Shown here: in pieces, positions 1-64,000 of the stretch
Position numbering within the stretch: position 1 is the first letter of the stretch
How the letters are laid out: the number at the start of each line of letters is the position of its first letter
DNA from: Sphaerochaeta sp. Phil3
GTDB taxonomy: Bacteria > Spirochaetota > Spirochaetia > Sphaerochaetales > Sphaerochaetaceae
Assembly: GCA_001940825.1 (NCBI GenBank)
Contig: MSGT01000061.1
Span: forward strand, 1,887-65,886
Length of the DNA stretch: 64,000 nt
Direction of reading: 5' to 3'
Notes under the pieces: generated by a model
What the model saw: only the letters and a program-made list of their open reading frames with translations
Told to the model about the DNA's origin: nothing
Database searches by the model: none
Program-made: the position numbers and the translations under genes

Positions 1-407
1 CATCATTGCTTATTTTGAGCTTAATGGATTCGTAGACATCACTGTCCTCGCTTATTCCGAAAATATGTGAGTACTTGAATTTTGCTTTTCTTATTCCACT
101 ATATAGAATTCGACTGTTTACGCTTGAATTGCGACCTCTTGCAATACTTGAAAAACTCCCCATGGACTGTAGGTCAACAGTCAATTGAGGAGATTTCACA
201 TACGTTCCTTTTCCCTGCATTCGTATTACAATGCCATCACGTTCCAAAACATCCAGGGCTTTGCGTACTGTGAAATGGCTGACGCCATAGTGTGTTGCTA
301 TGGTTCTCTCTGAAGGTAAGCTGTCTCCCATAGCATACTCGCCGGAATAGATTTTGTTTTTTAGAGTATCAGCAAGCTGTGTGTATAGTGGCGAAGTTCT
401 TTTCAAA
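1..407 (-). CDS. GntR/HutC-family transcriptional regulator (N-terminal part; gene runs off the window start)
   Basis: Own minus-strand translation from TTG at 407: (M)KRTSPLYTQLADTLKNKIYSGEYAMGDSLPSERTIATHYGVSHFTVRKALDVLERDGIVIRMQGKGTYV, a GntR winged-HTH signature, followed by a UTRA-like region. AAGGGG lies just upstream. It is absent from the ORF track because it is truncated. Confidence 0.7.
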
Positions 408-430
408 CAGAGGTACCCCTTTGTATGTAT

Positions 431-453
431 ATGTATAGGACTTGTCTATACAT
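431..453. promoter_or_regulatory. Candidate GntR-family operator: inverted repeat ATGTATAG-N7-CTATACAT
   Basis: Read directly: 431-438 ATGTATAG and 446-453 CTATACAT. It lies in the divergent region between the GntR gene and the catabolic operon. It contains the GT...AC core typical of GntR/HutC operators. Confidence 0.4.
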
Positions 454-604
454 AGTTTGGATTGTACAGGATTATGTAGACTTTGCAAACTGGCGGTCAT
501 GGATTTAGACAATAATTCCACTGCATGGTTTTTGTCATAGGGTTTCATTGACTCTCTATCAAAAGATGGGCCGAAGACGGCCCGATGACCCTATTAAAAA
601 ACAA

Positions 605-634
605 TTGACAAACGTATATTGCAAGAGGTATGTT
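605..634 (+). promoter_or_regulatory. Candidate sigma-70 promoter of the catabolic operon
   Basis: TTGACA at 605-610, an 18-bp spacer, then TATGTT at 629-634, about 80 bp upstream of the ATG at 716. Confidence 0.35.
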
Positions 635-715
635 AAAAACAACAAGTGTTATGGGATATATGCATGCTATGCATGATTGGCATTGTGTGCTATTCACGAA
701 ACAAAAGGAGGAAAA

Positions 716-1612
716 ATGGCATCATATATGAATCCCCAAAAGATGATTGAATGGTGCAGCATCCCTGCAGAACAATTGGAAAGGCATCCAAATTCAAAGG
801 TAAAGCTTAGGATTCTTGAAAAAAAAGAAGTTTCGAAAAGAGCTGCCGATATGATGATTGAGGAAGTTGTTTCTAACAATGCTGAGGGGAAACCAACGAA
901 ATGGGTGCTTCCTGCAGGGCCAATGGGGCAGTATAAGTATTTTGCAGAAAGGGTCAATGCGGAGCGTATTAATCTGAAGGAAGTGTATGTTTTTCATATG
1001 GATGAATTCCTTGATTGGCAAGGGCGTCCATACCCAGTGGTCAACAACTACTTCAGTCTTAAGGCGAATATGATTCATGATTTCTACGGGCTTATCGATG
1101 ATGATTTGAATATTCCGGAGGATCACCGTATATGGCCTGATATCAATGACATCGATTATCTGGACAGGAAGGTTGAAGAGCTAGGTGGCGTTGATACTGT
1201 TTATGCCGGTTTGGGGTATAAAGGCCTTGTCGCTTTTTGCGAAGCCCCTAATTCTCCATATTACAGTGTAGGCGTTGAGGAATATGCTGAATCAAAGACT
1301 CGAATTGTTCATTTGAATGAGGATACTCTAATTTCCCTCAGCGAACGGGATATCGGTGGATTCGTTCAAATTGTCCCTCCTATGGCGGTTACCATTGGTT
1401 TCAAGTCCATGTTAACGGCGAAAAAGGCGGTTTTCATGGTTACAACCGGCAGTTGGAAGCAGACTTCGATTCGGGTGCTGATGTTCAGCGAGCCCACAGT
1501 GGAATATCCTGCAACGCTGTTCCCCGAATACATTCCAGAAGTTGTGGTCCTGACAGATAGTGCAACAGCGCAGCCGCCTATCGTTGATGGCATTTTTACA
1601 GAGGTTAAGTGA
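716..1612 (+). CDS. Glucosamine-6-phosphate deaminase/isomerase (NagB) family protein
   Basis: ATG at 716 preceded by AAGGAGG (705-711). Motifs VFHMDEF, GLGYKGLVAFCE and PMAVTIGFKSMLTAKKAVFMVTTG resemble the NagB/Pgl-fold signatures. Confidence 0.75.
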   Translation: MASYMNPQKMIEWCSIPAEQLERHPNSKVKLRILEKKEVSKRAADMMIEEVVSNNAEGKPTKWVLPAGPMGQYKYFAERVNAERINLKEVYVFHMDEFLDWQGRPYPVVNNYFSLKANMIHDFYGLIDDDLNIPEDHRIWPDINDIDYLDRKVEELGGVDTVYAGLGYKGLVAFCEAPNSPYYSVGVEEYAESKTRIVHLNEDTLISLSERDIGGFVQIVPPMAVTIGFKSMLTAKKAVFMVTTGSWKQTSIRVLMFSEPTVEYPATLFPEYIPEVVVLTDSATAQPPIVDGIFTEVK

Positions 1613-1613
1613 A

Positions 1614-2570
1614 ATGGCAAAGATCCCTCAGATAATTGTTTGCAATGGGCATGGCCTTGGTGAGTATTGCGATGTAAAGCGCATTCCAAATCCAGGTGAA
1701 ACTTGTATCGCATATAATCGTCGATTTGAGATGGACGCAGGCAAAGGTACCAATGCAGCTTGTGCCATTGGAAGGCTTGGTGGGAGCGTTGCCTTCGTGG
1801 GCAAGTGTGGCGTTGATCAATGTGGTGAGCTTGGATACAAGTGGATGGGAGAGTCCAATGTGGACACTACCTACTACTGGTTGGATCCATCCATCGAATC
1901 CTGTTTGGGACTATGCATCATAGCTGAAAACGGCGAGAACATGCTACTTGATTTTGACAATGACATATGTGGCGTCCAACCGGATGAAGTGGATCGTTGC
2001 ATTCGTAAAATGACGGGTGCCAAGTATGTGATAGCTGGATTCGCACAGGCCGTGGAATCTGGTCTCCAAGCCTGCCGAACCGGTAAGGAACTCGGCATGA
2101 CAACCCTTCTCAATCCCAGCCCTCTGCGTGTAGGTATGAAGCTCGAGCGCATGCCTTATGTCGATTATCTTGTGGTGAATGAAGGCGAGTCCTATGAGTT
2201 GTTGGGTATCGACGACAAAGAGGATCTTGGTTGGGAGAAATTAGGACGTCTTCTTATTGAGAAGTACGGATGTTCCAACATAGTCATGACTCTTGGTGGT
2301 AAGGGCTCTGCTGCCGTCACTGCCGATGAGGCCTTCATGTGTCCAGGTGTCAAAGTTGAAATGGTGGATGAAACTGGTGCCGGAGATGGCTTTCTTGGTG
2401 CAATAACCTATTGCATGAATGAAGGCAAGACCCTCAAGGAAGCAATGGCATGGGCAAATGTCTATGCTGCATATACCGTTACCAAACAAGGTTCACTTGA
2501 ACACTATCCATGGAAAGCCCAGATCCCTTCGATATTCAAGGATCTTGGAAGGGCGGATCTTCTGTTCTGA
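1614..2570 (+). CDS. PfkB-family carbohydrate kinase (ribokinase-like) 1
   Basis: Start MAKIPQ at 1614, just after the upstream stop. Carries the PfkB signature VDETGAGDGFLGA. Paralogous to 3525..4487 (IIVCNGHGLGEYCDVKRIPNPGET versus VVCINGNGIGQCCNVVRIPKKGET). Confidence 0.8.
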   Translation: MAKIPQIIVCNGHGLGEYCDVKRIPNPGETCIAYNRRFEMDAGKGTNAACAIGRLGGSVAFVGKCGVDQCGELGYKWMGESNVDTTYYWLDPSIESCLGLCIIAENGENMLLDFDNDICGVQPDEVDRCIRKMTGAKYVIAGFAQAVESGLQACRTGKELGMTTLLNPSPLRVGMKLERMPYVDYLVVNEGESYELLGIDDKEDLGWEKLGRLLIEKYGCSNIVMTLGGKGSAAVTADEAFMCPGVKVEMVDETGAGDGFLGAITYCMNEGKTLKEAMAWANVYAAYTVTKQGSLEHYPWKAQIPSIFKDLGRADLLF

Positions 2571-2594
2571 ATTAAAACAAAAAAGGAGTTTAAT

Positions 2595-3512
2595 ATGGCA
2601 AAATACTTTAACGGTATCATTTCGGAGCCAATGATTTCCTATCACAAGGATGGCTCGATTGATTTTGATGTTACTCATGACCTCTTCAAGAATCTAGCTA
2701 TGAGAGGTGCTAGCGGCTTGTTCGTTAATGGATTTGGAGATGAAACCTATTCTTTGTCCCTTGAAGAGCGTCTTGAAGTCGTCAAATGTGCACAGGAAGC
2801 AGTCAAGGGGACTGATTGCCTGATTGTTGCAGTTGTGTTGGCGAATTGTCTCAGAGATGCGTTGTGGTTGGTAAAGGAATACAGAAAGCTGGATGTTAAA
2901 GCAATGTCCATCTCTTTGCCCCCATTTTACCAGCTTACCCAAGAGGCTGCCCATCAGTACTTGAGTGCTCAGTTGGAGGCTGCTCCAGATGTTCCTATGT
3001 TGGCTTTCAACTGTCGTGAGATGAACGAGCTGTTTACTCCCGAGATGCTTGGAAGACTGGCTCATGAGTATCCTAATCTGAGAGGCTATAAGGATGCAAC
3101 TCGTGACATAATCCATCTGAATAAGTGCATAGATGCATTGGACGACCTAAAAGATGACTTCAGCATCATTTCCGGTTCGGATGCAACGTTGTTTACCCAT
3201 ATGGCTATGGGTGCTTCCGCTTCTGTAAGTTTCATGAGCGTTCCTTTCCTCGATCAGATGAAAGACATCTATGATTACTTCAAGGCTGGCGAGTACGAGA
3301 AGGCTTGGCAGGCGCAGCGTATAGTGTTGAAACTACGTACATTCATGCAACAGTTTCCTGATTCCGCTGCATATATCTATGCAATGAAATACACCGCTTG
3401 TGTGAACGTCCAAGGTACACGGCACCCTGACCATATGCTTTACATCCCAGAGGAAGAGCTTAGGAAGTTTGATGAAATGGTCAAGGAATTCGGCATTACA
3501 AAGAGATATTGA
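2595..3512 (+). CDS. DHDPS/NanA-family class I aldolase/lyase
   Basis: GLFVNGFGDETYSLSLEERLEV and YKDATRD (candidate Schiff-base Lys) match the dihydrodipicolinate synthase / N-acetylneuraminate lyase family. AGGAG lies upstream. Confidence 0.75.
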   Translation: MAKYFNGIISEPMISYHKDGSIDFDVTHDLFKNLAMRGASGLFVNGFGDETYSLSLEERLEVVKCAQEAVKGTDCLIVAVVLANCLRDALWLVKEYRKLDVKAMSISLPPFYQLTQEAAHQYLSAQLEAAPDVPMLAFNCREMNELFTPEMLGRLAHEYPNLRGYKDATRDIIHLNKCIDALDDLKDDFSIISGSDATLFTHMAMGASASVSFMSVPFLDQMKDIYDYFKAGEYEKAWQAQRIVLKLRTFMQQFPDSAAYIYAMKYTACVNVQGTRHPDHMLYIPEEELRKFDEMVKEFGITKRY

Positions 3513-3524
3513 TTCGAGGCCAAT

Positions 3525-4487
3525 ATGGGACATATTCCAAAAGTAGTGTGCATTAATGGTAATGGCATAGGACAATGCTGCAACGTGGTCCGCATTCCTA
3601 AAAAAGGAGAAACCGCTATACCAACCAACCTTCATTATTGCAAGGATTCCGGCAAGGGCGTCAATTGCGCGATAGTGATTGGACGTCTTGGAGGAGATGT
3701 GTCTTACATTGGTAAGGCCGGCAAGGACGATGGTGGTGAACTGAACGAGCAGTGGCTTCAGGAGTCAGGGGTTCATTTGGAGCATTTCTGGTTGCAGGAT
3801 GGTATAAAAACCAGCCTGGGTCTTATCCTGGTAGCGGAGAACGGCGAGAATTTGATATTCAACTTTGATTCACCTGAATCTGACATAACCGTTGAAGAGG
3901 CTGTTTCCCATTTGAAGGAACTCAAAGGCGCGGAATACATGATTACAGGTTTTGAAATACCTCATTCCGTAGCATATGAAAGTGCAAGGGTCGGTTGCGA
4001 GCTGGGTATGAAGGTTTTCATCAATCCAAGTCCTTTCGATGATGCTTCTGAAGTTGTCGAGATGCCTTTTGTCGATACCATGGCTGTCAATGAAATAGAG
4101 GCTTTGATGCTCCTTGGTACAACGAAGGAAGAAACAAACGACTGGATGGATGCCGCAAAGCGACTATGTGAAAAGTACAAAGTAAAGAACGTTCTCATAA
4201 CACTTGGTGGAGATGGCGCTGTCCATTACGGAGAAAGGGGCCTAGGACATGTATCTGGAATCAAAGTCAAGGTGGTTGATGAAAGCGGTGCGGGAGATGC
4301 CTTCTTGGCTGTTTTTGTGCAGTGCCTTATCTGGGGTATGTCTGTGCAAGAGGCTCTTGAGTACTCCAACAAATATTGCGCATGGCTTGTCCAAAAGCCA
4401 GGTGAGGACGGAGTCATTGGCAAGTATCTCTATCTTAACGAAATGAAAGAGGTTTTGGATTTCTTTGAATCAAAGGAGGAAAAATGA
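3525..4487 (+). CDS. PfkB-family carbohydrate kinase 2
   Basis: VDESGAGDAFLAVF signature and overall collinearity with kinase 1. Confidence 0.8.
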   Translation: MGHIPKVVCINGNGIGQCCNVVRIPKKGETAIPTNLHYCKDSGKGVNCAIVIGRLGGDVSYIGKAGKDDGGELNEQWLQESGVHLEHFWLQDGIKTSLGLILVAENGENLIFNFDSPESDITVEEAVSHLKELKGAEYMITGFEIPHSVAYESARVGCELGMKVFINPSPFDDASEVVEMPFVDTMAVNEIEALMLLGTTKEETNDWMDAAKRLCEKYKVKNVLITLGGDGAVHYGERGLGHVSGIKVKVVDESGAGDAFLAVFVQCLIWGMSVQEALEYSNKYCAWLVQKPGEDGVIGKYLYLNEMKEVLDFFESKEEK

Positions 4488-5314
4488 AGATTTCTTTTTT
4501 CACAAACAGTCTTCATAGATGGCCTATAGAAAAGAGCTTTGAAGTAGCCTCTAAGTTCGGCTATGACGGTATTGAAATATGGGGAGGTCGTCCTCACGCT
4601 TATGCCCCCGATATGAGGCCTGAGGATATCCAAAAAATCAAGGATCTTTCTGCGAAGTACAATCTTCCTATAGTGTCATTTGAACCGGAAATGGCTTGTT
4701 TGCTATGGAGGGATCAGAGATGGATCGATGAAAGCATGGAGTATTTCCGACAATGCATCGATTTTTGCAAAGCCATAGGTTGTCCTTACATGGTTATGGC
4801 GGCACTTCAGTGCAGTTATGAATACAGCACTGATGAAGATTGGGCGCAATTCATCAAATACATGAAGGAACTCGCTGCCTATTCGGAGTCTGTTGATGGC
4901 GTGACGATGATTCTTGAGACCGTTACTCCTTGGGAAGGCAATATCCTTATACGATCCGATGACACAGTCAGAGCACTCAAAGAGATAAATAGTCCAAAGG
5001 TCAAAGCTATGTTGGATTTGGCTGCCCCTCTTACTGTAGGGGAACCGTCTTCAAATTACTTTGAAAAGCTCGGCAAGGATTTGGTCCATGTTCATCTTGT
5101 TGATTGCAAAAAAGACGTTGAGGATCATCTGATCCTTGGAGATGGAGAGCTTCCAGTGGAAGAGGTCCTCTCAATGTTGGATTCGTATGGATACGACGGG
5201 TATTGCTCCGTAGAGCTTTTTGATGAGTATCGCACTGAACCTATTTTGTTCAATCAACGTGCAATCAGAGCGATTAGACAATCGCTTGAGAACGTTGGGT
5301 TGAAACAAGGTTGA
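4484..5314 (+). CDS. Sugar phosphate isomerase/epimerase (xylose isomerase-like TIM barrel)
   Basis: ATGA start/stop overlap with the upstream kinase. The N-terminus KISFFTNSL...FGYDGIEIWGGRPH is typical of the AP-endonuclease-2 / xylose-isomerase-like TIM barrel family. Confidence 0.7.
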   Translation: MKISFFTNSLHRWPIEKSFEVASKFGYDGIEIWGGRPHAYAPDMRPEDIQKIKDLSAKYNLPIVSFEPEMACLLWRDQRWIDESMEYFRQCIDFCKAIGCPYMVMAALQCSYEYSTDEDWAQFIKYMKELAAYSESVDGVTMILETVTPWEGNILIRSDDTVRALKEINSPKVKAMLDLAAPLTVGEPSSNYFEKLGKDLVHVHLVDCKKDVEDHLILGDGELPVEEVLSMLDSYGYDGYCSVELFDEYRTEPILFNQRAIRAIRQSLENVGLKQG

Positions 5315-5342
5315 CTGCATTGTGCAAAAAAGGAGGAATTGA

Positions 5343-6845
5343 ATGCAGAAAAAAATGACTCGTGGAAATATCAAGAACATAATAGCATACGCTTTTCTTG
5401 CAATATGTTTCTTGGTGATAGGCTTGTTCTGCCCTGTTTTGGAGGAAGGGGAGAACTATAAGGTTTGGACTTTGATCCCGCCAGCGGCAATCTTCGTGTT
5501 TATCGTTTTGACAAGTAGAATTGTCGAAGGTTTCGTATTGACTGCCATATTGACCGTATTCATCAAATATCGCAGTGGCTTTGTAGGAGGATTTGTAGAG
5601 TCTATTACGGCTAACGTTACTAATCCTGACGGCTTTTGGGTTCTGTTCCTGTTTATGCTGGGTGGTATGGTTACTGTTCTCTTTAAGATCAGTGGAGCCG
5701 GGACATACTTCGCTCGTTGGATAGCGAAAAAGGCCAAGAGCAGTAAAATTGCTTTGTTCATGGCATCTTTGCTGTGCATACCCCTTGCCGTTGATGACTA
5801 CACAAGTACACTTGTCGTAGGGAACTGTATCACTCCTTTGACCGATGAGTTCAAGGTTCCTCGGGAGATGACTGCATATGTTCTGCGTGCTAGCTCGGCA
5901 AACCTTTCCACTCTTTTGCCTATAGGGGCTTGGGCTATTTACATTGGTGCTGTCATTGATATGTGGGGTTTGGATGTTGTCGGCAACCAAACTGGTTTGA
6001 TGTACTTCTTTACCAAGTGTCTCCCTTTCTGCTTCTTTCCAATTGTCTGTCTGCTCATGTGCTGGTTGATTATTGGTGGAGTCATAAAGCCGTTTGGAAA
6101 GATGAAGGAAGCGTTTCAACGTGTCGAGAATGGGGGCTCCGTTGTCCCTGAAGCAAAGCCTCGCTATATAGATGGTGTCTTGCAGGAACCTCCTGCACCA
6201 GAACCTGCCCCTGAACCAAGAGCGAAGGTCAACTTGACCCATTTTATCGTCCCTGTAGTCGCAATACTTGCATTTGGTTATGCATTTGAATGGGACATGA
6301 CATATGGATTGACTTGGGGGTTGATTACCTCTTTTGTGTATTACATCATCACTGGAGTATTTGCTCCAATAGACGCAGCTGATGTTATTACAGAAGGTCT
6401 TTCCTCCATGTCTGTTATGTGTACCATGTGTACCTGTGGCTTGGTTATTTGCAACGGATTAGCTGAACTTGGATTCGTTGAATATGTTGTTGACGTTGTC
6501 AGTCAACTTGTATCCCCAACCTTCCTACCTCTTATCATCTTCATTGCATTCTCCTTGACTGAAATGCTTGTCACTTTCAACTATACATTGTATTTGATAG
6601 CAATGCCCATTGTCGTTGGTATTGCCGTCAACGTTGGTGCGAACGTTCCTTTGGCTATTGCTGCGCTTGTTTCTGCTGGACTTTGGGGATACCAGACTGC
6701 GTTCTCCTCTGATGGTGGAATGCTTGCCTGTGCGGCATGTGGCGGTATTGATCTAATGGATCAGACTTTCTCCCAATACAAGATAACGGTTGTGTGTTGG
6801 ATTATATCAGCAGTGCTTTTCGCAGTCTTCGGAATTATTTTGTAA
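5343..6845 (+). CDS. NhaC-family membrane transporter
   Basis: 500-aa polytopic protein. TLIPPAAIFVFIVLTSRIVEGFVLTAIL resembles the conserved N-terminal helix pair of Na+/H+ antiporter NhaC-type carriers. Confidence 0.6.
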   Translation: MQKKMTRGNIKNIIAYAFLAICFLVIGLFCPVLEEGENYKVWTLIPPAAIFVFIVLTSRIVEGFVLTAILTVFIKYRSGFVGGFVESITANVTNPDGFWVLFLFMLGGMVTVLFKISGAGTYFARWIAKKAKSSKIALFMASLLCIPLAVDDYTSTLVVGNCITPLTDEFKVPREMTAYVLRASSANLSTLLPIGAWAIYIGAVIDMWGLDVVGNQTGLMYFFTKCLPFCFFPIVCLLMCWLIIGGVIKPFGKMKEAFQRVENGGSVVPEAKPRYIDGVLQEPPAPEPAPEPRAKVNLTHFIVPVVAILAFGYAFEWDMTYGLTWGLITSFVYYIITGVFAPIDAADVITEGLSSMSVMCTMCTCGLVICNGLAELGFVEYVVDVVSQLVSPTFLPLIIFIAFSLTEMLVTFNYTLYLIAMPIVVGIAVNVGANVPLAIAALVSAGLWGYQTAFSSDGGMLACAACGGIDLMDQTFSQYKITVVCWIISAVLFAVFGIIL

Positions 6846-6864
6846 ATTGTACAAACGAATTGTA

Positions 6865-6902
6865 GAATTTGGCGCAGTGATGTTCTTCACTGCGCCAAAT
6901 TC
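6865..6902 (+). promoter_or_regulatory. Intercistronic 16-bp perfect stem-loop (attenuator, RNA-stability element or weak terminator)
   Basis: GAATTTGGCGCAGTGA (6865-6880), loop TGTTCT, TCACTGCGCCAAATTC (6887-6902). No T-tract follows. Confidence 0.5.
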
Positions 6903-6919
6903 AAATAGGAGGATAGATT

Positions 6920-8035
6920 ATGGCTGCTAGATTTTCGCTAAGGCCTGTTATGTTTGACGAAACCAAGAGACCGTTGCTAAATGATTCACCATTTACAGCC
7001 AATGTTTTCAAATATGAATCTGGAGTTGAAGCTATAGAGTTTAGTAATGGACCGGTTGTTTGCATCGTTCTCCCGTATCAAGGACAACAAGTATGGCGTC
7101 TATTTATAGATGGGGAGAACATGACCATGAAGTCAATGTATGAGAGTCCTGAGAGCACTGACGATGTTTTCAATTTCAGTTATGGGGGATTTCTTATTCA
7201 CTGTGGATTGACCGCTATGGGCAACCCTTCCGAGGAAGATGATCATCCAATGCATGGGGAACTTCCACACGCCAAATACAGGAACGTATATGTAGAAGTC
7301 GGAGAAGACGGTAAGGGACGGTATGTTTCTATAGGTGGAGATTATATCTACAAACTCTCAATCGATACCGGGTATGTATTCAGTCCAGAACTTCGTTTGT
7401 ATGAGGGCTCAAGGTTGGTTGAGGTATCAGGCCATATAAAGAACCTTCGTGCAAGTACTTTCAACTACATGTACATGGCTCACATAAACTGGCTGCCAAT
7501 CAACGGATCGCGTTTGGTATATAGTACACCCAAAGATAATCAGCATATCGAGGTTTGTCGCGAGGATTTTGGGGACATTCTAGATGGAGAAGAGGCCAAG
7601 CGGCTCGATGCTTATACAAGTCGGCTGCAGAAAAACCCAAGCCTAGCCGATGTCATTGATTTTGAAACTCAATGTTATAATCCTGAATTGTGTTCTATCA
7701 TGCATTATAGGTCTGATGAAAAAGGATGGGCTCATTCAATGCAGATTCGTCCTGATCAGACTTCCTGCTATGTTGGGTTTGACACTAGTATTCTCTGTAA
7801 TGGGTTGAGGTGGTTTAGCTGGACGGAGGATGAACGTTCCTGTGGATTCGCTCTTCCGAATACCGGCAACCAGAGGGGTAGGGCCTATGCTATAAAAAAC
7901 GGGCTAATGAAAAAACTTCCTGGATACGGGGAAGCGCTACTTAGATATCGTTTCGGTAAACTTGGTCCTATGGAAACCGTCGAGATGGAGAACAGAATAA
8001 ACTCTATTCTTAAGAACTGCGGACAAAAGTCGTAG
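6920..8035 (+). CDS. DUF4432 / aldose-1-epimerase-like protein
   Basis: 371 aa. YGGFLIHCGLTAMGNPSEEDDHPMHGELPH and the overall pattern recall the DUF4432 galactose-mutarotase-like family. AGGAGG lies upstream. Confidence 0.6.
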   Translation: MAARFSLRPVMFDETKRPLLNDSPFTANVFKYESGVEAIEFSNGPVVCIVLPYQGQQVWRLFIDGENMTMKSMYESPESTDDVFNFSYGGFLIHCGLTAMGNPSEEDDHPMHGELPHAKYRNVYVEVGEDGKGRYVSIGGDYIYKLSIDTGYVFSPELRLYEGSRLVEVSGHIKNLRASTFNYMYMAHINWLPINGSRLVYSTPKDNQHIEVCREDFGDILDGEEAKRLDAYTSRLQKNPSLADVIDFETQCYNPELCSIMHYRSDEKGWAHSMQIRPDQTSCYVGFDTSILCNGLRWFSWTEDERSCGFALPNTGNQRGRAYAIKNGLMKKLPGYGEALLRYRFGKLGPMETVEMENRINSILKNCGQKS

Positions 8036-8041
8036 CTTATA

Positions 8042-8851
8042 ATGTTGTATGGGGGTTTTGCTGTGGAATCATTGAAAGGCAATGAACGTGCGATTGTCTT
8101 TTTTGATATAGATGGTACACTCTGTCGATACGAGGATACTGTCAAAGACAACATTAAAAGTTGCTTTAAGAGACTTCATAATGGAAACCATGTAGTTTTC
8201 CTTTGTACGGGAAGATCTCCAAAGGACATATCAAATGACATCCTTTCTCTTGGATTCGATGGAATCATTGCTTGCATGGGTGCAGTAATCATCCATGGGA
8301 ACGAAGTGCTGCAAAACAGGTTCATTACGCCAGATATGTTGTTGGAGACTGTTGGACTGATGATAGAACGCAAAGTGCCGGCATTGATTTTAGGCATAGA
8401 TGAGGTTTTGCGTACTGAACAAATGAAACCCACACCGCTTGAAACTGGAATTGTAAGGTCGGTTGAAGATCTTTATAGGAATGGCAAGCTTGTGGAAATA
8501 TCGTCGTTGGATATAGAGTATCCTAATGTTTCGGCTCTTGGAAAAATAAGAGAAATAATAGATAAGCACTCCGATCTCATTGAATACAACGAAACAAGTG
8601 GACAGACTCGTCTCAAAGGTGTCAACAAGGCGGAGGCTATACGAGTGGTGTTGGCAAGATACTCCCATGAAAACCTAAAAAGCTACGCAATTGGTGATAG
8701 TCAGAATGATATTGAAATGCTCAACTGCGTTGATGTCGGCATTGCGATGGGAGACGCTCCTGATAGTGTAAAATCAGCAGCCTCTTGGACAACCTCTACG
8801 GTGGAGGAAGATGGCGTTTGCAATGCTATGAAACATTTTGGTCTTGGTTAG
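8042..8851 (+). CDS. Cof-type HAD-IIB phosphatase
   Basis: HAD motif I FFDIDGTL and motif IV GDSQNDIEML. Confidence 0.8.
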   Translation: MLYGGFAVESLKGNERAIVFFDIDGTLCRYEDTVKDNIKSCFKRLHNGNHVVFLCTGRSPKDISNDILSLGFDGIIACMGAVIIHGNEVLQNRFITPDMLLETVGLMIERKVPALILGIDEVLRTEQMKPTPLETGIVRSVEDLYRNGKLVEISSLDIEYPNVSALGKIREIIDKHSDLIEYNETSGQTRLKGVNKAEAIRVVLARYSHENLKSYAIGDSQNDIEMLNCVDVGIAMGDAPDSVKSAASWTTSTVEEDGVCNAMKHFGLG

Positions 8852-8858
8852 CAATTGT

Positions 8859-10613
8859 CTACACCTGCTGGAACTGGCTGTTGTAGAGCTTTTCGTAGAA
8901 GCCTCCGCGGGAAAGGAGTTCGTCGTGTGTGCCTTGCTCCATGATGTGGCCGTCCTTCATGACTAGTATGAGGGAGGCATTCCTTATGGTTGAGAGTCTA
9001 TGGGCCACGATGAAGCTCGTGCGGCCCTTCATGAGAGTGTCGAAGGCCTGTTGGATGAGAATCTCCGTGCGGGTGTCTATGCTTGAGGTCGCTTCGTCTA
9101 GGATGAGCATTGGAGGGTGGCACAGCATGACGCGGGCTATGCACAGCAGCTGCTTTTGGCCTTGGCTTATGCCGTCATCTGACAGAATGGTGTCCAGACC
9201 GTTCGGCAGCCTTTGGATGAATTCCCAGCAATGCGAAGCCTTGGCTGCCTCTATGATCTCCTCGTCTGAGGCATCGGGCTTGCCAAAGCGGATGTTCTCC
9301 CTCACCGTGTCGCCTTTGAGCCAGGTGTCTTGGAGGACCATGCCGTAGCTTCGCCTGAGCGAGTGACGGGTGATGTCCGTGATTGGTGTGCCATCTATGG
9401 AGATTGTGCCGTTATCGACATCATAGAAGCGCATCAGCAGGTTTATGATGGTGGTCTTGCCGCAGCCCGTTGGTCCTACGATGGCAATTTTCATGCCAGG
9501 CTCTGCATGGACGTTGAGTCCCTCTATGAGAGGGCGGTCCTTTTCATAGCGGAACGATACATCCTTGATGTCAACCGCCCCTTTGACACTGCCAAACACC
9601 AACGGAGCCTCGGGCGATTCTTCCTTTTCCTCCAGAAATGAGAAGAGCCTTGAGGCGCAGGCTAGAGCGTTCTGCATCTCGGTGACGACCGAGCTTATGT
9701 CATTGAACGGCTTCATGTATTGGTTGGCGTATGCAAGTAGCACGGAAAGGCCTCCGACAGTCAGGCCGCCTCCTGGAACGAGCAGTATTCCCACAAGGGC
9801 GACGCAGGCATAGACAAGGCTGTTGACGAAGCGTGTAGATGGGTTTGTGAGACTGCTATAGAAGATAGCCTGCTGGCTGCAGTCCACAAGCTCATCGTTT
9901 ATCTTCCTAAAGCGGGAAGAGGCCCTGTCTTCGTATCCAAACGCCTTTACGACCTTTTGGTTGCCTACGATTTCGTCTATGAAACCGGTCTGTCTGCCGC
10001 GGATCTCGCTCTGTTTCTTGAAAAGGTTGAACGAGCGGCTTGAGATGAATCTTGCCACCACGAAGCTTAGCGGGGTAAGGACGACTACAAGGAGCGACAC
10101 CGTTACGTTCTTTGAAAACATGAAGAACAATGTCACGATTACGGTAATGATACCTGAAAAAAGTTGGGTGAAGCCTAGAAGTAGGCCATCGGAAAGGACG
10201 TCGGTGTCTGTGGTTATCCTGCTCACTATGTCGCCTGTGCTGTGACTGTCAAGATACGACAATGGAACTCGCTGGACATGCTCTATGGCTTTTGAACGTA
10301 TCTCTCTGACAATGCCAAACGCAATGCGGTTGTTTATGAGGTTCATGAAATACGTGCATATGGCAGAGATGCAGACAAGCATGATTATCCTGCCTGTGTA
10401 CGATGCTATGCCGTCGAAACTGACACGACCTTCTCCAACCATGAGGTCTATCGCATCGCCGAACAGAATGGGAACATACAGCTGAAGCACCACCATTGCA
10501 CCTGCAAGGACTATGCTTGCAGCCAGGCCTACCCAATACCTGCCTATGAACGGGGAAAGCTTTCTCAAGGCCGATGCCGTTGAAGCCTCCTGCTTTGTTT
10601 TCACATTCTTCAT
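8859..10613 (-). CDS. ABC exporter, fused permease/ATPase (heterodimer partner B)
   Basis: Walker A GPTGCGKTT, signature ISQGQKQLLCIAR, Walker B LILDEATS, and a 6-TM N-terminal domain. Confidence 0.9.
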   Translation of the reverse strand: MKNVKTKQEASTASALRKLSPFIGRYWVGLAASIVLAGAMVVLQLYVPILFGDAIDLMVGEGRVSFDGIASYTGRIIMLVCISAICTYFMNLINNRIAFGIVREIRSKAIEHVQRVPLSYLDSHSTGDIVSRITTDTDVLSDGLLLGFTQLFSGIITVIVTLFFMFSKNVTVSLLVVVLTPLSFVVARFISSRSFNLFKKQSEIRGRQTGFIDEIVGNQKVVKAFGYEDRASSRFRKINDELVDCSQQAIFYSSLTNPSTRFVNSLVYACVALVGILLVPGGGLTVGGLSVLLAYANQYMKPFNDISSVVTEMQNALACASRLFSFLEEKEESPEAPLVFGSVKGAVDIKDVSFRYEKDRPLIEGLNVHAEPGMKIAIVGPTGCGKTTIINLLMRFYDVDNGTISIDGTPITDITRHSLRRSYGMVLQDTWLKGDTVRENIRFGKPDASDEEIIEAAKASHCWEFIQRLPNGLDTILSDDGISQGQKQLLCIARVMLCHPPMLILDEATSSIDTRTEILIQQAFDTLMKGRTSFIVAHRLSTIRNASLILVMKDGHIMEQGTHDELLSRGGFYEKLYNSQFQQV

Positions 10614-12397
10614 GCCATGGACTCCTTTGCGTTAGCGTTCCGCTCCTCTGGAAACTGCGAGTAGTAGATGTCCTGATACACAGGGCACGAGGACATGAGC
10701 TCTTCGTGTGTTCCCTTTCCTGCAAGCGTTCCGTTGTCAAGGACAAGTATGAGGTCAGCCTGCATGACGCAGGCGATTCTCTGAGACACTATGAAGGTCG
10801 TGACAGGAAGGGCGTGGATCGCCTTTCTAAGGGCGGCATCAGTTGCAAAGTCCAGTGCACTTGAACTGTCGTCCAAGATTAGGATTCGTGGTTTCTTGAC
10901 AAGGGCCCTTGCTATCGTGAGCCTTTGCTTTTGACCTCCGGATAGGTTCTTTCCCCCTTGTTCCACTTCAAAATCGAGCATTCCAGGCTTCTTTTCCACA
11001 ATCTCCTTGGCCTGAGCGGTTTCAAGGGCCTCCCAGATATCGGCATCAGTCGTCTGTTCGTTTCCAAGCTTCATGTTGTCTCTTATACTTCCCTTGAAGA
11101 GTACGGCCTTTTGGGGGACGAATCCCGTTTCATTGCAAAGTTCCGCCTTTGATATATTTCTGACGTCTATGCCATTTAGGGAGACTGTACCGTTGTCTAC
11201 GTCATAGAATCTTGGAATGAGGCTTACAAGCGTGCTCTTTCCGCTTCCCGTTCCTCCTATGACTCCAATCGTCTGACCTTCGTATGCCTTGAAACCAATG
11301 TCCAAGAGGCTTGGGGCTCCGGCTCCAGGATATGTGAATGTGACGTTTGAGAACTCGACTGCAGGGCTCCCATTGCCATTGGCCTGTGATTTCCCTTCTT
11401 TCGCATCTTCTATGAAAGGACTTGCATATTCCATGCTTGGCTTCACGTCCAATATCCCGGAAACCCTTTTTGCACATGCCAGCGACTTGTTCAACGTGAT
11501 TATGAGGGCCGCCAGCTTTATGAGCTCGACGATTATCTGGAGCATGTAGTTGTAGAGGGCTACGACCTCCCCCTGTTGGAGGGCTCCAAGCTCCACGCGG
11601 ACGGCGGCCTTGTCTATGAGGACCGCGGCGGCTATGTTTATGAGAACGTACGTCAATGGATTGAGCAGGGCGGAGACCTTTCCAACGAAGACATTGAGCC
11701 TGGTGAGGGCCTTGTTGCTCCTTTCGAATTCCTCGACAGCCTCCTTTTCTTGGCAAAACGCCCTTATGACCCGCACACCTGTCAGGTTCTCGCGAGTGAG
11801 GGCTGTAACCCTGTCCAGTCCTGACTGGACGCGTCCAAAGAGAGGGATGCTCACCTTCATTATGAGGAACGTGACTGCAAGGAGAACCGGGATTGCAACT
11901 GCGAAGACCAATGCGCATGTCGTGTCTATAGTGAACGCCATGACCATGGCGCCAAAGACTATGAAGGGGCTTCTGAGAAGGAGCCTCAGCCCCATGTTGA
12001 GGCCTGTCTGCACTTGGTTCACGTCGTCTGACAGCCTTGTTATGAGGGTGTCGCTCCCAAGCCTGTCCAGCTCTGCGAACGAAAAGCCCTGTATGTGGTC
12101 GAAGAGCGCCTGTCTTAGGGATCCTGCAAAGCCACAGCTTGCCTTGGCGGAGAAGAACTGCGCTACAATGCTGAAGGCAAGTCCAATTATTGCCATGGCA
12201 ATGAGGGTCCCAAAGTAGATGAACATATACTTTTTTCCCATGACAACGGCGTTTGAGTCTATCATTTTGGCCACGACCAGTGGAACCAAGAGATCGAAAA
12301 GGGCTTCCAGCAGCTTGAAAAGAGGTGCCAGCACACACTCTTTTCTGAACTTCCTAAGATAGATGGCAAGGTTGTGCATGTTTCTATAGTACAACAA
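10610..12397 (-). CDS. ABC exporter, fused permease/ATPase (heterodimer partner A)
   Basis: GGTGSGKST, LSGGQKQRLTIAR and LILDDSSS. Has a 4-nt overlap with the downstream partner. Confidence 0.9.
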   Translation of the reverse strand: MLYYRNMHNLAIYLRKFRKECVLAPLFKLLEALFDLLVPLVVAKMIDSNAVVMGKKYMFIYFGTLIAMAIIGLAFSIVAQFFSAKASCGFAGSLRQALFDHIQGFSFAELDRLGSDTLITRLSDDVNQVQTGLNMGLRLLLRSPFIVFGAMVMAFTIDTTCALVFAVAIPVLLAVTFLIMKVSIPLFGRVQSGLDRVTALTRENLTGVRVIRAFCQEKEAVEEFERSNKALTRLNVFVGKVSALLNPLTYVLINIAAAVLIDKAAVRVELGALQQGEVVALYNYMLQIIVELIKLAALIITLNKSLACAKRVSGILDVKPSMEYASPFIEDAKEGKSQANGNGSPAVEFSNVTFTYPGAGAPSLLDIGFKAYEGQTIGVIGGTGSGKSTLVSLIPRFYDVDNGTVSLNGIDVRNISKAELCNETGFVPQKAVLFKGSIRDNMKLGNEQTTDADIWEALETAQAKEIVEKKPGMLDFEVEQGGKNLSGGQKQRLTIARALVKKPRILILDDSSSALDFATDAALRKAIHALPVTTFIVSQRIACVMQADLILVLDNGTLAGKGTHEELMSSCPVYQDIYYSQFPEERNANAKESMA

Positions 12398-12407
12398 AAC
12401 GAAAGTT

Positions 12408-12444
12408 CTGTATAATATACAGAGAGGGAGCTTTCACAGCTCCC
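12408..12444 (+). promoter_or_regulatory. pepT upstream region: palindrome around a TATAAT box plus a 5' UTR hairpin
   Basis: CTGTATA-A-TATACAG at 12408-12422 contains TATAAT (12411-12416). The hairpin GGGAGC-N7-GCTCCC is at 12426-12444. Confidence 0.35.
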
Positions 12445-12465
12445 ATGAAATCTCAGGAGTGAAGC

Positions 12466-13716
12466 ATGTACAAACAGGAAGTCCTTGACCGTTTTCTAAG
12501 GTACGTTCAGGTGGATACCATGAGCGATGAATCCATTGCAGACAAGAAGCACCCGTCCACACCGGGTCAGTGGGATCTTTTGAGGATGCTCGAAGGTGAG
12601 CTCAAGGGCCTTGGCCTCAAGGACGTTGTCCTGGATGAGTACGGATACCTCCTTGCAAGGCTGGATGCCACGGAGCAAGGGCTTCCAAGCATTGCCTTCT
12701 GCTCCCATGTGGATACTGCCGATGACGTTGAAGGCAACCATGTAAGGCCACGTGTAGTCGAGAACTACGATGGAAAGGATATAAGACTCAACGACGAATA
12801 CAGCATTGTTGCCGCGGACAATCCTGAGCTTGCACGATATGTTGGCTCGACCATAATAACATCAAGTGGGGACACCCTTCTTGGCTGTGACGACAAGGGC
12901 GGTGTTGCAGAGATAATGACCGCTGTTTCATACCTTGTGAAGCATCCTGAAATAAAGCATGGCGAGATAGAGATCCTGTTCTCTCCGGACGAAGAGACCG
13001 GCTGTGGAATGGATTTCTTCGATGCCTCAAGGCTTAATGCAAAGGCACTCTACACCGTTGACGGCGGCACCAGATACGAAGTGGAGCTTGAATGCTTCAA
13101 CGCCGCTACGGTCAAAGTCCATTTCTCAGGCGTTTCGTACCACCTTGGAGCCGCAAGGGGCAGAATGGTCAATGCCCTGACGATGGCAAGTGCATTCATA
13201 AACGCAATCCCTCAGGCCGAGAGTCCTGAAGCCACTGACGGACGCTATGGCTACTACTGCGCCCAGAGCGCAAGTGGAAACGCAACGGACATGGACGTTA
13301 CAGTGTACCTTAGGGACTTCGACTACGATGGACTTCTCAGGAGGATCGAGGTCCTTCAGAGCCTTGGAAAGACTGTAGAGCTTCTCTATGCTGGTGGAAA
13401 GGTCACTGTGGACAGCAAGATAAGCTACCTCAACATGGGTGAGGCTGCAAAGAAGGATCCGTGGGCCGTAGAAGCTATATTCAAGGCTGGAAAGGCCCTT
13501 GGACAACCGCTTCATACAGAGATAATCAGGGGCGGCACGGATGGTTCCCGCATAGCCCAAATCAAGGGCATTGCATGCCCAAACCTCTATACCGGCGGCC
13601 ACAACTACCATAGCAGATTCGAGTGGGCGGCCCTTGATGCCATGAACGATAGCGTAGCCCTCATAATAGAAATTGCAAGGCAGTGGGCCTTGGAGTTCTC
13701 CAAATCACATAGGTGA
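12466..13716 (+). CDS. pepT: Peptidase T (tripeptide aminopeptidase, M20B)
   Basis: N-terminus VLDRFLRYVQVDTMSDE and full-length collinearity with PepT. Confidence 0.9.
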   Translation: MYKQEVLDRFLRYVQVDTMSDESIADKKHPSTPGQWDLLRMLEGELKGLGLKDVVLDEYGYLLARLDATEQGLPSIAFCSHVDTADDVEGNHVRPRVVENYDGKDIRLNDEYSIVAADNPELARYVGSTIITSSGDTLLGCDDKGGVAEIMTAVSYLVKHPEIKHGEIEILFSPDEETGCGMDFFDASRLNAKALYTVDGGTRYEVELECFNAATVKVHFSGVSYHLGAARGRMVNALTMASAFINAIPQAESPEATDGRYGYYCAQSASGNATDMDVTVYLRDFDYDGLLRRIEVLQSLGKTVELLYAGGKVTVDSKISYLNMGEAAKKDPWAVEAIFKAGKALGQPLHTEIIRGGTDGSRIAQIKGIACPNLYTGGHNYHSRFEWAALDAMNDSVALIIEIARQWALEFSKSHR

Positions 13717-13731
13717 GGTTTCCAAAGTCCA

Positions 13732-14379
13732 ATGGTCAGGAAGGCTTTTCTGCTGTTTCTTATGCTCCTCGCCACTGTTTCCAGCGTTTGGTGTGCAACC
13801 ATTGGATATGTCTATGGAAACCAGGTTTCGTCAGTGGATTTCGATGTACCTCCAAAGGTTGGCACTAAGTTCGTTGATTCCAATAACAATGTCCTGATCG
13901 TGGCGAAAAGCCTTGAAAAAGCCGTTGTATTCGACAGAATAAGCACTTCTTCGTCTGTTGAGGAAGGAAGTGCTCTCACCTACAAAGGAAGAGACCATTC
14001 CGTTTTTGCAAGGGTTTCCCTTGCAAACGCTCTTGTGGGATATTCGGTATCCACGGCTCTTCATCCAGTGCGTCCTGTCGTGTTGGCGGGTTTCACATAT
14101 TCGACCAAGAGGCTGTTCGTTTCAGCAGGCCTTGAAGCCGATGTAATCCTTTCCAATCTTTGGGACAGCTCATTCACCTTCATTGAAGACGGAGGCGTTC
14201 TTGGCTGGTGTACCCTTGGTGCGTTCGTGCTTCCTTCTGTTGCATTCGCCTGTTCTTATGGAGTGGCCTACAGACACTACATTGGCTCGTTCCGTTGGGA
14301 GCTTGGAGTCTCGTGGCTACGTGGCACCGGCAGCATTCTCTACAAGACGCCGTATATAGGATTGGGGGTGTCTATATGA
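13732..14379 (+). CDS. Secreted hypothetical protein (possible small beta-barrel)
   Basis: Signal peptide MVRKAFLLFLMLLATVSSVWC. Gly/Ser/aromatic-rich alternating C-terminal half. Confidence 0.5.
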   Translation: MVRKAFLLFLMLLATVSSVWCATIGYVYGNQVSSVDFDVPPKVGTKFVDSNNNVLIVAKSLEKAVVFDRISTSSSVEEGSALTYKGRDHSVFARVSLANALVGYSVSTALHPVRPVVLAGFTYSTKRLFVSAGLEADVILSNLWDSSFTFIEDGGVLGWCTLGAFVLPSVAFACSYGVAYRHYIGSFRWELGVSWLRGTGSILYKTPYIGLGVSI

Positions 14380-15803
14380 AGATGCCCCGCAGAAGAAGGA
14401 AGCTTTGTAAAGTCGTTCTGACGATTCTTGCCGCCTTTGCCATCATGATGTCCCTTACGGGGTGTACATCCCTTTCGTCCTTGATAAGGGCGAACATATC
14501 AGGGGTTCCGTATTGGGTCTATTCTCCAAAGGTTGGACTTGGAAAGGACCGCGTTTCATTCGTTGGAGAAGGACGAGCCTCCTCTTCAAGGCAGGCCGAG
14601 CTTTTGGCCTACTCCAGCATAGTTGACCAACTTTCCGAATACCTTGGAGTCCCTCTTGACCAGGAAGTCTACAGGGAGCTCAGCGTTCTTGGTACGATTC
14701 AGGCATACGATCTCTACGTCGAGGACTCGTTCTCAAGGGTCCTTGACCGCGAGACCACGTTCTATGTCTATGCAGTAGCGGATTCAAGCCTTCTTGAAGC
14801 TGCAAGCTCTGAGGAGACTATAAGGCGCAACGAGGTCTCGAAAAACGTTGAGGAGCTGGTGCTTCAGGGCGATTCCTACATGAAGGACGAAATGTTCACA
14901 AGAGGCATCTCCTGCTACATGCAGGCCATGGCGGCCTCCTATGGTCAGGACTATATAAAGGAAGAATACTCATACGATACTCTGTTTGGTGATGTCATGG
15001 ATATCATTGGCTCCATAACGGTTTCCATTTCATCAAGCGATCCGTCGCGGGCGAGGTGCACTGTGGCCGTGACGAGGAAATCGGTCTTGCTTCCCTCCAA
15101 GGTCCGCAATGCAGAGGTCCTTGCCATGTACCGCGCTGTTGATATGAAGGGCGATGCGTATGACGATTCATTCGTGTACATCACGGGCGCAGACGGGGGC
15201 TTCGTGTTCGACTGCCTCAATTTCTCAATAGTCCGCAAGGGATCGGTTGAGTTCGTGCTTGACTTCGAGTCCGAGCTCGAGGTCCTTGAATGTACCACTG
15301 ACCCAGCTGTTGCCGCCACCCTTAGGGCCGCAGTCGAGGAGAAGAGCGTCAGATTCGACTACGACAGGGCCTACATGCTTGGAGACATTGCCGTTGCGGT
15401 CATAGAGTTCGACTCCAAGGGCTATGCAATTGGAAACAAGGACACGACAGACTACTTGTGCTCCCTCCTCAAGACCGATGGTGCCGAGGTTTCTCCATTC
15501 TATGCAGACTCCAACCTTGAGGAGGATGTCCTTTATGACTACAGTCAGCTCAAAGGAGGAGCGGACTGCCTTTTGGTCTGTAGGTTCGGCCAAATGGACG
15601 TCGTTGAATTCAGGCTTGGCGGGTTCGCTGCAAGTGTGGAAGGGACTGCTACGTTGTTCGACATGAAAAGTCTCTCGACCATCTATTCTAGCTCCGTAGT
15701 CTATGCTTCCGCTTTTGGCGATACGGCCCAGAGTGCAGTGAAGGCTTCGTTCGAGAAGCTTGCAGATGTCGTGTATTCATTGTTGAAGGCGGACTATGTT
15801 TGA
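14376..15803 (+). CDS. Lipoprotein, function unknown
   Basis: ATGA overlap with the upstream stop. MKMPRRRRKLCKVVLTILAAFAIMMSLTGC lipobox. The longer ORF-track start at 14208 overlaps the previous gene. Confidence 0.55.
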   Translation: MKMPRRRRKLCKVVLTILAAFAIMMSLTGCTSLSSLIRANISGVPYWVYSPKVGLGKDRVSFVGEGRASSSRQAELLAYSSIVDQLSEYLGVPLDQEVYRELSVLGTIQAYDLYVEDSFSRVLDRETTFYVYAVADSSLLEAASSEETIRRNEVSKNVEELVLQGDSYMKDEMFTRGISCYMQAMAASYGQDYIKEEYSYDTLFGDVMDIIGSITVSISSSDPSRARCTVAVTRKSVLLPSKVRNAEVLAMYRAVDMKGDAYDDSFVYITGADGGFVFDCLNFSIVRKGSVEFVLDFESELEVLECTTDPAVAATLRAAVEEKSVRFDYDRAYMLGDIAVAVIEFDSKGYAIGNKDTTDYLCSLLKTDGAEVSPFYADSNLEEDVLYDYSQLKGGADCLLVCRFGQMDVVEFRLGGFAASVEGTATLFDMKSLSTIYSSSVVYASAFGDTAQSAVKASFEKLADVVYSLLKADYV

Positions 15804-18729
15804 TCTTGTAAGGCGTACACCCCTTGAGGAGTACGACGGAGAAGGTCTCTTCTATGTCCATGCCGGAACCGGCATGGAGGTGTTCCATATACGAACCTCC
15901 AATGGTTCCTACGAAGGTCCCAAGCCAGGGGTGAACCATGAAATGGTGGCAAACTTCATGTTCTCCACGCCGTCTCAGGATGACAAAGGTGTAGCACACA
16001 TACTGGAGCATACGGTTCTGTGCGGCTCGAAGCGTTTCCCTGTTAAGGACCCTTTCTCATTGGTTTTGCAGTCAAGCCCCAATACGTTCCTCAATGCAGT
16101 CACGTTCTGCGACAAGACCATGTTCCCACTCGCTTCTCCTTTGAAGAAGGACTTCGACAACCTGTTCGGCATATATGCCGATGCCGTCTTTGCCCCTCTT
16201 CTTAGATTGGAGTCTTTCCAACAGGAAGGGGTTCGCTGCTTTGACGGAAAGTACGATGGTGTTGTTTTCAATGAAATGTGCGGTGCCAGAAGCACTGAGG
16301 ATTCGATTGTCCAGACATACAGCACCAAGTTTCTTTACGAAGGGACCCCCTGCCAATATGACTCAGGCGGTGACCCCATTTCCATAGTTGACCTCGGGTA
16401 CGATGAATATCGTGAACGATATTTGAAGTGGTATTCTCCTTCCAACTGCAGGCTTTTCCTGTTTGGGGATTTCGACTCAAAGGAGTATTTGGACAAGCTT
16501 GAAAGTCGTTACCTTGTGGGTGCTTCAAAGGGATCTAAATTTATTCCTAAATCGGAATACTATGAGCAAAAACATATAAAACCATTCAGAAAACATATTG
16601 GATGTGCCGTAAAGGACGCTTCAAGTGTAGTTCTCACATGGCTTACGACTCCATCAAGCGACCCTTTGGAGGTACTTACGGTGTCCGTCCTTGTGGATGT
16701 CCTTCTTGGAAATCCAGGTGCTCCGCTCTACAAGGCAATAGTCGAGTCCGGACTTGGGGAGGACCTCAATCCCATGTGCGGAACCGATCCCGACAGTCCA
16801 ATGCTCACCTTCACCATAGGCTTCAGCAAGGCTTTGAGGGGAAGGGAGGATGAGATAGAGGCTTTCCTGCTTTCTGAAGTGGAGCGTCTTGCCAGAGAGG
16901 GGCTTCCAAAGGATGCTGTGGCCGCCGCAATAAAGAGGCAGGAGTTCAAGCTCCAGGAGATTCCCGGCGACGGACTTCCATTTGGAGTCTCCACAAGTCT
17001 CAAGGCCGCCCGCTCATGGCTTAGGGGAGGCTCCCCTGAAAACGGGGTGAAGGATTTCAAAAGGCTTGAAGATTTCAAGGCCCGCATGGCAGGTGGTCGC
17101 TATCTGGAGGACTGGATGCTTTGCAATCTTGTGGAGAACCATAGGCGCTGTCTCTTGACGGTGGAGGAGGATCCCTCCAGTGAGGAGCGTTTCAAAGCGA
17201 CTTTGGATGAAAAGATCGCGCACCTTGGAAAGCTGGGGCTTTTGCCGGGACCTGACGAGAAGGCGCATTATGAGGCGTTCGTCGATACCCCTGATCCCCC
17301 TGAAGCCGTTGCGACGATTGGAAGGATCTCAAGGGACGACCTTCCTTTGGACATCCCGGAATACAGAACCCAAAGCGTGAGGACTCCAGGTGGCGCCAGG
17401 TTGTATGTCCTTCCTTTGTTCACCCGTTCGATAGTATACATCTCCATGGGGTTCGATGTCCGTGGATTGGTCCTTGAGGACAAGAATCTTCTTCCTTTGC
17501 TTGTCAGGTTCCTCAACATGTGCGGCACTAAGGGCCGGTCATATTCGCAGGTGGGTACGGACATCAAGCTCAACACCGGAGGCTTTGCCATAAACACGAC
17601 AGCCGGGCGCGACGTGAAAGGCCGCCCCATAAGCCTTGTCATCGTGAAGGCCAAGACCTTGCGCGGGGATTTTGCAAAGGCCTTGGACATCATTGGTGAC
17701 ATCCTTCTTGAGGCCGATTTCTCAGACAATGCCAGAATCAAAGCCTCCTTGACGGATCTTTTGACTGATTTTGAAAGCGGGTATACATACAGCGGCAATT
17801 CGTATGCCGTCCTCAATGCCTCAAGCACGTTCTCCACGAGCGCTCTGGAAAGCGAGCTCATGGTGGGTACGTCATGCTGGATGTACATGCGTTCGATCAA
17901 GGAGCGTTTGGAGAAGGATGGAGGGGATCCCGCCTTTGAGAGGACTTTGTCTGACAGGCTTGCAAAGTTGTGCTCCAAGGTGTTCGTCCAACGTGGCCTC
18001 AGGTTCCACCTTGGGTGCGAAGAGCCTATTGAAGAGTGCAAGCAACTTGTTTTGAAACATATAGATAGATATCCAGTTGGAAAGTTTGTAAGGATATCTG
18101 ACTATTATAGGAAGGATGCCTTGGATATGGCATTGTACACTGCAAGGAAAAGGGTGTTCCAAGTGTCGTCCGGGCCTGCTTTCAATGCTTTTGTCACGAA
18201 GTTCGTAAGGAGGACTGACAAAGACCTTGTAGGGGCCATGCTGCTTGCATGGACAATGGAATCGGGCTGTCTTTGGGATGGCGTCAGAGGACGCAACGGG
18301 GCGTATGGCGTGGAGAGCCATGTGGATGACATGGAGGACCTTCTCGTGTTCTCGTCATACAGGGATCCCTGCGTGGAAAGGACGTTCGAGGAGTTCAAAA
18401 AGGCCCTTGGCTGCGGTCTGGATCCACAGGATGTAGAGTATGGCGTCGTGTCGATGGTTGGCAGGGAGATGAAGGCCCCAACCCCGCAGATGAAGTGTGC
18501 GCAGTCGTTCAGACGCATTGTCTACGGTTTGACTCCGGCTCTGCATAGAAGAAGACGTGCAATCCTCCTTTCTCTGACGTCGAAGGACCTTGAGGATCTG
18601 GCTGGCAGGATTCTGTGCGAAATGCACGGAGGGTCATCTTGTGTCCGTGTCACTGTCTGCGGTGAGGATATGGCTGATGATGCCGTTGGAAATGCGGAGG
18701 ATATGGATTTCGTTTCACTTCCAGTCTAG
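15796..18729 (+). CDS. M16C (PreP-like) insulinase-family zinc metallopeptidase
   Basis: HxxEH motif HILEHTVLCGS. Its ~977-aa size is typical of the M16C subfamily. Confidence 0.8.
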   Translation: MFDLVRRTPLEEYDGEGLFYVHAGTGMEVFHIRTSNGSYEGPKPGVNHEMVANFMFSTPSQDDKGVAHILEHTVLCGSKRFPVKDPFSLVLQSSPNTFLNAVTFCDKTMFPLASPLKKDFDNLFGIYADAVFAPLLRLESFQQEGVRCFDGKYDGVVFNEMCGARSTEDSIVQTYSTKFLYEGTPCQYDSGGDPISIVDLGYDEYRERYLKWYSPSNCRLFLFGDFDSKEYLDKLESRYLVGASKGSKFIPKSEYYEQKHIKPFRKHIGCAVKDASSVVLTWLTTPSSDPLEVLTVSVLVDVLLGNPGAPLYKAIVESGLGEDLNPMCGTDPDSPMLTFTIGFSKALRGREDEIEAFLLSEVERLAREGLPKDAVAAAIKRQEFKLQEIPGDGLPFGVSTSLKAARSWLRGGSPENGVKDFKRLEDFKARMAGGRYLEDWMLCNLVENHRRCLLTVEEDPSSEERFKATLDEKIAHLGKLGLLPGPDEKAHYEAFVDTPDPPEAVATIGRISRDDLPLDIPEYRTQSVRTPGGARLYVLPLFTRSIVYISMGFDVRGLVLEDKNLLPLLVRFLNMCGTKGRSYSQVGTDIKLNTGGFAINTTAGRDVKGRPISLVIVKAKTLRGDFAKALDIIGDILLEADFSDNARIKASLTDLLTDFESGYTYSGNSYAVLNASSTFSTSALESELMVGTSCWMYMRSIKERLEKDGGDPAFERTLSDRLAKLCSKVFVQRGLRFHLGCEEPIEECKQLVLKHIDRYPVGKFVRISDYYRKDALDMALYTARKRVFQVSSGPAFNAFVTKFVRRTDKDLVGAMLLAWTMESGCLWDGVRGRNGAYGVESHVDDMEDLLVFSSYRDPCVERTFEEFKKALGCGLDPQDVEYGVVSMVGREMKAPTPQMKCAQSFRRIVYGLTPALHRRRRAILLSLTSKDLEDLAGRILCEMHGGSSCVRVTVCGEDMADDAVGNAEDMDFVSLPV

Positions 18730-18774
18730 GCTTGGATGTTATATAATGAGTGCATTCTGGAGGCTGGAGGGCTC

Positions 18775-20277
18775 ATGAAGTATCTGGGTGCAATTGACCA
18801 AGGGACTACTAGTACAAGGTTCATTCTGTTCGACGAACATGGCGACATACGGGCGTCGCATCAGATAGAGCACCGGCAGATCTTCCCAAATCCAGGTTGG
18901 GTGGAGCATGATCCATACGAAATATGGGACAATACGACGGAGACGATAGTAAAGACCCTGCGTGCAGCGGATGCGCAGGCCAGCGACATCGCAGGCGTTG
19001 GAATCACCAACCAAAGGGAGACCGTCGTTGCGTGGAACCCCAAGACCGGCAAGGTTTGGTACAATGCAGTAGTATGGCAGGACCTCAGGGGTGCAGAGCT
19101 CATAAACAGGCTCAAGCAGAGCTGCGATGAGTCTTGGCTCAAGAAGAAGTGCGGGCTTTTGTTCTCACCATACTTTGCAGCTTCCAAGATCGCGTGGCTT
19201 TTGGACAATGTTGAGGGACTGCGTGATGCAGCTGAAAGCGGCGATGCCGTCTTTGGAACGATAGATACATGGCTTACATGGAACCTCACAGCCCGCAAGT
19301 GCTTTGTGACCGACGTGACCAATGCATCTCGCTACATGCTCATGAACATAAACACCCTGCAGTGGGACGACGAGCTTTTGGCTGTGTTCAGGATTCCAAA
19401 GAAGGCGCTTCCTGAGATAGTGCCTTCCACGGGAAGGACGTATGGCCTTACATCGGCTGCAGGACCTTTCCAAGGTGAAGTTCCCGTCTGTGGGATCCTT
19501 GGAGACCAGCAGGCGGCCCTCTTTGGACAGGCCTGCTTCACTGAAGGCCTTGGAAAGTGCACATACGGCACTGGATGCTTCCTTCTTGTGAATACCGGCA
19601 ACAAGCTTTGCTTTTCCAAAAATGGCCTGGTTTCCACCGTTGCATACAAAAGGGAAGGGGAATCTCCCGTATACGCCCTCGAAGGCTCCATTGCCGTAGC
19701 CGGCTCTCTGGTGCAGTGGATACGTGACAATCTCAAGATGGTCCAAAGCGCGCAGGAGCTTGACGAGTTCGCCTCAAGGGTGGACGACTGCGGAGGTGTG
19801 TACATTGTGCCGGCATTCGCAGGGCTTTTCGCTCCCTATTGGAGAAGCGATGCAAGAGGTGTGATTGCAGGCCTTACTGGCTACAGCGACAGGAACCATA
19901 TATGCCGTGCTGCACTTGAGGCCACGGCGTTCCAAGCCAACGACATATTCGATGCCATAGAGGCGGACAGCCACATAAAGATGCGTGAGCTCAAGGTTGA
20001 CGGTGGACTTACGAACAGCGAACCTCTTATGAAGTTCCAGGCCGATATCCTTGGAATCCCCGTCATAAGGCCGCAGGTAATAGAGACGACGGCCCTTGGC
20101 GCTGCGTATGCGGCAGGGCTTTCAGTTGGTATGTTCGACAGCATGAATGAGCTTTCCAGCCATTGGAGGGAAGAGAAGAGATGGGAGCCCACGATGTCCG
20201 AGGAGACTCGTGAGGCCAAGGTCAAATTCTGGAACAAAGCCGTTTCCAGAACGTTGAACTGGACAGAGGAGAATTGA
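18775..20277 (+). CDS. glpK: Glycerol kinase
   Basis: MKYLGAIDQGTTSTRF start with GGAGG upstream. The FGGY kinase pattern runs throughout. Confidence 0.93.
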   Translation: MKYLGAIDQGTTSTRFILFDEHGDIRASHQIEHRQIFPNPGWVEHDPYEIWDNTTETIVKTLRAADAQASDIAGVGITNQRETVVAWNPKTGKVWYNAVVWQDLRGAELINRLKQSCDESWLKKKCGLLFSPYFAASKIAWLLDNVEGLRDAAESGDAVFGTIDTWLTWNLTARKCFVTDVTNASRYMLMNINTLQWDDELLAVFRIPKKALPEIVPSTGRTYGLTSAAGPFQGEVPVCGILGDQQAALFGQACFTEGLGKCTYGTGCFLLVNTGNKLCFSKNGLVSTVAYKREGESPVYALEGSIAVAGSLVQWIRDNLKMVQSAQELDEFASRVDDCGGVYIVPAFAGLFAPYWRSDARGVIAGLTGYSDRNHICRAALEATAFQANDIFDAIEADSHIKMRELKVDGGLTNSEPLMKFQADILGIPVIRPQVIETTALGAAYAAGLSVGMFDSMNELSSHWREEKRWEPTMSEETREAKVKFWNKAVSRTLNWTEEN

Positions 20278-20281
20278 GAGG

Positions 20282-21088
20282 ATGTTGCCTACAACCGTGC
20301 CTGAGATGATCAGGGCTGCTGTACAGATAGTGGTTCTGACCGTCTTCTTCTACAGTACTTACATAGCGCTTGCCCAAAACAGGGCTTCCCGCATCATTGG
20401 GTCCATTCTGACCTATGTGTTCGTCTACATTGCCTGCAGTCTGCTCAAGCTTGACATAATAGCAAGCCTCATGAAGCTCTTGGCCGTTCCCGGTGTGGTG
20501 TTCCTGTGCGTGTTGTACCAGCCTGAGCTTAGAAGGACGTTCACGCCAGGTGTCAGCAGAAGGTCCCGTTTCTTCAGACTTGGAGGTGTGCAGACGTCGT
20601 CTGACCAGATAGAGACCATCCTCAATGCGTGTCAGCGCCTTGTCCAATCCAAGAGGGGTGCATTGATCGTGTTCCCAAGAAGGCTTGGACTCAAGAACAT
20701 CATAGACAGCGGAACAAGGATGAATGCGGACATCTCAAGTGCGCTCATCGTCACTGTGTTCGACCATGACACTCCTCTTCACGACGGGGCCATGATAATC
20801 CAGGGTTCCAAGATAGTCGCAGCTGGATGCTATCTGCCTCTTTCAGGCCAGACCGATATCCGTGCCTCCTTTGGCACGAGGCACAGGGCCGCCCTTGGAA
20901 TGGCGGAGGAGTCCGATGCCGCCGTCATTGTCGTGTCTGAGGAGACCGGCGCCATATCGCTTGCATGCAACGGAAACCTCTACTACGACCTGTCGCACGA
21001 CGAGATAAAGAGCATGCTGCTTTCGCTGTTCAACTACTTGGACATCCAGCCTGTTGCCATGGAGGAGGGAAAGAATGAGGCGCAATAA
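20282..21088 (+). CDS. cdaA: Diadenylate cyclase CdaA (DisA_N domain)
   Basis: Three N-terminal TM helices, then DGAMII and GTRHRAALGMAEESDAAVIVVSEETG. Confidence 0.85.
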   Translation: MLPTTVPEMIRAAVQIVVLTVFFYSTYIALAQNRASRIIGSILTYVFVYIACSLLKLDIIASLMKLLAVPGVVFLCVLYQPELRRTFTPGVSRRSRFFRLGGVQTSSDQIETILNACQRLVQSKRGALIVFPRRLGLKNIIDSGTRMNADISSALIVTVFDHDTPLHDGAMIIQGSKIVAAGCYLPLSGQTDIRASFGTRHRAALGMAEESDAAVIVVSEETGAISLACNGNLYYDLSHDEIKSMLLSLFNYLDIQPVAMEEGKNEAQ

Positions 21089-21494
21089 GTTTTTCCAAAG
21101 GGTCTTCTACAACTGGCAGGTCAAGATACTCTGCTTCCTCCTTGCCGTGTTCATGTACTTCTTCCTTGGTCTGGTAATCCAGGACACAAGGACTGTAAGG
21201 CTGCCACTGGAAGTGACCCTTCCCAGCGGCTACAACGCGGACAGCAACATCCCAACCAGCGTTGACCTTGTGATAAAGGGAACCCAGGAAAGGATATACA
21301 TGATTGAAGTGGATGACATTCATGTAAGCGTTGACTTCTCAAACGTTGACCATGAAGGGGTGAACATGGCTCCTGTCGTCATAACCATGGACGGTCCCAA
21401 CCAGTCCCTTGATACGTCGTCCGTGTCCATATCCACCAATCCTACGCAGGTGAAGATATACTTCTCGCTGAAAGGCTCCCAGGAGGCTATATGA
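21075..21494 (+). CDS. YbbR-like (CdaR-type) membrane-anchored protein, single repeat
   Basis: ATG at 21075 after GGAGGAGGG. N-terminal TM helix, then a YbbR-like beta-rich repeat. Canonical position after cdaA. Confidence 0.55.
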   Translation: MRRNKFFQRVFYNWQVKILCFLLAVFMYFFLGLVIQDTRTVRLPLEVTLPSGYNADSNIPTSVDLVIKGTQERIYMIEVDDIHVSVDFSNVDHEGVNMAPVVITMDGPNQSLDTSSVSISTNPTQVKIYFSLKGSQEAI

Positions 21495-21880
21495 TAAGCG
21501 GTATTGGAATAGATGCAGTCTCCTTGGAGAGGGTGAAGAAGCTTGACAGACACTTCCTTGAAAAAGTCTACAACGAGCACGAGCTTGAAGAGTACGCCCT
21601 TTTGGAGAACGCCCACGAGGACGTGAAGGCCCAGTTCCTTGCTTCTCGCTTTGCAGCCAAGGAGGCGTATGCCAAGGCCTGTGGAACGGGGTTCTGCGAA
21701 ACGGTCGTCCCTCGTGAGATATACGTGAAGAAGGAAGCCACCGGCAAGCCGTCGCTTGTCCTGTGCGGCACCACTTTGGACAACGCTCCAAGGGCCGCCG
21801 TGCACCTTTCGATAACGCATGAAGAGCCTCTTGCAATTGCAATGGTCGTCCTTGAAACCGTTGGGAAGGCAAATGTCTAG
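21491..21880 (+). CDS. acpS: Holo-ACP synthase
   Basis: MISGIGIDAVSLERV N-terminus. About 129 aa. Confidence 0.85.
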   Translation: MISGIGIDAVSLERVKKLDRHFLEKVYNEHELEEYALLENAHEDVKAQFLASRFAAKEAYAKACGTGFCETVVPREIYVKKEATGKPSLVLCGTTLDNAPRAAVHLSITHEEPLAIAMVVLETVGKANV

Positions 21881-22721
21881 AAGCGACTGGAAGCGTCCTG
21901 TGGAGTTCGCCGCACCTGAGGGTAGACGTCGCGTTGCGTTGGAGCTCTCATACGATGGGCGCTGCTACAATGGCTGGCAAACGCAGAACAATGCGAAAAG
22001 TGTGCAGGAAACGTTGAAACAGGCCATTGTTTCCTTTTTGAATGATGACAGCGTGGAGGTGTGCGGAAGCGGTAGGACTGACAGCGGTGTCCATGCAAAG
22101 GGACAGGTCGCCCATGCTGAGTTCAATGACTGCAGCATCCCTGCAAAGGCCTTTCTCTATGGTCTCAACGCCTTCCTTCCTGTGAGCGTTAGGATTCTTA
22201 GGAGCTGGGATGTCCCCGCTTCGTTCCATGCGCGCTACAGCGCCATGGCCAGAGAGTACCGCTATTTCGCCGTCCAGGGTTTTGGACGGGATGCTTTCAT
22301 GGACGGCCTTGTCACGTGGCTCAAGGAAATGCCTGACCTTGGTGTCCTCAATTCGTATGCCGTCCAGCTTGTAGGTACGCATGATTTCACTACTTTTGCA
22401 TCTGCTAAGGACATTTGTCCTAGCAAATATCGGGATATATATGAGTCCGTATTCACCATGGAGAAGTCCATGTACGGAGACGATGTTCTGTGCTACAAGG
22501 TTTGCGGCAATGCGTTTCTGTACCACATGGTACGTTCCCTTGTAGGGACCATGCTGGAGATGGCGGGCAATGGGTGCTCTGCGGCGGAGTTCAAGGATGT
22601 GCTTGATTCGTGCGACAGAAGGCGTGCCGGCAAGACTGCACCGTCAGATGGTCTGTATCTGTGGCGCGTGAGCTACGACCCTGACGAATACCAGTGGTTT
22701 GAGGATAGATATGGACGTTGA
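21873..22721 (+). CDS. truA: tRNA pseudouridine(38-40) synthase TruA
   Basis: GRTDSGVHAKGQVAH catalytic-Asp motif. The start at 21873 overlaps the acpS stop. Confidence 0.85.
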   Translation: MSRSDWKRPVEFAAPEGRRRVALELSYDGRCYNGWQTQNNAKSVQETLKQAIVSFLNDDSVEVCGSGRTDSGVHAKGQVAHAEFNDCSIPAKAFLYGLNAFLPVSVRILRSWDVPASFHARYSAMAREYRYFAVQGFGRDAFMDGLVTWLKEMPDLGVLNSYAVQLVGTHDFTTFASAKDICPSKYRDIYESVFTMEKSMYGDDVLCYKVCGNAFLYHMVRSLVGTMLEMAGNGCSAAEFKDVLDSCDRRRAGKTAPSDGLYLWRVSYDPDEYQWFEDRYGR

Positions 22722-23562
22722 GAACAGGTTTGAAGGTGTGGATGGGCTCGAAAACGTAGGTGCTGAGGCGAAAAAGCGCGCTCTGGAAGCTGCCCTTGGT
22801 CGTGTGGGTGGCCTTATGGACGACTTTGAGAATGTCGTCAGGCGCAGCTTCGATGAACCCTCACATCCCACGGCTGGTTCTGATTTCTCAGCTGCCGTGA
22901 AGAAGGTGTATCCTGATCCTGTTCCATCCGTTGCGAAGGCTGTGGAAGAGGCTGTTGAGGCCGTGTCCACCGTGGACGAGGATCCCCGCCTTCACATGTC
23001 GTTTGGTGCTTTGACAGGCGAATGCCTCAGATGCGAGCGCTGTGTGCTTTGCAAAACGAGGAAGAACGTCGTCTTTGGCGAGGGCTGTTCTGAGAGGCCT
23101 GTTGTGATGGTAATTGGAGAAGGCCCTGGCGAGACTGAGGACAACACTGGCCGTCCGTTTGTTGGTAAGGCCGGGCAGTTCCTGGACAAATGGCTTGCTG
23201 CAATAGGTTTGGACCGCAGTTCAAACGCCTATATAACCAACATAGTCAAATGCAGACCGCCTATGAACAGAGACCCCCTTCCTGACGAGAAAAGTTCGTG
23301 TCTTCCGTTCCTCAAGCAGCAGATCGCTCTGATTCAGCCTCAGGCCATACTGTGCCTTGGCAAGCCTGCATCCACGCTCATGACGGGAATGATGGAGTCT
23401 TCTATGGGATCCCTTCATGGAAGGTTCTTCTTCTATGATGGAATTCCAATGATGTGTACGTACCACCCAGCGGCGGTGCTTAGGGACTTGACCCTGAAAC
23501 GTCCAGTGTGGGAGGACTTGAAGAAGCTTGCACGTTATCTTGGTCTTGGTGGGGTTGTTTGA
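22699..23562 (+). CDS. Family-4 uracil-DNA glycosylase with about 100-aa acidic N-terminal extension
   Basis: VIGEGPGETEDNTGRPFVGKAGQFL and a Cys cluster (CLRCERCVLC) typical of family 4 UDGs. The start is uncertain (22699 or 22711). Confidence 0.8.
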   Translation: MRIDMDVENRFEGVDGLENVGAEAKKRALEAALGRVGGLMDDFENVVRRSFDEPSHPTAGSDFSAAVKKVYPDPVPSVAKAVEEAVEAVSTVDEDPRLHMSFGALTGECLRCERCVLCKTRKNVVFGEGCSERPVVMVIGEGPGETEDNTGRPFVGKAGQFLDKWLAAIGLDRSSNAYITNIVKCRPPMNRDPLPDEKSSCLPFLKQQIALIQPQAILCLGKPASTLMTGMMESSMGSLHGRFFFYDGIPMMCTYHPAAVLRDLTLKRPVWEDLKKLARYLGLGGVV

Positions 23563-23597
23563 GTTTGTGATGAAGTCGTGGTGAAATCGTTGAAATC

Positions 23598-25568
23598 ATG
23601 TTGAAATACGCGAAGGTTGCAGTTCCAGTGCCTCTCAAACAGGAGTTCACCTATAGCTTCGACGATGGTGTATTGAACGTCGTTCCTGGTATAAGGGTGA
23701 TGGTTCCCTTTGGCCGCCGTGAAGTCCAAGGGTATGTGGTCGATGTTCTGGATTCCAGACCTGACGTTGGATTTGAGATAAAAGCAGTCTCAAAGGCCAT
23801 TGACAAGGAGCCTTTGTTTGGAAAGCGCGAATATGAGCTGGCCCTTTGGATGGAACGTTTCTACTTTTCAAGCCGTGGAGAGATCCTTGATGTGATGATT
23901 CCCGGTGGAAGGCGCGATTCTTCGTTTGGAGCGTTGGATTTTGGAGAGCCGGTCTTCAAGAAGGACGTTGTTCTAACGGCTGAGCAGTCAGGCGCAGTAG
24001 AGACTGTCATGGGTGCTCAATCAGGGCTTTTCTACCTGTTTGGAGTTACGGGCAGCGGCAAGACGGAGGTATTTCTCCAATGCGCAGAGCGTGTGATCGC
24101 ACAAGGCGGGCAGGTGATATATCTGGTGCCTGAGATAACGCTTACGCATCAGCTGGCCGTCCAGGTGATGGAGAGGTTCAAGAACAACGTGGCGATTCTG
24201 CACTCCGGGTTGACGGACTCCCAAAGGATAGCCCAATGGCGAAGGATAAAGAGGTCTGAGGTCTCCCTTGTGATTGGTGCCAGAAGCGCTGTTTTCGCTC
24301 CATGCGAGAACCTTAGGATGATAATCATAGACGAGGAGCACGAGAATTCGTACAAAAGCGGGAACGATCCTCGCTACCATGCACGTCAGGTCGCCCAAAA
24401 GCGCATAGCCGACTGTCATGGAAAGCTTCTTATGGGAAGTGCAACCCCAAGCCTTGAGGCTTGGCACCTGATGAAGGATCCCTCGCGCATGACGCGCATA
24501 GACCTCACCTCCCGCGTTGGCGGTGGTTGTATGCCAAAGGTCGAGATTGCGGACATGACGCACGAGGACGGCATCTTTGGCAAGACCCTTCAACTTGAAA
24601 TGGCTCGAACTTTGGGTGCTGGAAAGCAGGTGATTCTGTTTCTCAACAGGCGTGGCTACAGCTACTATTTCCACTGCCGCAGCTGTGGCTATGAGCTCAA
24701 GTGCCCTCACTGCGACGTGGCCATGACGTACCATAAGAAGACGGGAACGTTGAAGTGCCACTACTGCGGCTATACGCAAAAGCCCACTAGGGTGTGCCCT
24801 GTATGCGGATCCCTTGATGTCATGTACTCCGGCTTTGGCACTGAGCAGGTGGAGCAGGAGGTACAAAGGCTGTTCCCGCAATACAGAACCGCACGCCTTG
24901 ATACAGATGTCGTCTCAAAGGACAGAAAGATAATCCAGAAGACGTTGGACGAGTTCCGTGCGGGTTCGTTGGACATCCTCATTGGAACCCAAATGGTCGC
25001 CAAAGGCCTCAATTTCCCAAACGTACAGCTTGTGGGGATAGTCCTTGCGGACAGCGGCCTTCTTGTCCCTGACTTCAGGGCTGAGGAGCGCACGTTCGAT
25101 CTTCTCGTGCAGGTTGCAGGCCGCTCAGGGCGTGCGGACTCAAACGGAAGGGTAGTGGTCCAGACCCGAATGAAGGACAATCCTGCAATCGTCATGGCTT
25201 CCAAGGGTGAGGTAGAGGCCTTCTTCGACAATGAGCTCAAGCTTCGCAAGGACCTTGGCTTTCCTCCGTTCTCCAGAATGGTCAACCTTGTCGTCCGCTC
25301 TCCAAAGGCTTCAGTTGCAAGGGCATTTGCAGAGTCGTTGGCCAGCGAGCTGAGAGGGAAGGCCGCCTTCTTTGGATTCGACGTCCAGGTCTATGGCGCA
25401 AACGAATGCCCAATAGAGAAGATCAGGGCCAATTTCAGGTTCCAGGTGCTGCTTAGGTCATTCAAACCATCCGACATGCTCTCTCTTCTTGAAAACGTTC
25501 TGTCATATACTTCCGTGCCGTCAAGCGTCGTCCTTGAGATTGATGTTGACCCTGTAGACCTGCTTTGA
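23598..25568 (+). CDS. priA: Primosomal protein N' (replication restart helicase PriA)
   Basis: Walker A GVTGSGKTE, DEEH box IIIDEEHE, and zinc-binding Cys array CRSCGYELKCPHCD...CHYCGY...CPVCGS. Confidence 0.9.
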   Translation: MLKYAKVAVPVPLKQEFTYSFDDGVLNVVPGIRVMVPFGRREVQGYVVDVLDSRPDVGFEIKAVSKAIDKEPLFGKREYELALWMERFYFSSRGEILDVMIPGGRRDSSFGALDFGEPVFKKDVVLTAEQSGAVETVMGAQSGLFYLFGVTGSGKTEVFLQCAERVIAQGGQVIYLVPEITLTHQLAVQVMERFKNNVAILHSGLTDSQRIAQWRRIKRSEVSLVIGARSAVFAPCENLRMIIIDEEHENSYKSGNDPRYHARQVAQKRIADCHGKLLMGSATPSLEAWHLMKDPSRMTRIDLTSRVGGGCMPKVEIADMTHEDGIFGKTLQLEMARTLGAGKQVILFLNRRGYSYYFHCRSCGYELKCPHCDVAMTYHKKTGTLKCHYCGYTQKPTRVCPVCGSLDVMYSGFGTEQVEQEVQRLFPQYRTARLDTDVVSKDRKIIQKTLDEFRAGSLDILIGTQMVAKGLNFPNVQLVGIVLADSGLLVPDFRAEERTFDLLVQVAGRSGRADSNGRVVVQTRMKDNPAIVMASKGEVEAFFDNELKLRKDLGFPPFSRMVNLVVRSPKASVARAFAESLASELRGKAAFFGFDVQVYGANECPIEKIRANFRFQVLLRSFKPSDMLSLLENVLSYTSVPSSVVLEIDVDPVDLL

Positions 25569-25581
25569 GTATCATTTCCAC

Positions 25582-26124
25582 ATGCTCGACATATATAGAA
25601 TAGGGGACGAAATCCTCAGAACGAAATGCGAAAAGGTCACCCAGTTCGACCACTCGCTTGAAATCCTCATAGATGCAATGTTCGACACACTTGACGAGGC
25701 CGATGGCGTTGGTCTTGCCGGCCCTCAGGTTGGCGTTGACAAGAGGCTGTTCATCGTCTCGCTGAATGATGGGACGAGAAAGGCCTTCGTAAACCCAGAG
25801 ATCGTCGAGACCTCTGTGGATACCTGCCCTTACGAAGAGGGATGCCTCAGCATTCCTGGCGTATACCACAATGTCATAAGACCTTCCAAGGTCAAGGTCT
25901 TTGCCCAGGACGAGAAGGGCCATGCATTCACTGTGGATGCATCGGGGCTCCTTGCCCGTGTCATACAGCATGAGAACGACCATCTTGACGGAAAGCTTTT
26001 CATAGACCGCTTGAGCGAGGATGAAAGGGATAAGGTCCTCAAGCTCTACAGCAAGAGATGTGGTAGAAAGGTTGGTGCTGACAGAAAGTCTGACAAGCTG
26101 TCCAGCAAGAAGAGGAAGGGTTGA
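25582..26124 (+). CDS. def: Peptide deformylase
   Basis: GVGLAGPQVG, EGCLSIPG and HENDHLDG motifs. Confidence 0.93.
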   Translation: MLDIYRIGDEILRTKCEKVTQFDHSLEILIDAMFDTLDEADGVGLAGPQVGVDKRLFIVSLNDGTRKAFVNPEIVETSVDTCPYEEGCLSIPGVYHNVIRPSKVKVFAQDEKGHAFTVDASGLLARVIQHENDHLDGKLFIDRLSEDERDKVLKLYSKRCGRKVGADRKSDKLSSKKRKG

Positions 26125-26125
26125 T

Positions 26126-27106
26126 TTGGCAGACTCTAGGATTCTATTTGCAGGGACTCCTGACATTGCCGTCCCCCTTCTGAGGTCGTTGGCTTCTTCG
26201 TTCAATGTCGTTGGAGTCCTGACCTCGTGCGACAAGAGCGTAGGGCGCTCCTCCAAGCCGTGCCCGCCTCCTGTGAAGACGGCGGCTTTGGAGCTTGGAA
26301 TCCCTGTCCTTCAGTTCGATTCATTGAGGACCCCTGCACGGGATGCCGTTAGGAGCATTGGTGCAAACGTCCTTGTGTCGTTCGCTTTTGGCCGTATATT
26401 CGGACCTATGTTCCTTGCCCTCTTTCCAAACGGAAGGTTCAACGTGCATCCGTCCCATCTTCCTCTCTTCAGAGGTCCTTCTCCAATCCAGGCTACTATC
26501 CTAGGAGGCTTGAGGGAGGCTTCCATAAGCGTGCAGACCATTGGCGAGAAGATGGACGAGGGCGATATATGGGGCATGATGCAGTTCCCCTTGGATGGTA
26601 CTGAGACCACTTCCTCGCTTACGGAGAAGGTCTCACTAGAGGCGGCTTCCTTTGTCCCCAATGTCCTGAAACAGGCTTTATGCGGTGAAATTTCGCCTGT
26701 TGTCCAAAACGGCGAGCCATCGTACTGCAAAATGATAGACAAGGCTGACGGCAAATTGGATTTCTCAAGGTCTTTGCTTGAACTACATTCACTTGTTCGT
26801 GCCTCATATCCTTGGCCAAAGGCCTTTGCGCTTGCTGACGGCCGTGAGGTCTTCATTACAAGCGTATGGGGCGGTTTCCATGAAGTGGACTTGGTTTTGG
26901 AGGAGACAAGGGAATCGGTCTGTGGGGGGAGTGCGTTGCCGGAGCCGGGTACAGTCGTAGGATTCAGAAAGGACCGCGGCATTGGCATTGCGTGTGCAGA
27001 TGGGGTGCTTTGGGTGAATGGGCTGCAGCTACCGGCCAAGAAGGAGATGGACCACAAGGCGTTCGTGAACGGGAACCGCTGGATTCTGGATGCAAATTTC
27101 AACTGA
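26126..27106 (+). CDS. fmt: Methionyl-tRNA formyltransferase
   Basis: ILFAGTPDIAVPLL and HPSHLPLFRGPSPIQ. Probable TTG start at 26126 just after the def stop. The ORF-track start at 26021 overlaps def. Confidence 0.85.
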   Translation: MADSRILFAGTPDIAVPLLRSLASSFNVVGVLTSCDKSVGRSSKPCPPPVKTAALELGIPVLQFDSLRTPARDAVRSIGANVLVSFAFGRIFGPMFLALFPNGRFNVHPSHLPLFRGPSPIQATILGGLREASISVQTIGEKMDEGDIWGMMQFPLDGTETTSSLTEKVSLEAASFVPNVLKQALCGEISPVVQNGEPSYCKMIDKADGKLDFSRSLLELHSLVRASYPWPKAFALADGREVFITSVWGGFHEVDLVLEETRESVCGGSALPEPGTVVGFRKDRGIGIACADGVLWVNGLQLPAKKEMDHKAFVNGNRWILDANFN

Positions 27107-27127
27107 CGGTTCATTTGATAGTGGTTC

Positions 27128-28189
27128 ATGGTGATTCGTATGCAGGGTTCGAAGCCTTTGTCCAAACCGTTTTATAGGTCGTATTCGTCCAGTCTCATTG
27201 AAAAGCATGGACACAGGGTTTTCCGCGTTGGCGTGGATGCCGGGTTCTCATGTCCCAACCGCTGTGGCGAGAAGGGGACTGGAGGGTGCGTATATTGCGA
27301 CAGCCAAGGGGCCAGGGCTGCGTATCTTAGGACGAACGAAAGCGGGTTCAGACACGACAGCGGATTCGAAGCAGGTATAGATGAGGCTTTGTGTGATGTG
27401 CAGGAGGATGGACGTTTGGTTGATGTTCGCCTGCAGAACCTACAGAATATCCGTAGCCAGATAGAGCGTGGGCGGCGTTTCATAGAATCACGTTACAACG
27501 TCTCCCATTTTGCATTGTATCTTCAGTCGTTTTCGAATACGTTTGCGCCGGTTGAGCGTCTTAGGGCTGTATACGACTACGCCTTGGGGAATTACGACTG
27601 GGAGGGCTTCATCGTCTCTACAAGGCCGGATTGCCTTGATGAGGAAAAGCTCTCGCTTCTTGAGTCGTACAGGCCTAGGTGTGGCGAGGTGTGTGTAGAG
27701 CTTGGACTTCAAAGCGGCAGCGACAGGATATTGAAGTCCATGCATCGTGGCCATGACGTGCAGTGCTTCAAGGATGCATGCGCTGCAGTGAAGGCCCACG
27801 GTCTTGAACTTTGCGTGCATGTGCTGACAGGCTTTCCAAGTGAAGGCCTAGCCGAGCTTGACGAGACCATAGCCGTTTTGAATGAAGTGAAGCCCAATGC
27901 CATGAAGATACATAACCTTAATATCGCTTCCGGCACTGCTTTGTATGATTCGTATCTGGAAGGCGAAATCTCCGCTCCATGCATGACACGCCATATTGCA
28001 ACTGTGATATATATTCTGCGTCGTATTCCCGCGTCCGTTGTGATTGAGCGTCTTGTGTGCGAGACCCCATCTCACAGGCTTGCATCCCCACGGGCGTTTG
28101 CGGACAAGAACACTTTCCTCCGCGCACTTGAATCCCGTATGAGGGAGCTTGGAGCGGTGCAGGGGGATCTATATGAAGGTTCCATTTGA
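27128..28189 (+). CDS. Radical SAM protein, TIGR01212-like family
   Basis: FSCPNRCGEKGTGGCVYCD cluster and a YhcC-like overall pattern. Confidence 0.7.
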   Translation: MVIRMQGSKPLSKPFYRSYSSSLIEKHGHRVFRVGVDAGFSCPNRCGEKGTGGCVYCDSQGARAAYLRTNESGFRHDSGFEAGIDEALCDVQEDGRLVDVRLQNLQNIRSQIERGRRFIESRYNVSHFALYLQSFSNTFAPVERLRAVYDYALGNYDWEGFIVSTRPDCLDEEKLSLLESYRPRCGEVCVELGLQSGSDRILKSMHRGHDVQCFKDACAAVKAHGLELCVHVLTGFPSEGLAELDETIAVLNEVKPNAMKIHNLNIASGTALYDSYLEGEISAPCMTRHIATVIYILRRIPASVVIERLVCETPSHRLASPRAFADKNTFLRALESRMRELGAVQGDLYEGSI

Positions 28190-28330
28190 AAGTTGAAAGA
28201 ATTGAATGGAAAGCCTTGTGGGGAGTCGTTTCAGAACAGGGAAAGCCGATGTTTGTGAACAAAAGTGTTGATTTGCGTTTGCAAGTTGAAAAGCGTTTGG
28301 TCTAGCAATAGTATTAGAGGTCGAAGAGGT

Positions 28331-29104
28331 ATGGGAATGAACAAAGGATTGAAAAGGTTCTTGCTTGTTGTTTTGGTCTTTATGATGGCCTTGTTTTGTA
28401 TATACGCAGCTGATTCTGCTGGTTCTGCGGGTTCTGGGGCTTCGAACTCAGGAGTGAACGGTTCTGCTACATCAGGCTCTGAGACGTTGGTGCCAAAGAC
28501 CCTCATTGAGAAGTTCAGCTACGTCGTTGGCTACCGCACTGGGTCGTACTACTATGCCTACAAGTACCAACTGTACCCTGAGATGCTGGACGAGTTCGCA
28601 ATCCTTGGGGACGAAGACTACACCGCAGGCACCCCTCGCTACACGGCCACCCAAATGGACCAGATAGTCAACGACTACATTGCAGACTACACTTCCCGCC
28701 GGGTCGCACTTGCCGTCACGAACCGCCAGGCCGCCGAGGACTTCCTTGAAGAGAACGCAAAATCAAAGGACGTCCACACAACCGCATCCGGCCTCCAGTA
28801 CCGCATCATCAAACAGGGCACGGGGGCTCATCCACAGCAGACCGATACCGTTGAGCTTGACTATGAGCTCAAACTTTTGGACGGCACTGTTATGGACTCC
28901 TCCTACGCAAGAGGCGCCCATTCGTCGTTCCCCCTTGCGAACGTCATAGCAGGTTTCTCTGAGGGGTGCCAGCTCATGCCTCTTGGCTCCCACTACATAT
29001 TCTACATCCATCCTGACCTTGGGTATGGTGAGAACGGTGCGGGTACCATAGAGCCTAACAGCCTTTTGGTTTTCGAAGTTGAAACTTACTCGATTGTTGA
29101 GTAG
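28331..29104 (+). CDS. FKBP-type peptidyl-prolyl isomerase (Mip/FkpA-like), secreted
   Basis: Signal sequence MGMNKGLKRFLLVVLVFMMALFCIYA, a Ser/Gly linker, and a C-terminal FKBP domain (GLQYRIIKQGTG...LLVFEVE). Confidence 0.8.
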   Translation: MGMNKGLKRFLLVVLVFMMALFCIYAADSAGSAGSGASNSGVNGSATSGSETLVPKTLIEKFSYVVGYRTGSYYYAYKYQLYPEMLDEFAILGDEDYTAGTPRYTATQMDQIVNDYIADYTSRRVALAVTNRQAAEDFLEENAKSKDVHTTASGLQYRIIKQGTGAHPQQTDTVELDYELKLLDGTVMDSSYARGAHSSFPLANVIAGFSEGCQLMPLGSHYIFYIHPDLGYGENGAGTIEPNSLLVFEVETYSIVE

Positions 29105-29166
29105 ATTAGGGTGTCGATATAGTGTATCGATTCTAGTCTACTGAATCCAGTCTGCTGAGAAGGGGG

Positions 29167-29784
29167 ATGTTTATGGCACTTAAAGGGTTAAAAGGTTATA
29201 GGGCAAAGTTCGTTGCTATGCTTTTGGTCGGAGTCCTTGTTGTAGGACTTGGGATTCTCATAATCACGCATTCTGATTCCTTCATAAAGATAATGATGAT
29301 AGCTTCTGGAATTGGTGCTCTGTGCGATGGCCTCTATACACTGTTCAACATAAAGCGCTGGCATTTTGCCTCTGCAACCAAGACCCTTGCAATCGTCAAG
29401 GGTGTGCTGACGACCCTTGTGGGCCTTGCCGCCATCCTTGTTCCAATGTTCGTTGCACAGACTGCCATGACTGTACTTGTCTATGCGTTTGCAATCTGCC
29501 TTGTGTTCTCTGCGTTCGTTTCATTCGAGAACGCTGCAATGGCCCGTTCGTTCATTCCTGGAATCTCCACCAGCCACTTCTTCGTTGAGGCTGTGGTTAG
29601 CATTCTGGTTGCAATCATCCTGTTTGCAAAGCCAACGGCGGTGCTTACGACCTTTGCTGTCGTAGTGGGTGTCATTGTGGCATTGCTGGGTGTTGGTGTT
29701 TTCGTATGGGCTTTCAGATTCCTCAAGCTCGCGAAGAACGCCACTGTCATTGAAGTCGAGGCCACGGTCAAAGACGCAGAGTAA
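29167..29784 (+). CDS. HdeD/DUF308-like polytopic membrane protein
   Basis: Six hydrophobic helices with repeated G-rich helix pairs. Only a family-level guess. Confidence 0.45.
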   Translation: MFMALKGLKGYRAKFVAMLLVGVLVVGLGILIITHSDSFIKIMMIASGIGALCDGLYTLFNIKRWHFASATKTLAIVKGVLTTLVGLAAILVPMFVAQTAMTVLVYAFAICLVFSAFVSFENAAMARSFIPGISTSHFFVEAVVSILVAIILFAKPTAVLTTFAVVVGVIVALLGVGVFVWAFRFLKLAKNATVIEVEATVKDAE

Positions 29785-29831
29785 CTGGCTTCAACTGTAG
29801 CAGTTCGCCAAGGTTTGTTGTTCTTGGTTCG

Positions 29832-30644
29832 TCATTTTAGAAGCCTTTTGATGATTTTCTCTATATAGTTCGTATCAAGTGGATATTCCTTCGTCTCATA
29901 GGTGATTATAAGGTCTTTGCCTTGGATGTACCCCATGTCCGTGTAGTCCCTTATCTTCTTCATGTTCCTGTTGCAGTACGTTGGATCGTCCATCATTCCA
30001 AGATGCTCCCAAAAGAAGTTCTCCTTCGTTCTTTTGTTGAGGACGTAGAAGTCAGGGCAGAGGGTTGGTCTTCCAGTCAGCATTACCATGGGTTCATAGT
30101 GGTATGGTACCCCTCTGGCGAAGAGTCTGTCTGCAATTAGAGCTTCGCTCTTTGATCTGACATATTCGCCTCTGAGGGTTTTGCATGGATGCTTCTTTTC
30201 CATGCTGTTGGTAAGCAGCTTCTTCGACTGCCATTTTGCCGCATATTCTTCGTTTTCATCCATCCTGGGCTTTATATGCTGTTTCAGCTCCTTTGGCATG
30301 TCGTCGTAGATGTGTGCAAGGTCTTTCCTGTCTTTTAGTTTTTCAAGAGGTTTCAGACTCTTTTCAATGGCGTTGATCCTTTCCCTTATGGTTTTTGCCA
30401 TTTGCTCATCGTAGCGTTTCTGGGCAAGTCTGGAGAGAAGTTCCGTTTTTGAGCTGTTGAGGTATTCGATGGGAGTGTTGCCTTTTATGTAGCGGTAGTA
30501 TCGTATGTTTTGCTCTGAGACTTTTCGTATTACCAAAGAGCCTTCGATGCCGGGTTCTATTTGGTTCTCTATTTTGGAGAGTAGTTTTTTCTGGCTTCTT
30601 AATTCGGATCTCAAATTTGTTATGATGTTTTCGATATTTGACAT
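29832..30644 (-). CDS. Hypothetical protein: N-terminal coiled coil plus C-terminal PD-(D/E)XK (TnsA/Vsr-like) nuclease-fold signature
   Basis: About 40 % GC gene. The C-terminal half reads RSKSEALIADRLFARGVPYHYEP...CPDFYVLNKRTKENFFWEHLG, an E...PDF...E arrangement like TnsA-N/restriction-endonuclease-like folds. No canonical Lys is seen. Confidence 0.4.
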   Translation of the reverse strand: MSNIENIITNLRSELRSQKKLLSKIENQIEPGIEGSLVIRKVSEQNIRYYRYIKGNTPIEYLNSSKTELLSRLAQKRYDEQMAKTIRERINAIEKSLKPLEKLKDRKDLAHIYDDMPKELKQHIKPRMDENEEYAAKWQSKKLLTNSMEKKHPCKTLRGEYVRSKSEALIADRLFARGVPYHYEPMVMLTGRPTLCPDFYVLNKRTKENFFWEHLGMMDDPTYCNRNMKKIRDYTDMGYIQGKDLIITYETKEYPLDTNYIEKIIKRLLK

Positions 30645-30723
30645 AAATTTACGCTTTTTCCTTGTTTGTGTGCACGAAAATGCCTAGAAACGGTAGAAAA
30701 TGCTGTTTTATAGGCATTCTTTC

Positions 30724-31455
30724 CTACGGAACTACGAACTCGCCGCTTTCAAGCATGGATCTGTAGCTGTCAGCGGAGAAGATTATGTGGTCCAGCACCT
30801 CGATTCCCAGCAAAGCGCCGGCTTTGCGCAGCCTTGAGGTGATGGACAGGTCGTCGCTGGAGGGGAGGAGGTTGCCTGAAGGGTGGTTGTGAGCCAAGAC
30901 TATTGAGGTAGCCCTCTCCTTGATTGGGCCTGCAAAAACTTCGCGGGGGTGGACAAGCGTTCGATTCACCAAGCCTACGGTCACTACGTTTATGCCAATG
31001 AGTTCGTTGGCTCCGTTGAGCATTATGCATAGGAAATACTCCTGTGAACGTGTTCCGTAGTGGCGTATGGCATCGAAGATGTTCTGCGGACTACGCATGT
31101 TCTTCCATCCACTATAGGTCATGCGTCTTCCAAACTCCAGACACGCGCATATCGACGCTGCCTTTGCTAGTCCAAGGCCTGGAACGTTTGAAAGGTCTGT
31201 AGGGGTTACTCCTGCGCCGCCTTTGAGGTCTATCGTCTCCAGAATGTCCAAGGCTATATCCTGTACCGGACGGTTTTTTCCGCCGGAACCAAGGATTATG
31301 CATAAAAGCTCGATGTCGCTTATGCCTTTTGGCCCTTTTTCCTGAATGCGTTCGCGAGGCCGTTCATTGGCTGGCATTTCCTTGATTGATTTGAATTCTA
31401 TTGGTCTGCTTTTGTACTTCATACTAAATGAATACAAATTACCAATCATTTCCAT
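30724..31455 (-). CDS. radC: RadC-like JAB/MPN domain protein
   Basis: HhH-like N-terminus (ISDIELLCIILGSG) and JAMM motif VLAHNHPSGNLLPSSDD. Confidence 0.85.
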   Translation of the reverse strand: MEMIGNLYSFSMKYKSRPIEFKSIKEMPANERPRERIQEKGPKGISDIELLCIILGSGGKNRPVQDIALDILETIDLKGGAGVTPTDLSNVPGLGLAKAASICACLEFGRRMTYSGWKNMRSPQNIFDAIRHYGTRSQEYFLCIMLNGANELIGINVVTVGLVNRTLVHPREVFAGPIKERATSIVLAHNHPSGNLLPSSDDLSITSRLRKAGALLGIEVLDHIIFSADSYRSMLESGEFVVP

Positions 31456-31477
31456 TCACGGTTTTTGAAAAGATTCT

Positions 31478-31518
31478 GGAAAAATAGAAAAAATCACCTT
31501 CCAAAAGCTGGAAGGTGA
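31478..31518 (-). terminator. Rho-independent terminator of the lipoprotein/fusion operon
   Basis: TCACCTTCCA-AAAGC-TGGAAGGTGA (31494-31518), followed on the minus strand by a T-rich run (plus-strand A-run 31478-31493). Confidence 0.6.
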
Positions 31519-31546
31519 CCGCTGTAATGTGTCTTAAGCGAAATGC

Positions 31547-32527
31547 TTAGTCCAGTTCGTCTATGAAGGCATCGGCCCAAACGTTCGTGCCGTTCACTTT
31601 GACGGAGACGGAACTCTCATCAAGCAGATTGACCAGCTTTTCTATGTTCAGGTCTATTATGCCAGTTATTGGCTTGAGCAGACCGAACGTCATTGATGCT
31701 TCTATGGCAAGTTCCTTTTCAGTTGCACCACTATCATCACGTTCAATGTAGTTGAAGTTGAAGATTGTCACAAGCTTATTGTTATCAATCTTTAGCAGAG
31801 CTGTGCCGGTGATTTCTTCGTCATCATCTTTTATTTCAACTGATACTGTCGTTTCTTTGTCGGAAATCAGCGTTTCTAGGTCGATTTTAACGGAGCCTTC
31901 TCCCATCTTCTCGAAGAACTCTTCGATTGCATCTGCTGCATCGTCTGCGGCATCTAGCATCCTTTCAAGCTCAGAGTTGTCGAAGAATGTTCCGTCGATT
32001 TCAATCCACTTGTCGTCCTCATCCTTCTTTATCTCGATGGTCTTTCCATCAAGCATGATTTCAATGTCGAGGGAGGAGATGTGCGACACGCCATTCTCAT
32101 CCACCCTGTATTTCACATATGAACCAGCCTCCACAGCCACTTCCACGTCTTGTGGAAGAGAAGCTGCAAGCGCAGTGTAGAAGGCTTGCTCTTCTGGACT
32201 TGCGTCTGGTGCGGCAGCCTTGGCCTCAAGCTGGCTCCTAATTTCAGAAGTTTTGATTGTTTTCTTTCCGTCGAATACGACTCTGTATTCTCCTGCGATG
32301 CTCTTTGCACTTGAAACAGCTTCTTCTGGATTTGCGACTGCATACGCCTCAACGACCGCCATACCTTCCAAGGCCTTGCTGTTGGATTTGTATTCCGCAC
32401 TTGTCATGGACTTCTTGGTCTGAGCCGTCTTTCCATCTGGAACCGTGCTGGGGTCACAGGAAATTGCCAGACCCACAACGAGTGACAAAGCCAAGACAAT
32501 GCCGATAATTCTGAATGCTTTTTTCAT
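31547..32527 (-). CDS. Acidic lipoprotein, function unknown
   Basis: MKKAFRIIGIVLALSLVVGLAISC lipobox after AAGGAGA. The mature part is rich in D/E. Confidence 0.6.
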   Translation of the reverse strand: MKKAFRIIGIVLALSLVVGLAISCDPSTVPDGKTAQTKKSMTSAEYKSNSKALEGMAVVEAYAVANPEEAVSSAKSIAGEYRVVFDGKKTIKTSEIRSQLEAKAAAPDASPEEQAFYTALAASLPQDVEVAVEAGSYVKYRVDENGVSHISSLDIEIMLDGKTIEIKKDEDDKWIEIDGTFFDNSELERMLDAADDAADAIEEFFEKMGEGSVKIDLETLISDKETTVSVEIKDDDEEITGTALLKIDNNKLVTIFNFNYIERDDSGATEKELAIEASMTFGLLKPITGIIDLNIEKLVNLLDESSVSVKVNGTNVWADAFIDELD

Positions 32528-32623
32528 TGCGTTTCTCCTTTTTTTGTAGTCAAGGGTATCGTTCCCTGACTTGGTAACAAACCAAAGAAGCAAAGGTTGC
32601 AAATTTTTAGTAAACGCAAAACC

Positions 32624-35600
32624 CTAAAAAGCAATGTAGCTTAGTGAATCCTCTATAGTGATATCCAACAGGTCGTTCAAAGAATCCAACGAGATGGGTT
32701 CTTCCAAAAGCTCTGCGGTGGAGACAGGGTACTTCCCACGAGAGTTCTCGCGAAAGAGATACGTCAATCCCAAGGTCATGTAGTTTGTCTTTGACTCGAT
32801 GATTGAAGCTTCCTTCCCAAACATGCCCAGTTCCCTTAGGCTTCCGGCAAGGCCTTTTGCCATTTGCTTGAGGTAGGTTGGCTGAAAGTATCCACCAAAG
32901 ACAGTGAAGTCTCGAAGAAAATGGATTTCAAGGAAGCACAGAAAGAGTCCTGGCAACAGCGTAAGCCTTTCCAGTTCATCCAATATGGCTTCCTTGGTAA
33001 ATGGTATGCTGACCTCTTCTTCCAACGAATTCCTTCCATTGAGGAACGCTTCGCCGTTCTTCTCCGTAAGTCTAAGTGGAAAGAGTATATGACGGCTGTC
33101 CAAACCCCAGAAGAAATGGGTGCCGCCAGTGTCTTCCGTCCAACAGCCGGAGACGCCATTAAGGTTTTGGAGTATATGTACCCTGAGCTCATCGCAGAAC
33201 AGGATGTTGTATAGGATTCCGTCTTCGTGACGAAGGTCCCTGACGAGGAGACGCGTTGCAAGCGTTTCGAGCGGCATCCAAAGATACAGGGCCTTGTTGT
33301 CCTTGAAGTACCTTTCTGAAAGCATTGCGTTTATTACGGTCGTCTGTTCCCTAAGGGTGTCGTACTTCAAGACTTCGTTTGACAGAAGTATATCGTTGCA
33401 CAAGGAGTCCAATGTATCTCCCATGCGGGGGCCAAAGGTCCCTTGATGCATTTCCTTGCCAATCCTATCCTTCACTCTAGCCACCATCTCAGAAGTGATT
33501 CCCTCAAGCGTGGCGACGCACTGCCTTGTCAGTTTCCAATGGTATATAGGTAGTCTGAAGAATCTTTGCGGGAGGGAGCAATCATATATCAGCATCCCTC
33601 TTGGATAGACCGTGTTGCTGATGCTTACGTTGGATGCAGCGAAGAACGGAGTGATGGAATCTTCCTCTTTTTGCATTCCCATCCACATGTAATACAGGAT
33701 CGTTTCCTGGACGGTCATGAATTCGAATGCGGGATGATGATGGTTCGAAGTTGAGATGCAGTGGCTGTGTTCGATTGCAAGGGAGGCTTTCCTTGCAATC
33801 TCGTTGCCAAAGAAAGGTGTGAAATAGGATTGGGTCTCTTCCAACAGGTCCTTTGATGGCATGATGTCTGGAAGTGGGCTATGGCGTGTTTTCCTCAAAT
33901 AATCAAGGATTGTCGTTCCTCCCTCCTGTGCAACCAGGTTTGCGACCGCTGGATACCTTTGGCAGAGTAGGGCTGTGTTCTCATTCTTCTCTCCCTCATT
34001 CCTTGCATCCCCATCCCCAGTATCCTCAAGCTTTATGGAGAGCACCGTATTGTTCATGTTCATGATGCGCATATACGATTTTTGGCTTGTAAGCTTCTCC
34101 AAAAGGTTTATGTTGTTGAGCCTAAGGATGTCGTTCTCATCTACGAACGCCAAGGGATTGAACGGAGAGCCATTGTCTCTGATGCGTACCAGAAGACAGC
34201 CGTTCTCCAAAAGCAGGCATATGTCTATCATATCCACGTCCTTGTTCTGGTTTATGATATAAAGGACAGCTTCCTCGAAGGCAATGGCCAGGAGGGTTCC
34301 CTTCCTGCGTGAAATGCCGTTCTTCAAACAAAAGCTCTCGATCTCCTGGTGTACGTCTGCAACGTTTTTGGCATCTCCTGCAATGGAGAACGTATGGCAG
34401 TCCGGTGCAACGAAGTCCTTCATGTCTATGAGTGCTATGTTCTTGTATTTGTGCTTCTCAATGGCAAAGATGAGGCCTAGCGACAACAGTTCGACCATGA
34501 AGCACCATACGGCCACAACTGGAAGGCTTGCAAGATGCAGCCTGGCTATTGCAAAGGCGCACAGGAGAAGAAGCAGTACCCTGAACACCACATTCTGGAA
34601 CGCCAGGAGCGTAACCGACAGCTGCTGCCTTTGGATGCTTGGATAGAAACGGGAAAGGATGTCGTTGAGCCAAAAGACTGGAAGGCTGAGCAGCATGATT
34701 CTGAATGCAAGCAAGGTGTCGTTCAGAGGCTCAATGCCGTAGGAGAGAAGGAATTGCCTTGAAATGAAAAACAGAACCATCTCCATCACTACAAGCAGGG
34801 AATAGGTGTATCTTAGCAGAATGGACATCATCTTCCTGAGTCCAAAGAAGTCACGCTCCCCGTAGAGCATGCTTCCAAGGGTGGAGATCGTCTGCAAGGC
34901 CCCTCCTGCGATGATCTTCAGGATGAACTTCAACCTGCCGTACACGGCATAGAGGGCGACTCCAACGTTTCCAACGAAATACACCAGCGTGACATTCACG
35001 ATCAAGCCAGAGACGATTCTGCTCACCTTGTCAACGGCAAAGGAAGTGCTTGAAGCCAGCAGTTCCTTGCAGGTGTCCTTCAATTCAGAGAGGTTTAGCT
35101 CGAAGCGAAATGTTCTGCTCTTTGAAAAAAGGTACGGCAGACATACGAGTATTCCCATTGCGTTTCCAACCAAGGATGCCAGAGACGCACCTGCGACCCC
35201 AAAGTCCAGAACCCTCATGAAAACTATATCAAGACCGATATTGACGACATTCGCCGTTACAACGGATCCCATGGCCAGATTGGAATGGTTGTCCAGGACG
35301 GCGAATCCTGATAGGACGAGTTCGATTCCAACGAATGGAGATGCGGCTAGGCAAAAGAAGGCGTATCTTGCCACATCGCCTGAAATTGCGCCGTTGTTGG
35401 CCAAGGCTCTGCCAAAGAAACCGCAGAAAGGCAGCAGACACCAGCAGAGGAGGCTGGCTGCAATCGTGAGGATGAAGGAGAGCGTAAACACCTGGTTCGC
35501 CTTGCTGAACTTGCGTTTTCCAAGAAGTATCCCTGCAAGTATTGGACCACCTGATGAAAGGACAAAGCCCGGGAACTCCGCCAAATCCACGAAGCTGTCG

Positions 35601-35767
35601 CACAGCGCGGCTGCGGCAACGGCATTGGCCCCTAGAATCCAGCCAATGAGCATGAAGTCCACGACAAGGACAAGATAGGATGATGCTGTCACGACGGTCC
35701 CCACGCCAAAGAACTCCCTTGTCTTTCTTCGTATGATCACTTCGTTTCTATGGTATGAGTAGTCCAT
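32624..35767 (-). CDS. Three-part fusion: MATE-like polytopic membrane domain + RsbW/SpoIIAB-like HATPase domain + about 430-aa C-terminal domain of unknown family
   Basis: Start MDYSYHR at 35767 after GGAGGG. Residues ~30-460 are about 12 TM helices. Residues ~480-610 read GTLLAIAFEEAVLYIINQNKDVDMIDICLLLENGCLLVRIRDNGSPFNPL, an anti-sigma-factor-kinase-like ATPase fold. I do not recognise the remainder. Confidence 0.55.
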   Translation of the reverse strand: MDYSYHRNEVIIRRKTREFFGVGTVVTASSYLVLVVDFMLIGWILGANAVAAAALCDSFVDLAEFPGFVLSSGGPILAGILLGKRKFSKANQVFTLSFILTIAASLLCWCLLPFCGFFGRALANNGAISGDVARYAFFCLAASPFVGIELVLSGFAVLDNHSNLAMGSVVTANVVNIGLDIVFMRVLDFGVAGASLASLVGNAMGILVCLPYLFSKSRTFRFELNLSELKDTCKELLASSTSFAVDKVSRIVSGLIVNVTLVYFVGNVGVALYAVYGRLKFILKIIAGGALQTISTLGSMLYGERDFFGLRKMMSILLRYTYSLLVVMEMVLFFISRQFLLSYGIEPLNDTLLAFRIMLLSLPVFWLNDILSRFYPSIQRQQLSVTLLAFQNVVFRVLLLLLCAFAIARLHLASLPVVAVWCFMVELLSLGLIFAIEKHKYKNIALIDMKDFVAPDCHTFSIAGDAKNVADVHQEIESFCLKNGISRRKGTLLAIAFEEAVLYIINQNKDVDMIDICLLLENGCLLVRIRDNGSPFNPLAFVDENDILRLNNINLLEKLTSQKSYMRIMNMNNTVLSIKLEDTGDGDARNEGEKNENTALLCQRYPAVANLVAQEGGTTILDYLRKTRHSPLPDIMPSKDLLEETQSYFTPFFGNEIARKASLAIEHSHCISTSNHHHPAFEFMTVQETILYYMWMGMQKEEDSITPFFAASNVSISNTVYPRGMLIYDCSLPQRFFRLPIYHWKLTRQCVATLEGITSEMVARVKDRIGKEMHQGTFGPRMGDTLDSLCNDILLSNEVLKYDTLREQTTVINAMLSERYFKDNKALYLWMPLETLATRLLVRDLRHEDGILYNILFCDELRVHILQNLNGVSGCWTEDTGGTHFFWGLDSRHILFPLRLTEKNGEAFLNGRNSLEEEVSIPFTKEAILDELERLTLLPGLFLCFLEIHFLRDFTVFGGYFQPTYLKQMAKGLAGSLRELGMFGKEASIIESKTNYMTLGLTYLFRENSRGKYPVSTAELLEEPISLDSLNDLLDITIEDSLSYIAF

Positions 35768-35780
35768 TTTTTCCCTCCGG

Positions 35781-37142
35781 TTAGGCCTTATCCGTCCCAG
35801 GATATCGTTTTCTGTAGAAATACAGCATCTCGTTGGATGCATATCCTTTGTCTATGTCGTCCATGGCGCGCTCCAATAGTTCAAAGCCTTTTTCAAGGTT
35901 CTCCTTGCTGATTGAAAGGGGTGGTTGGAGCCTTATGGTGTTTCCCGCAACGGTGATGATCAAAAGGCCAAGTTCATAGCATCTGAAGACGATCTTGAAG
36001 GCTGTGAACCTGTCTGGTTTGTTCGTCGTTTTGTCGAATACCTGAAGTCCATAGGAAAAGCCTGTACCGGAAAGGATGAGCTTTGTCTTCCATTTGTCTT
36101 TGCCTGCCAGGTTTCCCGCCAGGCTTTCGAACAGACGGCTCTTTTCGTCCAGCATGGTTCTGAAGGACTTTTGGCCCATGTAGTCGAATTGGGCTATCCC
36201 AGCGGCGCACGCAAGATGGTACCCCGCCATGGTGGATGCGCATACGGTTGCGCTGAGGCTGTCTATGATTTCGCTTCTGGCCATGAAGCCTCCCAAAGGG
36301 AAACCTGCACCCAGCGATTTGCCCATTATGATTCCGTCTGGAACCAGACCGTAACGGTCTATGCTGAACCAACTGCCGCTTCTGAAGAAAGCCTGCTGAA
36401 CCTCATCGCATATGAAGAGGATTCCATGTTCCTTGCAGAACCCATATAGCTGACGCATGAACTCCTTATTGGCGGGGCGAAGCCCTCCATCACCTTGGAT
36501 GGGTTCGATGAAGACTGCAGCTATTTCTTCAGGGGAAAGGCCTTTCTTGAAGGCCTCATTCATCTCGAACAGGTAGTCGCCGTCAGGAGGAACCGGGTCG
36601 TTTTCATGGAAATAGTGGAAACGATGGATGTTCGACAGAGGTGGAAGCTCCTCACCCTCCATGTCCGATAGGTTGGATGAGGCAAAGGTGTTGCCGTGGA
36701 ACGATCCTCTGAAGGTTATGAAATGATCTCTTTTCGTATGTGCTTTTGCAAGGCAGTAGGCTATATCGGCGACGTCAGAGCCTGAAAGGGTGAAGAACAC
36801 CTTTGCAGAAATTTCTCCTGGGTATATGGAGGTGAGCCTTTCTGCGTAATCGACCATTGGGCGGTTGAGCGTATAGCAGGTGCAGTACTGGGTGCACTTC
36901 TCCATCTGACGACCAACTGCCTGCCGTATTTGAGGGTTCATTCCTCCCATGTTCAAGGACGAGGCGCTTGAAAGGAAATCTATGTAGCGGTTGCCGTCTA
37001 TGTCTACAATGGTATCGCCTTCCACTGCGTCCACGACGATGGGGAAATACAATATGTGCTGTCCTGATGCGATTACCCCTGCATCTCTTTTTAGTACTTC
37101 AATGCTTTTTCGTTCCATAAAGCCAACCATAAATGATATCAT
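35781..37142 (-). CDS. Class-III (omega) pyridoxal-phosphate aminotransferase
   Basis: ICDEVQQAFFRSGSWFS and MGKSLGAGFPLGG (PLP Lys region). Start chosen at 37142 (GGAGAG upstream), because the longer ORF overlaps the tRNA. Confidence 0.8.
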   Translation of the reverse strand: MISFMVGFMERKSIEVLKRDAGVIASGQHILYFPIVVDAVEGDTIVDIDGNRYIDFLSSASSLNMGGMNPQIRQAVGRQMEKCTQYCTCYTLNRPMVDYAERLTSIYPGEISAKVFFTLSGSDVADIAYCLAKAHTKRDHFITFRGSFHGNTFASSNLSDMEGEELPPLSNIHRFHYFHENDPVPPDGDYLFEMNEAFKKGLSPEEIAAVFIEPIQGDGGLRPANKEFMRQLYGFCKEHGILFICDEVQQAFFRSGSWFSIDRYGLVPDGIIMGKSLGAGFPLGGFMARSEIIDSLSATVCASTMAGYHLACAAGIAQFDYMGQKSFRTMLDEKSRLFESLAGNLAGKDKWKTKLILSGTGFSYGLQVFDKTTNKPDRFTAFKIVFRCYELGLLIITVAGNTIRLQPPLSISKENLEKGFELLERAMDDIDKGYASNEMLYFYRKRYPGTDKA

Positions 37143-37215
37143 GGAGGCTCTCCGCATTCGCAGTGGTTTCCGAAATTGGCTTGAAGGATTCCGAAATTGG
37201 TTGATGCCAGGAAAA

Positions 37216-37287
37216 TAGGTCCAGTGGGAATCGAACCCACATTTCATCCTCCGGAGGGATGCGCCTTATCCATTGGGCTATGGACCC
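37216..37287 (-). tRNA. tRNA-Arg (anticodon CCG)
   Basis: Hand-folded reverse complement GGGTCCATAGCCCAATGGATAAGGCGCATCCCTCCGGAGGATGAAATGTGGGTTCGATTCCCACTGGACCTA. It has a 7-bp acceptor stem (G1-U71 wobble), anticodon stem CATCC/GGATG with loop CTCCGGA, and T-arm GTGGG-TTCGATT-CCCAC. No CCA is encoded. Confidence 0.85.
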
Positions 37288-37367
37288 ATGACGAGTTTTC
37301 CAAAGAGCGTTGCAGCGAATGCGGCAACGTGTGGAATATTAGAACTAAGTTGGTGTATAATCAAGTA

Positions 37368-38522
37368 ATGCTCAAGCAGTTGTTTGTAAAGGACTACAAG
37401 GATACTCAGAACCCCAAGGTGAGGGGACGCTATGCGGATGTGGCTGGTGCTTATGGGGTTGCAACCAACCTTGTGTTGGGTTTGACCAAGCTCTTCGTTG
37501 GGACGGTGTCGCACAGTGTGAGCATCATGGCAGATGCTGCGAACAGCTTGTCGGACTGTGCGACGAGTGTGCTCACCATCATCGGTTTTAGGCTGGCTGG
37601 AAAGAAGCCGGACCACGAGCATCCCTACGGGCATGCAAGATACGAGTACGTGGCGGGTTTCGTGATTGCCCTGTTCATGCTGGCCATGGGCTGCGTGTTC
37701 GCCAAGGAGTCCATTTCAAAGATAATAGCGCCTCAGGATTTGGTGATAAGCCCTCTCACGTACGTGATGCTTTTTCTTGCCATTTTGGGGAAGGTGTCGC
37801 AGGCTTTCGTGTACAACGATTTTGCACGGGCAATTGGTTCCAAGACGCTTGAGGCGAATGCCCAGGATACGAAGAACGACATCGTGTCCTCAAGTGCTAT
37901 ATTCGTTGCCATGGTGGTGATGGGGGTGTTCAATGTGAATGTGGACGGCTACCTTGGCCTTGCGGTGTCTGTGTTCGTGATTGTAAGCAGCATACGCACG
38001 CTGGGGGAGGAGCTTGAGCCAATCATTGGGATTGTGCCTACTCCGCAGAGGGTCAAGGAGATAACGGATGCGCTCAAGTCATACGATGTGGTCATTGGCA
38101 TCCATGACCTTGCAATACACAACTATGGTGTGCACAACGATTTCGTGACGGTGCATGTGGAGGTCGATGCATCGATGAGCATGCTTGAGGCTCATGACAA
38201 GATTGACAACATCGAGCGGGATTTCAAGAACAATATGGGCATCAATCTCACCATACACATGGATCCGGTTATCATTGGAGACCCAAAGCTGGATGCGCTT
38301 AAGAAGCAGATAGCGGATGCACTGTCCAAACTTGACCCCACGCTTCACTTCCACGACATAAGGATGGTGGACGGGCCCTCCCATGCGAACGTGGTTCTGG
38401 ATTGCGAGGTTCCACAGGGCAAGGACTATACCGATACCTTCATAGCCGATTACCTTGACAAAACAGTCAAGGCTGAAAACCCACTGTATTTTATCGTGGA
38501 GATAGACAGGCCATTGTGCTGA
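37368..38522 (+). CDS. Cation diffusion facilitator (CDF) family metal efflux transporter
   Basis: HSVSIMADAANSLSDCATS signature, 6 TM helices and a cytoplasmic C-terminal domain. Start at 37368; the longer ORF overlaps the tRNA. Confidence 0.85.
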   Translation: MLKQLFVKDYKDTQNPKVRGRYADVAGAYGVATNLVLGLTKLFVGTVSHSVSIMADAANSLSDCATSVLTIIGFRLAGKKPDHEHPYGHARYEYVAGFVIALFMLAMGCVFAKESISKIIAPQDLVISPLTYVMLFLAILGKVSQAFVYNDFARAIGSKTLEANAQDTKNDIVSSSAIFVAMVVMGVFNVNVDGYLGLAVSVFVIVSSIRTLGEELEPIIGIVPTPQRVKEITDALKSYDVVIGIHDLAIHNYGVHNDFVTVHVEVDASMSMLEAHDKIDNIERDFKNNMGINLTIHMDPVIIGDPKLDALKKQIADALSKLDPTLHFHDIRMVDGPSHANVVLDCEVPQGKDYTDTFIADYLDKTVKAENPLYFIVEIDRPLC

Positions 38523-38589
38523 AGCTTGAAGTTGGAGTTCCTTTCTGTGATAATAAAGGAAATTGCAGGATAAAAGGAGAAATTGGTAC

Positions 38590-39498
38590 ATGAAACCTTC
38601 ATTGCTGGTACTTGCCGCAGGAATGGGATCCCGCTATGGCGGAGTCAAGCAGCTGGACTCCGTTGGTGCACATGGGGAGACTCTTATAGACTACAGCGTC
38701 TACGATGCGCATAGAAGCGGATACGGAAAGGTCGTGTTCATAATACGCCCTGACATTGAGAAGGAATTTAGGGAAAGGCTTTTCGACAGGATTGCAAGAA
38801 ACATGGATGCAGAGTACGTGTTCCAGACGCATGACAGCCTGCTGACACCTGAGCAGATCGCAGCTTCCAAGGATAGGACCAAGCCTTGGGGTACCGTCCA
38901 TGCTGTGCTGTGTGCAAAGGACGTAATGAAGACTCCTTTCACAGTGATAAACTGCGACGACTACTATGGACGTGAGGCATACGAGACGCTTGGTGGCTAC
39001 CTTTCCAAGCTGGACAACGACAGCACAGAGCATGCAATGGTTGGATATCTTCTCAAGAACACCATGAGCCCTGCAGGAAGCGTCTCACGCGGTGTGTGCC
39101 AGGTGAAGGATGGGTACCTCCTGGGAATGAGGGAGAACACCAAGATAGAGTACGAAGGGGATAGGATAGTTTCCCATTTGCCTGAAGGCGATGTATATTT
39201 GACGGGAGAGGAGCAGGTCTCCATGAACTTCTTTGGATTCACTCCAAAGGTGTTCGAATACATGACCCAGTACTTCGAGGACTTCATCAAGGTGAACGCC
39301 ACGGAGCCAAAGGCGGAGGCCCTTCTTCCAAACTGCGCAGGTGAGATCGTATCCAAGGGGCTTGGAAGCCTTAGGGTGCTGTCATCTCATGACAAGTGGT
39401 TTGGAATGACCTACAAGGAAGACAGAGAGACCGTAAGGTTCAATCTGGCGGAGAAGACCAAGCAGGGTTTCTATCCTGAAATCCTGTGGGAGAAATAA
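38590..39498 (+). CDS. Sugar-phosphate nucleotidyltransferase family protein
   Basis: LAAGMGSRYGGVKQLD (GxGxR loop) at the N-terminus. ATG at 38590 after AAAGGAGA. Confidence 0.65.
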   Translation: MKPSLLVLAAGMGSRYGGVKQLDSVGAHGETLIDYSVYDAHRSGYGKVVFIIRPDIEKEFRERLFDRIARNMDAEYVFQTHDSLLTPEQIAASKDRTKPWGTVHAVLCAKDVMKTPFTVINCDDYYGREAYETLGGYLSKLDNDSTEHAMVGYLLKNTMSPAGSVSRGVCQVKDGYLLGMRENTKIEYEGDRIVSHLPEGDVYLTGEEQVSMNFFGFTPKVFEYMTQYFEDFIKVNATEPKAEALLPNCAGEIVSKGLGSLRVLSSHDKWFGMTYKEDRETVRFNLAEKTKQGFYPEILWEK

Positions 39499-39551
39499 TG
39501 AAACGATGGCGTGGATTCGTCCACTGCCGCCCTTTTTAGGAGGATATTCTT

Positions 39552-40574
39552 ATGAAGAGAGCATCTATTCTTATTGCTTTGCTTCTTGTTGTGGTTGCAG
39601 GCGCATTCGCCTTGGATGCCACAGTGACATGGTCCTGGTCGCAGAATGACCCCGACGTGAAGTATTTCCGCTATCAGCTCGATGGCGAAGAGGAAGACAA
39701 ATGGACTGTGGTCGATGCAGATGTCCTGAGCGCATCATATGACATTGACGTATCTGTCGAGCACATTCTGTACCTCCAGCAGTCATACGACGGTGCAAAC
39801 TGGAGTGCAAGCAGCCATACGGTATCCGCTGCCGTGGAGGATGAGTCTCTGCAGGCTGCCGCCGCTGAGGTTCCAGAAACGGCAGAGACCACAGAGGTTC
39901 CTGTCGAAGGCTCTGAACCTGCTGCTGAGCCGGCTGCAGAACCTGCTTCAGAGACAGGCGTGGAGGTCTCTGAGACTGCTTCTGAAACAAAGGATGAAGA
40001 AGTCCAGCCAGAGGCTCCTGTAGAGGGACCTGCCGTACAGGAATCTCCTGTTGCAGAAGTCTCCGCAGAAGAGGCTCCAAAGGCAGCCCCTGCAGTCTAT
40101 CCTGCAAAGTCCCGCATAGACCTTGGCGCTGTATATGGAAACACGATTCCTTTCGATGCCAATGCACATCTTGTTGGCGCATCCCTTGGATACACGTTCC
40201 TGTTTGGAAGAACCGGTTCGTTTGGGTTCGGTGCAAAGATCCAGGCTGCGGCATATACTGGTTTGGATACATTCAAAGACCTCAAGAACATAAGCATTGA
40301 AGCATTCAAGGGAACTTTGGATGTCATGCTCGTTGCAGACTATGCCGCATCTTCCTGGATGGACCTGTACCTTGGCGTAGGCGGAGAGGTTGCAGCACAG
40401 CTTAGCGCCCTCGAAAGCTACACCGCTGGTGTCGCGGCACAGCTTGGCGCACGTTTCAGACTTGGCAACGTGTTTGGCTTTGGCCTTGAAGTGACGGATT
40501 GCTATTCCCTGTACCCAGAGACGTCCAAGGGCAACGCCATAAACGCAAAGGCATACCTTTCGTTCGAGTTCTGA
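39552..40574 (+). CDS. Outer-membrane protein: N-terminal globular domain, acidic Pro/Glu/Ala linker, C-terminal beta-barrel-like domain
   Basis: Signal peptide MKRASILIALLLVVVAGAFA. The C-terminal half alternates Gly/aromatic residues and ends in YLSFEF (terminal Phe). Confidence 0.5.
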   Translation: MKRASILIALLLVVVAGAFALDATVTWSWSQNDPDVKYFRYQLDGEEEDKWTVVDADVLSASYDIDVSVEHILYLQQSYDGANWSASSHTVSAAVEDESLQAAAAEVPETAETTEVPVEGSEPAAEPAAEPASETGVEVSETASETKDEEVQPEAPVEGPAVQESPVAEVSAEEAPKAAPAVYPAKSRIDLGAVYGNTIPFDANAHLVGASLGYTFLFGRTGSFGFGAKIQAAAYTGLDTFKDLKNISIEAFKGTLDVMLVADYAASSWMDLYLGVGGEVAAQLSALESYTAGVAAQLGARFRLGNVFGFGLEVTDCYSLYPETSKGNAINAKAYLSFEF

Positions 40575-40592
40575 TTCTAAGGAAGGCATAGT

Positions 40593-40985
40593 ATGGCAGA
40601 CAAGGAAAAGAAGGGCTTCATCGAAGAGTTCAAGACCTTCATATCGCGCGGAAGCGTCATTGATATGGCTGTTGGCATCATCGTTGGCGGAATGTTCACC
40701 AATGTCGTGAATTCGTTCGTCAACGATATACTGAACCCTCTTCTTGGATTCCTGATTGGCAATATGGACTTCACGGATCTTAGAATCGTCCTCAAGGCCG
40801 CAACAGGCACGACCGCTGAGGTTGCAATCCGCTATGGATCCCTTCTTCAGGCAATCATCCAGTTCCTGCTCACGGCTCTTGTTCTGTTCTCCATCATAAG
40901 GGTCATGAACGACCTGAAGGATGCACAGGAGAAGGCCAAGAAGGCAAAGGAAGCTCAGAACATGCCTTGCGAGGAGACGAAATAG
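40593..40985 (+). CDS. mscL: Large-conductance mechanosensitive channel
   Basis: FKTFISRGSVIDMAVGIIVGGMFTNVVNSFVNDILNPLLG. Confidence 0.9.
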   Translation: MADKEKKGFIEEFKTFISRGSVIDMAVGIIVGGMFTNVVNSFVNDILNPLLGFLIGNMDFTDLRIVLKAATGTTAEVAIRYGSLLQAIIQFLLTALVLFSIIRVMNDLKDAQEKAKKAKEAQNMPCEETK

Positions 40986-41034
40986 CCTTTTGAACACAAT
41001 GCGAACCTAAGACCGATGTCTTTGGAAAGACGAA

Positions 41035-41081
41035 AACGCCCCTCAGGCAGTTGCTCATGAGGGGCGTTGCTTTATCGTTTT
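41035..41081. terminator. Bidirectional terminator between convergent mscL and rlmL
   Basis: AACGCCCCTCA (41035-41045), a 12-nt loop, TGAGGGGCGTT (41058-41068), then a T-rich tail. An A-run lies upstream. Confidence 0.55.
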
Positions 41082-41098
41082 ATGTCTTGATGCAGCGG

Positions 41099-43354
41099 TC
41101 AGAACTTCCTGACCGCCTTTCTTATAAGGACCGTCTTTTTCGTTGGCTCTATGTACTGTGCCTGAGCTGTTCTGTGACGTATAAGGTAGCACTGGTGGAT
41201 CTTGCTGTTGCGCTTGAAGTCATCGCCAATCGTGCTGTCCGTGATGTCCTCCACTATGAAGTCCTCGAATATCTCCCCAAACATCTTGAAGCGGGTGTAG
41301 TTTGTGGAGAAGATGAGTGTGCCGCCGTTTGCCAAGTGCTTCATGCAGCAGCGGATGAGATATCCATGGTCGCGCTGTACGTCAAAGCTTCCTCGTCCCT
41401 TGCTGTTGGAGAATGTTGGAGGATCGCAGAAGATGAGGTCGAACACATCTCTGTTCTCTCTGAGGAATGCAAGGCAGTCGTCCCTGTAGAAGAAGTGGTT
41501 CATCGTATTGAAGCCGTTTGCCTGCATGTTGCGCATGGCCCAGTCAAGGTAGTTGGCGTTGGTATCCACACTTACCGTTGACAGTGCGCCGCCTGCTGCT
41601 GCGTACACAGTGGCAGTTGCGGTGTAGCAGAAGAGGTTGAGGAACCTCTTGTCACGGCTCATTCCTTCAATCATCTTCCTTACAGGTCTATGGTCAAGGA
41701 ATATCCCCGTATCGAGGTAGTCTGCAAAGTTGACGAAGAACTTGTGTCCGTTCTCGTTGGCTATCATGTAGTGGGAGCTTGAGCTGCGTCTCATATACTG
41801 GTTCGCGCCTTTTTGGATCTCCCTGCGTTTGACATAGATGTTCTCGTAGTCTATTCCTGTTACTCTTTCGGTTGCAAGAATGAGCTCTTCGAGCCTCCTC
41901 TGTGCATCCTCTGGATCTATGGAGCTTGGTGCCGCATATTCCTGAAGGTTTATCCATTTGCCTTCATAGACGTCTATGGCTGCGCTGTATTCAGGCATGT
42001 CTGCATCGTAGAGACGGTAGGATGTGACCCCTTGTCTCTTCATCTCTTCGCCAATGGTGGCAAGGTTCTTCTTCAGACGGTTGGCAGCCATCTGCGCCCC
42101 AGGGGAGAGGGGTTGTGCAAGCCTTTGGGCCTTCCGTTCCTTGGCCTTCTCCTCCATGTTCCTGCGTTCCTCTTCGCTGAAGATGTAGTAGTGGGCCGCT
42201 TGGCACTCTATGCCGCCGTTGAAGAGCGTGTTTGTTCTGTTTGGCTTTAGGTCTATGAAGCTCAAGAGCTCGCTGTTGCCGCATAGGATTGCTATGGACC
42301 AGCCTGAGAACACCTGGCATATAACCTCTCCCATCTTCGTGTAGAGCCTTCTTATGGCAGCCGATCCGCTGTCAAGCCTTACTCCGTAAGGTGGGTCCGT
42401 CACGATATAGCCTGTCTGGGATGGGACGTCTTCTCGAGTGGTCTTGGTGAAGTCCCTGACTTCGAACTCGACCATGTCCGTCACGTCAGCCGCAAATGCG
42501 TTGGAGTTGGAGATCTCGACTGCACGGGGGTCTATATCCCAACCTATGATCCTACATTTGCACTCTTTCTGTGCATCTTGGGCCTCTGTTTTGACCTTCT
42601 CCCAAAGTTCTGGTTTGTGTATTGGAAGCTTTGTGAACGCAAAGGAATCGGCCTTGAGGAGTCCTGGTGCGGTGTTGGAGGCCATGAGTGCAGCTTCTAT
42701 GCATATCGTTCCGCTGCCGCAGAACGGGTCAAGCAACGTTGGAGCCTCCACGCTCTCGTCATCGAACGAGGCCCTGAGATTCTTGTACCAGTCGCTGCGG
42801 TAGAGAAGGGAGGCTGCCATGAACTCTCCCATTACGGCCTGCGTCTGGGATGTCCTGTAGCCGCGGTGCGAGAGGTCCCGTCCTGCAAAGTCAACGTACC
42901 AGCTTACAAGATTGCGGTTCACGTGGAGGTGGAATACTATGTCCGGATTGTCCCTGTCAACGGACGGACGCTCCCCGTCGTAGTTGTCCCTGCATCTTTC
43001 GACGATTGCATCCTTGAGCCTGAGCGAGGCGAAGTGGCTGTTTCGTATCCAGCGGCAGTCCGATACGGTCTCCGTTATGGCGAACGTCTTTTCAGGGCTG
43101 AGCCAGTTCTCCCATGGAAGGGTTTTGGAATGCTCATAGAGTTCGTCCGTGGATTCCAGTTTGTCATAGCGGTGGATGAGTACCAAAAGCCTTGTTGCGC
43201 TTCTCGTCCACATACTGAAGCGATATGCCGTCTCAAGGTCTGCTGAGAACTCCACGCCACCTGAGCTTACGTTGGTGTCGGTGGCTCCTGCTTCTATGGC
43301 TTCTCTCTCTACGAGGTCGTTCTGGTTTGCCGATGCCGATGCAAAGAAAATCAT
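41099..43354 (-). CDS. rlmL: Bifunctional 23S rRNA methyltransferase RlmKL (THUMP + two SAM-MTase domains)
   Basis: 751 aa. VTDPPYGVRL in the N-terminal MTase and FCDPPTFSNSK in the C-terminal MTase. Confidence 0.85.
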   Translation of the reverse strand: MIFFASASANQNDLVEREAIEAGATDTNVSSGGVEFSADLETAYRFSMWTRSATRLLVLIHRYDKLESTDELYEHSKTLPWENWLSPEKTFAITETVSDCRWIRNSHFASLRLKDAIVERCRDNYDGERPSVDRDNPDIVFHLHVNRNLVSWYVDFAGRDLSHRGYRTSQTQAVMGEFMAASLLYRSDWYKNLRASFDDESVEAPTLLDPFCGSGTICIEAALMASNTAPGLLKADSFAFTKLPIHKPELWEKVKTEAQDAQKECKCRIIGWDIDPRAVEISNSNAFAADVTDMVEFEVRDFTKTTREDVPSQTGYIVTDPPYGVRLDSGSAAIRRLYTKMGEVICQVFSGWSIAILCGNSELLSFIDLKPNRTNTLFNGGIECQAAHYYIFSEEERRNMEEKAKERKAQRLAQPLSPGAQMAANRLKKNLATIGEEMKRQGVTSYRLYDADMPEYSAAIDVYEGKWINLQEYAAPSSIDPEDAQRRLEELILATERVTGIDYENIYVKRREIQKGANQYMRRSSSSHYMIANENGHKFFVNFADYLDTGIFLDHRPVRKMIEGMSRDKRFLNLFCYTATATVYAAAGGALSTVSVDTNANYLDWAMRNMQANGFNTMNHFFYRDDCLAFLRENRDVFDLIFCDPPTFSNSKGRGSFDVQRDHGYLIRCCMKHLANGGTLIFSTNYTRFKMFGEIFEDFIVEDITDSTIGDDFKRNSKIHQCYLIRHRTAQAQYIEPTKKTVLIRKAVRKF

Positions 43355-43397
43355 ATATGTCTCCTGTGTTGTTTCTTTGGGTTCACTTCTCGTGGGT

Positions 43398-44333
43398 TTA
43401 CTTTTCGGTGGAATCGAAGATGCGCTTCACTTCCTCTTCGTCGAAGCCGTATGTAGTGCCGCAGTTGAAGCACTGAAGCTCCAATGGGAACTTCCCTGCT
43501 TGGAGTATGGCCTTCTTCTCCTCAAGTGGAAGCCTTGAAAGGAACGTTGCAAAGTTATCCCTGTTGCATGGGCATGAGAACGCCACAGGCTCGCTTGCAA
43601 GGTTCTGTATGCCGTAGTCTGCAAACACGCTTGTGCAGTAGTCCTGGACGGTCTGGCCGTTTGCAAGCGCCTTTGCTATGGATGGAAGGCTTGCACTCTT
43701 TGCCTGAAGTTCGTCCAATATCTTCTCGTCACATCCCGGCATTGCCTGCAGAAACAGCCCACCGGCTCCCATGACCCTGCCTTCCTTGTCGAAGTGAATG
43801 CCAAGTGAGAACATGGTTGGAGTCTGTTCGCTTTCGTTGTAGTAGAGGGCAAGATCCTTTGCAAGGTCTCCGTACTGCATCATGGTCTGTCCCGTGAATG
43901 GGGTCTTTGAGCCTTCGAGTATCTTGGATACGCTTATGAAGCCTGGACCGTAGAGCAGGGATAGGTCTGCGCTTTCAAGTGGTTTTTCTATGTGTATTGG
44001 GTTGTTCTTGAGGTAGCCCCTCACGGCTCCGCACGCCCAGGATTCCACGTATACGCCGCCTATTGGGCCTCCGCATTCGACTGAAAGTTGAATCCTGTCG
44101 TTTCCCTTCACGGACGATGCCATAAGCCCTGCGGCTATGTAGGCCTGACCCAGAACTAGAGTCTCCAATATACCAAGGCCGTGGTTTGCGCGCATCTGGT
44201 TCACCATAGTGGTTCCGCCTAAGCCTGTAAGACGGATCTGGCCATCAGCGAGCAACATTACCTGCCTGCCATCTTCAGCTATCTTGCTCAGGTGTTCTGC
44301 AAGAAGCTGGTCTTCAATATGTTTTTTTATCAT
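43398..44333 (-). CDS. hslO: Redox-regulated chaperone Hsp33
   Basis: C-terminal zinc centre CPCNRDNF...CFNCGTTY. Confidence 0.9.
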   Translation of the reverse strand: MIKKHIEDQLLAEHLSKIAEDGRQVMLLADGQIRLTGLGGTTMVNQMRANHGLGILETLVLGQAYIAAGLMASSVKGNDRIQLSVECGGPIGGVYVESWACGAVRGYLKNNPIHIEKPLESADLSLLYGPGFISVSKILEGSKTPFTGQTMMQYGDLAKDLALYYNESEQTPTMFSLGIHFDKEGRVMGAGGLFLQAMPGCDEKILDELQAKSASLPSIAKALANGQTVQDYCTSVFADYGIQNLASEPVAFSCPCNRDNFATFLSRLPLEEKKAILQAGKFPLELQCFNCGTTYGFDEEEVKRIFDSTEK

Positions 44334-44381
44334 TGTGCCTTATAGACTATTGCAACGAGTTGTTTTGTTCAAGGTGTGCGG

Positions 44382-44499
44382 TTATGGCTACGGGGCGCAT
44401 GGAGCCTTATGGGCTGGATGGGGCTTATGGGGTTTATGGGATGCACGGGCCTTATGGGGCTTACGGGTCTCATGGGACGCACGGAATGCGCACGGATTC
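44382..44499. repeat. Degenerate 9-bp tandem repeat array, consensus TATGGGGCT (YAYGGGNYN), about 12 units
   Basis: Eight units are in perfect 9-bp register at 44417-44488: GATGGGGCT TATGGGGTT TATGGGATG CACGGGCCT TATGGGGCT TACGGGTCT CATGGGACG CACGGAATG. They are flanked by out-of-phase degenerate copies. Confidence 0.85.
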
Positions 44500-44519
44500 T
44501 GTTGTGGCTTGGTGGGTTT

Positions 44520-45890
44520 ATGGATATAATCCAACGTATGAAGGGCATACCGTTCGAAAAGACGCAGCAGACGATAAAACGCAAGTGGAAGATCCTTGAA
44601 GGAAAGGAGCGTCCGTTCGTGCTTGCAGGTCTTGCAATAGTCTATATAATGCTCCTGTCGTTGGTGTTCGTCCTTCATGGAAGCTTCCTTGAAAAGCTTA
44701 CGCTTGAAATGAAGTTCGAGTCCGAAAAATCGTTCAACTCGATATACCTTGCACTTTCAGACGGCACGTCAAAGGCCATGGCGGCGATGCAGGACGAAGG
44801 GGTGTCAGGAATTGGGATATACTCCTCAAACGGACAGGTCTACACCAAGCTTGGAGATGCCCCGTCCACGATTCCATTGTCAAAGCTCGTGAGGGCGCGT
44901 CAACGGAACCAGGATTCTACTTTGGGGATATATCTAATGGATGACGAGACGAAGGAGATCGAATACTTCAGACTCTCCCGGTTGAACGTTGCGCTTGAGG
45001 CCGGAGGCATAAGCATATCCCAGGATGGGACTGTCAAGATACCCTACGATTTCCCTGAGATAATCTATGTGCGTTTCGATGGCAAGTCATACTACTCAGG
45101 TGTCAGATGGGTCAATATCATAACAATAGCCTCCATTGTGCTGATCACATTGTTTTTTGCGCTTATACTCAATATGTACAGCACCAACAGGCGCTATAGG
45201 ATTGAGCTTCAGAAGAACGAGGGGCTTGCGAAGCTTGGGGCTGCGGCGCGCACACTCACGCATGAGATAAAGAATCCGCTGAGCGCAATGACTATCCAGA
45301 GCGCGCTTTTGAAGAAGCTACTTCCTCCTGAATACCATGACGATCTCAAGGTGATGGACAATGAGATCCAGCGTCTTACGAACCTTACCAACAAGGTGAG
45401 CGACTTTCTCAAGAACCCTGTGGGGAATCCTGTCGATATAGAGCTCGTGGGGTTCATCTCCAACATAGCAGGCCTGTTCGCGACGCCAATTGAGATGGCT
45501 GTTGGCGATAATATCGGTCTTGAACGTGGGGTTTATGTGTATTTTGACGAGGATAGGGCCAGATCCGTTTTCGAAAACCTTATAAAGAATGCAACGGAGA
45601 GCACGAAGGAGAGGGACCCTCAGGTTTGCGTGGAGATTCGCAGGGGGCGTAGGGACACCGTGGTGGTCAAGGTGATGGACCGCGGCGACGGTCTTCCCAA
45701 GGAGACGAAGGACAAGATATTCGACCCGTTCTTCACTACCAAGATATATGGGTCCGGCATTGGGCTTTCCATTTCGCGTGAGTTCGTGGATGCCGTAGGC
45801 GGCACGCTCAAGCTATACAACAGGGACGGAGGCGGCACTGTGGCGGAAGTCGTGCTTCCTTGCCTGAAACACAACGAGGTGCATGCATGA
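44520..45890 (+). CDS. Sensor histidine kinase (NtrB/AtoS-like)
   Basis: H-box LTHEIKNPLSAM and G-boxes DRGDGLP / GSGIGLS, with two TM segments. The start is set at MDIIQRM (44520) to exclude the repeat array (alternative 44538). Confidence 0.75.
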   Translation: MDIIQRMKGIPFEKTQQTIKRKWKILEGKERPFVLAGLAIVYIMLLSLVFVLHGSFLEKLTLEMKFESEKSFNSIYLALSDGTSKAMAAMQDEGVSGIGIYSSNGQVYTKLGDAPSTIPLSKLVRARQRNQDSTLGIYLMDDETKEIEYFRLSRLNVALEAGGISISQDGTVKIPYDFPEIIYVRFDGKSYYSGVRWVNIITIASIVLITLFFALILNMYSTNRRYRIELQKNEGLAKLGAAARTLTHEIKNPLSAMTIQSALLKKLLPPEYHDDLKVMDNEIQRLTNLTNKVSDFLKNPVGNPVDIELVGFISNIAGLFATPIEMAVGDNIGLERGVYVYFDEDRARSVFENLIKNATESTKERDPQVCVEIRRGRRDTVVVKVMDRGDGLPKETKDKIFDPFFTTKIYGSGIGLSISREFVDAVGGTLKLYNRDGGGTVAEVVLPCLKHNEVHA

Positions 45891-47242
45891 ATATTCTCAT
45901 CGTAGACGACGAGACCAACATAAGGGACCTTATGGTCCGATACCTCAAGACCGATGGCATTGAGGGCGAGGGTGCTGAGAACGCATACTCGGCCCAGAGA
46001 CTGCTTAGCCAGAAGCCGTTCGACGGATGCCTCATAGACCTTCGCATGCCCGGCATGGATGGTCTTGAACTCATACGCTGGATACGGCAGGAAGGCTTTA
46101 GGATGCCAATCGTCATGGTGAGCGCCCATGGGGAGATAACAGACGCCGTAGAGGCTCTCAAACACGGTGCGCAGGACTATATAGTGAAGCCTTTCAATCC
46201 TGAGGAGGTGGTCATAAAGCTCAAGAGGCTTGTGGAGGCTCAGAACTTCAGGAACATCCAGGAGACGGAGGAGCGGCTGCCTCAGGACCATGCGTTCATT
46301 GGCGAGAGCGTTCAGATCCAGCGCATAAAGAGCATGATTTCAAGGATAGCCCTCACGAACTCAAGTGTCCTGGTGACAGGTGAAAGCGGTACTGGAAAGG
46401 AGGTCATCGCCCGCACGATACACGAGCAGAGCCCCCTTTCCGCAGGGCCGTTCGTTGCCATAAACATTGGAGGTGTGCCTGAAAACCTCCTTGAGAGCGA
46501 ACTCTTTGGCTATGAGAAGGGTGCTTTCACTGGAGCCGTGTCACGCAAGACGGGCATGTTCGAGCTTGCCAGCGGAGGCACCCTGTTCCTGGACGAGATA
46601 GGGGAGATGCCGTCTTCTTTGCAGGTCAAGATCCTGCGTGTGCTTCAGGAGCGCACTATAACAAGGCTTGGCGGCACGCAGCCCATTCCAATAAACGCAC
46701 GCATAGTATGCGCCACCAACCGCAACCTTGAGGACATGGTGCGCGAGGGGTCGTTCAGGGAAGACCTGTTCTATAGGCTCAACGTCGTGCGCATCCATGT
46801 TCCGCCTCTTAGGGAACGCAAGGAGGACATACCTCTTTTGGTTTCGTGGATATTGAAGAAGTTGAACTCAAGGATGGGACGGCAGTTCACGGGGCTTACC
46901 CCTGAGGCTATGGAGAAGCTTAAGGAGTATAGGTTCCATGGAAACATAAGGGAGCTTGAGAACATCCTTGAGAGGGCCGCCATATTCACTGACGGCAGCA
47001 TAATTGGTGAGGATGAGTTGGACCTGAGAGCCAATGAGCTTGAACCTTCTTTTGGAGAAGAGACTTCTTGTGGTGGCCTAGCGTTTGGAGATGAGGCTGT
47101 TTCGTTGAAGGATATTGAGAAGCAGGCCATTGAAAGGGCTCTGCGCCGTTGGGAGGGGAACCGCACCAAGGCGGCTGATGAGCTTGGTATCACAAGACGT
47201 ACCCTCATAAACAAGATTGCCGAGTTTGGGCTTGATGTTTGA
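45887..47242 (+). CDS. Sigma-54-dependent response regulator (NtrC/AtoC family)
   Basis: Receiver domain (ILIVDDE...DLRMPGMDG), AAA+ domain with GESGTGKE and [13 protein letters not shown] (GAFTGA loop), and a C-terminal Fis-type HTH. ATGA overlap with the kinase. Confidence 0.9.
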
Positions 47243-47332
47243 GTTTTATATTCGATGTGTGCTGCGGGTTTGGCGGATTCAAGAGGCTTTGCCTTTGAAT
47301 GTGTTGGCATTTCGTGGCAAGTGGAGGATTTC

Positions 47333-49237
47333 ATGGAAGAGAAGAGATGGGATTTGACCCCAATATATCCGGCAGTGGACTCGCCGGAGTTCAACGCGGA
47401 TCTTGCAAGGCTCAAGAGTCTTTTGGATTCGTTTAGAAAGAGCCTTGAAGGCGGCCTCTCATGTAGTTCGTGCGGCTGTGGTTCTGAGCATGGTGTTTCG
47501 CTCGCTGGCTTGATTGACGCAATGAACGAGATAGGAGACCTTTCGACGACGCTTTCTTCGTATGCCTACTGTCAGGTTTCGACCAACACGACCGACAAGG
47601 CGGCTGTGAACGCCCTCAACAAGGTTGAAGAGCTTTCCATGGACAGTGCCGTTTGCAATACGCTTTTTACTGAGTATGTTGCTTCGCATGGAGATGAAGT
47701 GGCTTCCTATTGCGCTGAGCATCCGGAGTATGCGTTTGTGTTGGGAGAGGTTGCCGATGAAGCTAAGCATCAGATGCCAAAGGAGATGGAGGAGCTTGCC
47801 GCAGACCTTATGAGAAGCGGATCCGACAGCTACGACAGGCTTCAGGAGGCCGTTTCCTCCAGTGCATGCGCTTCGTTGGATGGCGAGGATTTGACCGTAA
47901 TCCAGCTTCGTTCACTTGCTACAAGTACAGACCGTGAGACAAGGCGCAAGGCATACGAAGCGGAGCTCAAGGTTTGGAAGGAACACGAGATTTCATTCGC
48001 ATACGCTCTCAACGGGGTGAAGGGTACTTGCCTTTCCTTGGAGAAGCGCCGCCACTGGAACAGTCCAATTGAGAGGTCCATGCATGGTGCTCGCATAAAC
48101 CAGAAGATCTTGGATGCCCTCATTGGTACGTTGGAGAAGAACCTTCCTATGTTCCGCTCCTATCTCAAGGCAAAGGCCAAGCTCATTGGTGTGGACAAGC
48201 TTGCGTTCTATGACCTGTTCGCACCAGTTGGCGATGCCAATATGTCATACTCCCTGGAAGAGGCTCGCGACTTTGTGGCCAAGCAGTATGGGTCCTTCAA
48301 TCCTGCCATGGGGCGGTTTGCAGCCCATGCGTTCGACAACGGTTGGATAGATCCTCTTCCTCGTGCAGGGAAGACTGGCGGTGCATACGACATATACATG
48401 CCAAAGATCAAGGAAAGCCGTGTGTTCGCAAACTTTGACGGCACATACGATGGTGTCTCCACATTCGCCCATGAGCTTGGACATGCATGGCATGACCACA
48501 TTGTAAGCACGAAGCCTTCCATGCTTGCATCATATCCTATGACCCTTGCCGAGACGGCTTCCATCTTCAGCGAGTTCATTGTGTTCAAAGGCGCTGTAGA
48601 GCAGGCGACAGGCGACGAGAAGCTTTCCATCATTGAGCAGTTCGTCCAAGGTGCCTGCCAGGTGTGCGTGGACATCCTTTGCCGCTTCTATTTCGAACGT
48701 GAGCTCTTTGAGCGCCGCAAGAATGGTGAGCTCATGCCTGACGAGCTTTGCGAGATAATGATCGACTGCCAGAAGAAGACCTATGGCGATGGCCTTGACG
48801 AGAACCTACTTCATCCGTATATGTGGGCGGTCAAGGGCCACTACTACAGCACGGGATTCTCGTTCTACAACTATCCGTATGCGTTTGGGCAGCTGTTCGC
48901 CCTTGGTCTTTATCATAGGAGCGAGGGAGCAGAATCTTCTTGTGCGGCTTCAGGTGAAGCTTTGTCTTCAGGAGAGGATTCTAAGTGTGGATGTTGCTGT
49001 GGTTCAAGTTCAGCTTCCAATGACAGTGAGGCTTCAGGTGAAACTCCAAAGTGTGGTGGCGAGAGACCTTTCTATGAGAAGTACAATGAGCTATTGTCTT
49101 TGACAGGTCAGCTTCCAGCCAAGGATGTGGCCCTCACAGCCGGCATAGACCTTGAAGATCCTGCATTCTGGCAGGAAGGCATGGATATAATCGCTTCATA
49201 CGTCGATCAGCTTGAAGAGATGGCCCAGAAGAGGTGA
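47333..49237 (+). CDS. M3B oligoendopeptidase F-family metallopeptidase with Cys/Ser-rich insertions
   Basis: HExxH motif FAHELGHAWHD. Start MEEKRWDL at 47333 after GGAGGA. Confidence 0.8.
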   Translation: MEEKRWDLTPIYPAVDSPEFNADLARLKSLLDSFRKSLEGGLSCSSCGCGSEHGVSLAGLIDAMNEIGDLSTTLSSYAYCQVSTNTTDKAAVNALNKVEELSMDSAVCNTLFTEYVASHGDEVASYCAEHPEYAFVLGEVADEAKHQMPKEMEELAADLMRSGSDSYDRLQEAVSSSACASLDGEDLTVIQLRSLATSTDRETRRKAYEAELKVWKEHEISFAYALNGVKGTCLSLEKRRHWNSPIERSMHGARINQKILDALIGTLEKNLPMFRSYLKAKAKLIGVDKLAFYDLFAPVGDANMSYSLEEARDFVAKQYGSFNPAMGRFAAHAFDNGWIDPLPRAGKTGGAYDIYMPKIKESRVFANFDGTYDGVSTFAHELGHAWHDHIVSTKPSMLASYPMTLAETASIFSEFIVFKGAVEQATGDEKLSIIEQFVQGACQVCVDILCRFYFERELFERRKNGELMPDELCEIMIDCQKKTYGDGLDENLLHPYMWAVKGHYYSTGFSFYNYPYAFGQLFALGLYHRSEGAESSCAASGEALSSGEDSKCGCCCGSSSASNDSEASGETPKCGGERPFYEKYNELLSLTGQLPAKDVALTAGIDLEDPAFWQEGMDIIASYVDQLEEMAQKR

Positions 49238-49247
49238 GTGCGCTTTT

Positions 49248-50351
49248 ATGATTGTCAAGGCAGGTGAGTTCGTTCAGGGTGGCCGCACTGTAGGCCGCCT
49301 TGATGATGGCAGGGTTGTTTTCCTCGATGGTTTGTTTCCTGGCGAAACCGCACAGGTCCGCATAACGGAGGAGAAGAAGGACTACTGCACCGCTGTGCCT
49401 TTGGATATTGTAGAGAGAAGTGCATACAGGCGAGTTTCTCCTTGTCCGTACAGCCGCGAATGCGGCGGCTGTCCTTGGATTGAGCTTGAGTACGAAGCCC
49501 AGGTCAGTGCGAAGGAAGAACTGCAGCGAAAACTGTTTGCAGATTGCGGGGACTTGGTGGAGTTCCTTGAGACGGTGAAATGTCCAAATGAGTTCCATTA
49601 CCGCAGTCGCGCTCGCTTCCAGTACCGTATAAGCAACGGCAAGGCAAGGCTTGGGTTCTGCGCTGAGAGGTCGAACTCAACCGTTGGCATAGAGAGCTGC
49701 ATCATTGCAGACGAAGCTCTCAATGGGTTTATAAAGGAACCGCCGCGTCTGAATGCATGGGAGCTCAAGGATATGGAGCTTCCATGCATCACCACCGATG
49801 CGGGGGTTCTGTACGGCAACGGAATTGGGTGGATTACGATAAACGGGCATAGGCTTCCTGTCTCCAATTCTGTTTTCTTCCAGTCCAATTTGAAGCTGCT
49901 ACCCCTTTTGATCGATTACGTTGTGGCGAACGTCCAAGGCAGTAGGGTGATGGATCTCTACAGCGGCGTTGGTACGTTCAGCGCCTACCTTGAAGACAAA
50001 TACGAAGTGACCGCGGTGGAGATGAACAAGCATTGTCTGGACTTGGCCAAAAGGCATCTTGCAAAGACATCGTTCTTTACGTCTCCCGTGGAGAAATGGA
50101 ACCCTCAAAGGCGGGGTGTGGATACCGTAATCGTAGACCCTCCTCGTGTTGGCCTTGCCAAGGAAGTCCCTGCCATGATCGCCTCCTGGAATCCATCACG
50201 CATCGTCTATGTCTCCTGCTATGCCCCAACCCTGTACAGGGATGTGCTTAGACTGATGGAACTTGGCTACCACCCAGCTTCCATCAAGATGTTCGACTTC
50301 TATCCACAGACGGCGCATATGGAGACGGTAGTATTGATGTCTAGCAACTAG
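49248..50351 (+). CDS. RumA/TrmA-family RNA (uracil-5)-methyltransferase with TRAM domain and Fe-S Cys cluster
   Basis: N-terminal TRAM-like domain (GRTVGRLDDGRVVFLDGLFPGE), CPYSRECGGCPW, and VDPPRVGL. Confidence 0.8.
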   Translation: MIVKAGEFVQGGRTVGRLDDGRVVFLDGLFPGETAQVRITEEKKDYCTAVPLDIVERSAYRRVSPCPYSRECGGCPWIELEYEAQVSAKEELQRKLFADCGDLVEFLETVKCPNEFHYRSRARFQYRISNGKARLGFCAERSNSTVGIESCIIADEALNGFIKEPPRLNAWELKDMELPCITTDAGVLYGNGIGWITINGHRLPVSNSVFFQSNLKLLPLLIDYVVANVQGSRVMDLYSGVGTFSAYLEDKYEVTAVEMNKHCLDLAKRHLAKTSFFTSPVEKWNPQRRGVDTVIVDPPRVGLAKEVPAMIASWNPSRIVYVSCYAPTLYRDVLRLMELGYHPASIKMFDFYPQTAHMETVVLMSSN

Positions 50352-50579
50352 TGTGGATAAAACAAATTACAAAAATTCATCGTCTCAATACCGCCTTATT
50401 CCTGTCGTAAAGGTAGTTTGCGCATAGAAGTCGATTGAGATGTCCCAGTTTTTTCTCATAGGAAGGTTGAGACCTTATCGTTGCTTTTTACGCACAGGGT
50501 TGAGACTGCAAATCTGTTGTCAGGTAAAATGGATAAAAAGAGGCGGCCACATCAGAGTGATACTGTACAATCCAACTTT

Positions 50580-50640
50580 TTTTGCAAAAAAATCCAGAAT
50601 TTTGCAACAAAAATCCAGCTTTTTTGCAAGATTTACCGTG
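50580..50640. repeat. Three direct TTTTGCAA-type repeats near the prophage terminus (candidate transposase end-binding sites)
   Basis: TTTTGCAAAAAAATCCAG at 50580-50597, TTTTGCAACAAAAATCCAG at 50600-50618, TTTTGCAAGATTTACCGTG at 50622-50640. Also GGTTGAGAC twice (50465-50473, 50498-50506). Confidence 0.45.
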
Positions 50641-50782
50641 CTTTTCAATGCTTTTCCGTGCAATATCGTGCACAGTTTTAACGCTGTTTGAACACCTGTT
50701 GAAAGGGTGTAAAAAGGCCACTGGACTTTAGGGATCCGATGGCCAAAAACAAAAGGAGGTATGTGGTGCCTCTGCAGCACAA

Positions 50783-51049
50783 TCAGATGGTACTGCAATG
50801 CAATCCTGCAGAATCTGAACGTCTTTTCTCCGTGACTTCCCGGATATACGGGTACCAGGTTCCATTGATCAGGAACGAGCAGTATCTGCCAAGCCTCACA
50901 CTCTCAAGAATGCCCTGTGCACAGTGCTCCGGATAGTTCATTATGGTGTTGAGGTAACTGGAGTAGGCAACGACCTTTCCCTTGAGCCTTTTTGCCAGTT
51001 CTGGCTTCGAGAAATCCCTCAGCGGTCCGAATGAAGGGAACATGGTCAC
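50783..51049 (-). CDS. Prophage early-region hypothetical protein
   Basis: 88-aa ORF. ATGA coupling to the upstream gene. Last gene of the leftward operon. Confidence 0.5.
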   Translation of the reverse strand: MTMFPSFGPLRDFSKPELAKRLKGKVVAYSSYLNTIMNYPEHCAQGILESVRLGRYCSFLINGTWYPYIREVTEKRRSDSAGLHCSTI

Positions 51050-51330
51050 CTCCTTACCACACCCAGGTGGTATCCGGTCAGGTCTTCCTGCCCATCGGCA
51101 GCTTTGGGGATGATTCTGGCCAGCTTTTCAAGAAGCCTTATACCGACAATCAACGCATATTCAATGGAGAAAGGACGCCAGAATCCTCCTGCCCGGACAA
51201 GAACCATGTATCCGGAGACCAGAATGGTGTTGTCTCCCTTTGCATATCTCGCGTTCCCATCGCAGTCTCCGGTGCGTTCAAAGCCGGCTTCGATGATCCT
51301 TGACTCGAGTCTTCCATCCACTGCAATCAT
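51046..51330 (-). CDS. Prophage early-region hypothetical protein
   Basis: Start MIAVDG at 51330 gives an ATGA overlap with the upstream stop (51327). Confidence 0.5.
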   Translation of the reverse strand: MIAVDGRLESRIIEAGFERTGDCDGNARYAKGDNTILVSGYMVLVRAGGFWRPFSIEYALIVGIRLLEKLARIIPKAADGQEDLTGYHLGVVRR

Positions 51331-51512
51331 CTGTCGCCTCCTGAGATCCAGAAACATACGAGGCTGATGGCTTCGAACAGCAATGTCACAACCACCGGAG
51401 CGGAGCTTCTTTCACACATGCCCAATGCATAAGCCAGGGCAAGAACCGCAGCTGTGGCCAGCGCAGCATATGCTGTCAGCCTCATGATGAATCGTCTTCT
51501 TGTGCCTTTCAT
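51327..51512 (-). CDS. Small membrane/secreted prophage protein with twin-arginine-like N-terminus
   Basis: Start at 51512 after AAAGGAGAA. Sequence begins MKGTRRRFIMRLTAYAALATAAVLALAYA and is followed by one more hydrophobic segment. Confidence 0.45.
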   Translation of the reverse strand: MKGTRRRFIMRLTAYAALATAAVLALAYALGMCERSSAPVVVTLLFEAISLVCFWISGGDR

Positions 51513-51528
51513 GGTTTCTCCTTTGCCG

Positions 51529-52167
51529 TCAGTCAAACAGCGACGGCGGTGCCGTTTCCCTTTTGGGTTTTGACTCTCCGGACTCTGAAGAGACCGGAAG
51601 ATTGATCACCTCAGACTCAACAAGCCAGTCATAGATCTCCGGCCAGCTGATGTCCTCGGAACAGGTTCCGACGCTTTCTTTCACAAGATCCGTCGGCACT
51701 CCCAGAATCATCGCCCAGACTGAAGCCCTGGCGGAGAAGGGGAAGGGCAGGCTCTGCAGGGAATACCAGTCCTGAGGGCTCTGCTCCGTCTTGCCTTCCA
51801 TCCTGTCGAACGGGCACCTTCCTGATGGTGCATGTCCGTGTGGGAGTTGTGACAGATATCTGTAAAGTCCGATACGTCCTGGATCGCAGTCCTTGGATCC
51901 GTCCATTTCAGTGAATTCGCCGGTTTTGTTTTCCAGATAGTCCAGATAATCCAGGATGGCAGTGTAGGGGATTCTGTATTCGTCCCCGAGGCGCAACGCA
52001 TCGAGATGATAGGTTGCTATGATGGCATACCTGATCTCGAACGGTGTCTTGCCTGTGATGGCTGCAGTCTGGGCAATCCCGTAGAAAATCAGCCCCTCCC
52101 GGGCTTTGCCCAGAAGGAGCTCTCTTGTGGAGATTCTGCAATAGGAAAACAGATCCGGCTGAACCAC
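51529..52167 (-). CDS. Prophage early-region hypothetical protein (possible HTH)
   Basis: GTG start with GAGG upstream. GIAQTAAITGKTPFEIRYAI looks like a helix-turn-helix. Confidence 0.5.
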   Translation of the reverse strand: MVQPDLFSYCRISTRELLLGKAREGLIFYGIAQTAAITGKTPFEIRYAIIATYHLDALRLGDEYRIPYTAILDYLDYLENKTGEFTEMDGSKDCDPGRIGLYRYLSQLPHGHAPSGRCPFDRMEGKTEQSPQDWYSLQSLPFPFSARASVWAMILGVPTDLVKESVGTCSEDISWPEIYDWLVESEVINLPVSSESGESKPKRETAPPSLFD

Positions 52168-52175
52168 TGGAGACC

Positions 52176-52790
52176 TCAGATGGTTGAGAATTCAAGCATG
52201 TGGGTCTTGTAGGCGCCATCCTCCGTTCTGTCACGCAAACGGAGACATGGGGTGGTGGATGCGACGGTGACGCTGTCAGAGATGATCTCCATGGCCTTCA
52301 GCCAGCGTTCATCCCTGATGTCGCACTGCTTGAGCTCCATGAGGCGCTTTACGTCCATTTTGCCCTGTTTTACCCTGAATGCGAGATTGACAATGGCGCG
52401 CAGATCCGGGGAGGCCTCGCTTGTGATATCGGCCAGATACTCATCAATGAGCTCCCTTGCCAGATTCACACCTTCGTTGATCACAAGATTGTTCGCCTGT
52501 GCGAGGACAATCTGGACGGATCCGTCGTAGCTTGTGAGGATGACATTGCCTTTGGATCCACCCATCTTCACACCGTACTGCTCGGCGGCTATGATGAGGA
52601 ACTCCTGGATGTCGGACATGCATTGGGCCTTTACCTCTTTCATGCAGGCCTCAAGGGCCCTGATCCTCTCTGCGTTCTTCGTCACGACGCTGTCGCGTAG
52701 CTTGTCGATGTCCTTGACCGCCTCTATGGGCACCATGGACCCTGTACTGTTGAAGCAATACTCCTTCCCGTTGACGTTCTGAATCTTCAT
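52176..52790 (-). CDS. DUF3164-family protein (Mu-like phage early protein)
   Basis: GGSKGNVILTSYDGSVQIV...DIRDERWLKAMEIISDSV matches my recollection of the DUF3164 consensus. Start at 52790 after AAGGAG. Confidence 0.7.
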   Translation of the reverse strand: MKIQNVNGKEYCFNSTGSMVPIEAVKDIDKLRDSVVTKNAERIRALEACMKEVKAQCMSDIQEFLIIAAEQYGVKMGGSKGNVILTSYDGSVQIVLAQANNLVINEGVNLARELIDEYLADITSEASPDLRAIVNLAFRVKQGKMDVKRLMELKQCDIRDERWLKAMEIISDSVTVASTTPCLRLRDRTEDGAYKTHMLEFSTI

Positions 52791-52791
52791 C

Positions 52792-53274
52792 TCATGCTCC
52801 TTCGCCGACTCTGCGGCTTTCATATTTCGCTGTACGGTGGATAAAACCGAATACATCCCTCAATTCCTCGTACTTGCACTCGGAGATGTCGTCACGGCCA
52901 TATTTCTTCCAGACGTAGCCGTTGATCCTGTCATTCCAGTGCTCCCCGAGGAGCTTCTCCGCCTCCTTTCTGACAATCGGAAGCATCTGGTATGCCGTCT
53001 TCCTCCTGGACTTCGGCTTGAGTTTCCTGAATCCTGCCTTGTCGAAAGTGTCCATGACCTTCTGCAGCCCTTCGGTGTCGATCATGGCGCAGGTGTCTGC
53101 ACCGCCCATGGCCTCAAGGATGCTTCGGTACCAGAATTCCGGCATCTTCTTCGTCGCTTTGCCGCATGTCGGACAGCTGTTCTCGAACGAAAGCCTTCCG
53201 CAGCTGCAGGTCCGGGCCTGGTTCCTTGCCACATGGATCAGCTTGATCAGCGTTTCTCTTCTTCCTGTGTTCAT
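52792..53274 (-). CDS. GemA / Mu gp16-like regulatory protein (DUF1018-like) with inserted Cys4 ribbon
   Basis: ETLIKLIHVARNQ... and GLQKVMDTFDKAGFRKLKPK resemble the gp16/GemA pattern. CSCG...CPTCG insertion. ATGA overlap at 53274. Confidence 0.55.
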   Translation of the reverse strand: MNTGRRETLIKLIHVARNQARTCSCGRLSFENSCPTCGKATKKMPEFWYRSILEAMGGADTCAMIDTEGLQKVMDTFDKAGFRKLKPKSRRKTAYQMLPIVRKEAEKLLGEHWNDRINGYVWKKYGRDDISECKYEELRDVFGFIHRTAKYESRRVGEGA

Positions 53275-53717
53275 TTCTTCTCCACCATGGGTCGCGGTAC
53301 ATCGAGTACCAGACGATAGACCGAGTAGATCTTGTTCTCTCCGACATGGACCGCAATCCCTTTCCTGATCCAAGAGTGAATCAGATGGGAGCAGTAGGCA
53401 TGCGAGGCTCCGGAATGCAGCGCAAGATCTCTGAGGGTGAATTCCTTCAGGATTCTGGCTGCCCTATAGGCCGTTTCGGCCTTCGGTTCATGGATCTCCG
53501 ATTCCAGACTTGTGACAATGCCGTCCTCTATGCTGACTAGGCCGTCCCGCTTCAGGCTCTTCACCGAGGATCTCAAGAGCGTTGGGCTGACATCACTGAA
53601 TATCCTGCGGATCTCATCCATGCTTACACTGCCTTTGCCGAACACGAATTTGCGTATCTGCGTCCTGCGGAGGCTGGAGTTGAACAGAACAGTCCTGGCG
53701 TCCTTATCTAATGCCAT
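53271..53717 (-). CDS. Prophage hypothetical protein, tandem winged-helix-like
   Basis: 148-aa ORF in the operon. Two segments resemble wHTH (SMDEIRRIF...LKRDGLV; FTLRDLALHSGASHAYCSHLIHSWIRKGI). Confidence 0.5.
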   Translation of the reverse strand: MALDKDARTVLFNSSLRRTQIRKFVFGKGSVSMDEIRRIFSDVSPTLLRSSVKSLKRDGLVSIEDGIVTSLESEIHEPKAETAYRAARILKEFTLRDLALHSGASHAYCSHLIHSWIRKGIAVHVGENKIYSVYRLVLDVPRPMVEKK

Positions 53718-54624
53718 CCTTGACCACCTTGATGTCCACCTCTGAGAGATCGTTGGTGTTCATGTGCTGCACGATGCGCTGGGCATCGTTGACCATGATT
53801 CTGAAGTCGCCTCTGCAGGACTTGAGAAGAAGCTGCTGGATCTCTGCCTTGCCTGTGAGATCGAGCCCGATGGCCTCATGCCAGTACAGGGCTATGTCAA
53901 CGCAGGAAAGAGGTGCGAACTCCACTCTGGGTTTGCGCATCCTGGACTCAAGACGTGGCTCTGTGTGGATCTTTGTGAGCAGGGCAGGCTCTCCGATCAG
54001 CAGAATCGGAAGGCCACAGTACTCGTTCAGACCTCTGAGAGCCTCAAGCAGCCTGACCGGCATTCGGTCCGCCTCATCTACAACAAGAAGCTTACGGTAT
54101 ACCGCACATGCATCCCTGATGGCGTCCTTGATATCCACGAATGAGTGCCTGGTCTCTCCGGTCATGCCGCGCAGGGCATCCCTCATGAGCCCTGCGATGG
54201 TGTAGCCGTCCATGAAGAGCAGGTAGGTTGCCCTGTCGTTGGACGCGCAGAAGTGCTTGATGGTCGTGGTCTTTCCGTAGCCGGCCTTGCCGGTGCAGAC
54301 GCCTATGGATGCATTGAGTGTTGAACGCGGGTTCAACAGGTCTGCAGCCAGGGCATCGAGGGCCATGACGTTGTTGGTGCGGACGAACTTGGTGTCGTCT
54401 ATCTCGATTCTCTCGCGCTCATATTCCGGCAGCAGCCGGGCCTGATCATGTGTGAGCCTGCCGGCTCTGACCATGGCCTCTATGGCCTTTTTCTCCCATG
54501 ACTCCCAGTTCGGGTAGTCATGATCCTTGACCTTGCTGATTGTTGCCTTTGAGCAGTCGAGCAGGGCCGCCACATCACCCAGAGACATCTCTGAGATCTC
54601 CATTGCTTTTTTGAGTTCAATCAT
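53704..54624 (-). CDS. MuB-like AAA+ DNA transposition ATPase
   Basis: N-terminal HTH (SLGDVAALLDCSKATISKVK), Walker A GKAGYGKTT and Walker B LLVVDEADRM. ATGA overlap with the transposase stop. Confidence 0.8.
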   Translation of the reverse strand: MIELKKAMEISEMSLGDVAALLDCSKATISKVKDHDYPNWESWEKKAIEAMVRAGRLTHDQARLLPEYERERIEIDDTKFVRTNNVMALDALAADLLNPRSTLNASIGVCTGKAGYGKTTTIKHFCASNDRATYLLFMDGYTIAGLMRDALRGMTGETRHSFVDIKDAIRDACAVYRKLLVVDEADRMPVRLLEALRGLNEYCGLPILLIGEPALLTKIHTEPRLESRMRKPRVEFAPLSCVDIALYWHEAIGLDLTGKAEIQQLLLKSCRGDFRIMVNDAQRIVQHMNTNDLSEVDIKVVKDGIR

Positions 54625-56699
54625 GCCAATCTGATTCCTCTTGCCTTGATTTCCGCTTCGATGACTTCCCACCTCTGCAGGTTGTCCCGATATTCTTCTC
54701 CTGCCTTGTACTGACGGGCGAACGCCTTGTCTTCCTCGGTCAGATATTCCATGTTCCCTGTGAGCACCATCTCCATGTACCATGCGTATCTTTCCCAGCC
54801 GTGGGCGAAGTAATCCGGCCTGATCGGTCGCACCTTGGGTTCCGGAAGCTGCTTCATCTGCGGCTTCTGCTCCCATTGCTCCTCGATGTCCTCGGTCTTT
54901 CTCTCCGGTCTGTATATGACATCGCCTATCATCTCGACGGCCACTTTGAATGCCTGGCGCACCGCCTTCATCTGGGCCCGTTTCTGCGCCATCTTCTCCT
55001 GAAGGGTGATGTCGTCCAGCATGATGTTCGCACCGTCATCCAGAAGCAACGGCCTCCATGGCTGAGTCGAGTCAGGGACACGGACGATGATGTACGACGG
55101 ATCCCACGGGCTGAAGCGTACGTCCAGCGTCTGTCCGTCATTGCGCCATACACCGGTGTCATCCATCGCTGACCCTGTTGAGGAGAGAAGGGGACCGTTG
55201 TAGTAGCGGCTTCCGAGCTGTATGAATCCGTTGCGGACCTTGCGTCTTGTGCGGCTCATCATGATGCAGTCCACGTCCAGGTCGGAGAGCCTGCGGTTCT
55301 CCTTCCAGCCCATGTCCTTTCGCTTCTGGAGGTAGCTGATAGGGGACATTCCCAGAGTGGCGTGTTCTGTGTTCTCGTAGCGCTCGAAGCACTCGGAAAG
55401 GGTCTGAGCAAACTCGTAGATGTCAAGCAGCAGATGGTGGTCCTTGTCCCGTTCGAGCCTTGCGCGTTCGACCTCGTCCACAGCAGCGGCTGCTCCCGGA
55501 GTGGCTGCATGGCCTGGAAGGTTCATCTTCTTCAGCATCTCCTCAATGGTTCTGAAAAAGCGTTCTATGTCCTTTGCCTTGGCGTTCTTGACCTGGGCGA
55601 AGATTCTGCGGTAGGACTGCCGAGTGGGACCGGCATCCATGACGGAGCCATCCTCAAGCTCAAGTGCATAACGTCCGGATTTGGTGCGGTCCAGCTCGCA
55701 GATGTCATTCATCCCGGCACCCACATGCATCAGGTCGTCTATGACCTGCTCGGTTGCCTTGGAGCACTCCGGTTTTCCGTTGTCGTTGTAGGTGTTCTCG
55801 AACAGACCATGTCTGAAGATTCCGTTGCGAAGGCTCTCCTTGACGGTCTCAGCCGTGTAGGCGTGGGTCTCCAGAGCCACTCCATAGACCGTCTTGGTGC
55901 ACATGTCTATCCAGCAGTAGCATTCCGGTCTGAGAATCACGCCTTTCTCGTAATCCGCAACCCAGTAGTCGAATATGTGCTGGTCCCCGATGATGATCTG
56001 GAACGGGCGGAGCCTTGTGCAGTCACGCCTGATGTAGAAGTAGTTGTCCAGGGCGCGGTTGCCGCCTTCAGCGAAGTCCAGAAGCTGCTTGTCTATGGTT
56101 CCTAGTATGGTGAAGGCTGTGCTCCTGGATCCGATGTTCCAGCCCATCTCCTCCGCCTTGACCTGAAGGTGTTCCCAGGCGTTCTGCTTGGAGCAGAAAC
56201 CTGTGTCCCTCAGGGACTTGAGCATATAACCCTTCATCCATGCTATGGCCTCCTGATCGAACACCCTCGACACCGATGCCTTCTGGACGGCACCGAGGAT
56301 CCCGTTGGTCTCGAAGTCCTTCTCATAGCGTCTGACGGTGGCTTCGGAGATTCCGAAGAAGAAAGCCACGGAGCTGTACTGTTCACCTTTCGGCATTCCC
56401 GGCGGTAGGTTGCGCAACCTCTGCAGGACGCTGAATTTCTGTTTGTCCTTCGCGGACAGTTTTCCCCCAATCGCCTGGAAGCTGGCAAGGGTGGATGGCC
56501 CATTGTCCTTCAGTGGGGTCAGGGCCTTCTCGGACTTCGCCTTCTGCATGCTGCCGCAGATCTCTGGCGGGACGGAGTCCGAGTCATAGAGCTTGGACTT
56601 GCCGTCCTTCATGGTCCATCTGATCTTCCCTTCGGCCGCAAGCATCTGGATGTACCGGACGCTCTTGCCCATCCTCTGTGCGAGTTCCTTTGCGCTCAT
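54621..56699 (-). CDS. Mu-type DDE transposase (MuA-like)
   Basis: N-terminal HTH (MSAKELAQRMGKSVRYIQMLAAEGKI). rve-type DDE core: IIGDQHIFDYW, CYCWIDMCT and YNDNGKPECS. About 690 aa. Confidence 0.85.
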   Translation of the reverse strand: MSAKELAQRMGKSVRYIQMLAAEGKIRWTMKDGKSKLYDSDSVPPEICGSMQKAKSEKALTPLKDNGPSTLASFQAIGGKLSAKDKQKFSVLQRLRNLPPGMPKGEQYSSVAFFFGISEATVRRYEKDFETNGILGAVQKASVSRVFDQEAIAWMKGYMLKSLRDTGFCSKQNAWEHLQVKAEEMGWNIGSRSTAFTILGTIDKQLLDFAEGGNRALDNYFYIRRDCTRLRPFQIIIGDQHIFDYWVADYEKGVILRPECYCWIDMCTKTVYGVALETHAYTAETVKESLRNGIFRHGLFENTYNDNGKPECSKATEQVIDDLMHVGAGMNDICELDRTKSGRYALELEDGSVMDAGPTRQSYRRIFAQVKNAKAKDIERFFRTIEEMLKKMNLPGHAATPGAAAAVDEVERARLERDKDHHLLLDIYEFAQTLSECFERYENTEHATLGMSPISYLQKRKDMGWKENRRLSDLDVDCIMMSRTRRKVRNGFIQLGSRYYNGPLLSSTGSAMDDTGVWRNDGQTLDVRFSPWDPSYIIVRVPDSTQPWRPLLLDDGANIMLDDITLQEKMAQKRAQMKAVRQAFKVAVEMIGDVIYRPERKTEDIEEQWEQKPQMKQLPEPKVRPIRPDYFAHGWERYAWYMEMVLTGNMEYLTEEDKAFARQYKAGEEYRDNLQRWEVIEAEIKARGIRLA

Positions 56700-56962
56700 C
56701 CACATACGCGGACCTCCGGAAGACGGGATCTGAAGTCCTCATAGAATCGCTGTGCCTCTGAGCTGAACTGCTCCCATGAGCCGAAGCCCAGACGGGCGGC
56801 TATGTCCTCCTGTATTCGTCTGGACTTGCGCTGTCCGAGCAGAACCTCCTTGACGGTCTGCGGCGAGCATCCTGCTCCGTCGGAGAGGGCTGAGAACGTC
56901 CTTCCGGTGGCCCGGAGGATCAGATATGCATATGAATGGAGTGCTGTGTTTGGATTGCTCAT
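56696..56962 (-). CDS. Ner-like HTH DNA-binding protein
   Basis: LILRATGRTFSALSDGAGCSPQTVKEVLLGQRKSRRIQEDIAARLG parallels the Ner/Nlp family. It sits immediately upstream of the transposase. Confidence 0.65.
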   Translation of the reverse strand: MSNPNTALHSYAYLILRATGRTFSALSDGAGCSPQTVKEVLLGQRKSRRIQEDIAARLGFGSWEQFSSEAQRFYEDFRSRLPEVRVCG

Positions 56963-57153
56963 GCCTTGCCTGCACTTCTGTATCCCGCTTCTTCGAGGAA
57001 CATGACCATGTCCCAGAGATGATCTAGCTTTTTGTGGGCCTTTTTCCTGTCCTCAATGGACTTATCCACGTTTTTTTCTGATGTTTCCCAGAAGATGAAT
57101 CCGTATACGTTTTCAAGCATCTTCTCGAACTTCCTGGCCTGTCTGTGTGTCAT
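56959..57153 (-). CDS. Prophage small hypothetical protein
   Basis: 64-aa ORF with AAGGAGAA upstream, translationally coupled downstream. Confidence 0.5.
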   Translation of the reverse strand: MTHRQARKFEKMLENVYGFIFWETSEKNVDKSIEDRKKAHKKLDHLWDMVMFLEEAGYRSAGKA

Positions 57154-57176
57154 ATGGTTTCTCCTTGATATTGGGT

Positions 57177-57962
57177 TCAGTAGGTGAGTGTGCCGGCGGC
57201 ATCCCTCATGAGGAGCTCGGCGACGAAACGGGTGACCTCCGGACGCGCAGCATCCGAGATGTCCTCAAGGGCGGCCTTTGCGAGCTGGAAGATGGAGACC
57301 TGCTTCTGGATGGGGACCACCTTGGTCGTGTCCTTCTCATAGGCCTTGCAGAGGCGCATGTATGTCCTCGGATCGGCGTTGTAGGATCCGATGCGCTCTG
57401 CAAGGGTCTCGAGATAGGGCTGGTCGAAGAGCCAGATCTGGCCGCCTTCGTCTATGTACTGGTCAAAGCTGTCAGCCATGGCTATGCGGTTGAGCTCGGC
57501 GGCCCGGAGCTCCTTCTGGTAGCGGGCCTCGAAGGCCTTGATCCAGCCTTCCGGGCGCCAGGAGGAGTCTCCGATATGCTCCACCACCAGCTGGAGAAGC
57601 TCCCGATAGCGTTGCTCCAGAAGGTCCTTTGCCTCTTCAACCGTCAGAAGACGGTCCTCCTCTGGGATGTAGAGGGCAAGCCAACGGTCGGCGGTACGCT
57701 TAACAAGGCCGATGTCGTTGCAATAACCTTCCCATGTTAAAGGTGTTAACCTTGGGACATTTGTCCCGAAGTCTGCATTTGAAGCATCTGAGATACGGTT
57801 TTTGTCGCTCCTGTATCCTTGACACGACAATGCTTCATGTGCTGCATACAGCTCGCGGACAAGGTCCAGACTGACCTTTTTGAAAGCAGAAACAAGGTCT
57901 TTTGTTCTCTCAACTGATTTTTCATAGTTCCAGGGTTCCAACACAGTCAATTCGTTTGCCAT
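57177..57962 (-). CDS. First early-operon protein, function unknown (compositionally chimeric)
   Basis: Start MANELTV at 57962 after GGAGAA. The 5' ~240 nt are about 43 % GC and the rest about 66 % GC (my counts of 57721-57840 and 57481-57600). Confidence 0.55.
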   Translation of the reverse strand: MANELTVLEPWNYEKSVERTKDLVSAFKKVSLDLVRELYAAHEALSCQGYRSDKNRISDASNADFGTNVPRLTPLTWEGYCNDIGLVKRTADRWLALYIPEEDRLLTVEEAKDLLEQRYRELLQLVVEHIGDSSWRPEGWIKAFEARYQKELRAAELNRIAMADSFDQYIDEGGQIWLFDQPYLETLAERIGSYNADPRTYMRLCKAYEKDTTKVVPIQKQVSIFQLAKAALEDISDAARPEVTRFVAELLMRDAAGTLTY

Positions 57963-58007
57963 TGGTTCTCCTTGAACTCCAAAATGGAGTAGTGTAATAT
58001 GGGGTAA

Positions 58008-58103
58008 GGTTATTTTTAACCCTAATTTAGAATAAATCTGAAATGGATTATTTGTCAACTCCTATTTGGATTTTTTGAATTTAAAAATCTATTTAAGATT
58101 TTT
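58008..58103. promoter_or_regulatory. Immunity-region operators between the divergent early operon and the repressor
   Basis: Palindromes GGTTA-TTTT-TAACC (58008-58021) and AAAAATCT-ATTTA-AGATTTTT (58083-58103). Further AAATC/GATTT half-sites lie at 58034-58038 and 58069-58075. Confidence 0.5.
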
Positions 58104-58117
58104 TTGAGGTGCTATAT

Positions 58118-58804
58118 ATGTTGAGGCTAAAGGAAGTTCGCGAATCGACAAAACTGTCACAGAAGGCATTTGGATCCTCGTTGGGTTTATCTCAGGGTAC
58201 ATATCAGAAATATGAATCCGGAATGGCGTCATTTCCCGATGACCTCAAAGCCCAACTGGCCGACAAATACGGCATCAACCTTCACTGGCTCATCACCGGT
58301 CAGGGGTCGATGCATATAGGGGAGAACCCGGAGACATCGGCCTTCACGCATGCGCGCGCGAATGATGATATAAGGGAGGACGTGCTGAAGGACAGCGTGG
58401 TCGTGGCAATGACAAGCCTCCGTGTCAGTGCCGGCCCGGGGCAGGACTGGTCGGAGGCGGATGTGACGGGCGAGAAGCTGTGCATCCCCAAGCGCGTGGC
58501 CAGACGATATCCCCGGAACTCGGACTTCGCCGGGGCCCAGGTGGTGGGGGACAGCATGGAACCGACGCTGCATGACGGCGAGCCTGTGGTGTACGTGCGC
58601 GAGTTCATCCAGGGCGACGGCATCTACGTGCTGGCTGTCAACGGGGAGCTGCTGGTCAAACGGCTGCAGTTCGACAGGATCTTCAACAGGCTCCACATCA
58701 TCAGCGACAACACCAAGTACCGGCCTGTGGAGATCCCGCTGGAGGGGCTGGACAACGTCCGGATCCTGGGCAAGGTTGTCATCTGGGTGCACGGTGAGGT
58801 GTGA
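58118..58804 (+). CDS. Prophage repressor, XRE-type HTH + S24 (LexA/CI-like) autopeptidase domain
   Basis: LRLKEVRESTKLSQKAFGSSLGLSQGTYQKYESG is the HTH. GDSMEPTLHDGEPVVY...LVKRL is the Ser-Lys dyad. ATG at 58118 after GAGG. Confidence 0.85.
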   Translation: MLRLKEVRESTKLSQKAFGSSLGLSQGTYQKYESGMASFPDDLKAQLADKYGINLHWLITGQGSMHIGENPETSAFTHARANDDIREDVLKDSVVVAMTSLRVSAGPGQDWSEADVTGEKLCIPKRVARRYPRNSDFAGAQVVGDSMEPTLHDGEPVVYVREFIQGDGIYVLAVNGELLVKRLQFDRIFNRLHIISDNTKYRPVEIPLEGLDNVRILGKVVIWVHGEV

Positions 58805-58863
58805 TAGTGGATTTTCTCTTTGCCTTAGCTTATTATAGGTCTCACAGAGATTGGAGGTGAACC

Positions 58864-60405
58864 ATGGTTGATTATTCCAAATGGAAGATCAGTAACGAAA
58901 TACCTGTAACAGAGGTTAAACTAGATAAACTTAACCCCAGAATGCCTGAGAACTCAGAGTCCCTGACGCAAGAAGACATTTTGAATTTGATGGTCAATGA
59001 CTACAAGATAATAGAGCTTGCAGAATCAATCGCAATGAAAGGTTTTATGCCTTTGGACAATATGGTCATAACATATGAGGATGGCATTCCTGTGGTTCTG
59101 GAGGGAAACAGAAGAGTTGCTGCATTGAAACTGTTAATCAATCCTGCTATGGCCCCTATTAAGGAAAGACCAAAATATGAAGCTTTAAGTGCCCAGATTG
59201 ACGTATCGATGATCATGAATCCAAACTTTGCTATTGCTCCAAACCGGGAAGCTGCAAGCCCACTGATTCTTGACAGGCATACAGTTGCAACAGAGATTCC
59301 GTGGTCTTCAATTATGCAGGCGGAATTTCACCGTGATATTCTTCGAAAGCGAGGACTTGAAATCCCGACCAAAGAAGTTCTTGAGGAATTCAATCTTAAA
59401 GAGAAGGAGATGACGGATTCACTTTTAAGGCTGGATATATATGAGAAGGCGTGTTCATTTTCTTATCCTTCCTCTTCGATTGATCGGAAAGTGAAAGACA
59501 AACTTAGTTTTGAAATTACAACTCTTGAAAGACTCGTCAATCCTTCAATCAGCCAAAAGCGTTTCAAATACAGGATTTCCAATGGAAAATTGACAGTTCT
59601 AGATGAAGCCTTGTTCAATGCATTTCTCAGATCGGTTGTTATCCATATGTATGAGCCGATTGAAGGTCTCCAGAGAATCACTTCCAGAAGTGCCAATAAA
59701 ACCGAGCAGATTGATAAGTACCTCAGAGCTATAAGACATGAAATCATAACAGCTGCTTCAAGAGACGAGACTTCAGATGAACAGGAAGGACAACCGGCAG
59801 ATAATGATGATAATTATTCTGACAAGAATATATCCGAACCTGTTGAAATAGCCACTGGGGAGGGAGAGTCAAACAGAATAGTTCCATCTGGAAGTTCAAG
59901 ACGGCAACCCAAGCGAAGAACAGTTCATTCTAATGAATTGAGATTCGAATACAGTTCTCCCGCCAATCAGCGCATATATGATGAGCTTGGAAGACTATCC
60001 GTCAAAGATGCGCCATCATGTGCAACAATAGCCATAAGGGTTCTGTTGGAACGAACAATAAAATCCTACCTTAGACGAATGAAAAAGAGGACGGTTCCTG
60101 TTACAACTGACGGAAATAAGAAAAAAGTCCCAATTGCAGATGCAACATTTGGCGATATTATAGACTGGATAACTCAAGATGATTCCGATATTGTATTGGA
60201 TCCAGAAATCAGAAGAAGCTTGAAGAAGTTCAAACGAGCAGAAAACTCAAATATACTCTCATTGAGTATGCTGAATGCTGTTATTCATGAACAATTTCAG
60301 GTTATCTATAAGGATAGTGTATTTGCCATCTGGGATAATCTTGCACCCATATTGGAATATTTTATGAATCGACCGGAAACAAACGCAGAAAGTATGGCCA
60401 TCTAG
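58864..60405 (+). CDS. ParB/Srx-fold N-terminal domain protein with acidic linker and unassigned helical C-terminal domain
   Basis: LDKLNPR...LAESIAMKGFMPLDNMVITYEDGIPVVLEGNRRVAALKLL is the ParB N-terminal GxxRxxA arginine patch. Then a DETSDEQEGQPADNDDNYSD linker, then a C-terminal ~155 aa containing LSMLNAVIHEQF. About 40 % GC. Confidence 0.7.
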   Translation: MVDYSKWKISNEIPVTEVKLDKLNPRMPENSESLTQEDILNLMVNDYKIIELAESIAMKGFMPLDNMVITYEDGIPVVLEGNRRVAALKLLINPAMAPIKERPKYEALSAQIDVSMIMNPNFAIAPNREAASPLILDRHTVATEIPWSSIMQAEFHRDILRKRGLEIPTKEVLEEFNLKEKEMTDSLLRLDIYEKACSFSYPSSSIDRKVKDKLSFEITTLERLVNPSISQKRFKYRISNGKLTVLDEALFNAFLRSVVIHMYEPIEGLQRITSRSANKTEQIDKYLRAIRHEIITAASRDETSDEQEGQPADNDDNYSDKNISEPVEIATGEGESNRIVPSGSSRRQPKRRTVHSNELRFEYSSPANQRIYDELGRLSVKDAPSCATIAIRVLLERTIKSYLRRMKKRTVPVTTDGNKKKVPIADATFGDIIDWITQDDSDIVLDPEIRRSLKKFKRAENSNILSLSMLNAVIHEQFQVIYKDSVFAIWDNLAPILEYFMNRPETNAESMAI

Positions 60406-60429
60406 GACTAAAAATGAGATAATAGGTTT

Positions 60430-61284
60430 ATGTTCAGATCTACGTCACCTTTGCGATATCCTGGCGGAAAGCAGAAAATGGCTCCGTATCTCAAGCAGAT
60501 AATTAGGCTGAACAGGCTTGATGATGGTCTGTATGCGGAGCCATATGCAGGTGGGGCTGGGTTGGCTTTGGATTTACTGTTTTCTGAGAAAATATACTAT
60601 CTCCGTTTGAATGATGCTGATTCCAACATCTTTTCATTTTGGCAGAGTGTACTTGAAGAGACTGAAGCCTTGTGTGACTTGATTATGGGGACTCCTGTCA
60701 CCATTGAAGAATGGGAAAAGCAGAGGACAATCCTGAATGACAAATCTGCAAGCAGGGATCTTAATCATGGTTTCGCAACTTTTTTTCTCAATCGATGTAA
60801 TCGGTCGGGGATTCTAAAGGGTGGACCAATAGGCGGAAAAAACCAGACAGGGAAATGGAAGATAGATGCAAGGTTCAACAAGGTGGAGCTTGTCAAACGA
60901 ATCAGAAAGATTTCCTATTACAAGACCCGCATCAAGATATTCAATCTCGATGCGCTGGATTTTCTGAATGAGATAAAGCCTGATCTGTCTTCTCATCCGT
61001 CACTGATATATCTTGATCCTCCTTATTATCAGAAAGGGCCAGATCTTTATCTGAATGCATATGGGCCTGATGACCACAGAAAGGTGGCCGAGTTCATGAA
61101 AGGGGAGTTTCGAAACTACAATTGGATTATCTCATATGACAACTGTAATCAGATTGCAGAGCTATACAGTGATTTACGATGTTCCCGCCAAATCCTGAAC
61201 TACAGTGTCTCTTCCAAACCTAAAAGAGGTGAAGAGCTGGTCTTTTTCTCTCCATCTCTGAAGGTTCCGCAGGAGAGTACATGA
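60430..61284 (+). CDS. D12-class (Dam-family) N6-adenine DNA methyltransferase
   Basis: RYPGGK, EPYAGGAG (SAM loop) and LDPPY (catalytic motif IV). It lies 24 bp after the ParB-like gene. Confidence 0.85.
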   Translation: MFRSTSPLRYPGGKQKMAPYLKQIIRLNRLDDGLYAEPYAGGAGLALDLLFSEKIYYLRLNDADSNIFSFWQSVLEETEALCDLIMGTPVTIEEWEKQRTILNDKSASRDLNHGFATFFLNRCNRSGILKGGPIGGKNQTGKWKIDARFNKVELVKRIRKISYYKTRIKIFNLDALDFLNEIKPDLSSHPSLIYLDPPYYQKGPDLYLNAYGPDDHRKVAEFMKGEFRNYNWIISYDNCNQIAELYSDLRCSRQILNYSVSSKPKRGEELVFFSPSLKVPQEST

Positions 61285-61307
61285 TAAGACAGAAAGTGTC
61301 TGAATAT

Positions 61308-61334
61308 TACCCAAAAATACCGAATACTACCGAA
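61308..61334. repeat. Three helically phased TACC(C/G)AA repeats
   Basis: TACC starts at 61308, 61318 and 61328, an exact 10-bp spacing. Confidence 0.6.
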
Positions 61335-61382
61335 AAACATCTGGTTTTAACTTGACCTGGGAAATTTTTACCCTTGGAAATC

Positions 61383-61412
61383 TTGACGAATCCGGATTCA
61401 TGAACTAATAAT
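61383..61412 (+). promoter_or_regulatory. Candidate sigma-70 promoter for the DUF3800 leader
   Basis: TTGACG at 61383-61388, an 18-bp spacer, then AATAAT at 61407-61412. Confidence 0.5.
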
Positions 61413-61419
61413 ATAAACG

Positions 61420-61522
61420 CAGGTACACGTTACGCTGTATACCCGGGTAACCGAACGTGAGTTTAAGCGTCATGTAATGGCGCCGGCCCCGGGGAGGGAA
61501 CCGCCTTAGGGCGGTTTTCCTT
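61420..61522 (+). ncRNA. Candidate structured 5' leader / DUF3800-associated RNA element ending in a terminator-like hairpin
   Basis: P1 pairs 61427-61436 with 61466-61475. Palindrome TACCCGGGTA at 61440-61449. GC block GGCGCCGGCCCCGGGG at 61479-61494. Hairpin AACCGCC-TTAG-GGCGGTT at 61499-61516, followed by TTCCTT. Confidence 0.4.
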
Positions 61523-61538
61523 ATGTATGGGGTCTTGA

Positions 61539-62234
61539 GTGAACATTTTCGTCTATTCTGATGAGTCCGGAGTATTTGATAGATTGCATAATGATCTCTT
61601 TGTCTTTGCCGGTCTGATTATTCTTTCTTCCTCAAGCAAAGAGGAATGGTCCAGAAGGTATTCTGCGGCGGAAAGAAGAATCCGGATTGCCGGGAAATAC
61701 GAAAAAGGCCAAGAGCTGAAAGCCTCGTTTGTTACCAACGGCGAGAAGCTTGAGTTGTATAAGGCTCTGAACGGTTGTTACAAATTCGCTGTAGTGGTTC
61801 GGCAGCAGAGACTTCTCAAATCGATTTTCGATTCAAAGAAAGACAAGCAAAGATATTTGGATTATGCATACAAGATAGGGGTCAAACGAGCACTGGAACA
61901 GTTGATTGAGAAAGGAATCATCAGATCTGAAGAAGTCGAGAACATGTATTTCTTCGTCGATGAACATACTACCGCAACCAATGGCTGCTATGAGCTGAAA
62001 GAGGCTTTGGAACGGGAATTCAAAAACGGAACATACAACTACAACTGGGACAAGTTCTTTCCTCCGATATTTCCTTCCGTCAAGACCGTGAATCTTGAGT
62101 ACTGCAATTCCTCCACCAAAATATTGGTTAGGGCGGCAGATGTCGTAGCCAACCGTATTTTCTATCTCGCAAAAAACAGTCTTCTTAATACTCTTTGTGA
62201 TGCAAAGGTGTTGTTGTCCTCATTGCCTTATTGA
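61539..62234 (+). CDS. DUF3800-family protein
   Basis: GTG start. N-terminal IFVYSDESG (DES motif) and ~230 aa size match my recollection of DUF3800. About 40 % GC. Confidence 0.6.
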   Translation: MNIFVYSDESGVFDRLHNDLFVFAGLIILSSSSKEEWSRRYSAAERRIRIAGKYEKGQELKASFVTNGEKLELYKALNGCYKFAVVVRQQRLLKSIFDSKKDKQRYLDYAYKIGVKRALEQLIEKGIIRSEEVENMYFFVDEHTTATNGCYELKEALEREFKNGTYNYNWDKFFPPIFPSVKTVNLEYCNSSTKILVRAADVVANRIFYLAKNSLLNTLCDAKVLLSSLPY

Positions 62235-62287
62235 TTGAGATTCCCTTTTTATTCCTCTTGGTAAAGTGATACCAGGAGGGTTTTCTT

Positions 62288-62653
62288 ATGTCATACATTG
62301 CAACGAAACTCGTGATACTGGTACCGATCCTGAACTCTCTGGGTCAAGTGATCAAGAAATGGCTCTTCCCGGATGATCCTAAGAGAACTCCGAAGCTGCC
62401 CAAGCTCAGGGCGGTGTTCCTCAGGCTCTTCCCATCGAAGAAACGCATATCGATACTCATCCTCTCACTGGCTTTCATGTTCTCCACAATCTGGGGCTTC
62501 GTGCAATCGACGTACTCAGGCTGGAGGCTTGTGGTCGATGCGGTGGTGTATTTCGGCCTTCTGCAGGGCCTTCTGGTCGGCTTGTCCGCCATGGGTGCGT
62601 TCGATACCGTCCATGCCTTCAGAAAGACAGGGAAGGAGGAGGCCGGTGAGTGA
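62288..62653 (+). CDS. Putative holin-like membrane protein (three TM segments, charged C-terminus)
   Basis: Hydrophobic segments IATKLVILVPILNSLGQVI, ISILILSLAFMFSTIWGFV and VVDAVVYFGLLQGLLVGLSAMGAF, with tail RKTGKEEAGE. AGGAGGG lies upstream. It is the first GC-normal gene after the cargo island. Confidence 0.4.
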   Translation: MSYIATKLVILVPILNSLGQVIKKWLFPDDPKRTPKLPKLRAVFLRLFPSKKRISILILSLAFMFSTIWGFVQSTYSGWRLVVDAVVYFGLLQGLLVGLSAMGAFDTVHAFRKTGKEEAGE

Positions 62654-63153
62654 GAACTTCAGGGAGACTTTCAAGGCCGTCCTTCTGGCGGTTCTGGTTG
62701 TGCTGTTTCTTCCTCTTGTGCTTGTGTGCTGCATCCTTGTGGGCAGAAGATCTTCCGGATCCGGCGACGATGACAGAGGATCAGATATTGTCGGAGCTGG
62801 AGAGTCTGTTGGCAGAGCAGCTGACGACGTCTCTGGAGCGGCAGGACAGTCTGCAGAACTTGCAGACGAAGTTGCAACAGTCGCAGCTGCAGCTGGAGAG
62901 TCTGCAGAATCAGCTGAGGACATTGCAAGACAGCTCCATGACACTGAAGAGCAGCTTGTCCGCCTTGAGTCTGGACTTGGACAGGATATCAACAGGATTG
63001 AGAGACTCAAGCAGCTTGCTGCTGAGCTTAGGAGAAGATATCAAGAAAGAGTCAGCCAGGGCCAGAACCCGTGAGACCGTGCTGATCAGCATATGCGGAG
63101 TGTCTTTAGGTGCGGTGCTGGTCATGCTTGTGGCGGGTTTCATCAGCAGGTGA
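62650..63153 (+). CDS. Signal-peptide / coiled-coil / C-terminal TM protein (spanin-like topology)
   Basis: GTGA start/stop overlap with the holin-like gene. Leu/Gln heptad region, then C-terminal helix VLISICGVSLGAVLVMLVAGFI. Codons are almost all G/C-ending, as in neighbouring late genes. A competing frame is treated in findings. Confidence 0.5.
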   Translation: MRTSGRLSRPSFWRFWLCCFFLLCLCAASLWAEDLPDPATMTEDQILSELESLLAEQLTTSLERQDSLQNLQTKLQQSQLQLESLQNQLRTLQDSSMTLKSSLSALSLDLDRISTGLRDSSSLLLSLGEDIKKESARARTRETVLISICGVSLGAVLVMLVAGFISR

Positions 63154-63161
63154 ACAGCTGT

Positions 63162-63284
63162 TGAACGGGCGTTCACCGTCTAAGAATGGCGGAACGTCCG
63201 TTCAGATACAATTGAACAGTGCCATAGGGTTTTCCTTGATTGAGGCCACTGCCCGGCAAGAAACCGAGCGGTGGCCTTTTGATT
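63162..63284 (+). terminator. Two consecutive strong stem-loops; the second is followed by a T-run
   Basis: 13-bp stem 63162-63174 / 63192-63204. Second stem AGGCCAC...GTGGCCT (63243-63277), with inner pairing, followed by TTTTGATT. Confidence 0.5.
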
Positions 63285-63311
63285 AAGGATCCATGGCGAA
63301 GAGGAGATTCC

Positions 63312-63653
63312 ATGGGAGAAGCCGTTTCCTATGCAAAGAGTTTCGGGGACATCCCCGTTCTGATCATTGTGCTTTTCGTTTTCATCGCGCTTCTGGGCTG
63401 GCTGATCAAGCAGATGTCGAGCATCAGCAAGACGGTGAAGGAGCTTGAGAGCAAGGTGGATGCCAAGAATGCGGAGCAGGATGAAAAGATCGTGTATCTG
63501 CAGCAGCACTATGTGACCAAGGAGGACATGTTCCAGCAGTTCGGCGGCTGGCGCACCGAGATAGGGAAAATCAGTGATCAGGTCACGAAGCTGTCAGATA
63601 ACGTCAACAGACAGATTCTGCATCTCACAGAGATGATCACGAAGGAGAAGTGA
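63312..63653 (+). CDS. Small N-terminal-TM coiled-coil protein of Mu-like late region
   Basis: ATG at 63312 after GAGGAG. TM helix IPVLIIVLFVFIALLGWLI, then a coiled coil. Size and topology recall DUF2730-type proteins of Mu-like phages (low certainty). Confidence 0.5.
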   Translation: MGEAVSYAKSFGDIPVLIIVLFVFIALLGWLIKQMSSISKTVKELESKVDAKNAEQDEKIVYLQQHYVTKEDMFQQFGGWRTEIGKISDQVTKLSDNVNRQILHLTEMITKEK

Positions 63654-63656
63654 TTT

Positions 63657-63959
63657 ATGAAGCTTGATGCCATAAAGAAGAAGGAGCTCAGAGGCCAGAT
63701 ACTGGTGTTTCTGGGTCATGTGAATCCCTATCCCATATCAAGGGAATCGATATATGAGACTCTCTATGAGTACTGGCAGACCGAGGACATCCTGCAGGCG
63801 CTTCAGTACCTTGTGGACGGCGGCTATGTGGAGGAGAAGGTCATTGCAAGCCCGTTCGGATCCGCGTTCGACAAGATCCACAACTACCGGATAACCAAGA
63901 AGGGTGTGGACCTGTGTGACCTGACAATCACGGATGAAGGCGTCCATGTGCGGAGGTAG
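63657..63959 (+). CDS. Prophage hypothetical protein (winged-helix-like)
   Basis: 100-aa ORF, tightly spaced between the neighbouring late genes. Confidence 0.5.
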   Translation: MKLDAIKKKELRGQILVFLGHVNPYPISRESIYETLYEYWQTEDILQALQYLVDGGYVEEKVIASPFGSAFDKIHNYRITKKGVDLCDLTITDEGVHVRR

Positions 63960-63962
63960 GTC

Positions 63963-64000
63963 ATGGGACGCAGATCGAAGAGTGACGAGCTGGGACTTGG
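63963..64000 (+). CDS. Start of a probable Mu gp27-like small terminase subunit (truncated by the window end)
   Basis: MGRRSKSDELGL resembles the MxRxSKID N-terminus of DUF3486/gp27-type proteins. Only 12 codons are visible. Confidence 0.35.
   Translation, partial: MGRRSKSDELGL

Follow-up and report, generated by a model that had tools for sequence, protein, structure and literature searches.

The low-GC island behind the repressor of a Mu-like prophage of Sphaerochaeta sp. Phil3 is made up of two known cassettes, adjacent to one another and each mobile on its own, namely the PD-lambda-5 gene pair and a DUF3800 gene with its DUF3800-I RNA. We consider it highly probable that these represent independent accessory cassettes in a variable slot of the phage. 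An earlier sequence-only reading of the window (the whole 64,000-nucleotide stretch of contig MSGT01000061.1 that was analysed) had proposed one undescribed three-gene module, a claim of novelty which it had staked on existing tools not naming the genes; the claim fails because PADLOC names genes 1 and 2 as A and B of PD-Lambda-5, a validated system.

Two cassettes in a variable cargo slot

The three genes of the island (Table 1) lie on the repressor strand, with open reading frames of 513, 284 and 231 amino acids and gaps of 59 and 24 nt after the repressor and gene 1 respectively, as described earlier. GC counts give 0.413 (~41%) for the low-GC stretch 58805-62287, in a prophage of 55-58% GC, against 0.557 for the backbone to its left, 0.527 for the right flank and 0.637 for the 3' half of the repressor (0.658 at 57481-57600; 0.400 at 58861-58980). 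In a 300-nt profile all island windows fall at 0.36-0.45 and the backbone at 0.50-0.65, and the edges coincide with blastn homology breakpoints at ~58849 and ~62263. The island is foreign cargo of a defence type, as the sequence-only reading had held from its GC content and its place behind the repressor.

Table 1. Features of the island and its flanks (window coordinates)
Feature	Coordinates	Strand	Remarks
S24/HTH repressor (HTH_3/HTH_19 + Peptidase_S24)	58109-58804	+	Left flank of slot, outside island
Spacer, repressor to gene 1	58805-58863	+	59 nt
Gene 1, PD-Lambda-5_A	58864-60405	+	513 aa
Gene 2, PD-Lambda-5_B, D12-class N6-adenine DNA methyltransferase	60430-61284	+	284 aa
Promoter-like site, TTGACG-18-AATAAT	61383-61412	+	10/12 matches; ends at start of RNA match
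DUF3800-I RNA (Rfam RF02969)	61412-61528	+	Model positions 1-115 of 115
Gene 3, DUF3800 protein	61539-62234	+	231 aa, GTG start
Terminator-like hairpin	62253-62280	+	Closing element of island
Lysis cassette (121-aa holin-like and 167-aa spanin-like genes)	62288-63153	+	Right flank of slot

The flanks of the slot belong to the phage. The repressor (Pfam Peptidase_S24, 2.7e-15; HTH_19, 5.9e-09) has blastn homologues in the sister phages L001 and L010, backbone phage homology restarts at 62263-62273, and the holin-like and spanin-like pair (PHROGs holin, 1.8e-05; Rz-like spanin, 9.6e-04) is syntenic in L001, L009 and L010. Between these flanks the contents vary: L001 carries PD-lambda-5 with an NYN gene, while in L009 and L010 the slot holds genes of other kinds and DUF3800, without PD-lambda-5.

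Comparison by blastn splits the island into two blocks of homology, ~58849-61268 and ~61371-62213, which correspond to cassette 1 (~58849-61284) and cassette 2 (~61371-62234), each of which occurs alone elsewhere; the two are therefore independent of each other. Homology of cassette 1 with non-phage PD-lambda-5 loci begins only at 58849-58853, indicating that it brings no promoter of its own, and that of cassette 2 with other DUF3800 cassettes begins at 61371-61383. A terminator scan recovered no terminator-like site in the spacer between repressor and gene 1, in agreement with the earlier reading, and this spacer folds less stably than its own shuffles (z = +1.76). Given the lack of both an own promoter and an intervening terminator, cassette 1 would most likely be co-transcribed with the repressor and thereby expressed in the lysogen. 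Gene 1 is preceded by a ribosome-binding site, GGAGGTG, 7 nt upstream of its ATG.

The PD-lambda-5 pair and its relatives

Profile searches place genes 1 and 2 in the A and B families of PD-lambda-5. Gene 1 matches 25 PADLOC PD-Lambda-5_A models, the best at 9e-45 over the full length (residues 2-498 against 4-461 of 473), and phrog_9592 in PHROGs (1.3e-46), with no match in Pfam; its translation contains LDKLNPR, VVLEGNRRVAALKLL and LSMLNAVIHEQF. Its AlphaFold2 model (pLDDT 87.5) comprises a ParB-type NTP-binding N-terminal domain with a helical middle domain (residues 1-302), an acidic linker predicted to be disordered (303-347; 59770-59904) and a C-terminal helical domain (352-513; 59917-60402). 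Foldseek searches of the PDB with this model recovered ParB/Noc/Spo0J proteins as the best matches (CTP-bound ParB 7bnk and 6sdk, with 7ol9 and 1vz0; E 6e-4 and weaker, prob 1.0). A profile comparison also matched Spo0J 4umk weakly (E 0.011). The model thus shows the predicted ParB fold and, like the linker, bears out what had been read from the sequence. Across 144 representatives N24, R26, E80, G81, N82, R83, R84, H139 and W147 are 97-100% conserved, and of the motifs typical of ParB the family keeps NPR, box I and GxRR. The analogy with DndB and DUF262 proteins (GmrSD/BrxU) that had been drawn holds at the level of the superfamily, whose members are likewise tied to defence based on DNA modification; it is looser in terms of closeness, since the top structural matches are true ParB CTP-binding domains, DndB and DUF262 fall outside the top 50 PDB matches, and A lacks the HNH/DUF1524 nuclease domain of the DUF262 enzymes.

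The C-terminal domain resembles HEPN domains (Csm6, DUF4145, Abi-associated) in its small size, its helical make-up and its conserved histidine; E374, R392 and H475 are conserved at 97-99% in 144 diverse representatives. Structure searches of two libraries returned no significant match for it. HEPN proteins did rank first in both (Csm6 HEPN, E 0.44; a 'HEPN domain' protein of a phage, E 0.31), and weak DUF4145 matches were found in 4 of 48 family members. The canonical Rx4-6H motif, already noticed to be broken in gene 1, is absent family-wide: its arginine position is occupied by L/M/F/I, any arginine 4-8 residues ahead of the histidine occurs in only 11/144, and the invariant R392 sits on a different helix. 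The domain is HEPN-like only in a weak sense. No recognised DNase fold is present in A, those of PD-(D/E)xK, HNH and GIY-YIG endonucleases not being recognisable.

Gene 2 matches PD-Lambda-5_B in PADLOC over its full length (3.1e-115, outscoring the generic MTase_II model), Pfam MethyltransfD12 PF02086 (E 3.9e-16; 60 bits against a cutoff of 22) and PDB 7m6b (3.6e-11), and possesses the YPGGK, EPYAGGAG (motif I) and DPPY (motif IV) motifs, supporting its earlier assignment as a D12 methyltransferase. The neighbourhood survey proposed earlier shows that gene 1 orthologues travel with such an enzyme: one directly adjoins full-length A in 142 of 143 loci (78/78 from reference genomes and 64/65 viral), the sole exception ending at a contig end, with 111 pairs co-directional and 31 convergent. 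This obligate adjacency recurs across many phyla of bacteria and in no fewer than one archaeal genome, in a family of 2406 representatives (50% identity) at E <= 1e-30. Every one of the A homologues nearest to this copy (68-86% identity) retains B; they are found in sister phage L001 and in the chromosomal defence islands L002, with AAA_15/21 and DUF4917 as neighbours, and L003, with Abi_2, SLFN/AlbA_2 and Cas3.

In E. coli, PD-lambda-5 has been validated as an anti-phage system, listed as 'ParB/HEPN, methyltransferase' (Vassallo 2022, Nat Microbiol; PMC9519451). The ECOR7 prototype (RCQ13837.1/RCQ13838.1) was active against 9 of 10 phages and requires a delta-mrr host, which implies that its methyltransferase is active; HHpred of its A protein gave ParBc (96.4%), DUF262 (36.6%) and DUF4145 (35.6%) (PMC9519451). 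Lambda-vir and T7 were held off less well than T-even phages (PMC9519451), a bias unlike the usual pattern of simple type II restriction. The present copy shares with these systems the order of A then B, carriage on a prophage, a D12 adenine methyltransferase as B, full-length PADLOC matches for both proteins, and an A of ~450-530 residues whose N-terminus is ParB-like and whose C-terminus weakly resembles DUF4145/HEPN. It differs in its host, taken in the analysis to be of a Clostridia type and not E. coli, in its carrier, a Mu-like phage, in its position directly behind the repressor, in its ~45-residue acidic linker, in being known from sequence, and in its identity of only ~20-25% to proteobacterial members, which makes an equivalent phenotype an extrapolation.

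The DUF3800 cassette

Cassette 2 forms a self-contained unit of putative promoter, DUF3800-I RNA, terminator and DUF3800 gene. The RNA scores 84.9 bits in Rfam (gathering score 44.2; E 9.8e-13) and includes a 3' terminator-like hairpin (61496-61519). The promoter and structured leader predicted for gene 3 were thus recovered as a promoter-like site and this RNA; the leader belongs to a known family. Promoter calls here are weak, since the scan showed no overall enrichment (12 sites against 8.1 +/- 2.9 expected from shuffles). The match is full-length and, as in that family, has the 3' hairpin and a DUF3800 (PF12686) neighbour. The original account placed the RNA on either side and in either orientation of the gene, rarely in a 5' UTR (Weinberg 2017, NAR), whereas in this subfamily it lies upstream on the same strand, 9-28 nt before the start codon, in all 19 loci examined (this one and 18 others), and here the unit is prophage cargo.

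Gene 3 itself, correctly recognised before as DUF3800 (Pfam PF12686, E 8.5e-10; 39.9 bits against a cutoff of 21), matches phrog_30113 (1.7e-74), has homologues in 1753 clusters with conserved D8, E9, D141, H143, D201 and N205, and has no PADLOC match. Type III toxin-antitoxin systems (ToxIN) of mobile elements have a layout of promoter, structured RNA, terminator and nuclease gene. Cassette 2 may be likened to these in layout alone: its RNA is a single structured unit and not a tandem repeat array, and its putative nuclease is DUF3800, of a fold described in the literature as RNase H-like, and not ToxN. Type VII retrons and some Cas12a2 loci use DUF3800 as an effector domain (PMC7736814, PMC10910872). 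Type VII retrons (Mestre 2020) similarly pair a DUF3800 protein and a structured non-coding RNA in a setting of defence type; they differ in their reverse transcriptase, a gene for which was not found among the ORFs and Pfam matches in or near the island.

Alternative readings and a proposed mechanism

Gene 1 could instead be a core partition or replication ParB of the phage and gene 2 an orphan Dam-like methyltransferase, shielding phage DNA from host restriction or timing replication, with no defence system involved. The ParB fold and weak PADLOC oMTase matches of gene 2 would fit this, and orphan D12 methyltransferases are common in phages. It is nonetheless very unlikely. PD-Lambda-5_A lacks a ParA partner, a parS site and any partition context, and departs from ParB/Noc/Spo0J clamps in its GNRR for GERR, its extra C-terminal helical domain and its constant methyltransferase partner; Mu-like phages integrate by transposition; and gene 2 stays below the TIGR00571 dam cutoff (55 against 114.85 bits). 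Sister phages L009 and L010 keep the same backbone without the pair, which therefore serves no core function, and its occurrence in non-phage defence islands, its adjacency across phyla and the experimental validation of the prototype as defence point the same way. Scarcely credible is a single three-component system of ParB-fold sensor, methyltransferase and DUF3800 effector: the genes adjoin each other on a single strand and are alike in low GC, and DUF3800 serves as an effector elsewhere (PMC7736814, PMC10910872), but the locus survey largely refutes it. DUF3800 occurs within 5 kb in 0/143 loci with full-length A, and none of 10 genes downstream of B that were checked with Pfam is DUF3800; the 86%-identical sister phage L001 has NYN in its place; and the nearest DUF3800 homologues lack A and B, the cassette occurring without PD-lambda-5 in L009, L010, chromosomes L011-14 and other phages. 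Homology breakpoints separate the cassettes, gene 3 comes with a promoter-like site, an RNA and a terminator of its own, and A and B alone protect E. coli (PMC9519451).

A possible, though doubtful, variant keeps the PD-lambda-5 identity and makes the ParB/Srx domain of A the effector, as an NTP-regulated DNA nickase or nuclease or an NTPase, with the C-terminal domain merely regulating or multimerising; immunity would then be direct and RM-like, not HEPN-type RNA cleavage or abortive infection. Nuclease and NTPase activities are reported for ParB/Srx members (Maindola 2014 and RK2 ParB, as cited in PMC10853773 and PMC12839542), the strongest conservation of A falls in its ParB domain, and the C-terminal domain lacks both Rx4-6H and a significant fold match. 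Against this, the near-invariance of E374, R392 and H475 suggests a C-terminal active site or essential interface, an HEPN protein is the top structural neighbour in both libraries, neither significantly, and the nearest ParB structures belong to CTP-dependent clamps and not to nucleases.

The favoured reading of two accessory cassettes places PD-lambda-5 near type II RM systems and 'RM+Abi' hybrids, which also pair a methyltransferase obligately with a putative effector, co-directionally or convergently, and are low in GC and horizontally mobile; it differs from type II RM in that A has no recognisable endonuclease fold and is a ParB-type NTP-binding protein. Inserted into a temperate Mu-like phage, with the S24 repressor on one side of the slot and the lysis genes on the other, the pair may be active, with B marking the DNA of the lysogen and A, as sensor plus effector, acting as its restriction or abortive partner. 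Built from a ParB-type NTP-/DNA-binding module, a disordered tether and a small helical HEPN/DUF4145-like domain, A would target incoming DNA that lacks the mark, so that self and non-self might be told apart through adenine methylation.

The cargo slot between the repressor and the lysis genes

The Mu-like prophage carries, between its S24 repressor on the left and a pair of holin-like and spanin-like genes (recognized with PHROGs) on the right, a cargo slot occupied by three genes that a sequence-only reading had taken for a single undescribed immunity module expressed in the lysogen. An ORF scan reproduced exactly the ORFs, gaps and strands of that reading, with spacers of 59 nt between the repressor and gene 1 and of 24 nt between genes 1 and 2, and all the peptide motifs that it quoted are present in the translations. 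Its estimate of a fall in GC content from about 66% to about 40% is borne out, the values being 0.658 at 57481-57600 and 0.400 at 58861-58980. The island as a whole (58805-62287) has a GC content of 0.413, as against 0.557 and 0.527 in the phage backbone to its left and right and about 0.50-0.53 in the host DNA of the window; profiled at 300 nt, the island stays at or below 0.45 throughout, and the backbone seldom falls below 0.50. A search of the spacer between the repressor and gene 1 for terminator-like sites recovered none, in agreement with the earlier remark that no hairpin follows the repressor stop, and this spacer folds more weakly than its shuffled versions (z = +1.76).

Features of the cargo slot and the adjacent control region (window positions)
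Feature	Position	Strand	Description
First ORF of early operon	57177-58058	-	293 aa
Divergent control region	57750-58200		between early operon (-) and repressor (+)
Repressor	58109-58804	+	HTH + Peptidase_S24; upstream of gene 1
Gene 1 (protein A)	58864-60405	+	513 aa, ORF scan
Promoter-like site	60395-60423		end of gene 1
Gene 2 (protein B)	60430-61284	+	284 aa, ORF scan
Direct repeat	~61318-61334		TACCGAA-N3-TACCGAA
DUF3800-I RNA	61412-61528	+	RF02969
Terminator-like hairpin of the RNA	61496-61519		20 nt 5' of the gene 3 start codon
Gene 3 (DUF3800)	61539-62234	+	231 aa, GTG start, ORF scan

In blastn comparisons, non-phage loci homologous to genes 1 and 2 align to the window from 58849/58853 to 61256/61268, DUF3800 loci align from 61371/61383 to 62196/62213, and homology to the phage backbone restarts at 62263-62273. 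Given these breakpoints, and the occurrence of each part without the other, the island is made up of two cassettes in one variable slot: cassette 1, with genes 1 and 2, and cassette 2, with a promoter-like site, the DUF3800-I RNA and gene 3.

Other parts of the window also show compositional or other peculiarities. The divergent control region is AT-rich (GC 0.35-0.41) with promoter-like sites on both strands, and the first ORF of the early operon has no Pfam or PHROGs match. The leftmost 8 kb (1-8000) have a GC content of 0.43-0.46, compared to 0.50-0.53 in the remaining presumed host DNA, and may represent another horizontally acquired segment. The transposase of the prophage is similar to that of Faecalibacterium phage Mushu, and the named relatives of the gene 3 product come from Acutalibacteraceae, Lachnospiraceae and Pelotomaculum; these are the two observations that point to a Clostridia-type carrier host.

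Genes 1 and 2 and the PD-lambda-5 system

The product of gene 1 recovered no Pfam match at E <= 0.01 and none in NCBIfam, and the informative sources for it were only PADLOC, PHROGs and structure comparison. In PADLOC-DB it matched 25 PD-Lambda-5_A models (best E 9.6e-45), including full-length alignment to PDLC04017 (E 9.6e-45, residues 2-498 on profile positions 4-461 of 473) and alignment of residues 14-502 to positions 16-499 of 503 in PDLC03995. The product of gene 2 matched PDLC04018, a PD-Lambda-5_B model (E 3.1e-115, residues 1-282 on 1-278 of 291), which outranked the generic type II methyltransferase models of PADLOC. PHROGs placed the former in phrog_9592, whose function is unannotated, and the latter in a DNA methyltransferase family. 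Its identification as a D12 methyltransferase is borne out by PF02086 (60 bits, cutoff 22) and by intact motifs I (EPYAGGAG, FxGxG-like) and IV (DPPY). PD-lambda-5 was discovered by functional selection in E. coli, where cloning of the prototype required a host without mrr (Vassallo et al. 2022, PMC9519451). Table S1 of that study lists it as 'ParB/HEPN, methyltransferase', and HHpred analysis of prototype A gave ParBc at 96.4% (residues 6-89), DUF4145 at 35.6% (388-418) and HEPN_RiboL-PSP at 8% (PMC9519451). Protein A of the window has the same layout, with a ParB-like N-terminus and a weakly DUF4145/HEPN-like C-terminus, and the adjacency of A and B is likewise present, on one strand with a 24-nt gap. 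Thus, by homology, genes 1 and 2 are to be regarded as a member of the known, named, experimentally validated and tool-detectable PD-lambda-5 system. The proposal of a ParB fold joined to an effector-like domain survives, being the architecture of prototype A, but was already recorded in that Table S1; the view that this architecture fits no named system has to be abandoned.

Several other readings of the two genes were considered. Gene 2 could be viewed as a Dam orthologue, in that it recovers TIGR00571, but the score of 55.1 bits lies under the NCBIfam cutoff of 114.85. A classical type I-III restriction-modification system would place a recognizable restriction endonuclease or translocase subunit beside the methyltransferase; searches of genes 1 and 3 and the flanks with Pfam, NCBIfam and PADLOC recovered no restriction endonuclease domain, and this reading was discarded. 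A partition ParB for gene 1 and an orphan methyltransferase for gene 2 were similarly weighed and rejected.

The linkage of the genes was surveyed in 152 A-type loci, 80 from one-genome-per-species references and 72 from IMG/VR, whose ORFs were scored with HMMs that we built for A, B and DUF3800; 143 of these loci have a full-length A. A methyltransferase adjoins the full-length A in 78/78 loci from reference genomes (69 co-directional, 9 convergent) and in 64/65 viral loci (42 co-directional, 22 convergent), that is in 142/143 overall, the sole exception running into a contig end. A third gene conserved with A and B was sought, and DUF3800 was recovered in 0/152 A-type loci (0/143 with full-length A) by an HMM derived from relatives with 54% or higher identity to gene 3, which a distant DUF3800 could escape. 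Because this model came from close relatives, the gene after B was also compared to Pfam in 10 diverse loci: none was a DUF3800 (0/10), the genes being TIR_2, a permease, HD, HTH, Mu-like protease I, DUF5675, a portal protein and three unknowns. In the closest homologues of A (86%, 79% and 68% identity) a D12 methyltransferase lies directly 3' in all, and the third gene varies. It is an NYN gene in the sister Mu-like phage L001 and a 182-aa unknown in L002, a chromosomal island that also encodes AAA_15/21 and DUF4917; in the chromosomal locus L003 small ORFs follow B, and then Abi_2, with SLFN/AlbA_2 and Cas3 alongside. Conversely, A and B are absent from the loci of the nearest DUF3800 homologues (79-89% identity). 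Two of these homologues belong to the sister Mu-like phages L009 and L010, in whose slot DUF3800 is preceded by an unrelated gene pair (about 300 aa and 147-160 aa), and others are chromosomal (L011-14). Hence, the proposal that genes 1-3 constitute one three-gene system is not supported: examination of the neighborhoods upheld its link between gene 1 and the D12 methyltransferase, and not that to DUF3800.

The survey also recovered certain variant arrangements. The unrelated pair (L010 5469-6768, L009 2-1364) has no Pfam, PADLOC or PHROGs match and is thus uncharacterized cargo in a slot that elsewhere carries defense genes; a search of viral contigs with the 167-aa flanking gene found no more sister phages. 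Tandem A paralogues precede the methyltransferase in L004 (6001-9970) and L005, defining an A-A'-B variant of PD-lambda-5 in which the inserted 480-aa gene matches PD-Lambda-5_A with E 2.8e-79. The P2-like Escherichia phage vB_EcoM-12474III (L167, NC_049457.1 5009-8045) carries, beside its portal gene Q, genes for a 'ParB N-terminal domain' protein (372 aa) and a hypothetical protein (330 aa), together with a convergent DNA methyltransferase gene. This set may represent a PD-lambda-5 relative that has been split or shortened, and several other matches, of 362-380 aa, may belong to the same class.

Protein A and the proposed action of PD-lambda-5

The A family is large and uniform, with 7612 representatives (at 50% identity) at E <= 1e-3 and 2406 at E <= 1e-30; among the matches listed, most members are of 450-530 aa and match over their full length. 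It extends across many bacterial phyla, with members in Desulfobacteria, Chloroflexia, Saccharibacteria, Enterobacterales, Streptomyces, Mycobacterium, Bifidobacterium, Capnocytophaga, Prevotella, Pseudomonas and Mesorhizobium, and includes one Thermoplasmata archaeon. The AlphaFold2 model of A has a mean pLDDT of 87.5, with residues 303-347 disordered. Foldseek searches with its N-terminal half recovered CTP/CDP-bound ParB (7bnk, 6sdk), Noc and Spo0J, with 1vz0 among the entries matched (prob 1.0, E 6e-4 to 3e-2), in alignments of up to about 300 columns spanning the NTP-binding domain and the next helical domain. Among 144 diverse representatives N24, R26, G60, E80-G81-N82-R83-R84, H139 and W147 are 96-100% conserved; N24 and R26 map to the 'NPxQPR' region of ParB, G60 to box I, and E80-R84 to box II (GERR in ParB), where GERR of Spo0J aligns and G81, R83 and R84 are 100% conserved. 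Sequence searches gave less: Pfam ParBc (PF02195) was recovered in 0/48 family members at E <= 0.1, and a profile of full-length A found only a marginal ParB match in the PDB (E 0.011). The assignment of the N-terminal domain to the ParB/Srx superfamily is based on modeled structure and the published HHpred result. The sequence-only reading had likened this domain to DndB or DUF262, and the latter does appear in the HHpred analysis of prototype A, at 36.6% versus 96.4% for ParBc (PMC9519451); because of the Foldseek matches and the conserved ParB motifs, with which prototype HHpred agrees, an NTP-binding ParB-type module is favored over either.

The C-terminal domain (352-513), modeled alone with pLDDT 87.6 and pTM 0.84, had no significant Foldseek match in the PDB or BFVD, though the top-ranked match in each library was a HEPN protein, namely Csm6 5yjc (E 0.44, TM 0.42) and a phage 'HEPN domain-containing protein' (E 0.31); a PDB search with its sequence profile gave noise. 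Permissive Pfam searches found sub-threshold DUF4145 matches in 4/48 A members, on the helix bearing R392 and in the same region as the prototype HHpred segment 388-418. The Rx4-6H motif is not present as a family feature, with an arginine 4-8 residues before the histidine in just 11/144 representatives; its place is taken by a hydrophobic-[N/D/H]-x3-H pattern, so that the leucine which had been noticed in place of arginine stands at an always hydrophobic position. Given the absence of Rx4-6H and the insignificance of the fold matches, HEPN membership of this domain is not established. The polar triad E374, R392 and H475, located on different helices and 97-99% conserved among the 144 representatives, argues for a functional site.

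The mechanism that we consider most likely is one in which B methylates adenines at a specific motif on the DNA of the lysogen, the NTP-dependent ParB-type DNA-binding module of A engages DNA lacking the adenine mark, and A then blocks infection via its C-terminal domain or the ParB domain itself. Family membership, obligate pairing, fold and conserved residues were obtained here, and phage protection has been shown for the E. coli prototype only (PMC9519451), to which the indirect indication of methyltransferase activity also pertains; we infer self/non-self discrimination, the effector chemistry and an abortive or direct outcome. The prototype protects more strongly against T-even phages than against lambda-vir or T7 (PMC9519451), a bias which warns against simple type II logic, and the literature searched contained no mechanistic follow-up on PD-lambda-5. 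As regards expression, cassette 1 shares only 11-15 nt 5' of the gene 1 ATG with homologous non-phage loci and so brings no promoter of its own; with no terminator ahead of it either, it could plausibly be expressed from the transcript of the repressor. A promoter-like site that overlaps the end of gene 1, just 5' of the methyltransferase start (TGGCCA-17-GATAAT, extended -10 (TG), 9/12 positions), comes from a scan not enriched over shuffles; if genuine, it would allow expression of B without A, as in many restriction-modification systems.

The DUF3800-I RNA cassette and the wider significance of the slot

The structured leader and promoter which had been noticed ahead of gene 3 were both recovered. 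The leader is a DUF3800-I RNA (84.9 bits versus a gathering threshold of 44.2, model positions 1-115 of 115), occupying part of the 254-nt gap 5' of gene 3 and ending 10 nt before it; 61412, where the RNA starts, is also the last position of a promoter-like site (TTGACG-18-AATAAT). Gene 3 itself matches PF12686 (39.9 bits, cutoff 21) and no PADLOC model; its conserved residues are D8, E9, D141, H143, D201 and N205, with the N-terminal DE (D8, E9) invariant, and the literature assigns DUF3800 an RNase H-like fold. DUF3800 proteins serve as effectors of type VII retrons and are also linked to some Cas12a2 loci (PMC7736814, PMC10910872). A type VII retron was considered and rejected here, with no RT-like ORF or Pfam match in 57-64 kb. 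The association of gene 3 with the RNA is itself known: DUF3800-I RNAs occur with DUF3800 genes and end in a terminator (Weinberg et al. 2017, PMC5737381). They are neither riboswitches nor self-cleaving ribozymes, their function is not known, and their discoverers offered no functional hypothesis (PMC5737381). That description has the RNA in either orientation and rarely in 5' UTRs, whereas in the present subfamily it lies without exception on the strand of the gene and 5' of it, 9-28 nt before the DUF3800 start codon in 19/19 loci examined, which include the window and the comparison loci L009-L013 and L169-L187.

The cassette recurs in diverse settings. In the chromosomal loci L011-14 it lies directly 3' of a 534-554 aa AAA_15/AAA_21 ATPase (e.g. 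L011 4271-6863) that matches the AriA, GajA and OLD models of PADLOC. A PIN-domain gene occurs about 2.7 kb downstream in L011 and L012, and in L011 also a gene for a PhdYeFM-type antitoxin. In unrelated phages the cassette is found just 5' of the portal gene (L169 574-2693, L170 1900-3995) or just after an amidase endolysin (L175 4759-6711), locations typical of accessory 'moron' genes. The public DUF3800 gene calls (271-272 aa) of L009 (1502-2317) and L010 (7001-7819) start inside the RNA (1497-1615 and 6996-7113, respectively); the roughly 40 N-terminal residues that this adds are probably miscalled, and they conceal the RNA from intergenic searches. A direct TACCGAA repeat lies between gene 2 and the promoter of the RNA and may be either the binding site of a regulator or a chance occurrence. 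Homology to the NYN phage (L001 ~10497-10537) reaches 61412, and homology to DUF3800 cassettes begins at 61371-61383; as the two overlap at 61371-61412, the DUF3800 and NYN cassettes have some 40 nt of promoter region in common, and this stretch may serve as a shared junction or recombination point at which cassettes are swapped.

In its layout, though in layout only, the succession of promoter, RNA, terminator and nuclease resembles type III toxin-antitoxin loci. On the basis of layout and context, we tentatively suggest, as the leading conjecture for cassette 2, that the DUF3800-I RNA and DUF3800 might form an autonomous RNA-controlled nuclease module, akin to a type III toxin-antitoxin or an abortive-infection defense, a possibility that we consider rather unlikely at present. 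In this scheme a promoter of its own would drive the RNA, most transcripts would terminate ahead of gene 3, and the RNA would either hold the nuclease in check or direct it. Were this so, the DUF3800-I RNA class would acquire a function.

As a defense discovery the island offers little that is new, PD-lambda-5 being already named and its family having thousands of representatives; what novelty there is lies in cassette 2 and not in a three-gene unit. Nevertheless, PD-lambda-5 is documented here in a Mu-like phage of a Clostridia-type host, in a position where riding on the repressor transcript is possible, and family-wide constraints on the action of A emerge: conserved residues of the ParB NTP pocket, E374/R392/H475, no canonical HEPN motif and an obligate methyltransferase. 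Cassette 2 behaves as an interchangeable accessory 'moron' that swaps with the NYN cassette in the slot of this phage family. Besides PD-lambda-5, the repressor-lysis slot is occupied by the cassette of DUF3800-I RNA and DUF3800, by that with NYN and by two gene pairs without library match, all of them good candidates for new accessory functions.
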